Shown here: positions 1 to 44,714 of the stretch, piece by piece | How the letters are laid out: every line of letters starts with the position of its first letter | Position numbering within the stretch: the stretch's first letter is position 1 | Assembly: GCA_002256025.1 (NCBI GenBank) | Contig: NKIB01014326.1 | Coordinates: forward strand, 1-44,714 | Length of the DNA: 44,714 nt | From: Asterionella formosa | Taxonomy: Eukaryota | Reading direction: 5' to 3' | The notes under the pieces: generated by a model | Databases searched by the model: none | Told to the model about the DNA's origin: nothing | What the model saw: the letters and a program-made list of their open reading frames with translations, nothing else | Position numbers and translations under genes: made by a program

Positions 1-339
1 ATTCAAGTTTCAGTAGTGCAACAATGTAAAATATTAGAAACCGGAAGTCACATTTCATCTAATTACGGTTTTCATTAGCTATACTAGTATTGATTGAGAG
101 GAAGCAATGGTAGAATGGCTGCCAAACAGGCGGGGGCAAACACAGAGAATCCTAATAATTTTTCTTCCCAATGATCCCAGTCCCTTCTTGAATGTCAGTT
201 GCTACAGAAAATGTAGAACAGCCGCCATGATCTGTTGATTGTTGCTTTATGGTGCCACTGACCGAGACCTCCAGAAATCTCAATGAGTTGCTTGTTTCTT
301 GACTTGAATGCAAAAGGGATCGAAACCAGTGGAAAAATC

Positions 340-2208
340 AAAACAAGGGAACTAAAAATGCTCTGCAAACATCATCAGGACAATTGTGAAAGAGAAATGA
401 AGGTTCTTGGGAGGAGAAGTAAAGGGATAATTGCTTCTGCTGGTCTTGCGGGAACAAGAATAGATTGAGCCAAACAAACGGGAAAGAGGTGGCACTGGCG
501 CTTCGCCAGTGGTAGTGTTGGGATGTCGAGGGTGGCCTGATGCGAGGACGTGATAGTGGTGCCACTTGGTAGGCGAACATCAAGGCCAGGGCTGACGCGA
601 TGGGCGTCTATGTGCGGTCCTGTCATCATCAGGAAGTGACTGGTGGTACAGCCAGTGTCAAGAATGATGGGAGCCGGTGAAGGAACGGAGTAGCTACTCG
701 TAGATGGAGGGGAGGAGGCTGCAAGACAGGATGCAGCCAGTTAACGCAGGAACTAAGATTATAGGCATCGAATCTATGGTGGCATCGTCTGGATCTATAG
801 TGGTATTGTCTGGAAGAATAGCAGCCGTCCCTCTGGCTCATGGAACCGCAGGAGAAGGAACAGGAGGGGTATTGGTGGTGTGGTCATGTGGGCGACCGTG
901 TCGGTGCGAGCTGCCACCCATCCGATTGCGATTCGTGGCACCTATTTGATGGCCAGGTGCTGGGGCATTCTTGCAGGAGGCACTGGTGTGGAGGACATTG
1001 CTGCTGCTGCCATGCGTCCAGCAGTACCCCCTTGTGGCGGCCTGTAGTTGCAGGTGGTGTGATTACCGCTAATGCAAGTTGTGCTCTCAGGGAGATGATT
1101 TCGGCTGCTAGAACAGTGGGGTCTGAAGAGAGTGACGAGGTGGTGGTACCAGCTGTCGAAGGGCTGACATGGTTGTCACGGGTCAGTCCATCCGGTTGAT
1201 AGCCAGTGGAAGCAGAGAGGTTAGTGTATGGATGCGGCGGTAATTGTCCATTTTGCGGAAGTGGACTTGGAAGGCAGCAAAGGATTGGGTTTCGGGGCCC
1301 AATAAGCACCATTCGCGGCATGCAGCAGCGAATAGACCTGTTTTGGCTATAATGTTGTACCCCATGCGGGCAACTGCAGTGTCAACCAGAGGTTCTTGCG
1401 CTGCATTGGCGAAGCATATGCCGCCTTCTAGTTGCTGAAAAAGTGTGTCAATGGGCATCGGGGAATGCCATGCTGTGGACATGCGCTGAATGTTGTCATC
1501 TTTCATTTCCATGCTGGTTACTCGGCCATATTGTGTGCGCAGGTGAGTGAGCATTTGCTTGGAGACAAGTGACACGTGAAAAACCGGATTGCCTATCATT
1601 CAAGGCATGTAGATAGATCAGTGGCGTCGCAGCGATAATTTGGCGGACGAGGGCTTTGTCAACATGATCATGATATAGTTTGAAGGTCTTTTGGCGGACC
1701 AGAAGCAGGCGGTTTGCTTCAGTGATTTGTGGGCCAGTAGGCGCCTCCGTGGGGAACACTGGCTCCACAGCGGGTGCAACAGGGGGCACGTAGGGGACTC
1801 CGGCGATCATGAGGTATGCGGCGGGAGTAATGGTGAGCGCAAGGTGATCGCTGAGTCCTCCTCCATCATAGGAGTGGACGGAGATCGCATTGGCATTGAG
1901 TTCCTTTTGAGCCATTTCGATCGTGAGGTAAGTTGGTTGCTCGGTGAGAGTGCCAAGGGGGGTCAGCGAGGGCGCTGGGAAGTTCGCCTGGAAGGCTCCT
2001 TCACTTGTCATGGTGACAACAAGTCAGCCTAAATTATCAGTTCTATTGAAGAACTCACTAAGTCACTAGCTGTAATGGTAATCGATGAACTGATAATTTA
2101 TGAGTGGTTTAGAGACAGTTGTTGCTTCATGCTGAGTGGTCATTGGAGTGACGTCATGATGGGTCAAGAAGTCGGGAAACCTGTAGGAAACCCTTGGGGT
2201 TCTCAACA
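340..2208 (-). mobile_element. Degenerate 5' part of a Ty1/Copia (diatom CoDi-like) LTR retrotransposon: 5' LTR, gag, protease
   Basis: Gag-like frames at 1496-2011 (PTYLTIEMAQKELNANAISVHS..GGG..HLAL) and 1183-1599 (W...PIDTLFQQLE...W......F..HF) are joined by a frameshift. Aspartic protease motif IILDTGCTTSHFL at ~630-670 is followed by VRLPSG..ITSSH.ATLDIP.LP. There are several frameshifts and stops, and similarity fades below ~340. Confidence 0.85.
2044..2208 (-). repeat. Putative short (~165 bp) 5' LTR of the CoDi-like element
   Basis: On the minus strand it begins TGTTGAGAAC and ends GTTCTTCAATA (imperfect terminal inverted repeat), 32 bp upstream of the gag ATG at 2011. The partner LTR is not in the window. 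Confidence 0.6.
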
Positions 2209-2214
2209 ATAACA

Positions 2215-2397
2215 GCAAGTTGCAGTAATTGTCATCTTTATCCCATATTAAATTGTTTGTTAAAGCAAAATGACCGCAACTTGCAGGTACCAGGGTACCC
2301 TGGTACCTGTGGTGCAGGTAATTTTGCTCAAACAAAAGATTTAGCCATCTTTATCCGAGATTAAAATGTTAGTTAAAGCAAAATGACCGCAACTTGC
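2215..2397. mobile_element. Two adjacent copies of an ~90-bp MITE-like repeat (2215-2284 internally deleted; ~2313-2397)
   Basis: Both end ATCTTTATCC..ATTAAA.TGTT.GTTAAAGCAAAATGACCGCAACTTGC. Left ends resemble the inverted GCAAGTTGC(G/A)GT(C/A)ATTTTGCT. Related copies lie at 17194 and 19108. Confidence 0.65.
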
Positions 2398-2587
2398 ATT
2401 GCTAGTAATAGTTAGTCTACCTGGTACCTGGTACCTGGTACCATCCTCATACACCTGAGAAGAACATTTAGCTTAATTATTTTGTAAACAACGTGTTTTA
2501 ACGGACCTTCCAGGGCAAATGTGCGTCATCTGCCAGCACCATCATCAGTCAGCAACGAAAGCAAGACAAGAATCTGGGAGGAGGAGT

Positions 2588-2850
2588 ATACCGGTATACG
2601 ATTTGGCAGTTCTGGTACTAGCTGGTAGTACCTGGTGCTCGGAGTACCAGGCAATATGGCGCAGATGCCACCAGGTACTGGTACCTGGTAACTGGTAGCA
2701 GCTGTGTACCTGGCACCGGTACTGGTATGGTACCTGGTACAAGGTACCAGTACAAGCGACGTATCAGGAAAATGCATAAATCATGATAGTATTCACACAC
2801 GAAAGGAATGATACAAACAGATCGCACTACCGGTACCGGTATACTAACAG
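2588..2850. repeat. Cluster of GGTACC/CCWGG (TA-CCWGG-TA) short repeats upstream of the peptidase; similar clusters at 2285-2310 and 2417-2442
   Basis: Repeated ggtacctgg, ggtaccagg and taccggta words read directly from the sequence. Confidence 0.8.
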
Positions 2851-2940
2851 CAAACAGGTTTTTCCTGAGGCCAGTGCACATCATTTTTCGCGGGAAGAAA
2901 GGAACCAAAAGGGCAAGAACAACGGCAAACAACAAGAGCA

Positions 2941-5808
2941 ATGCCTCACCTAGGTAGATCTCCCATGAACAGAGGAGGTGCTACAGGAGTCTCTGGAAGC
3001 AAAGCGGCCAGTGGTTCAGACAACAGTAACATTGGCATTGCATCTGCATTGCAACCTCCAAATCTGACCGCAGAAGCCGTTGCTGCCTTGCCTCCTCCAG
3101 GCTTATCAGGGCCAACCTCTCTGGTCTTTTCACCGTGTGATTCAAAGCAAAAGTATTTAGCCTTTCTGTCTACCTCGATAAAGGCTAGATCAGGAGAGCG
3201 GCAGCTACAATATCTCGATGTGACCCAACCTCAGCAAGTCAATCCCCTTTTGAATTTGCCTCCAACGTCATCAGCGGAAGTCAGTCTAGAAGAAAGATTA
3301 CGAAGAGAGCGACAGAGACTGCATGCGTCTCAAGGAATAACTCAGTTTACCTGGCAAACATGCGCTGAAACCTCGGAATTGCTATTATTAGTGCCCATCA
3401 AAGGCAGTCTTTATGTACAACGAGGCATTTCCAACGGGGAATTGATTTGCATTTACGACAAAGCATCGTTGCAATCGTCGCTACCAGAATCAATACAAGG
3501 CTCTGTTGTTGGAAGAGATGCAGGAGCGATTGATCCGCATCTATCACCTGATGGCACCATGGTAGCCTTCGTCGTGGCCGGGGATATTTACGTGGCTTCT
3601 ACCCTAACACATCAAGCAGTCACACGCATTACCTTTGGGGCGCTACAGGACATTGCTACCTGCATCACGCATGGATTGGCAGACTTTGTGGCACAGGAAG
3701 AAATGGATAGATATCGCGGATTTTGGTGGGCACCGGACTCAAAAGGAATTTTATTGACAAGAGTCGATGAATCGCATGTGCCGCCATATCGGATCTCACA
3801 CCAAGGAAGGGATTCAGAGGAGGAAACATTCGAAGATCATCGGTATCCTTTTGCTGGAAAATCTAATCCAAAAGTACAGTTGGGCTTTGTGCATGTCAAC
3901 CGAGAGCGGATTCGGGGAGAAGACATGGAAGTCGATGGGTCCGAAACTAATGAATGGGCTCAATGTATGTGGTTCCCTCCACCGAGAGAAGCGACAGAAT
4001 ATCTCGCACGGGTATCGTGGTTTCCGGATGGATCCGCATGTGCACAATGGCAAAATCGAACGCAATCGACGCTAGTTTTGGTACGCTTGGATGTGCAACA
4101 TGGAACGTCGAGGACACTGCATATGGAACGAAGTGATCTTTGGATTAATTTACATCATATGTTACGAGTCTTGCCCAGAGCTATTCACCCAGAAGATTGC
4201 GAAAATTGCGAAACAAACATACCTCCTATACAAAATCCTTTGCCAACAGGATCCTTTTCGTTTTTGTTTGCGTCAGAACGGACGGGTTTCTTTCACTTAT
4301 ATTTGTACACTTTCATTCCCGGTATGAACAGCAACCGGGCTATGCTCATTCGAACAGTATCTAATGGGGAATGGTTAGTGGAATCAATAGTAGGGGTTGA
4401 TATGGATCGAGATGCTGTCTATGTGACAGGAACATTTGATTCTCCGCTTGAACGGCATTTGTATGCCCTTTCGCTAACTGGTAGTGGAGTTACAGTAATC
4501 GACGAAGAAGCAGGTGGAGATAACCTGCACGGAGGAGTCAGGCGCTCATTCAAGAATGTTATCTCAGCCTTGAGTGGGAGCAAATCTGGAAAACTAAGGA
4601 ATGATGCCGGCGAGTCGCCATACGCCAATCCAGTCCGATTGACTGCAGAACGAGGTATGCACAATATCGTCATGGACGATGAATGCTCCATCTTCACTGA
4701 CACTAGCTCTGATTTGGGAAGACCAACTTCCGTCAAAGTTTATCGTATGCCCGAGAATGGACCCTTTCTGGCTTTTCCATCGTCTTCTAGGGGTCGGAAA
4801 CAACGAAAATCACACAATGAATTCGACTCACGGACCGACGAAGTTAGACTCATGTTCACCCTCTATGACGCAGCCCAGGACGACAAGGCTATGTCTTCGC
4901 TGTTGGGGAATGTGGCCAATGACTTATCCAGCGCTGAATGCCTCAAGCACTTACCAGCTCCTGAACTGATGTCGTTTCCCACCTCCGACGGAACGGAAAC
5001 GCTTCATGCCGCATTGTATCGCCCAGATCCTCGTGTTCATGGACCTGGCCCATATCCATTGGTGTGTGCGGTTTATGGTGGACCGCACGTCCAACGAGTT
5101 AATCGATCCTGGTCGCAATGTGCGGACATGCGAGCGCAGCGACTACGCTCTCTTGGCTTTGCAGTCGTTAAGTGTGACAATCGAGGATCATCGCGCCGTG
5201 GGCTCGGTTTCGAAGCAGCTATTCGACATCGGTTGGGTCGCCTCGAAGTCCTGGATCAAGTCGCAATAGTTCGGCAGCTGACAATGCGTGGAATCGCGGA
5301 CGCTAACCGTGTCGGTATCTATGGTTGGTCGTACGGTGGTTATCTGGCCGCCATGTGCCTGTGTCGTGCACCTGACATCTTTCACGTCGCCGTCGCAGGA
5401 GCACCGGTGACCAGTTGGGACGGATATGACACTCATTACACGGAGCGGTATATGGGTTTGCCTGATGATAATGCATCTGGGTATAGAGAGTCGGCTGTCT
5501 TTGATCATATTCCGAATATGAGGGGTAAGCTGATGATCGTTCATGGATTGATCGACGAAAATGTTCACTTCCGCCACACTGCTCGACTTATTAATCGACT
5601 AATTGCATCAGGAAAGGATTATGACCTGCTTATCTTTCCAGATGAGCGACACTCGCCTCGCCGGCTCCGCGACCGAATCTATATGGAACAACGCATTAGT
5701 GATTATTTCACTCGGAATCTACTACACCATCACCTGTCTATTGATGGTGGCAGTGGACAGTCAGTTGCACCTCCTGTTGTTACGAGAACCATGGCAGGGT
5801 ACCTGTAA
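2941..5808 (+). CDS. Dipeptidyl peptidase IV family S9B protein (DPP8/DPP9-like, probably cytosolic), 955 aa, intronless
   Basis: Propeller motif GLADFVAQEEMDRYRGFWW, plus YPFAG..NP and VYGGPHVQ. Catalytic GWSYGG (Ser), HGLIDENVHF (Asp) and FPDERH (His). No obvious signal peptide or TM anchor. Confidence 0.95.
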   Translation: MPHLGRSPMNRGGATGVSGSKAASGSDNSNIGIASALQPPNLTAEAVAALPPPGLSGPTSLVFSPCDSKQKYLAFLSTSIKARSGERQLQYLDVTQPQQVNPLLNLPPTSSAEVSLEERLRRERQRLHASQGITQFTWQTCAETSELLLLVPIKGSLYVQRGISNGELICIYDKASLQSSLPESIQGSVVGRDAGAIDPHLSPDGTMVAFVVAGDIYVASTLTHQAVTRITFGALQDIATCITHGLADFVAQEEMDRYRGFWWAPDSKGILLTRVDESHVPPYRISHQGRDSEEETFEDHRYPFAGKSNPKVQLGFVHVNRERIRGEDMEVDGSETNEWAQCMWFPPPREATEYLARVSWFPDGSACAQWQNRTQSTLVLVRLDVQHGTSRTLHMERSDLWINLHHMLRVLPRAIHPEDCENCETNIPPIQNPLPTGSFSFLFASERTGFFHLYLYTFIPGMNSNRAMLIRTVSNGEWLVESIVGVDMDRDAVYVTGTFDSPLERHLYALSLTGSGVTVIDEEAGGDNLHGGVRRSFKNVISALSGSKSGKLRNDAGESPYANPVRLTAERGMHNIVMDDECSIFTDTSSDLGRPTSVKVYRMPENGPFLAFPSSSRGRKQRKSHNEFDSRTDEVRLMFTLYDAAQDDKAMSSLLGNVANDLSSAECLKHLPAPELMSFPTSDGTETLHAALYRPDPRVHGPGPYPLVCAVYGGPHVQRVNRSWSQCADMRAQRLRSLGFAVVKCDNRGSSRRGLGFEAAIRHRLGRLEVLDQVAIVRQLTMRGIADANRVGIYGWSYGGYLAAMCLCRAPDIFHVAVAGAPVTSWDGYDTHYTERYMGLPDDNASGYRESAVFDHIPNMRGKLMIVHGLIDENVHFRHTARLINRLIASGKDYDLLIFPDERHSPRRLRDRIYMEQRISDYFTRNLLHHHLSIDGGSGQSVAPPVVTRTMAGYL

Positions 5809-6054
5809 ATAAAATGACGTTTCCTTTGACTGTACCAGGTACTCTTAATGAAAGTATAGAAATATGCAAGCTATCATAATGTGGGTGCACATAATGGATT
5901 TGCCTCAAAACTTTACTGCCAGTACTGTATAGTACTTTTTGATGATGACAAGATACAGTGCTGATCGGGTGATACCATCACAACAGAAAGCAATCCAATT
6001 TCATTATTAATCCATTCATTAAAGTGTAATGACCTTAATACGGGTACATCATAA

Positions 6055-6969
6055 CTAGTGTTGAGTGGATTCCTCGTCGACGTCGTCACGAAAGTCAGTA
6101 TTTTTACGCCGAGTACCACCAGTGGGACGTTTTCGGTCACGAGCGGCTTGGGCATCCTTGCGCTTTTGGGCTGACGCCCCCTTGGGAACACCTATGAGGG
6201 GCTCCAACAATGGCCACACTTTCTTTTTCCACAACTTTGAAAACTTCTTGTAGACCGTGCCCACATTATACTTGATGTTTCGTGTCGCAGTCTTTAATGG
6301 CCGTGGTGCATAGAGCTGCCATTGCTGGAACATATACTGGCGGGTCTCTTCAAATTGCTCCAGTGCGAGCTGCATGGGAGCTTCGTCTTCCTCCCAGTTG
6401 AGGAAGTACCCATAATCTTGGTACTTCCTCTCCAATCTCTTGATCAGTTTCGGGTAGTCGCCGTAGTACTTGGAGAGAATCCCAGGAACTTCCATAATCT
6501 TCTCAGGGTCGTGTTTTTCATAGAAAGACATGACCCGCTTCTTTGGAGTCTGACCAATTCCAAGACGAAATCCAATGGCACCCATGACATTATTTTTCTG
6601 AAAATAAGACCCGAAATAGTCGGAAGCGTAGATTAAAGCTGGCAAAAGAGTTGTTCCAGTCATGAGAATAAGCAAAATCAAAGGAGTAGATTTGATACCC
6701 CCCTTCTTACTTGGTGCTGGAGGCGCTACTGATCTGTTTTCAGCTTCTGAAGGCTCCTTTCTCTTCTTCTTCTTTTCAATTTTAGGAGGAGGAGCGCCGA
6801 GATCGTCGTCGTCTTCGTCAGATGAACTTGTTGGATTTGGGAAGTCATTATCTTCGTCAACAGGCGCCATAAATGGATTCTCATTGCCAGACAACATGGC
6901 GTTTGCAGTCTTTCTATCTTCCTTTTTCTTGTTACGTTGACGCAACTTTCCTTCTGCTCCACGGGCCAT
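6055..6969 (-). CDS. Hypothetical membrane protein, 304 aa
   Basis: Long ATG-initiated ORF with a charged N-terminus, one hydrophobic segment (PLILLILMTGTTLLPALIYA) and a small helical motif FYEKHDPEKIMEVPGILSKY.G....LIKRLERKY. It is convergent with the peptidase. Confidence 0.8.
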   Translation of the reverse strand: MARGAEGKLRQRNKKKEDRKTANAMLSGNENPFMAPVDEDNDFPNPTSSSDEDDDDLGAPPPKIEKKKKRKEPSEAENRSVAPPAPSKKGGIKSTPLILLILMTGTTLLPALIYASDYFGSYFQKNNVMGAIGFRLGIGQTPKKRVMSFYEKHDPEKIMEVPGILSKYYGDYPKLIKRLERKYQDYGYFLNWEEDEAPMQLALEQFEETRQYMFQQWQLYAPRPLKTATRNIKYNVGTVYKKFSKLWKKKVWPLLEPLIGVPKGASAQKRKDAQAARDRKRPTGGTRRKNTDFRDDVDEESTQH

Positions 6970-7133
6970 TTTCTCTTTCTAGCTGTTTTGTTGCGATGAA
7001 GTAAATATAAGGAGTTCACTTTGCTGTCTATTGTCAATCAACAATCATGTACGGTATGATTCTTTGTGTATCGGTGTTATGGATATCGCAAGCAAACCTA
7101 AATTACATAAAATTATTTTGTATATTAGGAGAG

Positions 7134-7185
7134 TACCTGTTACCTGGTACCAGGTCCTGCAGTACCTGGTACATGTACCAGGTAC
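7134..7185. repeat. GGTACC/CCWGG repeat cluster
   Basis: tacctgttacctggtaccaggtcctgcagtacctggtacatgtaccaggtac. Confidence 0.75.
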
Positions 7186-7910
7186 GTTACACATGCGTAT
7201 TTTCTCACTATTGATGGGACCTCCACGTGTTCAGAAATAGTGGAGGAAGGCAGGGGAGCGAAGTAAACTAACATGGAGCAACTGCGAGCTCCTCAATTTT
7301 TATTATCTGTAGACGGTCGTACGAACACAAGTACAGTTCCGGTATCATTGTCACAATTTTGTCAAAGCACCCAGCAAAAGTAGCGGTTCGAGTAGCACTA
7401 TCAAAGTGATCCTCCACAAAGCACTGGTACCAGGTACCGGTAGCTCACCACGGGCGGAGGTTAATGTATATTTATGTTTATATGTACAATCAAATAATTC
7501 CATTTCAGTGCCACCATATATCATATGTAGCTGGAATGTTGCAACCTGAAGATCAACATCGTTGGATACGTTGGCCTTGGTATGGAGTTTGTTTGCATTT
7601 AATAATCATCTAGCAAATCGAAAATAGTTTCTATCAATAATAGAAAAAAATCAATGATAGAAATTTTTCCCAACTAAAAATCGAAATGACTCTTTTTTAC
7701 TAAAAAGAAAATCGAAAAATATGAAAAAGGTTTGTATTATCATTGAAATCAACAGTTTATTGGTTGGCTGGGTTTAGCTTGCTTCATGACATACTGGTGG
7801 TACTCAGCCACTGGAATATAATGTCATACATAGATGAAGGATTTAAATTAAATTTTAGAGTACGTTAAAACTAAGCTCATAATCGCACTAGTGCGTTTTA
7901 GACACAGAGG

Positions 7911-7959
7911 TGGGGGGGGGGGGAGGGGGGGTATAAAAAAAAANNNNNNNNNCCCCCCC

Positions 7960-8009
<50 letters not shown>

Positions 8010-8016
8010 CCCCCCC
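7911..8016. other. Assembly gap (short N run ~7943-7952) flanked by poly-G and poly-C
   Basis: N run with homopolymer G on the left and C on the right. Confidence 0.9.
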
Positions 8017-8199
8017 AGACCGACTGTAACTAACTCTGCCTATAGCGAGCCCTTGGACGACGTCCTTCCAACATCTCCAATCGTGGAGCAAGACGAAGCC
8101 GAGCTCCATCACCTCGAGCCTGCATGCCACCAGGGTGCTGTGCTTGAAGGGAAGTTTCCACTGTCCGAATCCATAGTAACTTCTGTGACAGAGTATGAC

Positions 8200-9252
8200 G
8201 TGATTTTCTGACCTGGCACGGAATGCTAAATAAGAACCTGTCAGAGGGAGTTAACCTATCCGCTTGAGAGTATAACTGTGTTATGTTGCGGTCCGCCTCT
8301 TGCTTGGCCAAGAATATCAATCTGTTCATCCTCTGTGACTCCGTACAGAAACTTGGTTGCAGGAAGTCCATTGCCCGATCCCAAAGTCCCATAAATCAGA
8401 TATTAGCTGGGTTGTCCAGTGATCATCAATATTTGAATCTGAATGTAGCCGTCTTTCTTGGCAATATAGCGCACTTGCTTTCCTTGCCCCAGTTGACAAT
8501 AATTCTGCCCCGGATGGCCTGATCCCACCCTATGTCCTGCTGATTAATGAAAGCTTCGAAGGTGGTGTGCCCAATAATATCGTTTGGAGGTGGAATAACG
8601 CCCTCGTCCCATCGTACAACGCCTTCGCTAAACCATGCATGTTTCCATGATCAGCCGGAATACTTTCATGACATAAGGACATGTTTGTCGCCCCTTGATT
8701 GTGGTCCACATCTCCGTCCATAGATTATTCCTATACTAGTTAGTGTTGCGAGGACACCTGATCCCATGATTTAAGTCCTCATTAAATCTTCCGCATCGTG
8801 GATATCGTTCATCATGTTGTTTTATGAATTTCCGACGTTGTTTCATTGTGGCGAACAAATCAAATTCTAACTTGAAAAGCATTGTCTTGTGTGAAGACCC
8901 AGCTATCCTCGCCCCTGCTCGATGTCTTGCCTGCCAATCGACCATGTCATAATTTCTTTTGTGTCCCACCCGGTCTTAGATATAATAAACTTTTCGGTAG
9001 ATTCGCGGTAGCTAGCCTCCCGAATAGCCAAGGGATGGTGACCTGTTATCCATGTTTCCTGTACACATAAGGATGCCCTATGACCCGGTGGGGAAGCATA
9101 CTTCGTCGTACACGAGTTGTGGCAACGGAGACAGGTCCTTGCCTGCTGGTTTGCTAAAGCATCCACATCACAGTTGATTTTCGCCTGCCTCCCATGGCAA
9201 TTTTTTATACGCTATATGTGAATCTTGGTGGGATTTGACGTGATGTCGACTG
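8200..9252 (-). mobile_element. Degenerate 3' end of a non-LTR retrotransposon (LINE): end of RNase H plus C-terminal Zn-finger region
   Basis: Minus-strand fragments HHVKSHQD (~9225-9250), KINCDVDALA, MVDWQA, LFKLEFDLFAT and (Y/C)PRCGRFNEDLNH.IRC (CCHC-like) appear in the order typical of RNase H-bearing LINE ORF2 ends. They are broken by frameshifts. Confidence 0.7.
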
Positions 9253-10555
9253 CAAATAAAAAGTATCATGCATATAGGATCAAGAGTATTGTACGCTAAG
9301 TGGCACAGGATTTTCGTATATATGATAATTTTTGGATCAAAACTATGATCAAGGTATCCTACTATAGCTATGATGATTTATTAATATTTTTCCGACCTTG
9401 AAGTATACTAATAATAAGACATTATCATCACACGATGTATATCAACTGATCAACAACATTACTCATCAACATCATAAACCTTCTCATATTATTTTCAACT
9501 CTCGTGATCGCCCAATGTAAATTATTACTACAACGCATCCTAAAATCAGCTCAACTCTATGCTATCATGTGAATTGTTCCATCCTAAATCTATCTTAAAT
9601 ATGATCATAATTCTAATCACAAGCATTGTTCAAAATAGATTGAAATGGATCGTAATTTAGCTATAAAATTCAGCAATGCTATCTATTAATCTACACGCCA
9701 GCGACCCAACGTTTCTCTCTCTACTCGGCTCAATGTATATTAATCCTGTCCCGCCCTCCTTTTCTTCCTCTTTTCTGAATCTTTTGCCAAGCAATGCCTT
9801 ACTAATGTTGCGTCTCTCTCCCTGCTGTTAGTGTCATTCTGAACTCGCCGACTATTCCGTTGTTTGATCGGTTTTATTGTCCTATGCAGTTACAGTAACA
9901 ATGAGAAGGAATGACTTGTTAGCTAGACATGTTACACTGACACAAGCAACATCACGCCATTCCATTGTATCCTCTTGCTTGCTTCACTTACCACAGCCAA
10001 ATCAAAGCAAGTGATTCATAAGTCTGTAATAGTAAATTTGTCAGTAAATTCTTGAATAAGGAAGCTTCAGGTTTCCAATGTTGCCAAATAAAACTTACCG
10101 ATTCATTTTCGTTAGCTTAACTTTGAGATAAGGTAAATGTGGCGTGTCCGTCAGTTATGTTCCTTCAGAAGTGAATAGGAGGTCCAACGACAAGAGCACT
10201 TACCAATTTTGTTTGTTTTACTTTGGTGCTCCCCAACAAGAGAAACGAGCTGTTGAATCAACTGAGAAAAAAGGAAACGTGCATTTAGTTTACAAGCAAT
10301 TTGTTATTGTCCTGCCTCCCAACAATTGTCATCCAAGTACCACATTGATGGCTTCATTGCCTTAAACATACTCCATCCTTCGAAGCCGCAATGTGTCGAA
10401 GCCACAATGTTTTTCGTTATTGCCTTTCTTGTCATGTGCTTTACTACGATATTTCTTTTCATGAAGCAGGCATTGTTTGTTAACATGACAGAACGATTTC
10501 CAATTTATTTGCCATGTATATATTTATAAAATTTGTAAATATATAAATATTTCAA

Positions 10556-10810
10556 GTGTCGTACATTTGTATGTCCCTCGGTTCTGGTGGGTTCTTCATA
10601 AATGTCTGGGATCATGGACAGTCATTTGACTGTGACTTTGACTTAGATCGAGAAGGTAAAGCAGCAGAGAATCAACATGCGATGTTACTTCGCATTCCTT
10701 TCAAGTACATATTTTTAATGCGTGGTGATACAGTTCATGCAGGTGCTATGGACAATCACCTCACCAATTGAGCTTGCTTTGAGACTTCATATGTACTTGT
10801 TGCCTGGTTA
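10556..10810 (+). pseudogene. Fragment resembling the C-terminal half of a 2OG-Fe(II) dioxygenase (DSBH) domain
   Basis: LRIPFKYIFLMRGDTVHAGA...(frame change)...ALRLHMYL fits the distal His plus Arg pattern. No HxD half was found. Confidence 0.4.
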
Positions 10811-11029
10811 CCTCCCGAGGAAAACTCAGTTGCGATCAGGAAACAAGCTGGGAATGCCATTAGCACAAAGGCCTATGGAAAGAATCGTATCCCTCCATCT
10901 CTAGCTAGTTTCTTTTTTGCTTGATTCTTATGGAAAAGGATGGCAGATTTATATTTAAAAATCATTGGTTATTAGGAAGTTGTTCAACTACTAAATCAAA
11001 ACCAGCTGCATTACAATTGAGATAAAGCG

Positions 11030-11430
11030 TTGTCAATTTGCGTCATCAACACCAATTGAATTGGCATTGACGTGAATTTAATTGCCTCAGAAATAAACTC
11101 ATGTTAGTCAATCCAGTATTGACCATGAGGGGGTAATGGCCTTCGCATCATCATCCCCAATTGAATTGGCACTGAGATCAAGTGTAGTCATGACAGTATC
11201 GACCTTGAAGGCCTGTGTTGATATTGACCTTGATGGGGTAATGGACTTCGCATCAGCATCACCAATTGAATTGGCATTGAGATCAAGTGTAGTCATGACA
11301 GGCAGTCTCGACCTTGAAAGCTTGTGTTGATAATGACCTCGATGGGGTAATGGCCTTCGCATCATCATCACCAATTGAATTGGCATTGAGATCAAGTGTA
11401 GTCACGACAGTATCGACATTGAAGACCTGT
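11030..11430 (-). pseudogene. Degenerate RI-like leucine-rich-repeat array (about 4 units of 105-109 bp)
   Basis: CCAATTGAATTGGCA recurs at 11052, 11157, 11262 and 11371. Units translate to TTLDL(N/S)ANSIGDDDAKAI (LxLxxNxIGDxGAxAI type). The 109-bp unit shifts the frame. Confidence 0.7.
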
Positions 11431-12992
11431 GTTGATGGCCTCGGTGCTATCAAGACCAATAGAATTATAATTGAAAGCAACTGTAGTCAATGCAGCATTG
11501 ACCTTGACAGCCTCTACAATAGGCTGGCGCCGACAACATCAATTGAAGTCGATATTTCGATTCAAATAATGACACCGGTCTATGACGTTCGATTTCGTAC
11601 AAGGTCACTCCATCAGCCGCCATGGCTGTACTTATGATCGAACAGCACAAAGGATGTCCCGTTACGGGTTTCGATACAGGTACCCACGTTGAGATTGATT
11701 ATCGTGGGTAAATTACGTGGAAATACTACAGAGCATTTTCTACATATGCAGCGACATAAAACAATAGAAAAAAGCAAGACGTGTTACCATAATAAATTTA
11801 TTTACTAGCGATGTACTGGTACCCACATTGATACACAGCTAAGCAAGGAATGTTGGTGTTGATATAGAGGGAAAAACGATATATTAAGTTAAATTATAGA
11901 CACTCCTCCATGTTGAGACAAAACTGTTTACATCCCAACCTGGTGGTTTTGAAAACCACTGGGATGGAAGATATCTCAGACAAAAGCGAAGAAGTGGCTG
12001 ACGAAGATGACAATCACAGTCACATAGACGAGGTAATCTTTCAATAAAAAATTTCACTAGTATTGACAACAAAAATTTGAAATTGCCCCTAGAATTCTTT
12101 TCGTCGTTTTTACTCAGTTTTGAGGATATGAGCCAAACCGATGCATCGTTGAGTTCGTGGTGACTACCTTGATAACTTTTATATATAATTATTTCTATAT
12201 TCTGCATACTAAATAGATGAGAAAACTTAAGGAAAAGAAGTTTCGGAGAGGGTGCAGCATCTCAAAATGCAAGAAAATACTTCAATGTTTAATTTTTTTA
12301 AACTGAGTTTCATGTACACACTAATTGTTGTGGTTCATCTATCTATGGAATCTTGATTAGTAGGTCATTTTGAATTTTAACATAAACAGACATATAGACA
12401 TGCAACAATACACTGCTTGTTTCTTATCGACTAAAAAATTGGATTGTGTGAAGTTCATGAGTTCGCCTGACTGAGGGTTTGTCCATTTTTGGAAACTTTT
12501 ATGCAAAAATTGCATTCTTTCTTGCTCCATGTGTGATTAGATTTCTTTCAATTTTGACTTGTACTCCTCAAAGTCCAATTTAAGTGAAACACTTACACTC
12601 TGCTCCTCTTCATCCTCAACAGGTTCATTGAATTTCGAATGGACCAGTGCTGGGAGGGCCTTCTTGTCATGTATATCTTCGGAAAGCATCTTGATGGAAA
12701 GGGTATCCAAGTTTTCTTTGGCACATTGTTAAATATTCATGCAGATGTCAGGGTTGGCGTGGAGGGAGGAAAATAGATCATTGGAGTTGACTCTCAGTGC
12801 ATGTGTGGCAATTGTGAGTCCTTGGTTGGTTAATCTCTTGGTTGCGGTTGGCTAATCTCTTGGTTGCAACAGCTCAACAATGTTCCCAGGTCCAGATATT
12901 CATGTTTTCTTTTGCAATTAGGAGTGAGAGGACAATGTATTTGCTTTTTTTGGGTGTTCCAGGTGTAATGATGAGTGATGTCATCGTTTTGG

Positions 12993-13069
12993 TAAAGTGG
13001 GTTGCGATTATGGATTAATGGGAGGCATCCATAAAGTGGGTTGAGATTATGGATCAATGGGAGGTATCC
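12993..13069. repeat. 39-bp tandem duplication
   Basis: taaagtgggttg(c/a)gattatggat(t/c)aatgggagg(c/t)atcc at 12993 and 13032. Confidence 0.8.
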
Positions 13070-14341
13070 TGATCTGGAGTTATTGTTTGCTTGCCTGAAG
13101 ATTTCTATTTATTTTGTGATTGCATTCAGGGTGGATTCATTTGGTAGGAGTTTGATGAGTTTCTTGGCACCAGGGGATTCCCACTGTGTTGTTTTTTGTT
13201 GCTGAATGTGGTTGCTGCTGCTGAGAGAAGTGGATGATTGTTCCAGGGGTAAGGATGACTCAAATGGTGAGTCCGCTAGCTGGATGTCGTTGCTCAGTCC
13301 CAAGTCTTCGACTTGGCACAATGAAGTAGTAGCTCGTTTTGATGAAACATCAGTCCCCCCTCTAGCTTTCCTTCCCTCCTGCTGCAGCAAGATGAATTTA
13401 ACAATTGCTCCTTCTCCTTCTCCTCTTTGTTACTCACTTGTCCTTCTCCTTTGCCTTGGATTCAATGCTTCTACTAGACTAGAAATAATAATTATACTAT
13501 TGGAATCAAAAATAGTACATAGTGAAACTTCTTTCTCCAATAGTCGAGGCAGGTTAAGGACTACTACCACTAGATGATATCATGTGGCCATCCTCATGAC
13601 CCCAACTTCCACTTCTTAGCAGCCTCTTCAATGGAACACATTTATCTTCCCATTTAGCTAATTTTTCATATGTAGGAAGCGTAAGAAGTGCTGATGTTGC
13701 CTTTCCTGTAATAAAAATAAATATTTGCCTACTTTTGCCCTTTGTTTGATACTCATGTCAAAATACCATCACCTTCTTGCCTGTAAAAATCTCGACCTCA
13801 TTTGCTTCCAAAGATAGATTTGAAAACACCATATTGAGATCATACCTTTTCAATCTATTAGTATTGCATTGTATCATGGTTTCATCAATAGAGTACTTGA
13901 AGATATTGCCTGAATTGATTGACTGGTAACCAAACACCATGAATGGCAGGGTTGCTGATGGCAGCCATAACTGATATTGCAATAACTTTTGGAATATCTT
14001 GTGAAAAGTGATTCCCCAAAAGAATTGCACTTGTGACTAGACGAATGAATCTAAAAGCCTTTGGGGAATCACTTTGGCATAAGAAACAGCAGTGATATTG
14101 AGCAACATGGTGAGGCAATGGAAGGAAAGAAATCGGCATGATATTCCTTGCACCTATAGAGAAAAGGTTAATATATTGTACCAGTTCTACATGGGCTACT
14201 ATAATTATTATTTTGATGCAACCAGCTGTAGCTAATACACAGTATACAATTCACTACAAGCAGATGAAAGAACCACAAGAATTGACAAGAAACTCACCAA
14301 ACCAATAACAGTTGATTTGCATTCAACACAATTTAGCATCT

Positions 14342-17011
14342 TCAGCTTTCCAGTTTGTTAGCTGAATCTTCTAAAGGCACTTCAAGTTGGGAAGCACAGG
14401 AGCCAAGACGAGATTGATTTGACATGCGTTGGGACTTTAGACCTTTTGCCTCTCTATAGCTCAAAGAAGCTCGATTGAGCTCATGTCCATTCTCTCTGAA
14501 AGACATAGACGATTGTCTGTGGACCCAAAAGTCATCATTTCTCATCACCTTTGATGTTCCAGTACGTGTTTCATGTTCTTCTACGGTATTTTGTCCATCA
14601 GCTTGTTGGGAATCATTTTTTGAACGATGCTGTGCAACCGTAATTCTACGAGTTGAGAAGTTGTGTTCTTTTCGTAATTTGCGCACTGCACGCTGCAAAG
14701 CCTTGGGGATAAAGGTGGGTAGCAAGATAGTGAAACAAATAATGGCAACCAGCAACGATCTGACCAGAAAGTTGGCAGTCGGGTTGTCGTAGACAAGGAA
14801 TAGCATGGGACTGCCAAGGATTAAGGCCTCGAGGATGCCAGCATTTGTCAACGTGACGTAAAAGGATTCATTAAAGTCACTGGGGAGATTCCGGGCCAAA
14901 AAACATTGGTAGTTTGCAAATAATAGCGCTGCAAGGTTGACAACAAAGAGTGCAACGATGACAGAAGTTTGCACTGCCTTTTCCATGTTTCCCTCTTGTT
15001 TAAAGCAAACGCCATAGCTTTCGATGGAACGGCCAAACGAGTCGAAATTTTGAACTTGAACGCGACTGTATGTCAATGGGGCGACCGTTGTCAAGACAAC
15101 AAGTAATGCAATATTGATCGTCATCATAATCACAAATGGCAGCAGCACATCTCTTGCTTTGACTTGGGTTCGACGGAATCCCTGACCATGTTTAAACAAT
15201 CGATTCAACCGCATCGTTTTGGAGAAGAGGGCAGCGAACGATGTAACAAAACCGATCGACAATAACCAAAGTGTTGACATGCAAGCAATGTCAAGACCGT
15301 GCTGAGATATAGGTTCTTGCATAGACATGGGGATAATAGATGCACCAAATATGATTGTTCCGATACACAACTGACCGAGAAAGATAGGTTGCGATGCTCG
15401 TACAATGTCGGCTTTGCGATTTTTCCACGTCCATGCACACCATCCAAGTGAACACAAAATGGTCGCAGCGCAAAGCACGAGACCGACAACACGAACGGGA
15501 GTTGTTATCAAATTCAAATTCTCGTCAAATGGGGGTAGTGCCTGGGGTGGGATTGTCGAGTTGTCAGCGTAAACAAAGGGTAATATTTCCGTGATAATAT
15601 GAGCTGATCGAAAGTCAATGTTGACTGCCACGTTCCCTGTAAAGCTGTAGTTATCTTGAGCGGAAAATGCATCCGACAAAAGTAAGTTTTGGATGTTATA
15701 ACTGAGGTCGTCCGCATTCCTAGTTCCTGATATATTCTTGAATGACACATGTCCTGAGACTCCTTCAAATTCTAAAGCCACAAGGGTTCGATAGAGTTCT
15801 GGTCCGGTGAAAAATTTATTGTCTGCGCGGCAAGCCGCAAGACCGAGACTGATCGCCGCATCATAGTAAAGATATTGATAGATCGACCTCCCAGGATATG
15901 TCCAATCAAAACCATCAAAAATAGGTGCATCACGGTGTTTGCTAACAAACACTTGCTGAAGATCAGTATTATTTTGGAAAATCGCCAAAGCCTCCTCGAA
16001 TTTAAGATAAGTAGGCGTAGTCGGGGACAAGACTCCAGTGCCATGCATAGCCCGGGCTAAATCTCTTTCCGTCTCGCGATTCAATGTAAATCCAGGTTGT
16101 GCTAACGCCAAGGACGTGTCGGATAGCAACCAAGTGTACCCAAATTGACCCAAAATTCCAGCATCGATAGCACTCCGAGCAACTGTCTTCCAGGAAGGTG
16201 GATTAAAAATGCCAAAAATGTATCTTACACCAGATTTACGTATTCGCTCTGTAGCATTGGATATACTATCATTGCCTTTGTCATCCTTAAATTGTGCGCT
16301 CACAACAGTGATGCCTCGTAAATATGCTTCTTTCGCAATGAATCCATTGTAAGCAGTACCATATGAATCTCCAATGTATATAACACCGAAATGAGTAACT
16401 TTCAGACTTTCCAAATAAATCAGAAGTGCTTTTGCGTCTCCCTCATTGGTAGGAACAGTTCTCGCGAAGAATGGATACGTATCCTTGTTATCAAGTGATG
16501 CTGATGTGCTTGATCCAGAGATTTGCGGCAACTCGTAACTTCCAGCGAGTATGGCTATAGTTTGACTGACAGTCGACCTGGCATCACCAAACAACGCGGT
16601 AGGTAGCGGAGTACCTGACAGCTTGTGAGAGTTCTGCGCATCTTGAAGGTTCCTAGCTGCCTCAATGGGACTGAATTGTGTATCTCGCAGGTCCACAGTC
16701 AGTTGAACATCACAATCTTGCAACAAGTCGGACAGGCCCGGCAGCACTGTTGGATCTCGATCATTAAAGTGTTTCATTGCCAGATAGCTAGCTGCTTCAA
16801 GGTAGACTCTATAGCTACTTATAGTCCTTATCTCCTGGCCGTGTTCGTCCGTTGCTGTTGACGACAATGGAAGCAACGACAGTATATGACATTGTCGTAG
16901 CGTCCCATTGACTAGAATAACTGCGGAGCCCTCGCGAGTCTCGACGCTGCGCTCTCCTTCTTGGGCCATGTCGTTGAAACGACCACTTCTTGTGATATTG
17001 ATCCTATACAT
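14342..17011 (-). CDS. Class C GPCR (GABA-B receptor-like): ANF/Venus-flytrap ligand-binding domain plus 7TM_3; true start uncertain
   Basis: Ligand-binding motifs LPQISGSSTSASLDNKDTYPFFARTVP, YDAAISLGLAAC and FEGVSGHVSF. 7TM motifs IVRASQPIFL, ACM..LWLLSIGF..F.ALFSKT.RLN and ARNLPSDFNES.Y. Confidence 0.92.
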   Translation of the reverse strand: MYRINITRSGRFNDMAQEGERSVETREGSAVILVNGTLRQCHILSLLPLSSTATDEHGQEIRTISSYRVYLEAASYLAMKHFNDRDPTVLPGLSDLLQDCDVQLTVDLRDTQFSPIEAARNLQDAQNSHKLSGTPLPTALFGDARSTVSQTIAILAGSYELPQISGSSTSASLDNKDTYPFFARTVPTNEGDAKALLIYLESLKVTHFGVIYIGDSYGTAYNGFIAKEAYLRGITVVSAQFKDDKGNDSISNATERIRKSGVRYIFGIFNPPSWKTVARSAIDAGILGQFGYTWLLSDTSLALAQPGFTLNRETERDLARAMHGTGVLSPTTPTYLKFEEALAIFQNNTDLQQVFVSKHRDAPIFDGFDWTYPGRSIYQYLYYDAAISLGLAACRADNKFFTGPELYRTLVALEFEGVSGHVSFKNISGTRNADDLSYNIQNLLLSDAFSAQDNYSFTGNVAVNIDFRSAHIITEILPFVYADNSTIPPQALPPFDENLNLITTPVRVVGLVLCAATILCSLGWCAWTWKNRKADIVRASQPIFLGQLCIGTIIFGASIIPMSMQEPISQHGLDIACMSTLWLLSIGFVTSFAALFSKTMRLNRLFKHGQGFRRTQVKARDVLLPFVIMMTINIALLVVLTTVAPLTYSRVQVQNFDSFGRSIESYGVCFKQEGNMEKAVQTSVIVALFVVNLAALLFANYQCFLARNLPSDFNESFYVTLTNAGILEALILGSPMLFLVYDNPTANFLVRSLLVAIICFTILLPTFIPKALQRAVRKLRKEHNFSTRRITVAQHRSKNDSQQADGQNTVEEHETRTGTSKVMRNDDFWVHRQSSMSFRENGHELNRASLSYREAKGLKSQRMSNQSRLGSCASQLEVPLEDSANKLES

Positions 17012-17193
17012 GAAACGACCAAACTGTGGTTTGTACTACCGGTATGAACTTGCCTAAAGTACGACTATATTTCCGGTACAATGCACGGCAGTTCCGACAT
17101 AATGCCAGCATTAAATAAATTATAGAATTGCCTACACATGTTCCATAAATAACACATACGATATGATATGAAATGGAATACTGATTAGAACCT

Positions 17194-17283
17194 GCAAGTT
17201 GTCGTAACTTTGCTGCAGATAAATATTTTGTTATCTTTATTCGATATTGAATTGTTTCTTCAAGCAAAATGACCTCAACTTGC
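17194..17283. mobile_element. ~90-bp MITE-like copy upstream of the GPCR
   Basis: Imperfect ~21-bp TIRs GCAAGTTGTCGTAACTTTGCT ... AGCAAAATGACCTCAACTTGC. The interior is similar to the copies at 2215-2397. Confidence 0.65.
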
Positions 17284-18266
17284 TGGTACCTGGTACCGGG
17301 CACACCTGACACTACATGGTACCAGGTACTTGGATGCTGTCATACAAGTTCCTTCTGTAAATGATGTGAAAACATGATTCTACAGAGTCATTGGAATCTT
17401 GTTATTTAATTAAATTGATATATATATACTTAGCTATTTTATTTGTTGCCGGTGCTCCAACGATCGCTCCTTCACAACAAAACAACACAGTCGGAATATA
17501 AAGGGATGTGCGATTGCTTTATGACTCTATGATTATCTCGTATCTGTGCGGCCCTGCTGGAACATCACAAGAATCCATGCGGAACCATCAAATTTGTTCA
17601 AAGCGTCGTACCGGTACTCCTTCCCGCATGCGGGTATCTTCTTCTTACGTAGAACTTACCTGTTGTACAGAACTACTTATACCTATCTTTGCTAGCCTTC
17701 TTGCTAGTTTTTGCTATTGCCCTTTCTCTGTCCATTCTCACTGTTTCTTAAATTAATTAGCATACTCTAACACCTAGTTTCAATCCCATTTATCACACTT
17801 GGAGAAACCTTTTTTGGTGTTTCCTTTACGCTAATGCTAACCTTGGTCTGATTGATCTGAAACATCAATATCATTAGCTAATTTCTTGACATGGGAATGC
17901 TCAATTTGATTCATTGGAATGTAATAAAGTCCACAATTCTCGTATCTCACAATAGTCATCGATACTATATTCTTTACAAAATGTTACAGTGTAAAGCTTA
18001 AAGAATGATTCTCATATGTTTTGGCCTTCACTGATGCTACCAGAAGTAATAAATGCTGATCATGGCTGACACAGCTATTACTTGCTTCTTTTTCATCTGC
18101 CAGCAGTAATGCTCTAGTCTAACTAATATTTCTGTGTCATTTGAGAATATGCATGTTATTTACACATACTGTTGCCTAGCTAGTATTGTACAGGCCATAG
18201 GAAATGACTACCAGCAAGCAATGTTGTAAACTAGTCTACCAGTGTACTGGTACCTGGTACATGGAA

Positions 18267-19069
18267 CACTCTCTGGGCGAAAACAATTGCTTCAATTCTT
18301 AAAATTTCTCCGAACCCATTTCTTAGCCTCCTAAGATTTTCTCCAGATCAATTTCCCTAGTGAGCGCAATCACATAAGTTACAGATCCATGTTTAATATA
18401 TAAAGCAAATGTAGAATTGGCAACTACATATGTAATAAAACGTTTTTGGGCTTTCTCGATTTTCACTTGTGGCTTTCTCGAGCAAAATGCAGATGCATTA
18501 TGACACATTTTTCTTCGAACCATCTATTCTCAACAAAAACACAAAGTACGATATAGGACAACGATAACCCATTCGATTATGGAATGCACAACCGTGAAAG
18601 TGGCGATTGTGGGAAGGAAGAAGAAAACGACGGTATGCTCGTTTTGATGATTAGAACCATTAAATATCTGGCAGTTTGGTCCATGTAAATGTAGCAACTG
18701 TAGAAAATATGCGGAATGACAGTAATTCATTTTATGTTACAATTGTGATAGTGACATGTTGTATTCGGCTCCCTGCAAATATTTGAGTGGCAGGTCGATG
18801 TAGAACAGAATGATTTGGCAATATGTGCATGTATGGAATGTATCTTTGTATGTTAAATTGTTTTCGAATACTTTATTTAGATGATAATAATTTAATTAGA
18901 GAGACAGAATATATGTTCTTGTCTATGTAACTCTAAAAAGCGCATTTTTTGGAGTACGCCGACCCTTATGTAGAAAGATGATATATTGGCTACGTAATCC
19001 TTCATATGGAAACAGTCAGGACACTAGCGGTTTCGTTGATTTGGAGAAATTGTTTTCGCCCAGAGGGAG
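18267..19069. mobile_element. Non-autonomous Tc1/mariner (Stowaway-like) DNA element, ~800 bp
   Basis: ~29-bp imperfect TIRs CACTCTCTGGGCGAAAACAATTGCTTCAA and TTGGAGAAATTGTTTTCGCCCAGAGGGAG, followed by TA on the right. CTCCCTC termini with TA are the Stowaway/mariner signature. The interior is AT-rich and non-coding. Confidence 0.75.
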
Positions 19070-19107
19070 TACCACAAATAAGTATTACTACAATGATAGT
19101 TATACCT

Positions 19108-19188
19108 GCATGTTGTGATACTTGTGTGACGCTAAATATTTAGCTATCTTTAACCAATATCAAATTGTTTTAAATGACCGCAACTGGC
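19108..19188. mobile_element. Diverged copy of the ~90-bp MITE-like repeat
   Basis: GCATGTTG...TAAATATTTAGCTATCTTTAACCAATATCAAATTGTTTTAAATGACCGCAACTGGC aligns with the copy at 17194. Confidence 0.55.
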
Positions 19189-20957
19189 TGATGGTTTCAC
19201 TCACTTAGGCATCTGCTTGCTACTGGTCAGAAATTGTTGCTTGGAAACTGAACTAAGCCTCATGATTTCCAACAAATTCTAACCAGCTTAACATTTCCAT
19301 TAACACACAAATGTACTGCATTCACCTTCATCTAGTCATTCAAAAACATTTGTTTTTGCAACACTTTCTTTCAGGCAAAAGTGATGAATACAAAGGCTGC
19401 TATCAGGGCAGAGTATGCAAGGCAGCTTGGAAGCTCATTCTATACCTAGGTGGCAAATATCCCAATTTGTATTTCGCGCAAAGAACTCGAAAGGGAAAAA
19501 CTGATAAGAGTGTTGCTCATCTTGATCTATTCAAAAGGTTCAAGAACATAATCCCTGAAGATAGATATCATGTCGATGTTTCGAAAATGTTTGATAATTT
19601 ACCTTACCTGCAAACTTATGATGTTGAGACGAGTACAAGTGTTATGACTGACAGAGGTGTCATAAGTATGACAAGTGTCTTGGGAAATGAGCTCACTCCA
19701 ACAAAACAAAACCAATTACCTCTTTTGTTTGTAATGAAGAGAAACATGAAACTCAGGGTCAAGTGACCTCTTTTGTTCATAATGCTGAGCAAGATGAATC
19801 TCAAGGTCAAGGACTTGTTGGTGGGATTTGCATTGACTGGCAAGTCATCAACAGTGAAAACCTTTTTGTTGATTGCAGTAAAGTTGTCTAGTCCATTTGC
19901 TGCTGTGATGTTATTCGAAATCTCCTGAACATTTGGTATTGTGGTGCATGCTTCCCTGCACAGCTCCGATGTTCAGGAAAAAATTAGGCAACAAAAATAC
20001 TCATGAATAAGATTTAACGTTACTTATATTAAGCGCTTTAAGACTACACATTTGCTAGAAAGGTAGACTGTGTAGCGCTTCTTGGCACTGCCACCCCTAA
20101 TGTTCATGTACTTGATATGTACTTCCTTACCAACCCAGGATCATCCCAACAAATCATGGTGACTTCGGGCGCTGGTGCATGGGGATCTGTATTGGTTTCA
20201 ATCGTCCGCATGATGGTACAACAACGGAAACCTGTCTTTTTCTAATTCATTAGCCGCATCCCCGGAACCCTAGGGACTAAATGAAACAGTGCAAAGACCG
20301 CGACTCTAGAAATAGACTAGTAAAAATGCGCTATTAAAATGATTAACACATAATAATATGCGATAATTATGACAATAATACTACTAGTCATAGAGGACGC
20401 ATCAACTTGTATTTCATTGGTGTATGAGATAATGATTACCGGTATGGTATGTAAATTTCAAGTCATTCTGATTGTTGGAGACAATTTTCGTTTGCCCAAA
20501 GATTATCTTCGGAAAGAAATGAGCGAAGTTTGATCTTCGAAATACGAAGATTGTGTCAGTACGGGAATACCCCAACAAATCTTCGGGCAAACAATGATTA
20601 ATCTTCGTATAGCTGGGTGCAATTTTTGGGGAACCAGGTAGACCCTGTAGACTAGTATTAGCATAAACCCTATACCTACTATGGCATAAAATATTTTGCG
20701 CCTGGATTGGCATGTTATAATCACATCCACTATGTTGTTATTATTCTGTTGCTTTACTCAACAATAGAACATCCTCCCACGCCGCTTCAATTAGCCTTCT
20801 TTCCGCCATGAGTAGCGCTACTAAATGTCAATGAAATTTTATAGTGCATTAAAGCTTTCCAATAATTGCACTCGGGCCCACCAAATAGATGGACACAATT
20901 AGTGCCGGTTTTATTCGTCCGTACGGTACAATGGGACCTGTCTTTTCGTCAGCCGCA

Positions 20958-20964
20958 TGGGGGG

Positions 20965-21005
<41 letters not shown>

Positions 21006-21052
21006 CGGGGGGGGGGGGGGNNNNNNNNNNATCCCCCCACCCCCCCCCCCCC
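20958..21052. other. Assembly gap (N 21021-21030) flanked by poly-G and poly-C
   Basis: 10 N with a long G run on the left and a C run on the right. Confidence 0.9.
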
Positions 21053-22100
21053 GGAATCCTAGGGACCACATGAAAAAGACAGGTGGAGAATGCATGAATC
21101 GAACCCACCACACCTTTGAATGCATGCTAACTAACTAAGCAACCCCCCTTAATACTCATGAATATAATTTATATAATAAGCTATCTCGTTGATTTATTGA
21201 AGTACCAGTTGCTAGGAGAGTATAGAGTACACCCAGTAGTAGGAGCGAGTTAGTTGAGATCCTTGCAGAGCTTTGATGGACCATACCAACCGTTTGAGAT
21301 TGCCATGTCATAGTACAGCTCTGAATTTGCTAAATGGAACACGAAAATTTTCCCAAAAATGTCCTGCTTCCCATGTTGTCATGCCAAAATGTGAAATTCT
21401 CTTTTTTCACCAACATAAGTCTTGCCTTGACACTTGAGGTCATTTCATTCTTTTTTTGCTTAGCCAATGTTGTTAGTTGCAGATTGCTGAATCCGTGCTT
21501 GTTTCCTCTCTCAGATTGCTTGAACTAGCAACTTGTCCTGGAATAGCTACCAGTTCATTTCGCAATGCAGCTGGTTATTTATATAGAACATTTTAATTAA
21601 GCTAAAATTATGTTGGACTGGTAGCTACGATGGCTACCCAATGTAGTTTCATGATGCATCAAGCCATACAGTTCTACATGAAGAGACTATAGTGAATGTA
21701 CTCTAATTATGTATGCACTCATTAAAAATAAACGTTAGGTTGCCGGCGCAAGTCACAATCTAGCTAAACCAATAGAAATGCTCCTTTTATTTGGCTATCG
21801 TCGGAGTCTTATCAACCTAATACCTGATATTTGGTCGATAAGGGGGTCATCCTCGACCAGCAAGACCAAAGCATATTTGGTCTTGGTCTCGATACAGTGG
21901 CTAAAATATGTTTGCTTTTTCGACCAACACAACGCATCATTACGTGTATAGACCTGCATTTTCAATTGGCTTGGTATTTGGTCGATGCGGTGGCGATGGT
22001 CTACCAGGTAAGACAGGGGAGGGGACTGGTGAGTCAAGGCTCAAAATCCATTTCATATTGTTCTGGTGTCCGAATCCCAGTCGTAAAAACGACTGCCTGG

Positions 22101-22548
22101 AGCGAAGTGCTAGAACAAACACTTGAATGAACAGGAGAGATCAATGATCTCGAGAATAAAATTGCGAAGAAGCGATAACAAGTCGAATAAACTGAAATTA
22201 TGATGTTAAAACTAAGTTTAGACGAAAAAGGTAACCTTGGTGTAAAGGACTCTGAAAAGGTAGAAACAGAGTAGGGTAGTACTTGTGACTTGATTTGGGA
22301 GAGTAGAGTCTACACAACATGAATTCAGTTGCTGTAGCTCTCCATATCCATTGTCGTAGAACGAGGACACGACCTAAAGGAACGAGGTCAAGCAAGGAAT
22401 TCACACTGGTGAGTGTGTGAATGAGGAAAGAATAGTGGTGGGCATGTAGTTTTGTAGTAAGAAATGTACGAGAGCAATAGTCTTTTCGGGACCAGTGTTA
22501 TCTGTGCCTAGCTAACTGGCACTAAGGCATAATAATCGGGTCACGGCT
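22101..22548 (-). repeat. 3' LTR (448 bp)
   Basis: Matches 27272-27720 with 7 substitutions and one 1-bp indel by manual comparison (~98%). Preceded on the minus strand by the PPT. Confidence 0.95.
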
Positions 22549-22557
22549 CTCCCTCTT
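22549..22557 (-). promoter_or_regulatory. Polypurine tract
   Basis: Minus-strand AAGAGGGAG abuts the 3' LTR. Confidence 0.8.
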
Positions 22558-22582
22558 GGGGACGTGAGACAGCACGTATGAG

Positions 22583-25500
22583 TTACCAGCCCATTAAGAG
22601 TTTCCGAAGGGCTTGATACTTGACACGATCAAGTCCTTTTGTAAAGATATCTGCAGTATTCATCTGCTTTCAACCTTAAATATGTTGATTGTCCCGTTGG
22701 CAACATGTTCGCGAAAGAAGTGGTATGGGACAGCGATGTGTTTAGAGCGAGGAGTCATTCTTGGTGAGGTGGCTAAAATTAAAGCCCCATTGTTATCCTC
22801 AAACACAGATGAATATGTAGATGTAAGAAAAGTAGGATCATTCATCAACAATGATGCAACTTCTTCGACCAAAGATTTTAGTGGTAGAAGACTGCGCATA
22901 CTTGCACTGAGTGCAATATATTCAGCTTCCATAGTAGAAAGCGCGACTTGTCCCTGTAGCTTGGATTGCCATATGAGGGGACAGTTTGCCAGAGAAATGA
23001 CAAAACCTGTACGCGACTTAACACATACTGGATCTTGGTCATCTTCGCGTCTCCACAAACCTGCATAGTCCGCATCAACATACGTATCCAGACTGAGTTT
23101 CTTGGTAGGTCGCAATATTAGTCCTTATGTAGATGTCCCTTTTAGGTAGCGGCAGATTCGCCGGATGGCTTCACCATGGGACACTTTAGGCGAGTGTGTG
23201 AAACGTGCGCACTGATGCACAGCGAAAGAGATATCAGGGCGCGAATTCGAGGCTAGTAGGTAGAGAAGCATTCCAACAGCAGATGGGTAGCTGAAATCGT
23301 CAACAAATGTGTCGCCAAGTAGATCGGTTCCAAGAGCAGTTGAGCTTGCTGGAGTATCCTTTGCATTGCAATCCTGCATAAAACAGGTCCTGAGGATTCG
23401 ATCAATCAAACCCATTTGAGTGAGGAACAGGGATCCATCCTCTAACTCATCAATTTGAATACCAAGGAAGCTGGAAATGTCTTCCTCCATTGTTAGTTTG
23501 AACTCTTTGCCCAAATTAGCAATCATTGCATCGATTTTCGTGATATCTTTTCCCAGATAGATTAAATCATCGACGAAAACAAGGACAATCATTTCTGGAT
23601 GGATGAAGAGACACGGTTCGATTTGACTTGCAATGAAACCACGAGAAAGTAGAGAGGCCTTGAGTACCTCGAACCATGCAAGGGGTGCATCCCTACTTCC
23701 ATATAAATTCTTATTCAGCTGAAGCACAGAATTGGAGTTGGATGTTTCGAATCCCTTAGGTAGTTCAACAAAAGTTGGTTGCTTGACATTAGCTTGAACA
23801 AAAGCATTTACATAGTCAACTTGTCAGGACGAAAGCTTCAGAATAGTTGAAAGTGTAAAGCAGAGACGGACAGACAACCACTGTACTACTACAGGAGCGT
23901 ATGTCTCGAATGCGTCAATTCCCATGACTTGCTTATCACCACGCACACAGAAGCGTGCCTTATATTTTCGTATACGCCCATCGGGGTACCGCTTGCGCTT
24001 GAAGGTCCATGTAGTTGGTAATACTTTCTTGTTGGAAGAGGTCACAGTTGCACGAGGTACCAGAGTCCACGTTTTCTGTTCCTCAAGCCCATTAATTTCG
24101 ATTCGCATTGCTTCAATGAATGCTTCCTTGTTTTCTGCCATCATTGCCTCATGATACATCAACGTATCTGGATCCGACTTGGATGCAATATAGCAGGAAT
24201 GTGAGTATGGGAGAGAACCAATCAAATGGTTATTGCGGAGTGCAAACGCCAAAGAATCAAGATTGGATTCCTTTCGTCCATCTTGATCATTGAGAAGATC
24301 AGGTAGAGTGGAATAGAAGCACTCAACTGCTGACATAGATCCAAACTTTGCATCATATGCATCGAACTTGTTTGGTCGTCGTTTGGTTCATTCTGGGCGA
24401 GGCATTGAGCGTTGAATAGGTGTCACCTTCATTGGGGACTTCCTTGGTGATGTGATTGGAGGTAAAATTGTTTGAATTGTCATCGCTTTTTCAGGTTGCT
24501 CCCTCTGCTTGATGACTTGCTCCCTCTGTTCAAGTGAAGTAGGAATGTTAAGAGCTGGAAGAGGACTTGTAGGTTCGATTAGAGTTGGAGGTGGAACAAT
24601 CTGATCTTGTGCCACTTGATTTCTTTGATGTAGTAATTCCTCTGGTGTTAACCGCTCGTCATTCAGAGCAACAGGGTCGTTTTCATCGAATTCTACCTGA
24701 TATCGATGTTTGATGCAAAGATCTTCCCATTGGATGGGAGGTTCTTCACTTGATTCCAATGTAGAGACCACTGTTGAAAAGAGATCGTCAAAGATGACGT
24801 GAAATTGAGGTGAAATGTGACTGGTTGCAGGATTTAGCACCAAAGGAACTGTAGACGCGTATTTAGTAGGGGACAACCCAAGAAAGACAGCTTGGCGAGA
24901 TCGAGGTTTCCACCTAGGAATTTTCTTTCCATCTTGTAGTGTAGCTAGGTTCCAATACATATACTACCGGACACCCCCACACATGCAAATCCTTTAGTCG
25001 TTGCCTCGGCACAGTAGTGCGTGTAAAAATGTCTATCGGGGCAGTACCAGACTCGATATTTGGCATATGGTTGAATATGTAGACAGCGTATTCGACAGCA
25101 AGGGGCCATAGGGCAGAATCTGCCAGGTCTTGCCAGGGCACTGCTGCATGAAGCATCATAGTACAAGACATATTTGATATTGTTTGAATTGCCCTTTCGG
25201 CAACACCATTGTGATGGTGTGCACCAACGCCACTGTATTCTGCTGCTTGATTCTGACTTTGAATGTCTGCAACAAATTCGGATGACCCAAATGCCCCATT
25301 ATCTGACATATAGGTAAGTATATTGACTCCGTAGGCAAGGCACATGCGCTCATAGTCGAGTTTTGCTCGTAGCGTTTCCTCAGCAGAAAATGTCACTTGT
25401 GGCTGAATCCGAATGTAACTGGAAGCTTGATCAACGAAGATTTCTCCTCCGCGATACATATCTTCGGCTGGCGTCTTCCCACGCGATGATATCAGGCGAC

Positions 25501-25765
25501 CTTTTGCAGAGCACTCAAAGTGATCGATTGAGACTCGCTGTCCTGGAAACAGAACATCTCCCTTCCAGGCATGCTCCCTCTCAGGCACAGGTGACGTGAT
25601 TGATGCCTTAGTGGACCGGCAACGGGCCTTTCCATATTCACAAGCTGCACATTTGGGGGGCTCACATTTTCCAGCTGAGGAGATTCCAGGGGTTTTACCA
25701 AAGGTTCCTGATCGAAGAACCCACTGAACTGACTTGAAATTCAGGTGGCCAAAGCGAAAATGCCA
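22583..25765 (-). pseudogene. Disrupted Copia pol: integrase, reverse transcriptase, RNase H (protease absent)
   Basis: Integrase Zn finger WHFRFGH...CAACEYGK and DDE (VSIDHF, MSDNG, NGVAER). RT motifs KYKARFCVRGD, LYGSRDAP..WF, FVDD and SRPDISFAVHQCARF. RNase H motifs YVDADYAG, STMEAEYIALS, FEDNNGA and ADIFTKGL. It carries several stops and frameshifts. Confidence 0.93.
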
Positions 25766-27221
25766 TGTTTGCTCCGCGTTCTTCGTTTTTAGCTTGTGCC
25801 TTGAATCCTACACTCTTTGTTTCTTTTTCAACAAGCAACTTTTTGGGAGCTGAAGAGACTCCTGAGGTGTGACTGGTTGTTCCATGAGTTGTTCTCCAGT
25901 GAGTGCAGATGGAGCACCAATGAAAAGTCTTTCCATCGCGAGTAATTGTTTCACTTTCCCCATCGTTGGGCTTGACTCGTTGCCACTCAGGGTGAACCAC
26001 TGCAGATTTACCTTGTCGATTTCCTCTTTGTCGGCTTGTTCGTCCTCCTTTCTCCTTGGTAGTCCCTTTAGCATTCTTTTCAGGACACTCAGTTGACTTG
26101 TGACCTTCCTTTCCGCATGTCCAACATGTGCCTTCACGTTTTTGCTGGTTTGCTGCTAGGCGATCGATGCCTTTTGATAGTTTTTCGAGGAGAAAAGCAG
26201 TAGGGGCAGCCTCCTTGTCCTTCTTTGAGTCTTGAGCAACCCAAAGACCAGATTCGATTAGAGATTGATACTCGTCATCTGCTTCATTGCATACAGACTC
26301 AATGGTAGGAGCATTTGGGATAGATGCCAGAGCAATTGCAGTCTTGCCAGCGTTCTCCTTTAGAAACTTGCTCACCTCAATACGCTTTGTAGCGGCCCAC
26401 ACAGCAAAGATCGAAGTAGTCGAGTTGGATAAAGAATCCACAACTGTCATCAGAGCATCATATGGTACCATATTTGCGTTGCGTAGACGTACATAGTCAT
26501 CACGAAGTTTGATAGTATGCCTGGTCACATTTTCGCCCGGTTCCAACTTCAAGCGTCGCTCTTCAAATGCTTTCTGAAGCAGCTTTGTTCCACGATATGA
26601 GGAAGATTGAACCAATCCCATAACAAACATCCACACAATAGGTCCATTGTCATAGAAGTTTCCAGCTTTAGTAAGTACCTGTGCTTGGAGGGGAGGTGAA
26701 ATGGAAGATAGAATGTATGCTGCTGAGAAGCGAAGATTTTGAAGGTCGTACATATCGTAGCGCGCGGAAGGCAAGGTGAGACTTGTATTGATAGCATTCT
26801 GAATCAATATGGTTGACTGACGAGTGATTTCTTCCCTGGAGAACTGTGTGTGTCCGTCTAGAATGTTGATCCATAAATTGTCTGGAGTGTTGAAATAGAA
26901 GATGCTATCCATTCCGTATTCGATGAGATGACGATGAACTTGCCCTGTATATGTTGATAGACCAAGAACTGGGTCAGTTGCTGCCTCAAAGAGAGTCGAA
27001 GGTGCCGCTTTAGCTCCAGCTTCAACCTTCATCATATTCGAAATGTTGGAGGTGCGGATGGCCATGAAGGATGGTGGACCAGAGTTTGTGGTGGAGATGA
27101 GTAAGAACTCATTGACTGTGTTGAGCACAGGGATGCCTCCAGTGAAGGACACTTGATTCGTCTGACCTCCTCGGAGAGGCATGATGGAGTAGGGATCAAC
27201 AGGAGTGTTGATGGTGGCCAT
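25695..27221 (-). CDS. Copia Gag (508 aa; the last ~20 aa are out-of-frame integrase sequence created by a deletion)
   Basis: Open ORF starting just after the PBS, with CCHC knuckle CWTCGKEGHKSTEC and a second motif HWCSICTHWRTTHGTTSH typical of diatom Copia Gag. Confidence 0.88.
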   Translation of the reverse strand: MATINTPVDPYSIMPLRGGQTNQVSFTGGIPVLNTVNEFLLISTTNSGPPSFMAIRTSNISNMMKVEAGAKAAPSTLFEAATDPVLGLSTYTGQVHRHLIEYGMDSIFYFNTPDNLWINILDGHTQFSREEITRQSTILIQNAINTSLTLPSARYDMYDLQNLRFSAAYILSSISPPLQAQVLTKAGNFYDNGPIVWMFVMGLVQSSSYRGTKLLQKAFEERRLKLEPGENVTRHTIKLRDDYVRLRNANMVPYDALMTVVDSLSNSTTSIFAVWAATKRIEVSKFLKENAGKTAIALASIPNAPTIESVCNEADDEYQSLIESGLWVAQDSKKDKEAAPTAFLLEKLSKGIDRLAANQQKREGTCWTCGKEGHKSTECPEKNAKGTTKEKGGRTSRQRGNRQGKSAVVHPEWQRVKPNDGESETITRDGKTFHWCSICTHWRTTHGTTSHTSGVSSAPKKLLVEKETKSVGFKAQAKNEERGANMAFSLWPPEFQVSSVGSSIRNLW

Positions 27222-27256
27222 AGTGGAAGATATTGATGGTGTTTTAGCAGAAGAAG

Positions 27257-27271
27257 CTTGGGCTCATAACC
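27257..27271 (-). promoter_or_regulatory. Primer-binding site complementary to the anticodon arm of initiator tRNA-Met (half-tRNA type)
   Basis: Minus-strand GGTTATGAGCCCAAG directly follows the 5' LTR; compare the Drosophila copia PBS GGTTATGGGCCCAG. Confidence 0.85.
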
Positions 27272-27720
27272 AGCGAAGTGCTAGAACAAACACTTGAATG
27301 AACAGGAGAGATCAATGATCTCGAGAGTAAAATTGCGAAGAAGCGATAACAAGTCGAATAAACTGAAATTATGATGTTAAAACTAAGTTGAGACGAAAAA
27401 GGTAACCTTGGTGTAAAGGACTCTGAAAAGGTAGAAACAGAGTAGGGTAGTACTTGTGACTTGATGTGGGAGAGTAGAGTCTACACAACATGAATTCAGC
27501 TGCTGTAGCTCTCCATATCCATTGTCGTAGAACGAGGACGCGACCTAAAGGAACGAGGTCAAGCAAGGAATTCACACTGGTGAGTGTGTGAATGAGGGAA
27601 GAATAGTGGTGAGCATGTAGATTTTGTAGTAAGAAATGTACGAGAGCAATAGTCTTTTCGGGACCAGTGTTATCTGTGCCTAGCTAACTGGCACTAAGGC
27701 ATAATAATCGGGTCACGGCT
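27272..27720 (-). repeat. 5' LTR (449 bp)
   Basis: Direct repeat of 22101-22548. Confidence 0.95.
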
Positions 27721-28522
27721 CCTGGCATACAGGTATGTATTACACCATCCGCGAGCAAAGAACAAGGGTCGTGCATTCGCTCCTCTATCTGGATGGCGTA
27801 CGAGTGGTACTTCTGATCTACCGGGTAACCACCTTAAATGTATTATTTGCATTGCCCCTGCATCCGAGTCGTCTGTCGCGACGACAAAACCGGATTAGAT
27901 GTCGATTCTTTTTGCGCGTGCCTATCCTTATGTAGCTACTATATAAATTTTTTAACATTAAGTGTTTATTTTATTACTGTTCCTCCTTCCTTCAGAAAAG
28001 ATGCCATGTTGAAGGAATTGGCTGCATGCATTGATCAGATATGTACGTGTGACTACCGGTATCATAGTTTCAACCCGAAAACAACCTCCTATTTATTATA
28101 CATATGCAAAAAGCTTGCCAGGTAGATGTGTACCAACCACAATCATGCCATCCCAGCAACATGTTCTGTCATTCACAGTACATATTAAATGTACTAGAGC
28201 TTTATTTGCTACCTACCAGTATATATTACTTCTTAATCCTATGAGGATGTAGGAAGAATAAGTTCAGGATTTGCTGCACTTTTTCTGCCTTCGCTAAAGG
28301 TATCTATCACGTGCTACACAGTGCCACCGATGTTCGGGCAAAATATAAACAGAGCTTAATTTTCATCCTACATACGTATAAATATATGTTCAAATACATG
28401 GATCACATAGGAAATAGGAACTTCACATAGAGCCGTGCGACATCCTTCCGCATCACTCTTTATGCTGTTACATTTATGTAACCTACCGTATTGCATCACA
28501 CTTTCCAATTGGACTCGAGCAA

Positions 28523-29194
28523 ATGGACGACGAAACGACCATCAATTTACTGGAAGCCATGAATCACAGCAATAATGGCGTGCGGCTCGTTGAATTGGGT
28601 AGACATGCGGAAGCACGAAAGTTTTTGCAGAGTTCGATAGATTTGATTGACCGCTATTTGTCCGGTGATGAAGCGTCCCATAGTGAGCATCATGATATAA
28701 CCGACTTCTTCATGTGGTCAGAGCCGTTTAATCTTGCTAGCGACAAAGCGATCCATGCCTTTATTTACCGAGCGGCGGTTGTGTTCAATGAGCCGAGGGA
28801 TCTAACTCTCCCCCTGCCACGAAATTGGATTAGGCCAATCAGCATCGCCATTACTTTCAACATGGCACTTCATCTCCACACAGTTGGACTTTGGAAACTA
28901 TCGGCACAAGATGCTGAGCGGGCCATTGCGTTGTATACAGTAGCTCTACATGGGTGCTCGGACAACACAAACCCAATGTTACGAGTGGTCATAATGAACA
29001 ATCTCGGTGTGTTGCACTACACCGAATTCGTTGACTATGCCTCCGCTCGCGCTTGCTTCGTACAACTATGGGACTATCTCTTGTTACTCCAGGGAGGAGG
29101 ACGATACGAACGCTACATTCTGCCTGAAATAAGAAATCACCTCAACATGAACATGGTTTTATTGGTACCACCCTCAGCTGCAGCTGGCGCCTAA
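28523..29194 (+). CDS. TPR-like protein of a diatom-expanded family, 223 aa
   Basis: Motifs NNGVRLVELGRHAEA, FIYRAA, FNMALHLH, AIALY..AL, MNNLGVLH and C-terminal N..L...SAAAGA. Confidence 0.75.
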   Translation: MDDETTINLLEAMNHSNNGVRLVELGRHAEARKFLQSSIDLIDRYLSGDEASHSEHHDITDFFMWSEPFNLASDKAIHAFIYRAAVVFNEPRDLTLPLPRNWIRPISIAITFNMALHLHTVGLWKLSAQDAERAIALYTVALHGCSDNTNPMLRVVIMNNLGVLHYTEFVDYASARACFVQLWDYLLLLQGGGRYERYILPEIRNHLNMNMVLLVPPSAAAGA

Positions 29195-29491
29195 CAGCAA
29201 GGTTTGGTTACAGTGGTTCCATGTTTCATGGACATACCACACAGAGAGTAAATTTCTGACGTTTTTGTTTATCTAGTTAAACGAATACGCCGAATTCATT
29301 CATTATGGTATTCAGTGATCCTAGTCACACAGCCCGACACCTCATCAGTCAAGTTCTTTGCAAACTTTCATGAAAACTATGTAGCATATTATTATTGAAA
29401 GCTACATACTCTGACACGTTGCATAGGCATATTATTGACTTTCTAGTGTTACTAATTCCGATAGTTACCCTACTACTAAAATAATAATATC

Positions 29492-32164
29492 CTAGTCGAC
29501 CTGCATATGATCGGAGACATCTCCTGGCGTATTTTCTTGTGCAGGCTCAGTTTCCATGGGTTGCGGTCCCTCAGAAGGCTTTGCTTCTTGCTTCTTTTCC
29601 ACTTCAGCAGGCTTCTCTTCCTTCTTAGGCTTAGGAGCTGGCTTGTTCTTGATAGGACTACAAACATCAGTCAATTCCTGACTCTTACTACTGATCTCGG
29701 CGCAAGTGACCGCAGGGTCCACACTGTTTGACAACGATCCTTGCTTGTCCAACATTTCATACATCCAACTCGACACTTCGTCACACTTGGAATGACACTT
29801 TTGTCTCTCATCATCCGTGATATGGGAGTACTTTGCGTCAGTCTGAGATTCATTGAGCCACGCCTTATACATTTCCACCTTCCTCTGTAGAGTGGACACA
29901 GCATTGGGGCGACTAGCAGCCTCGACTGATCGTCGTTCGATAGGTGTGCCAATCTTCTTCAATGCGGACAACTTGTCAAAGTACACAGATTTGACGGCAT
30001 CGAACCCGTCTTCATACAGCCAATTCTCTGTTGCCTCGAGGGTCACTGAGAAAGACGATTTCTCTGCATCGGTAGAATAAGGACCAAGGTGAATGTCAGA
30101 GCTGATCTTGTCCCTCATGTCATAAATATATGACTCAAGTTCGTTGCGCATGTCAGAAGTTTCACGAACAACTCGGTCGGCATTAGCCATGGAAACTTCA
30201 GCCTCAAATGCTTTCTCAATCTCAGGTTTTGTCCAATCTAAAGGACGAACTGTCGTGAATTCTAGGTTAGTCTTCTTCAATTTCTTTTTCTTGTCGTCTC
30301 CTTCCTTCGCCTCAGTATCGGGTACTCCCTCGTCGTCGACTTCTTCCACCATTTGCGCAGAGCTCAAATGGATGATACCATGTATGTCTTCCTTTACATT
30401 CACGCGAACCTTCTTCTCGGAGCCTTCGCTTGCCTTGATCTTAAAGGTACATATTTCACTTGAAGATGCTGCGTTTCGGCCATAAAATGCTGATTTTTCA
30501 TCGTAGGATACATTGACTTGAAACTCGCCTGATCTTCGAAGTGTAACACGTCGAACAATGGGGAACGACAAACCACGGTCAAACATGATGACCGAGTTGG
30601 CCGGCATTTCGGCACCATCAGCAACACCCTCAATTTCGACGCCCTGTTGAGATGATCCCTGTGTCTCTTCATCCCAAGAAACTTTGATTGGGTAGGGCTG
30701 GGCTTCAAGGATTTCATACGGGAGAACCTTGAAACGTGGTGAGAGAATGGCACTTTGAAGAGCAGCTCCACGAGCAACTGCTTCGTCGGCGTTCATTGTA
30801 GTAAATAGAGTCATTCCCCCGAGAAAGTTTGAAATGGTTCGTTTGACTGATCCGATACGGGTGCTTCCACCGACGATCTCGACACTAGACAGGGTGGACG
30901 GCTGAAGCTTCGCCTCGGCCAAGGCCAATTCGATCGGTTTTATCAAACGATCCAATAGTGGCTTACACATGACTTCGTATTCCTCTGCTGTTAAGGTTCC
31001 ACTGTAGTCAAAATCGTCCATCAAACATTCCAGGTTAATTCTAGCCTCGCTGACACCTTGGGGACTGAGCGTTTTCTTGGCCTTTTCGGCAGCAGCGAAA
31101 AGCTTGAGAGCAACTTTCGGACTTTCCATGGGACTACCGCTAAGCTTCCCTTTATGTTTTTCTTCAAACTTATTGGCAATCCACGAAGCAATGAGGTAAT
31201 CGAAGTCTCGCCCGCCCAGAGTTTCGTCGAAGTACGTCGACTTGACTAGTAGTTTTCCCGTTTCAAAAGCGACGATCGACACAGTGTAGCACGACGCTCC
31301 AAAGTCGATGAACATGACGTTTGTTGGTTCGTCCTTTTTGAACTCCTTATTGAGATCCTTGAAGATTCCATACGACAGGGCAACGGCAGTGTGCTCATGC
31401 ATCAAACGCTGAACACCTTTAATCCCAGCCATTTCGCACCCAACAACGAAGGCTCGTCTCTGAGAATCCGTGAAGTAACTAGGAATAGCAACGACCCAAT
31501 CCTGCGGAAAAAGCTGCTCCACGGTCTTGAAATCCTTTGCATCAATATGCGTCGAGGAAGCAGCGGCCTTTTCAGCAGCAATCATTCCCAGGTGCTTGAC
31601 CATCATCCCAGCAATCGCTTCGATGGTAACGACCATGTCTTCTCCATTGAGACACACTTTGACCCCGATCGAATCAGGTCCCCCCATGGCACGCTTCACA
31701 GGAACGCAAGAAAAGTATACACGCTTCATCTCCGCTTGCGCTCTGGGGTCATCAAAGGCCAGACCAATGAGGCGCTTGATGTTGACGACAGTGTTCTTGT
31801 AGTTTGATGTAGCTGACGTAGCCGCGCCTTCTCCCATGGTACGAGACTGGTCGAAACCAACCATAGTTCTATTGAGTAGTAAAGCGAGACATCATAGTGG
31901 GTCAGTGAAGGTCCTTGGAAGCGTCATTGTGGGACGAGGCGCATCGAGTAAAAAAGGCAAGAAACAGGCCGAGCACGCAAAAACAGTACCACGAGCTACT
32001 GGGACGAAATATTCTCGGCAGTTCCATGGATTTCGAAATCTAGTAACCATCACTTACGGATTCAGACGATTGGAGTTTCCATTGAGGATAACATCGACGC
32101 CGCCGCGGCCAGCAGCAGCGATCACGGAGTGCTGGAGACCAAAGTCAATGCCTACAACGCTCAT
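29492..32164 (-). CDS. Hsp110/HSPH-type Hsp70-family chaperone; exons 32164-32058 and 31868-29492
   Basis: Exon 1 MSVVGIDFG...GGVDVILNGNSNRLNP is joined by the GT-AG intron 32057-31869 in frame to TMVGFD. Motifs LGGRDFD, VEIVGGSTRI, NADEAVARGAALQSAILSP and RNELESYIYDMR. Confidence 0.95.
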
Positions 32165-32510
32165 ATTTATCTATTGCTTCGACTGCAAAGATGCAATATT
32201 TCGATGAGGAGATGTTTTGTGAATGACGGACAACCATGCGACTGATGGCTGATCTGATTGTTCATATCCTACATACAGATCGGAGAATGATGCTAGATGC
32301 TGCTGCATAGAGTACTGTTACCAGGTACTATGTGCTTATGTACCTGATAGTATCATCTCTCGCTGTATGTAGACTGGTTCAAATCTCAGTGTCATTACGG
32401 TATACCAGGCAACAAGGCAGTCGCGGTTTTTTTACGGCTCGCCCAGCAGCGAGGGCGAGAAAATGGATAACCGGTTTCCATACCCTTATAAACCTGGTGG
32501 AGGACCATAC

Positions 32511-32547
32511 GTACCAGGTTACGGTACCAGGTACCTGGTACCTGGTA
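32511..32547. repeat. GGTACC/CCWGG repeat cluster upstream of Hsp110
   Basis: gtaccaggttacggtaccaggtacctggtacctggta. Confidence 0.8.
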
Positions 32548-33203
32548 GCCACTCTTGAACGGAGTCTGTAGGCCTCTGGCTTTCGAGAAAGATCTAAATA
32601 ACAAATAAATATACCGGTGTTTATCATGGATTCTGAGAAATTCCATTTTTCTACATACATACCGGTAGTAATAGTAGCAGCCAGCATTCTAAAACATGAC
32701 TTGATGTAATAAATGGATCTTCGGCCTTTTCAAATACTACCTGTTATCTACCTACAAGATACGCACCAGGTCCTATATCGCTGTACGGTTTGCAATGATT
32801 GGACATCATCAAGAGATAGAGCTAAAGAACCCCATGTTCCGGGTCGCTACTAACAACGGGAAGAACATACCGTTTGAGCCTGGCAAGACAGTCTCCTCTT
32901 CGCAAGCTCAAGACTTGAGGACCGGTAGCCTGAGAGCTGGGAGTGTATACCGTAGCTCAAGTTAGCACAATTCTTTTTCCTAGCCTTGTAGTAATCACCG
33001 GTATTTCATATTTTAGAAGAGTAGTGCACTACCGGTAGTGTTAGTGCAGATAGCAGCAAATGATGACCACTGCCGAAAGTATTGATTCGTTCCATTTAAA
33101 ATCGAAGTTGGCTGATGCGAAGTACAGTTACTATCACACCACTCCTACTCCCAAATCTGAAATCGTCTAATCAATAATCTTTACCATAGCGTTCATTAAT
33201 GCT

Positions 33204-34727
33204 CTACTCGTTATCCTCAATAATACGTCCCTTGAATTGATCCTTCGTAGCTCCACACTCAGGACACTGGAAACCTGCTCCATAAAACTTGCTTTCACGT
33301 CCTTGTGCAATAAAAATAGTGAATCCACAGTTTCCACATTCATAAATGTTGTTTGGGTCGTCTGCCGCTTCATCTTCTCCAGATGCTTTTGCCTCAGCTT
33401 TATCCTTCTCATCCGTTAGGTTCCCATCAGCATCTATCTTACGTCCCTTCTTATCGTACATCTGATTTTGGTTGCCATACATCTTTTCAGTATCTGACAT
33501 GAAGCCCTTGTTTCCTTCCTCCTCGAAAATTGTTATTGCAGTCTTCTTATCCAGGCCCAATAGTTCCCAACCACTAGTCAGTGACTTTTGATTCTTTCCA
33601 GAGAGTTGGACAGTTGATCGGTAGGCGGCCTCAGCCATGGCTCTATAGTGATGTGAGAAATTGTCAGTTTCAACGAATTGCCTGTATCGAAAAACATATC
33701 ACACATTTGTTTTCGTTGTAACTCACTGTTGAGAAACCTCGACGATGTGTTCTGCATTAATGCCATCTCCACGGTATGTAGCCATTATCATATCTCTGAC
33801 AGGAAGCAAGGCAGCCTTTCCTTCCTTAGACTTGAGGATGCGAGACCCAAAAAAGTATAGCTTTCCGGCAGTAGAAATCTTATCTTGGCCCAATTGTTTG
33901 CACAAAGATACTAGTATGTTGGCAGCTTTTTCTTCTGAGAGACCAAAAATCTGAAAGACATAAGACATGGAGCTATTATGTACAGCGACAAATCAGGTGA
34001 GCCACAAAATCATCAACAACAGCTGTTGTACATATAAGAATTCGTTCTCCGCCTACCTGATTGCTTTAGGTGTAACAGTCTTCTTCTTGGCATACATTTC
34101 CAAGTACGTTTTCAGCATGGCATCGTTTCGTTTAGGTCCCAACCACAAAAGACGAGCTGCATAGTCTTTTTGACACAATTTCATTTCCTCAAAGTCCCCA
34201 TCATTGTAAACCATATCATTGGCAAATGAATTCAACAATTCATCAGCATTTCCTTCCAGCTTGGTGGTTACCTTCCCCGTCACAAATCGGAACGCAATGG
34301 TCCCGACCACAGCAGGAACCGCCAAAGTCCACAAAATTTCTTGCAAATCAGCCTGTTTGATCCATTCCACTACCCCGTTGGAGGAGGATTTCTGTTGAAA
34401 GGTGGTGATCTTGCCAACTTCTTCCCCATATTCGTCCGCTTCCACTGTTTCACTATCAGCCATGAAATCTTCGTCAGTATAACCGTCGTCCAAAGCTTCC
34501 TCTGAAGTCACTATCATACTACTTGTCAATTTCACCTGCTCGCGTGGTAGCAAGGCCTTGCGGGAACGCGGTTGTTGGTGAACAGCTTGCTCTCCCAAGA
34601 GGTAGTCAAACTCATGAAGATTGGCGAAAAGTGGAACGGACTTTCTCGAAAGAGATACCGACGGCGCAAAACCTTCTGTAGCTGCCAACAGAGTGAGAAG
34701 AGCGATTGCATGGGACGATACTCTCAT
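33204..34727 (-). CDS. Plastid-targeted membrane protein with C-terminal rubredoxin-like CxxC/CxxC domain, ~451 aa; exons 34727-34057, 33972-33727, 33642-33204
   Basis: Signal peptide plus ASAFAP-like motif (MRVSSHAIALLTLLAATEG/FAPS) and a TM segment (ILWTLAVPAVVGTIAF). Two frame-preserving GT-AG introns. C-terminal YECGNCGFTIF...FQCPECGA. Confidence 0.85.
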
Positions 34728-35050
34728 CGTGCCTATTTGCTTGCTCTGTGTTTGCAGAAAGAAATGGGGAATGAAGAAAATGGACAATGGTGGCTGATGT
34801 TTTCGTGCCTTCATACATAACACTGTGTGACGAAAATTTGACAAGTAATTATAGTATAGTACAGTACTGCAGTACAATACCCGTAACTGTTCATTCCATA
34901 TGCGGCACGAGCGATGGGGGATGCATGGTTGCAGATCCTCGTTTCGTTCCAGGTGGCAGTGAAGGTCCGGGTACATACAGCATAGTATTTATTCCGGTAC
35001 CAAAGTCTATGCATGATTCCGTAGTACAACATCTACCCCATCCTCAGCTG

Positions 35051-35695
35051 CCAGGTTCCTGGTACCAGGTACCTGGTACCTGGTGCCCTTATACAATATG
35101 TATGTACCTACGTAGTCGACGTACACTCTCCATACCGGTAGCGTACTGTACGACTTTTTATTGTTGCTTCCTTGCTTGCTCCTGGTCCGCGAACCATGCC
35201 CTGCTGGGTGAAGAATCCCTGTGGATTTGCCCCACTGAGAATACAAATCATTTACAGTATATACCGGTACCGGTTTGACAGTTGAGTTTTGTATGGACGT
35301 GAGATGTGAGTAATGCGGTATATAGTAAAACGAGCAAGCAAACCAAGGGGCCATGCTGCTCCCAAACATGTATGTACCGGGTATGTAGGTAAGAATGCAT
35401 TTCTTCCGGACCTCACATCATGCAGTACCGGTAACAGTTGTATAGAACTACCAGGTACCAGGTACCAGGGACCAATACAGGTACTCCTTGGCACTCCGCA
35501 CGACGGACCGTATATGGTGGGCGGTTCAGCAAGGACCTGGTACCAGGTACCAGGGTAACAGGTAGAGTACATACCAGGTACCTGGCACCCTCATAATTAC
35601 GGGTAAATCATAGCTTTGTATGTACCGGTAATACAGTACAGACGAGCGATAATTCTAAGTTTAGCTACCAGGTACCGTACCGAGTACCGGTAATT
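35051..35695. repeat. Dense GGTACC/CCWGG/CCGG repeat clusters in a divergent intergenic region
   Basis: Examples at 35051-35084 (ccaggttcctggtaccaggtacctggtacctggt), 35448-35470, 35536-35586 and 35667-35692. Confidence 0.8.
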
Positions 35696-36058
35696 TATAC
35701 CTTTACACTCTCTATATTTGCTTCAAGTATGTGGCACTCCGTGCTTGGATCAGGTAATGGTGCGGTTTGTACCATGTTCTACATGGAACGAATAATTATC
35801 GATCCCATTCTCTAAATTGGCGCTACATGGCTGCCGGTTGTATCTAAACGGACGTTCAGAAAGTTCATCACATCGTCCAGAATAGTTTGGTCGACTATTA
35901 CATGCTTTACTCTCCAGCCACAAGGGTAAAGTGCCAGTAGGTCTCGGATAAGGAACGAGAGAGAGGGAGAGAGCGAACGCAACGAAAACCCACCACCGAA
36001 AGGGAGGCACCACGGGCAGTCAAGTCACTTCAACTGTCTTTGTGTTTTGCGGCTCGAA

Positions 36059-38957
36059 ATGAAGAGGGCACTGGCGCAGCGAGCCAAGGAGAGTGGTCAT
36101 CCCAATGGATTAGCACCAGCGGTGGTCGCTTCGAGTGGACAACCTCCTCAAAAGCTAGCGAAGGTGGACCCGACAGAAGATACACACCGGCTAGCCGCCC
36201 CATCCTCGTTGTTGTCGTTGTCGGCACTGCCCCCTGTTGTAGTGTCTATGCCTTCGCCTCGTGATGCTCCAAAAAATAGCAGCTCCAATCTCAAGACTTC
36301 CATGAAACGCCAAAGGTCGACCGCGGGCTCGGATGATGAGGACGACGAAGATCAGTCTGCATTTTATCTGAAACATCAGAATGCAGCACTGGCGTCGGAA
36401 CTCAAGCAGCTACAGTATCAGTTTCGTCTGATGGAGAAAGAACGAGATAGTAGAAGAAAACAGTGCCATGCAGCGAATCAAGCTCTACAAGCTCTGGAAT
36501 CCACTTGGACGCAAATGGAAGTGGCTCTACAATTGGGACAGCAACCTCCGGAAGAATCGGTGCGTGACAACGGTGAACACGTGATTTTTGCTGCTTATAA
36601 TTTATTTATTTAATTCATATCATCGAGAGCCTTTGCTAACCTCAATTATTTCAAACAACGCACCGCAGTTACGGGAGTTAAGCTCACTAAATGGAACACA
36701 TCTATCAGAAGACATGCCAAGAAGTACAGGAATTGGGGAATGTGTGGAACTCATTGGAGCTTTACTAGATGCACTTGCAGCGCTGGGGGGCACGAATCAA
36801 GGAGGAGATCTGAACGACATGACTCGGATAGCAAAGGCCGTATCAGCTCGTGCAACGGTTCTGCAGCGATGGATTTGGAGCTTGCTCAGGAAAGTTACCT
36901 CTGGTGAAGAAATCAGCAATGCAATCTTTGATAATGCCGCATTGGAAGGTCAAATATCAATTCTCAAATCCAAATGCCGGGACTATGAAGCGCAAATAGC
37001 TGAGTTGGTCAAGTCTAGGGATGATGCAGCTACATCGGATCGAAGAGTCCGACGAGGCCTGTATCGATTATCGGCAGGTCGGATGACCCTGGCGGACGTT
37101 ATAAAAGCTGTCGACGATTCAGACAAGGATGGGACGGCAGCACTCATGGCGCTGGAAGAAGCAATAGAAACGCCGATTTTGACTGCTTCAACGGTGGCAG
37201 CTGTCAATGACGGTGATGTCGTTGATAGTACACATGTTGCTGTACTAAAGAAGCAGCTGCAAGATCTCGAGGAAATTGCAGCTGCTCGGGAACAGCAAAT
37301 TGAGAAGGTACGTGCTCGCTTTCTTGGAATTTCAAAGCTATCGATTTTTTCTATTCCTTACTTTTTTGGTTCGTTGCTACAGTTGGTATCGGAACGAGAG
37401 GAACATATGAAACGAATTAACTCTCTATTGCTCCCGAACGACACAAAAAGAAATCCAGAAGAGATTTCCGACGAAGAAATTAAGCGATCTGTTTTGTACT
37501 CTGAATTGTCCACAAAATTATTAACATCAGAACGGCAGTTGCAGGAAATGCGTACGAAGCTGGAAAAAACTAAGCATGAATGGGCTATCGCAAGAGGAGA
37601 TGCTGACTTTGCAACAAAGGGTCTCGAGGAAAATCTCGCAAAGTATAGAAAAAGATGGTACGAGCTTACTGGCAACGAAGCGAGTGAAAACGGCGGCAAT
37701 AACAACGCTCCTGACGATGCAGTTGTTCAAGCTAAGCGAATTATTGAACTGGAACATAAGCTGAACCAAGCTCTCGAGAACGTACGACAAGCCGACACTG
37801 TTCGCGATTCACTTGACACGGCTATCTCTATGAATGAGGCACTGACTGTTAAGGTCGATCAAATGAAGGCCAAGCATTTGGCTGAAATTGCTGGTGTTGG
37901 AAAGAATATTTCACCGCCCTTATCGGCCTTGCAGTCCGCCGCGAAGGAGACACCAAACAAGGACAAGGAAAAAATAGGGATGTCGACACCCTTACCAGAT
38001 GCCAACAAGGCTGAAAAAATGCAGAGGGAACACCGTAGAATGCGTAAAGAGCTCGAGGTAGCCAGGGCAAGCAAGGAATCTGCAAGAGCAAAGCAAGAGG
38101 TGAGAGAGAATTTTACAAAAATTAGCACATGCGTTGTTTTATCTAAGCTCAAACTGTTCCTTGCATAATTATTTCAGCGCGCCGAAAAGGAGCGTGATTC
38201 TCTGATGAAAACTAATCTGGGACTGTTGCAACAAAGCTCCGAGAAGGATGATATGAATGCAAAATCTTTATCCACCATTTTGCACTTGAAGAATTTAACG
38301 GAGAAGTTAACGCAAGAAAAGGATCTTTTGGAGTTGCAAATGAAGTCTTCAGAACAAATTCAATTGGCTGTTAGGCTGGCCACGAATGCTCGGGAACGAG
38401 TAATGGAAGAATCTTTAAAGGAAAAGAATGAACTTCAGGATTTGATTGACGCTCTCAACGAAGATTGCGAGTCTCTGAAACAGATCAAAGAAGTTGCCGA
38501 GGGGAATCTCGCCCGGAAGAATGCAGAAATGTCAACATTAGAGGAGTTGGCGCACAAGGCCAAAGAACGAAGCGATGAGCTCGTGTTGGAATCAACGAAA
38601 CAGGAAGAAGACAAGCGTGCACTTCTCGAAAAGCTAGCTATAGCTCAACGAGATGCTGTGGAAGCATCCAAGCAATGTGCAACTCTACGTGCTCGCCAGC
38701 TTGCGGGTGCTGGTAGTGGGGACGATGGCGGGTCGTCTGTGTTTACAACTGATCAACTCACTACTCAAATCTCCGTCTTGAAGAGTCGCCTGGCGTGCCC
38801 TGTATGCAATCATCGTGATAAAAAATGCATTTTGTTGCGGTGCCGGCACATGTTTTGCAAACAATGCATTGACGAGACTGTACGCAACCGCTCTCGAAAA
38901 TGCCCAGCATGTGGTCAGCGTTTTGATACCAAGGATATTGGCGATGTATGGCTGTAG
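36059..38957 (+). CDS. BRE1: BRE1-like E3 ubiquitin ligase (histone H2B monoubiquitination), ~878 aa; exons 36059-36559, 36669-37307, 37383-38099, 38178-38957
   Basis: Long coiled coil with NLGLLQQSSEKDDMNAKSLS and a terminal C3HC4 RING (CPVCNHRDKKCILLRCRHMFCKQC...RSRKCPACGQRF...DV). Three phase-0 GT-AG introns join the ORFs. Confidence 0.9.
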
Positions 38958-38988
38958 AATGGGTAAAGACCACTATTAGGTTCTTTCG

Positions 38989-39405
38989 CTAGCCTATTTT
39001 CCTTTCTAAATCTGCGATCGATGCATTGAGCGAAGCCAACGCAACCGTTTTTGTCTCAACATCGTCTTTATAAACAGGAATTCCATTCGCATGGAAAGCT
39101 CCTCCACTATTGTAAATCGTTTTCAGTATCCTTCGACTTCGTTCAATATGGGCCACCAAGAGCTGCTGCAATCTAGGGTGGCCAAGCTCAATCGTTTGCA
39201 ACTGTCTCAGATCTGACTGGACTTGTTGCAGTGATGATTGCAGATTGTCCAGGTGGGCATGTAACTTGAGTGAAAAAAGTGCTGTTGTTCGTTTCTCTTC
39301 AATCAAAGCATTCTGGATGCGGGTCTGAGCATTGCAATACGTTTCTAAATTTCGATATTGTCGATGGAGAAGGCCTAATACACCACTATCGTGCTGCACC
39401 GTCAT
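38989..39405 (-). CDS. Hypothetical coiled-coil protein, 138 aa
   Basis: ATG-initiated helical ORF ending 31 bp from the BRE1 stop. No recognised domain. Confidence 0.55.
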   Translation of the reverse strand: MTVQHDSGVLGLLHRQYRNLETYCNAQTRIQNALIEEKRTTALFSLKLHAHLDNLQSSLQQVQSDLRQLQTIELGHPRLQQLLVAHIERSRRILKTIYNSGGAFHANGIPVYKDDVETKTVALASLNASIADLERKIG

Positions 39406-39486
39406 GATGCGAGCAGATGTTCTAACTGTATCGGGAGGAGTCTAAAAACGAAATAATAATGAGGATTGATTCACTCCTTGGTTTTG

Positions 39487-39685
39487 ACCAGGTACCCTTG
39501 GTACCTGGCACTCTATACAGGGAGTAAGTACCGGTACTACTGATGTTTTGGAACAAAAAATCCATTGAATGACTGACCAGGTACCAGGTACCAGGTAACC
39601 TGGTACCGGTAGTCTTTCAGAATTACTACCGGTGGTAGCTATGATAATTCTCTGCTAGCTAATACCGGGTACCTGTACCAGGTAG
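39487..39685. repeat. GGTACC/CCWGG repeat cluster in a divergent intergenic region
   Basis: accaggtaccaggtaccaggtaacctggtaccggta and neighbouring copies. Confidence 0.8.
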
Positions 39686-39923
39686 TCGAACGCACACCAG
39701 TATGGAGATGGTGTAGCGAAATCACGGTGTCTATTATGCACACAGGATAAGCAATGTGTGAAATCGAAGAAAGACTTAAAAATTTGCTCCATAATATAAT
39801 AATGAAACTGCCTCATCTGTCTCGTTCATTTATGTCACCATAGACCAGTGAACTTGCACCTTTGAACTCAAGCAGTCATTCCCTCATTCTCCCAGTCAAT
39901 CGTGTGGTTGAATTTGCCTCATC

Positions 39924-41214
39924 ATGATGCCTCCCCAAGTAACTCTTGAATCTCAGAGTAATCGCCAGACCCCCGCTCTTCCTCGCGACGTTTGTCAGAA
40001 GGCCGCAAAATATGCTGTAAAAGTTTGCCATGAAGCTTCTAGCTACAGCAAATTGGATGGAAGTAGCGATAGTATCGCGCTCTTTGAGAGGGAAGAAATT
40101 GTTGTCGGAGATTTGCTTGGTAGTGGAGGATTCAACAACGTTTTTGAGGTTACGTCCGTCCAACTCAACGAAGGAGGCGGTCGTCATGTCAAACTGACAT
40201 CGACACAGACTCAAGAGCTAGCTCGAAAGTCAGTGGCCAAGAGAGGAAAAAATCCAGAGGCCCTAGCCGTGAAATTTCTCAACGAGCATGCCATGGCAAA
40301 TAGCGAAGATTATTGCAATGGTGCAGCAGATTTATTACTTGAAGCTCGCTATCTTTCATTACTTGCTGGTTATCCGCATCCACACTTGATTCGATTGCAT
40401 GGTATTGCAGCTGCAGGCGCAAATGGATTTTCAGAGGGTGTCGAAGCAGGGTATTTTTTGGTACTCGATCGGTTATATGATTCATTAGACAGGAGATTGG
40501 AAATATGGAAAGAGTTAGAACGAAGGAAAGTCAATGGCATCGGCGAAAATCCTGATTTTGCGCTTCATTTAAAAGCACTCTTCCTTAAGCGTCTTATGGT
40601 AGGTTTGGACCTATGTAGCGCACTGGAGCATCTGCATAAGCTGAGGATTGTATTTAGAGACTTGAAGCCTGATAACGTTGGTACGTTGTGAATGATGGAG
40701 GGGATGTGGCGGTAGACCCTTCTTTCCTTGTATACTTACTCTTTTTCTAGGGTTTGACTTTGGTGGTGTACTCAAAATATTTGATTTTGGTTTAGCTAAG
40801 GAGCTAGATCCTAGGCAAAAGCAGCAAGATGGTCGATACAAAATGAGTGGAGCAACGGGCTCACGACGATATATGGCACCAGAAGTTGCACTATCGCAGC
40901 CATACTTCCTATCTGCTGATGTTTACTCATTTGGAATACTTTTGTGGGAAGTCTTGAGTTTTGAGAAAGCATATGGGGAACTTAGTGTTAACGAGCACAA
41001 GGAGGAGGTTATACAAGGAGATCGAAGGCCGAAACTCAGTAAGCGATGGTCACAGTTGCTACATAATTTATTAGATAGTTGCTGGCACAAGGATCCTCTG
41101 CAAAGGCCTCCAATGAAGCAGGTTGGCAAGTATATTCAGCAAGAACTCTCGGCTTACTCCCAGGCAAACAGAATTCCACTGCCTATTTCCACAATCAGAC
41201 GAGGGACAATGTAA
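39924..41214 (+). CDS. Ser/Thr (TKL-like) protein kinase of a diatom-expanded family; exons 39924-40680 and 40751-41214
   Basis: LGSGGFNNVFEV, AVK, FRDLKPDNVG/FD across the GT-AG intron 40681-40750, DFGLAKE, TGSRRYMAPE and DVYSFGILLWE. Confidence 0.95.
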
Positions 41215-43229
41215 CATCAAAGTTGAGATGTCTGGCAGGAGTTCATGAGGGTATCCTTTATCCCATCTAAGTATTCATTATGAATGAATTCAAATTGTGG
41301 AACTAACCAGGTAGATATGATTGTTTTTCAGCCATCCAGAGTTCTGGGTTGTGATAATTCTTGTTACCTCATCTATAGGAACAAGGTATTCAGTCTGCTC
41401 ATTCATTTTGTAGGATTTTCCTTTATTAGAAATAGTTTGAAGAAAAGAATAGCCTCCTATTTTGTAAAAACCGAAATCATTCCTGCCATATTTAGATCGA
41501 TCGCTAGAGTACTACAACAATGCTGTACATGCATGCACTTTTTGTTGGTTTTTCAATCTCTTGTGTTGCTACTTCTAAGGTGCAGTAGTGGGAGTTAGAA
41601 TGCTTTCGGTGAACTTCAAATAATTGTGCTCATGGTGATCGCATGAGTTACCAGTTTATATGTCTTCACCCCCTAAGGGATTGCCATGCAAAACGTCTCA
41701 CAGATTAATGGCAGTCAATTATTGACTGGTTGCTCCCCATTTTTAGAGTCCAATCGACAGGCAGGGTCCTTGCATTGCAAGGGATCACTGGTGGTAATTT
41801 CCTCCAGGTAAATACTGCATTTCTTGTCAAAGTAATGCCTTTGGTGTTTCGACTTGAGCCAAACTAGATCATTTATTGGTCTCTATCCGGTACTCAAGCG
41901 CCCTATTATATCGCTCAAGAAGGCAGCATCAACGTTCGTCAAATTCGTTTCACCAGAAGTTTCAATCGCTCACCAGGTGCAGTCATCTCAGAAATGTCAG
42001 CATATTGAAAGGTAGTGCTCCTCTCACAGCCACTTTTGACGGAACAATAAGGTTCGACCCAGATGGTGGAACTTTATCTTCTCCTGGGATGTTGTCGATG
42101 GCTGTGAGAATTTGTATATGATTCGAGATTGAAGAAACGTGATTGTGATTTCACGAGGTAATTTTTGACTGTGCTTGTTTGTACTCCACCATCAGTTTCA
42201 ATGAATTCTTCAGCTGTTGGAGGCACACATTGGCTGTTGCAGGAAACACCTTAATTCAACATGAGAACTACAGCAACTGACAGTGCTCCTAAAACCCTTC
42301 AAGATATCCCTAGTCTTAGAGATAGTAGCTACGATAAGTTCACTTAACACATTGGCATCCCTATTTGTCACAGACTGTTGGTAATAACTTGACTTAAAAA
42401 TCAGCTCAACGAAGTCCTCGAAATGACGAAAGATCACTAGGCTTAACAACGGTCATTGTATGAAAGGTTGAGCCACAATTGGTAAAGATTGACTTTGATA
42501 CCAACCCATCCAACCTGGAAGTCTGTCTATCGACGAGATCGTTGTGACGACTTCAAAGCGTATAACTATTTGGGAGAATCATTTGTTGACGGTTGATCTT
42601 GTGCAATTAAATCGTTATGTCTTCAATTCATGGTCACACGGTGGAAGTTAAAGCCACTCAATTCTTGTCAGGCCTAATACATGTATAGTTCCTAACTTTG
42701 TTTTGAATTTGACGAGTGTTTGCTAGCACACCTACCTTGCAAATCAACGGCTAGGCCTACTCAAAAACCGACAGCTTTGTCGTTGCTTTTAAGCGATTGT
42801 TCGCAACCATTTCAATGCGAAGAATGGGCAAGGGACCGTGTCAATCGACATCTAGATGTAAATCCGGTTTTGTTTGCTTGCAGAAGGTTACCAGCAACAA
42901 CGGACAAGACTACAATACCAGTCGATGGTGCATGCTTCCAAAAGAAAAGCCAAAGTGGAATGATTTTCCTTCAAGAATTGACCAGCTGGACACAAGAATG
43001 TCATCTACATGGCTGTGCAGCATTCTCCAATTGGGGATCACTTTCATTTCCAACTAGTACAGGGAAATAGCTCAATAGTAGAAACTGACTTTTCTATAGC
43101 TTATGACATGGTGGTAAGGCGCTGGTTTGTTGTGCCTACCCATTCGACTTCCTCAGGTCTCTACAGTAGATTTCATACTCTACCTTTTTTTGAACCTTAT
43201 CAGCAATCAATGACCCTACACATACAATG

Positions 43230-43720
43230 TGTTAAATTGTCTAGTTAAAATATCACAGATCTTACTTTTAAGATCTCTAAAGCTGAAAACGTATTTTCAC
43301 TTTACACTTTGTAATATTGTGAGCTTTCTGTTAATAGTCTATCTAGGTCTTGTTCTTGCCTGATTACTCATGTAATCCCGAACAAGACTTCTCACACTTT
43401 CCTTGATCTCGTCAAGAATGATCTTGCTTACTTTGACAATAAGTAAGCATATTCATTTGACAATAAGTGAACAGCACTTATTCTTTTGACAATAAGTGAG
43501 CATCTGATTCACTTGTCAATAAGTAACATCTCCAGTCATTTGTCAATAAGTAACATCTCCAGTCATTTGTCAATAAGTAAACATCTCCAGTCCAGTCATT
43601 TGTCAATAAGTAAACATCTCCAGTCATTTGTCAATAAATGTCGAAATGTTTTGGGTCTTGGTTTCTAATTACTACTTAGAATATTGATTCTCGATTCGTT
43701 GGATTCCATATATTTTATCA
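43230..43720 (-). repeat. Putative 3' LTR (~491 bp; distal end inferred)
   Basis: Starts TGATAAAAT right after the PPT. An imperfect inverted match TGTTAAATT lies on the plus strand at 43230. Confidence 0.6.
43430..43640. repeat. Minisatellite (~25-30-bp units) inside the LTR
   Basis: About 8 copies of TTG(A/T)CAATAA(G), the later ones as catttgtcaataagtaa(a)catctccagt. Confidence 0.85.
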
Positions 43721-44714
43721 CCCTCCCTGATCTCGAAACCAACAATCCATGGTCCCATTCATAATGTGGGTTGCATGAGTGTCATGAATTTTCTGAGTGA
43801 CATTCTTTGAAAGTAGGTCTGCAGGATTCTTTAAAGTATTCACATAGTCAACTCTAATATCCCCAGCCTTCACCTTTTCTCGAATGAAATGATATCTCAC
43901 ATCAATGTGCTTAGTTCGTGAACCAACCTGCTGATTCTTTGATAGAAAAATTGCACCTGTGTTGTCTTCTGCAATGATACTGGGCATTTCCACGTATTCA
44001 ACTTCATTGAGTAGATTCATTATAAACGTAGTTTCCTTTGATCCATCTGATAGAGCCACATACTCTGCTTCAGTGCTGGAAACAGTAACAATCTTCTGTC
44101 CTTTCGAAATCCAATTCACTAGCGATGCACCACCAATCGTGCCCAAATATGCCCTTGTCGATTTCCTTGTATCTGGATTGTCCCCAAATGAGCTGTCTAC
44201 CACGTCTTGAACTCGTAATTCATGTGGCGGTCTCATTTTTAATTTTCTGTTCCTTTCATCAGTTGCAATGAAACCTAACAAACGTTCAACAGCACTCCAA
44301 TGGGCATCACCTGGATTCTCTAAATGTTGAGAAAGTTCACGACATGCATTCGCGCATATTGGTCCAACTTTCTTCACAAAATACAACAATTTTCCAACCA
44401 TTGAACGATATTCTTTGTGGAGAATCACTTTGTCTGGATTCATTCTGAGAACAATTCCTGGAAATGCTGGGGTTGATGCATCTCTTGGCTACCTTCCAAA
44501 AATATCATGATAATCTTGTAGCATAACATGCACAAAATCCTCCATGCTCGACTCCAAGTAGCGTCCCACTTTATCTTGGCCCCAATTGTACCACACTCCC
44601 AAATGCTTCTTCAAAGGGCCAAGCTCCTTAATTGTGAAATGTTTCTTGATTTCATTTTTGAACCATTTAATATCATTTGGCTTTCCAGCAATTGCACAAT
44701 CATCGACATGTGTG

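What the first reader, a model, noticed from the sequence alone, without database searches (positions are those of the whole stretch)
22096..27725. Copia retrotransposon with AGC...GCT LTR termini instead of TG...CA
Seen: LTR identity spans 22101-22548 and 27272-27720. The 5-bp direct repeat CCTGG abuts both outer ends, the PBS abuts the inner end of the 5' LTR (CTTCGCT|GGTTATGAG) and the PPT abuts the 3' LTR (AAGAGGGAG|AGCCGTG). All four junctions therefore give an LTR of 5'-AGCCGTG...CTTCGCT-3', and both LTRs share it, so it is not post-insertion decay. Established: retroviral and LTR integrases join a near-invariant CA-3' end, and the non-canonical termini I know of still begin with T. Inference: this is a Copia lineage whose integrase joins CT-3' ends, which TG..CA-based annotation would miss or mis-trim.
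Basis: partly seen in the sequence, partly recalled or inferred. Interest (0 to 1): 0.85.

Follow-up and report, generated by a model that had tools for sequence, protein, structure and literature searches.

The report
Copia retrotransposon with AG...CT ends
A dead copy of a Copia-type jumping gene in an algal (probably diatom) genome has repeat ends reading AG...CT instead of the usual TG...CA, a rare but not unprecedented variant of how such elements end.

Summary
A minus-strand Ty1/copia element lies at 22096-27725. Its LTRs are 448 and 449 nt long and 98.2% identical. A perfect 5-bp duplication (CCTGG) flanks it. A primer-binding site abuts the 5' LTR and a polypurine tract abuts the 3' LTR. 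All four junctions give 5'-AGCCGTG...CTTCGCT-3', with a 1-nt ambiguity at the 5' end.

The primer-binding site is an exact 12-nt complement of the initiator-tRNA anticodon stem-loop, the copia/Ty5 type of priming. The copy is dead: the protease is missing, and there are two frameshifts and three in-frame stops.

I could not reach any independent insertion of the same family. No genome is held, and the read-laying output was swamped by a neighbouring high-copy repeat. Eight related elements on contigs binned into bacterial MAGs share the polypurine-tract core. After it, six start TG and two (L004, L012) start AG. Three of them end CA before the same primer-binding site. So the second base G and the second-last base C are kept, while the terminal base pair varies.

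The lineage reading is partly supported. Interest is modest.

The parts
22096..22100 (.). Target-site duplication CCTGG, left copy (downstream of the element in sense orientation)
22101..22548 (-). 3' LTR, 448 nt. In sense it reads AGCCGTG...CTTCGCT.
22549..22557 (-). Polypurine tract AAGAGGGAG abutting the 3' LTR. The core GAGGGAG is shared with L003, L004, L005, L009 and L012.
22586..24939 (-). Pol C-terminal part: IN C-terminus, RT (RVT_2) and RNase H. It is 67% identical to P0003. In-frame stops lie at 24388-24390, 23824-23826 and 23125-23127. A frameshift lies near 22666.
24917..25768 (-). Integrase: N-terminal zinc-binding region (Pfam gag_pre-integrs) and catalytic core with D,D-35-E (D95, D169, E204 of the 297-aa frame). 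There is no Pfam rve hit at E<=1, but the predicted fold is that of a retroviral integrase. A frameshift at about 24917-24939 cuts the C-terminus.
25695..27221 (-). Gag ORF of 508 aa with one CCHC zinc knuckle. Its last ~25 codons are an out-of-frame read into IN. The protease segment found in relatives (P0003 residues ~190-348, with the D[ST]G motif) is absent between gag and IN.
27256..27271 (-). Primer-binding site GGTTATGAGCCCAAGC abutting the 5' LTR. The first 12 nt are an exact complement of the initiator-tRNA anticodon stem-loop. All 16 nt are identical to the PBS of L003.
27272..27720 (-). 5' LTR, 449 nt
27721..27725 (.). Target-site duplication CCTGG, right copy

Best explanation
This is a genuine, integrase-mediated insertion of a Ty1/copia retrotransposon of the diatom-type clade. 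It is now a dead copy.

Proposed mechanism:
- Minus-strand synthesis is primed by a fragment of initiator tRNA-Met that ends in the anticodon arm, as in Drosophila copia and yeast Ty5.
- Plus-strand synthesis is primed from the PPT AAGAGGGAG.
- PBS and PPT both abut the LTRs with no spacer. The linear cDNA therefore ends exactly at AGCC...CGCT and needs no 3' trimming.
- A DD35E integrase joins the 3'-OH of a terminal T, not A, at both ends to target DNA cut with a 5-bp stagger.

In this clade the second base (G) and the second-last base (C) are constant. The terminal base pair is T:A in most elements and A:T in a minority (this element, L004, L012). AG...CT is thus a tolerated or inherited state of part of the clade, not decay after insertion.

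Shown: the boundaries, the TSD, PBS complementarity, PPT conservation, the DD35E residues and the integrase fold, and AG after the PPT in two relatives.
Inferred: which tRNA fragment primes, blunt-end joining without trimming, and that the integrase accepts or prefers a terminal T.
For: - Four concordant junctions and a perfect 5-bp TSD.
- LTRs 98.2% identical and both carrying the same ends.
- PBS is a 12-nt exact complement of the initiator-tRNA anticodon stem-loop at offset 0, and is unique in the window.
- The same PBS follows a CA-ending LTR in L003 and L013, and a variant of it does so in L009/L019.
- After the PPT, TG follows in 6 of 9 elements (L003, L005, L009, L010, L011, L013) and AG in 3 of 9 (window, L004, L012).
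- In L009/L019 the start inferred from the PPT is confirmed by an 8-nt terminal inverted repeat that ends at the PBS.
- In L004 the reverse complement of the first 7 LTR bases occurs once in 4677 nt, in the expected place. That gives AGTCAAG...CTTGACT.
- The changes at the two ends of the window element are complementary (T>A at the start, A>T at the end), which keeps a 3-bp inverted repeat.
- D169 and E204 are invariant across 21 sequences. The IN model hits RSV, HTLV-2, PFV and MMTV integrases at E~1e-5, prob 1.00.
- In run X1 the LTR bins carry summed contig depth of 2,900-12,800, against ~700-920 for single contigs of the body and flanks. This hints at further LTR-like copies.
Against: - I saw only one insertion of this family. 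No second copy with a different TSD was available.
- The LTR starts of L004 and L012 rest on PPT homology alone, because each contig holds one LTR.
- L004's 3' end is unresolved. The 7-nt inverted repeat gives CT but leaves 13 nt before a TGG-type PBS-like string. The alternative reading gives AC.
- PPTs of L010 and L011 differ (AAGGAAG, GAGAGGAAG), and their TG starts are inferred.
- The AG-start elements are not each other's closest relatives: 46-58% RH identity, against 57-58% between the window and TG-start L009-L011. The RH tree needs 2 changes. The IN tree puts the window and L004 on one side of a 98* branch from L003 and L005, but that is only four labelled tips.
- The tRNA used for the PBS test is bacterial, not the host's.
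- Depth from contigs is not a copy number.
Confidence: 0.62

Rival explanations
1. One-off or family-private ends. The family is normally TG...CA. A parent copy acquired T>A next to the PPT and A>T next to the PBS, and its cDNA was integrated inefficiently once or a few times. There is no change in integrase specificity and no lineage trait.
For: Only one insertion was seen. The copy is defective and may have been mobilised in trans. The window end differs from L003's by a single terminal base: window CTTCGCT|PBS against L003 ATTCGCA|PBS. The integrase helix motif is not distinctive.
Against: Two independent substitutions that happen to be complementary at the two ends are unlikely without selection. 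AG after the same PPT recurs in L004 and L012. The LTR depth excess suggests several LTR copies.
Confidence: 0.22
2. Boundary shifted by one base. The LTR is GAGCC...CGCT with a 4-bp TSD CCAG, so the ends would be GA...CT.
For: G precedes the LTR at both the 5' flank and the PPT. The repeat finder extends identity one base further, to 22549 and 27721.
Against: A 5-bp TSD is the Copia norm, and here 5 of 5 bases match. In relatives the LTR starts directly after GAGGGAG (L003, L005, L009). This reading is also non-TG/CA, so the main point stands.
Confidence: 0.1
3. Artefact. The structure comes from assembly error or chance repeats, or it is not an integrase product.
For: The window holds two N runs. 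Metagenome-type assemblies can collapse LTR elements, as in L005 and L009.
Against: Contigs of four public runs from four studies tile the element body at 90-100% identity. The complete LTR-PBS-gag-IN-RT-RH-PPT-LTR order with a TSD is not a chance product.
Confidence: 0.03

Closest known systems
CoDi (Copia from Diatoms) families lacking TG/CA: CoDi3.2, CoDi4.2, CoDi4.3 (Maumus et al. 2009, PMC2806351; I read passages and section 18)
   Same: They are Ty1/copia elements of diatoms with LTRs of 153-844 bp, and TG/CA is explicitly reported as missing in 3 of 26 families. The window's RT is nearest to an Atlas cluster whose few labelled members are Bacillariophyta (a lead only).
   Different: The paper's main text does not say what these families have instead of TG/CA. 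That is in Additional file 1, which I could not open. No CoDi reference sequence was on hand, so membership in any CoDi group is untested. The runs holding this element are freshwater or algal, whereas the CoDi families were described from marine diatoms.
Drosophila copia and yeast Ty5 (priming by an internal fragment or the anticodon stem-loop of initiator tRNA-Met). I saw Kikuchi 1986 and Ke 1999 only as references in PMC10886601; their content is recalled.
   Same: The PBS is complementary to the initiator-tRNA anticodon stem-loop and directly abuts the LTR. Both are Ty1/copia.
   Different: By recall, those elements have TG...CA ends. The host tRNA here was not available.
Plant non-TGCA LTR retrotransposons: seven types in LTR_retriever (bioRxiv 10.1101/137141, passages); Tos17 TG..GA; soybean TG..CT; Rosaceae TGTT and AACA Copia (PMC5659011, passages)
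   Same: They are mostly Copia with short LTRs, 5-bp TSDs and insertions near genes. 3'-CT ends (TG..CT, TACT) and an A-first end (AA..CA) already exist.
   Different: No listed type combines A first with T last. The LTR_retriever text says T is the only invariable terminal base in plants. Here both terminal bases are swapped, and the inverted-repeat symmetry is kept.
Zam-clade (errantivirus-like) Metaviridae of insects, with termini AGTTAYRK...TAAYT (PMC3601003, passages)
   Same: The LTR starts AG and ends T, and the inferred L004 ends AGT...ACT resemble it closely.
   Different: It belongs to a different superfamily, Ty3/gypsy, with RT upstream of IN. Here the RT is RVT_2 and IN lies upstream of RT.

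Membership tests
Ty1/copia (Pseudoviridae) LTR retrotransposon | RT of the RVT_2 type | tested here: met
   PF07727 scores E 3.8e-21 and 7.7e-09 on the two RT fragments.
Ty1/copia (Pseudoviridae) LTR retrotransposon | Domain order gag-PR-IN-RT-RH, with IN upstream of RT | tested here: met
   tblastn of P0003 shows IN at element 1958-2809, then RT-RH at 2787-5140. Gag with CCHC lies upstream.
Ty1/copia (Pseudoviridae) LTR retrotransposon | Aspartic protease domain present | tested here: not met
   No match to the PR segment of any of 7 relatives queried. The one extended HSP (P0008) shows no real similarity before the WHFRFGH motif. I read this as a deletion in this copy, because the relatives have the domain.
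Ty1/copia (Pseudoviridae) LTR retrotransposon | Two LTRs in direct orientation flanked by a 5-bp TSD | tested here: met
Ty1/copia (Pseudoviridae) LTR retrotransposon | PBS complementary to initiator tRNA-Met, and a PPT, next to the LTRs | tested here: met
   The PBS is a 12-nt exact complement of the initiator-tRNA anticodon arm (bacterial stand-in). The PPT is AAGAGGGAG. The host tRNA was not available.
Ty1/copia (Pseudoviridae) LTR retrotransposon | TG...CA LTR termini (usual, not universal) | tested here: not met
   The termini are AGC...GCT at all four junctions.
Retroviral-type DDE integrase | D,D-35-E triad on an RNase H-like core | tested here: met
   D95, D169 and E204 are present, and D169 and E204 are invariant in 21 sequences. 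The AlphaFold model has mean pLDDT 68.3. Foldseek hits RSV, HTLV-2, PFV and MMTV integrases at E 1.5e-05 and below. Sequence methods failed: no Pfam rve hit at E<=1 and no PDB sequence hit.
CoDi groups 1-7 (diatom Copia, Maumus 2009) | Placement of the RT within a CoDi group on a tree with CoDi reference sequences | not testable with these tools
Plant 'non-TGCA' types catalogued by LTR_retriever | One of seven terminal motifs, all with T first | tested here: not met
   AG..CT has A first. The main text says T is invariable among the seven types. I did not see Supplementary Table S2.
Zam/errantivirus-type AGT...A(C/T)T elements | Ty3/gypsy polyprotein order (RT before IN) | tested here: not met
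   IN precedes RT and the RT is RVT_2.

The most novel reading that the evidence does not exclude
A sizeable branch of stramenopile or diatom Copia elements has flipped the terminal base pair of both LTR ends (TG...CA to AG...CT). Their integrases join a terminal T 3'-OH as their normal substrate. TG..CA-based annotation therefore systematically misses or mis-trims them. Sister elements with the same PBS and PPT but TG...CA ends would offer a natural comparison for mapping which integrase residues read the terminal nucleotide.
Probability: 0.35. Interest if true: 0.5.

Novelty: new member of a known kind. Interest (0 to 1): 0.3.

Why it matters
LTR finders that demand TG..CA, or the seven plant exceptions, would drop this element or trim it to an internal TG or CA. 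Diatom and other algal repeat annotations may therefore under-count such families. Biologically, it adds a case in which the nucleotide carrying the attacking 3'-OH is T rather than the near-universal A, while the neighbouring C is kept. That is a useful data point on what LTR integrases actually read. It does not overturn anything: non-TG/CA Copia were already reported in diatoms, A-first and T-last ends already exist elsewhere, and this copy is a single degenerate insertion.

Tried and rejected
- Whole genome: none is held, so the proposed BLAST of the LTR against the genome was impossible.
- Read laying (runs X1, X5, X7, X8; contigs only). The loose-end table lists 24 rows, with 237 more not shown. 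All but one lie in the high-copy repeat at 21574-22003, and none lies at an LTR end. The termini were therefore not tested this way. None of the 12 joints listed spans 22100 to 27721/27726, so I saw no empty-site allele. Contigs drop rare variants, so this says nothing either way.
- DNA of the close family (P0001-P0010, 69-76% RT identity) could not be reached. The search for related loci with A1 confirmed no relative among the pattern-matched stretches: 0 of 48 in metagenome contigs, 0 of 27 in genome contigs and 0 of 39 in viral contigs. P0022 gave 0 of 46. A2 and A3 in viral contigs gave 0 of 56 and 0 of 35.
- The exact 22-nt LTR-end pattern gave 0 hits in metagenome, genome and viral contigs.
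- Earlier findings of the scan: four look-ups returned nothing.
- Cluster look-up gave no organism names.
- Rfam at E<=0.1 on 21000-28700 gave 0 matches. No tRNA gene lies in the window.
- A second copy of L004's LTR in its MAG, or in L012's, was not found; only the self-match came back.
- Loci L002, L006, L007, L008, L015 and L016 hold no PPT or PBS junction of a related element and were left out of the 9-element tally. L014 is the same contig as L005 and is counted once.
- Integrase helix comparison (a motif was found in 52 of 120 proteins, a few of them regex false hits). GAHH[HQ]NG.AER.I.T is clade-wide. The residue four positions after the catalytic E is Q, L or M in the close family and G, K or R elsewhere. 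No termini are known for these proteins, so no correlation can be drawn.
- Literature search for 'AG...CT', 'AG..CT' or 'AG-CT' together with 'long terminal repeat' found 1 paper, which was irrelevant.
- PMC8147415 and bioRxiv 10.1101/2025.10.24.684338 (passages only) say nothing about termini.


Full report
**What is there.** The window carries one LTR retrotransposon, on the minus strand, at 22096-27725.
- Direct repeats lie at 22101-22548 (448 nt) and 27272-27720 (449 nt). They differ by 7 mismatches and one 1-nt indel, giving 98.2% identity.
- BLAST of the LTR and of the whole element against the 44.7-kb window finds no further copy. No other LTR pair exists in the window.
- CCTGG flanks the element on both sides.
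- In sense orientation the junctions are CCAGG|AGCCGTG......CTTCGCT|GGTTATGAGCCC (inner end of the 5' LTR), AAGAGGGAG|AGCCGTG... (inner start of the 3' LTR) and ...CTTCGCT|CCAGG.
- The only ambiguity is one base at the 5' end, because a G precedes the LTR in both contexts. The alternative, GAGCC... with a 4-bp duplication, is no more canonical.
- A 5/5 flank match at fixed positions has a chance of about 0.001 (my arithmetic from base composition).

**Primer sites.** The 12 bases after the 5' LTR are the exact complement of positions 30-41 of an initiator tRNA, that is its anticodon stem-loop including the CAT anticodon.
- I tested this against E. coli metZ as a stand-in fetched by tool, because no host tRNA was available.
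- The match starts at offset 0 from the LTR end, and the 12-mer occurs once in the window.
- This is the priming type known from Drosophila copia and yeast Ty5. I saw Kikuchi 1986 and Ke 1999 only in a reference list, and their content is recalled.
- The PBS therefore does not start with TGG. The last T of the LTR cannot be explained away as the first base of a CCA-complementary PBS.
- PBS and PPT both abut the LTR without a spacer. The predicted linear cDNA therefore ends exactly at the LTR ends, and no 3' trimming is needed before joining. This last step is inference.

**Coding capacity.**
- Pfam finds a CCHC knuckle in the 508-aa gag ORF and RVT_2 in two fragments.
- Pfam finds the gag_pre-integrs zinc-binding region at the start of IN.
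- tblastn with the closest full-length relative (P0003) shows IN at 70% identity and IN-C/RT/RH at 67% identity.
- The defects are a frameshift in the IN C-terminus (window ~24917-24939), three in-frame stops (24388-24390, 23824-23826, 23125-23127) and a further frameshift near 22666.
- The protease segment of the relatives is absent. Gag runs straight into the IN N-terminus.
- The copy is dead. If the deletion predates insertion, it was mobilised in trans.
- The IN core is not recognised by Pfam rve even at E<=1, nor by sequence search of the PDB.
- It does have D95, D169 and E204 with the 35-residue spacing, and D169 and E204 are invariant in 21 aligned sequences.
- Its AlphaFold model (mean pLDDT 68.3, pTM 0.72) matches RSV, HTLV-2, PFV and MMTV integrases at Foldseek E 1.5e-05 and below, prob 1.00.

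**Independent copies: not obtained.**
- No genome is held.
- Public runs hold the stretch: an 'algae metagenome' run holds 0.89 of the sampled words, and several freshwater metagenomes hold parts.
- Laying four runs showed contigs tiling the element body. In X1 the depths (704-875) are like those of the flanks (748, 918).
- Summed depth in the LTR bins is 2,900-12,800. This hints at additional LTR-like copies, but contig depth is not a copy number.
- The loose-end table was filled by a very high-copy repeat just left of the element. The LTR ends were therefore not tested.
- All scans for the close family's DNA failed.

**Relatives that could be read.** Two scans of genome contigs returned eukaryotic Copia contigs binned into bacterial MAGs. 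Eight of these elements contain the end of pol followed by a PPT.
- The PPT core GAGGGAG is shared by the window, L003, L004, L005, L009 and L012. L010, L011 and L013 have variants.
- Directly after the PPT, TG follows in 6 of 9 elements (L003, L005, L009, L010, L011, L013). AG follows in 3 of 9 (window, L004, L012).
- L004 and L012 share AGTCAAGA although their LTRs are otherwise unalignable.
- The LTR-end/PBS junction is readable in three relatives: L003 ATTCGCA|GGTTATGAGCCCAAGC, L013 CAAGACA|GGTTATGAGCCCAAAC and L009/L019 TCGTTTCA|GGTCATTGAGCCCAAGC. All three end CA, against CTTCGCT|GGTTATGAGCCCAAGC in the window.
- In L009 the start inferred from the PPT (TGAAACGA) has its 8-nt reverse complement exactly at the PBS. 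This validates reading LTR starts from the PPT in this clade.
- In L004 the reverse complement of the first seven LTR bases occurs once in the 4677-nt locus, at 1442-1448, between the LTR start and gag. That gives AGTCAAG...CTTGACT. The alternative end, next to a TGG-type PBS-like string 13 nt further on, would be ...TTTAC. Neither is CA.

**What this says.** Across the nine elements the second base is always G. Where the second-last base is known, it is always C. Only the terminal base pair varies, T:A or A:T.
- In the window the two changes are complementary, so the inverted-repeat symmetry is kept (AGC...GCT). That argues for selection on the ends rather than decay. Both LTRs carrying them shows the cDNA was integrated with these ends.
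- The three AG-start elements are only 46-58% identical to each other in RNase H. The window is just as close (57-58%) to TG-start L009-L011.
- The RH tree needs two changes of state, although starred branches force only one.
- The IN tree puts the window and L004 on one side of a 98* branch from L003 and L005, but with only four labelled tips, and 152 of 500 label shuffles do as well.
- I therefore prefer 'the terminal base pair is labile or tolerated in this clade, and AG...CT is inherited in some families' over 'one lineage with a re-tuned integrase'.

**Comparison with print.**
- Maumus et al. 2009 (passages and section 18) state that TG/CA is found in 23 of 26 diatom CoDi families and is missing in CoDi3.2, CoDi4.2 and CoDi4.3. 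What replaces it is in a supplement I could not open, so this may already be the same thing.
- LTR_retriever (preprint, passages) lists seven plant non-TGCA types, notes TG..CT in soybean and TACT, and says only the first T is invariable.
- Rosaceae Copia with TG..TT and AA..CA ends are described in PMC5659011 (passages).
- The Zam clade of insect Metaviridae has AGTTAYRK...TAAYT (PMC3601003, passages).
- A search for AG...CT-type termini returned nothing relevant.
- Each half of the observation therefore has precedent. I did not find the combination in a Copia in the library searched.

**Verdict.** The element is a new member of the known class of non-TG/CA Copia elements, seen here as a single degenerate copy. 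Interest is modest.

Noticed in passing
window ~21574-22003: A ~430-bp stretch 93 bp left of the element has summed contig depth of ~288,000-297,000 in run X1, against ~750-920 for single-copy flanks. Loose ends cluster at 21574, 21666/21668, 21723, 21764 and 22002/22003 in all four runs. It is a very high-copy dispersed repeat of unknown type. Rfam finds nothing there at E<=0.1.
   Followed up: partly
window 27639-27716 (equivalent to 22467-22544): Contigs of two runs from different studies (X8, X5) go back 78 nt within the LTR, with one base between the two sides. This indicates family members with a ~79-nt tandem duplication near the U3 start (tables 5 and 5c).
   Followed up: no
window 25768-25950: The protease domain found in all seven full-length relatives is missing between gag and IN in this copy. 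As a result the gag ORF ends in an out-of-frame read of the IN N-terminus.
   Followed up: yes
loci L002-L016 (GTDB species-representative MAGs): Fifteen contigs in MAGs labelled as bacteria (Cyanobacteria, Clostridia, Rhodobacteraceae, Pirellula, Bacteroidota and others) encode eukaryotic Copia polyproteins. This is eukaryotic contamination of the bins.
   Followed up: partly
L005 (1-121 = 5854-5974) and the contig of L009 (first 141 nt = last 141 nt): Two relatives are assembled as circular permutations holding one LTR. This is most simply assembler collapse of the two LTRs. One-LTR circles cannot be excluded.
   Followed up: no
window 24917-25768 and relatives: The integrase core of this whole clade escapes Pfam rve (no hit at E<=1, and none in the precomputed domain lists of 120 relatives) although its predicted fold is that of a retroviral integrase. 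Domain-based TE classifiers may under-call it.
   Followed up: partly
window 11089-11410: Three tandem copies of a ~108-nt unit, 72-100% identical to the reference copy.
   Followed up: no
window 7944-7952 and 21021-21030: Two short N runs (scaffold gaps). The second is ~1.07 kb left of the element.
   Followed up: no
window 2941-5808, 14342-17011, 29492-31864: Ordinary eukaryotic host genes surround the element: a DPP-IV/S9 peptidase, a family-3 GPCR with an ANF-receptor domain, and an Hsp70. The insertion lies in gene-rich DNA, as reported for plant non-TGCA Copia.
   Followed up: no

What the first reader, a model, noticed from the sequence alone, without database searches (positions are those of the whole stretch)
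35051..35695. Intergenic GGTACCAGGTACCTGG arrays parse as iterated TA-[CCWGG|CCGG|CWG]-TA units
Seen: irregular clusters occur at 2285-2850, 7134-7185, 7425-7442, 17284-17330, 18237-18262, 32511-32547, 35051-35695 and 39487-39685. They concentrate upstream of genes and in divergent promoters and are essentially absent from intact exons. Units mix CCAGG and CCTGG in either orientation, which simple slippage does not readily produce. Inference: each insertion at TA creates a new TA target, giving self-propagating arrays in open chromatin. This could be the same process as the micro-insertions in the Copia pol. Alternatives are a cis-regulatory or methylation motif, since the consensus fuses GGTACC and CCWGG palindromes.
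Basis: partly seen in the sequence, partly recalled or inferred. Interest (0 to 1): 0.7.

Follow-up and report, generated by a model that had tools for sequence, protein, structure and literature searches.

The report
Self-renewing transposon scars in algal promoters
The short palindromic repeats upstream of genes in this alga are most likely scars left when small jumping elements land at a TA and leave again; each scar rebuilds the landing site those elements prefer, so the repeats can grow by themselves.

Summary
The clusters are real. TA-CCWGG-TA occurs 28 times in the window against 0.14 by chance, and its dimer 5,576 times genome-wide against 2 for the control. They sit upstream of genes (2.0/kb in divergent spacers, 0.07/kb in convergent ones, none in ORF bodies). 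The units have different sources. TA-CCGG-TA is a polarised insertion at ordinary TA sites and fits the CCG tips of young resident pogo elements. TA-CCWGG-TA fits two 4-base CCAG overhangs annealed over three bases. A TA-flanked family with fixed CCAG/CCAC tips exists (at least 280 CCAG ends); 78 of 100 ends follow GG and 24 of 100 follow a full unit. Each scar at GG-TA-CC makes two such targets, which gives a ratchet. A DD39D mariner and a CWG-duplicating MITE use the arrays but cannot write them. CWG is barely enriched, and the Copia micro-insertions are a separate signature. Not shown: a filled/scar/empty allele series, the family's transposase, or a clean 7-base strain polymorphism. The scan already noted these arrays, and CCAG-ended elements, on other DNA of this genome.

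The parts
35051..35084 (.). Sub-cluster with two intact CCWGG units (35063, 35070) and degraded neighbours
35133..35275 (.). Scattered single units: CCGG at 35133 and 35262, CWG at 35144 and 35253
35375..35433 (.). One CCSGG unit (35375) and one CCGG unit (35426), both products predicted for CCG-tipped pogo ends
35449..35590 (.). Two sub-clusters: CCWGG units at 35449, 35456, 35541, 35572 and one six-base unit (CCAG plus GG) at 35548
   Evidence: no gaps here in run X7 record 21, and none unexplained from 35456 on in X2 record 5
35623..35695 (.). CCGG (35623, 35685), CWG (35632), CCWGG (35666); run X6 carries an extra 10-base TA-bounded unit behind 35676
34053..34727 (-). Left flanking gene, divergent from the cluster; no Pfam match
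   Evidence: start codon read from the sequence
36059..38957 (+). Right flanking gene, coiled-coil with C-terminal RING finger (BRE1-like; the name is recalled)
39488..39685 (.). Cluster upstream of a protein-kinase gene (ORF from 39912, +)
39529..39536 (.). TA-CCGG-TA unit that is a plain TA in runs X2, X6 and X7 (3 of the 3 runs covering it); direction of change not fixed
2286..2838 (.). Cluster upstream of a dipeptidyl-peptidase IV family gene (ORF from 2869, +)
2216..2283 (.). Shortened copy of the ~95-bp CWG-duplicating MITE (CAG on both sides), abutting the cluster
7133..7442 (.). Two clusters (7133-7185, 7426-7442) upstream of the minus-strand gene at 6055-6978
17195..17282 (.). Copy of the ~95-bp MITE with CTG duplicated on both sides; it uses a unit centre as target
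17285..17330 (.). Cluster upstream of a class C GPCR-like gene (14342-17035, -)
18244..18262 (.). Small cluster
22002..22010 (.). Isolated CCWGG unit at the end of a repeat; none of 11 sister copies has it there (their ends are followed by TTA or TAA in 10, TCA in 1)
   Evidence: the left end of the window copy was not found
32511..32547 (.). Cluster upstream of an Hsp70-family gene (29492-31891, -)

Best explanation
The arrays are stacked excision footprints of TA-duplicating cut-and-paste elements of the Tc1/mariner/pogo kind. (1) Shown: a resident non-autonomous family has fixed CCAG (older subfamilies) or CCAC tips, sits between TA dinucleotides, and lands mostly at GG-TA-CC, often beside an existing unit. 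(2) Inferred: excision leaves a 4-base 3' overhang CCAG on each flank. Annealing over three bases (C-G, A.A, G-C) and fill-in gives CCAGG or CCTGG at random, over four bases CCAG/CTGG, over two bases the six-base unit. (3) Follows from the sequence: a scar at GG-TA-CC leaves two GG-TA-CC targets, so sites that were hit are hit again and 7-base mixed-orientation clusters grow. (4) The scattered TA-CCGG-TA units come separately from young pogo elements with CCG tips (3-base overhangs pairing through CG); they seed half-targets. (5) Inferred: the upstream position reflects insertion into open promoter DNA. A DD39D mariner (at the TA junction) and a CWG-duplicating MITE (at the unit centre) use the arrays but do not write them.
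For: Empty-TA sister copies for 6 CCGG, 1 CCAGG and 1 CCAG insertions among 263 polarised insertions. Unit boundary is TA: when the base before the left TA is not G, the inner base stays G (28, 32 and 25 cases v about 3 expected) and does not copy it. Tip-free searches show fixed tips: 52 of 61 ends finish in CAG and 1 in CTG; 77 CCAC and 9 CCAG among 93 of 100 listed ends with TA in place. Homology starts at about the TA. 280 CCAG ends v 1 control; of the first 100, 90 follow G, 78 GG, 47 CWGG, 24 a full unit (hand counts); background TA sites 25%, 7%, 1.8%, 0.6%. Seven facing pairs of ends 0.75-3.5 kb apart among those 100 rows. Product spectrum fits CCAG tips: five-base 167 v 5.7, four-base 95 v 23, six-base 17 v 1.0, mirror six-base form 1; full 3+3 and 4+4 joins 0. 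Ends prefer CTGG over CAGG 31:16, predicting more TA-type than AT-type dimers; observed 1,500 v 1,002. CCWGG units cluster (56% within 30 bp v 15% for random TA). Pogo copies 97-98% alike with CCG tips and no GG preference (G at -1 in 10 of 29 ends), like CCGG units.
Against: No locus was seen with element, scar and empty alleles. No transposase was tied to the CCAG/CCAC family. Only one polarised CCAGG insertion and one unpolarised double unit were found. No clean 7-base presence/absence among the 12 of 35 indel rows shown for four other runs; the CCWGG units at 35449-35695 have the same length in X7, and from 35456 on in X2. A five-base core is longer than the 2-4 bases described for canonical footprints (PMC6943129, passages), so the 4-base overhang is fitted to the data, not measured. 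CCAC-specific products are not enriched, so the most numerous single subfamily counted would not write the units. Roughly 24,000 units (extrapolated from 400 kb of long contigs) face a few hundred surviving ends. The 55% same-orientation share (p=2e-14 v 50%) shows some slippage. No CCAG-tipped end lies in the window.
Confidence: 0.72

Rival explanations
1. A few seeds (scars or chance words) are amplified mainly by slippage plus fold-back template switching, which this quasi-palindrome invites; the transposons only favour the resulting sites.
For: 55% same-orientation dimers; strong clustering; fold-back about a TA gives the opposite orientation; the 39528 indel lies between two GTAC repeats.
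Against: Perfect runs stop at 3 units in 400 kb. 29 of 138 units have neither GG nor CC beside them. L019:487 and L009 are insertions with no matching unit in the flanks printed. The rival does not predict the 17:1 asymmetry of six-base units or the match to CCAG tips.
Confidence: 0.12
2. The word is a selected promoter signal (a protein-binding or nucleosome-excluding site) built by ordinary mutation, and several transposon families have evolved to target it.
For: About 30-fold divergent-to-convergent contrast; peak within 600 bp of the start codon, while TA-GC-TA shows no gradient; three unrelated families land on it; few decayed variants.
Against: Units arrive as whole insertions inside dead repeats, where no selection is expected. 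CCGG units show a similar upstream gradient yet different flanks. Spacing is irregular. The spectrum matches element tips. Later co-option as a promoter signal is compatible with the best explanation and is not excluded.
Confidence: 0.1
3. A host nuclease or domesticated transposase cuts at these TA sites and repair adds a stereotyped insert, without whole elements moving.
For: Units outnumber surviving ends roughly 50-fold; the genome has another stereotyped signature with no known source, a two-base duplication plus G/C; no transposase was found for the family.
Against: The insert equals the tips of a resident element family with the same target preference; a template-free enzyme writing CCWGG is not known to me.
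Confidence: 0.06

Closest known systems
Canonical Tc1/mariner excision footprints (Sleeping Beauty TA-C(A/T)G-TA; PMC6943129, passages read)
   Same: TA kept on both sides, core made of the element's terminal bases, central base either A or T.
   Different: Five-base core, implying a 4-base overhang with 3-base overlap; seen as tens of thousands of natural germ-line marks stacked upstream of genes, not single assay products.
Plant mariner-like elements and Stowaway MITEs (Osmar5, Ppmar2: 1-4 bases retained, PMC9632168; re-insertion at an old footprint in Triticeae, PMC1925063; passages read)
   Same: Up to four terminal bases retained; an element can re-enter the TA of an earlier footprint. 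A DD39D family with the Stowaway-type TIR start lives in this genome and targets the arrays.
   Different: The Triticeae case is one intron site with varied footprints. Here the scar is stereotyped and rebuilds the preferred GG-TA-CC target genome-wide. The DD39D family's CTCC tips do not give CCWGG.
pogo superfamily, Passer-type (PMC9976928: TA duplication, short TIRs, 0-4 bp footprints; PMC7386202: Passer in stramenopiles; passages read)
   Same: Resident DDE_1 elements with TA duplication and short TIRs; their CCG tips predict CCGG, CCSGG and CCG units, all enriched.
   Different: The footprint letters are in a figure I could not see; family placement was not tested with a tree; these elements carry a second 130-aa ORF.
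Microsatellites and unstable promoter tandem repeats (recalled, no call)
   Same: Short period, upstream position, some length variation between strains.
   Different: Near-random unit orientation, runs of at most three units, units appearing without a neighbouring copy.

Membership tests
Tc1/mariner/pogo excision footprint | Insert sits between two TA where sister copies have one TA | tested here: met
   6 CCGG, 1 CCAGG, 1 CCAG, 1 CCG polarised cases of 263; 39528 in 3 runs
Tc1/mariner/pogo excision footprint | Core letters equal the tips of a resident TA-flanked element | tested here: met
   CCG tips; CCAG/CCAC tips; product spectrum
Tc1/mariner/pogo excision footprint | Footprint sites share the element's target preference | tested here: met
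   CCWGG units G 74%, GG 52% v CCAG ends 90%, 78%; CCGG units 29% v pogo ends 10 of 29
Tc1/mariner/pogo excision footprint | Core of 2-4 bases as in described canonical footprints | tested here: not met
   Main unit has five bases; CCGG and CCAG fit. Needs a 4-base overhang, within the 1-4 range reported for plant mariners
Tc1/mariner/pogo excision footprint | Same locus seen with element, scar and empty allele, or excision observed | tested here: inconclusive
   One read-laying run on 12.7 kb, contigs only, 12 of 35 indel rows shown
Tc1/mariner/pogo (the CCAG/CCAC-tipped family itself) | DDE/DDD transposase between the TIRs | tested here: inconclusive
   No listed hit falls on the long candidates (C2330, C780, C1997); their DNA was not read
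Element with 4-bp GTAC target duplication and CAG tips | Both copies of the four bases vary together | tested here: not met
   Inner base stays G when outer is not; outer non-G 13 v inner non-C 3 at element ends, p=0.02
CWG-duplicating MITE as writer of the units | CCAG tips in inverted orientation with TA duplication | tested here: not met
   23 of 40 copies have direct CWG repeats, 0 of 40 inverted
Slippage microsatellite | Same-orientation units in long perfect runs | tested here: not met
   55% same orientation; longest run 3 in 400 kb
Cis-regulatory promoter motif | Enrichment upstream of genes | tested here: met
Cis-regulatory promoter motif | Protein binding or effect on expression | not testable with these tools
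   needs reporter, footprinting or chromatin data
Methylation target (CCWGG or GTAC) | Modified bases at the motif | not testable with these tools
   no modification calls available

The most novel reading that the evidence does not exclude
A transposon family whose excision scar duplicates its own preferred target has written a genome-wide promoter repeat by a ratchet, one unit per visit, so unit number and order record past transposition.
Probability: 0.55. Interest if true: 0.75.

Novelty: new variant of a known kind. Interest (0 to 1): 0.6.

Why it matters
It would be a route to repetitive promoter DNA that is neither slippage nor selection: a cut-and-paste element building and renewing its own targets. 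The scars would count past excisions, which surviving copies hide (about 50 or more per surviving end), and would give cleavage geometry without biochemistry. It also warns that a top-scoring upstream motif in such a genome may be a scar rather than a transcription-factor site. A site-preferring TA transposase could be useful if found. The ingredients, footprints and re-insertion at a footprint, are known; the scale, the self-renewing target and the shared use are what I did not find in print.

Tried and rejected
DDE_3 and Transposase_1 searches of G000 found nothing (the second rang in no control either, so it shows nothing). An IS630 profile gave only sub-threshold hits. Two apparent CCA-tipped MITEs from a de novo TIR scan were rejected: for one the left flank is shared between copies, for the other only three ends were held and no TA boundary was consistent. 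The ~95-bp MITE as writer: rejected, it duplicates CWG. The DD39D family as writer: rejected, its longer predicted footprints are not enriched. Five divergent DD39D loci and 68 metagenome relatives showed no CCAG tips where ends were visible. CCWGG as CpG decay of CCSGG: rejected, since the partner product CCCAG is not among the enriched five-base cores; CpG decay of CCGG probably explains part of the CCAG/CTGG class (G flank 39-46%, between 29% and 74%). Three-base CCA tips: disfavoured, as CCA is not enriched, the 3+3 join is absent and the six-base unit is unexplained. Prokaryote scan for the dimer: scattered single matches in the 80 of 108 rows listed, uninformative. Element-end scans: 0 in prokaryote genomes; 31 single matches in viral contigs, not examined. 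One search used a mis-spaced pattern and is void. A genome-wide count of the six-base unit was not obtained; its asymmetry rests on 445 kb. Literature: nine full-text searches found no description of these arrays or of a footprint that renews its target; the library lacks most subscription papers, and no figures or supplements were seen.

Full report
Setting. The window is contig C14326 of G000 (68.4 Mb, 15,436 contigs). Runs that hold it are mostly labelled algal, lake and freshwater metagenomes. Earlier notes call the organism a freshwater diatom; I did not test the taxon. The focal stretch lies between two divergent genes, a minus-strand ORF starting near 34727 and a RING-finger gene starting at 36059.

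Observation. The eight clusters are there. TA-CCWGG-TA occurs 28 times against 0.14 in shuffles, and its dimer 5,576 times in the genome against 2. In 400 kb from 11 long contigs, chosen because earlier hits showed them to be long and so not a random sample, the enriched TA-bounded cores were CCGG 168 v 8.5, CCWGG 139 v 4.9, CCAG/CTGG 89 v 21, a six-base core (CCAG plus GG, or its reverse complement) 14 v 0.9, CCSGG 12 v 2.2 and GC 170 v 61; CWG was only 77 v 53 (third-order Markov expectation). With genes called by an ORF and hexamer proxy, CCWGG units ran at 2.01/kb in divergent spacers, 1.02 in tandem, 0.07 in convergent and 0 in 162.8 kb of ORF bodies; CCGG at 2.44, 1.02, 0.35 and 0.02. 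Both peak within 600 bp of the start codon; TA-GC-TA does not. The focal interval holds 15 units covering 120 of 645 bases.

Are the units insertions at TA? An all-against-all comparison of 819 kb of loci gave 1,529 indel records, 263 of them polarised as insertions (at least two copies empty, at most half as many filled). TA-bounded ones included CCGG 6, CCAGG 1 (L019:487, four empty copies, flanks A and C), CCAG 1, CCG 1; CCGG was not seen between other dinucleotides. A double CCWGG unit differs from one other copy at L114:1764. Contigs of four other studies laid on 28000-40700 showed the CCGG unit at 39529 as a plain TA in X2, X6 and X7, a 10-base TA-bounded unit added behind 35676 and 7 bases fewer at 39633 in X6. 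Against: only 12 of 35 indel rows were shown, none is a clean 7-base CCWGG change, and the units at 35449-35695 have equal length in X7 and, from 35456 on, in X2. The array can also be read as GTAC-CWG-GTAC. That reading fails: when the outer base is not G the inner one still is (28, 32, 25 v about 3) and does not copy the outer base.

Two sources. CCGG units have near-background flanks (G before TA 29% v 25%) and cluster weakly; CCWGG units have G in 74% and GG in 52% and cluster strongly. The genome has 93 DDE_1 matches, including elements with CCG tips and TA duplication, many 97-98% alike, one with an intact 406-aa ORF. Their flanks show no GG bias. Three-base CCG overhangs predict CCGG (perfect CG pairing), CCSGG and CCG, all enriched.

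The source of CCWGG. The spectrum pointed to four-base CCAG overhangs, because only these give the five-, four- and six-base forms without the mirror six-base form (17 v 1, p=1.4e-4). I wrote this down as the search for such ends was under way. One search showed repeated ends after CCAG. Searches that left the tip free confirmed it: 36 of 61 ends are exactly TA then CCAG, 52 end in CAG and 1 in CTG; in a sister subfamily 93 of the first 100 of 127 ends have TA in place, 77 with CCAC and 9 with CCAG. Homology between copies begins at about the TA (43 matches scored from 296 candidates). A broader CCAG pattern gave 280 ends against 1 control, from a pattern that passes only part of the sites. 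Of the first 100, 90 follow G, 78 GG, 47 CWGG and 24 a complete unit, and seven pairs face each other 0.75-3.5 kb apart (flank counts by hand). Background TA sites follow a full unit in 0.6%. No member lies in the window, and no transposase was tied to the family.

Mechanism. Shown: tips, TA flanks, target bias, landing beside units, insertion of units at empty TA. Inferred: cleavage four bases inside the ends, annealing through CAG/CAG with an A.A mismatch resolved either way, as described for Sleeping Beauty with three bases (PMC6943129, passages); plant mariners retain one to four bases (PMC9632168, passages). A scar at GG-TA-CC yields two such sites, so the process feeds itself. One further check: ends prefer CTGG to CAGG 31:16, which predicts about half same-orientation dimers and more TA-type than AT-type; the genome gives 55% and 1,500 v 1,002. 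The excess over 50% is significant and leaves room for some slippage. The upstream position is put down to open chromatin; that step is untested, and use as a promoter signal is not excluded.

Users of the arrays. A ~95-bp MITE, with copies at 2216-2283 and 17195-17282, has direct CWG repeats in 23 of 40 copies and inverted ones in none. A DD39D mariner with Stowaway-type tips follows CWGG in 46 of 100 listed ends; its relatives include plant and oomycete proteins. Neither can write CCWGG.

The Copia. None of the window-side insertions listed is a CCWGG or CCGG unit. The short ones fit a general two-base duplication plus G/C signature. One LTR elsewhere (L009) has a CCGG insertion.

Comparison and novelty. 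It works like Tc1/mariner footprinting and meets three of the footprint features tested; core length departs from the canonical 2-4 bases, and direct excision and the transposase are open. Re-insertion at an old footprint is described for one Triticeae Stowaway site (PMC1925063, passages). Passages of PMC9976928, PMC7913693, PMC3660474, PMC7386202 and PMC8533490 gave background only; figures and supplements, which hold footprint and TIR letters, were not seen. Nine searches found no account of such arrays. The scan has many notes on this feature in the same genome (92 fitted); two that name CCAG-ended elements appeared only, after my counts. They are not independent support. Verdict: a new variant of a known kind; best explanation 0.72; interest 0.6.

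Noticed in passing
repeat copies in loci L002-L154 and the window: A general insertion signature: 47 of 55 polarised 3-base insertions that are not full duplications are a two-base duplication around one added base, G or C in 45 of 47, at many dinucleotides (TA only 14); 4-base ones add GC in 9 of 13 unambiguous cases. Source not found; it could be a G-tipped element with a 2-bp duplication, or end-joining with an added G.
   Followed up: partly
L179-L184; G000-wide: DD39D plant-mariner-like family (164 matches; triad spacing counted by hand) with strong target bias: of 100 listed ends out of 119, 78 follow G, 63 GG and 46 CWGG (hand count).
   Followed up: yes
L077:2393-2785; L179-L184: A 130-aa second ORF without Pfam match rides in both the pogo and the DD39D elements (152 matches); earlier notes call it HIRAN-like, which I did not test.
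   Followed up: partly
G000:C2330:15290-17550, C780:1240-4780, C1997:17293-20186: Facing CCAG/CCAC ends 2.3-3.5 kb apart: candidates for the autonomous element. DNA not read.
   Followed up: no
G000:C6897:156-587: Weak IS630-profile match (E 2.8e-9, below the cut-off) that does not coincide with the listed DD39D hits.
   Followed up: no
window 22101-27721: Copia element with LTRs 98.2% identical (22101-22549, 27272-27721) and a broken pol.
   Followed up: partly
window 21666-22001: End of a multi-copy repeat whose sister copies are followed by TTA or TAA, Harbinger-like by recall (472 candidates).
   Followed up: partly
window 7912-8016 and 20959-21052: Long G and C runs next to N gaps; similar runs in L089.
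   Followed up: no
window 10001-15000, 18001-20000, 43001-44714: CpG is scarce in repeat-rich kilobases (8-33 per kb) against 44-65 in gene-rich ones, as expected from CG methylation of repeats (inference).
   Followed up: no
window 11117-11436 and 43432-43637: Tandem repeats with 109-bp (3 copies) and 27-33-bp periods.
   Followed up: no
window 375-2023 and 43718-44488: Broken retroelement-like ORFs with no Pfam match for the three frames scanned.
   Followed up: no
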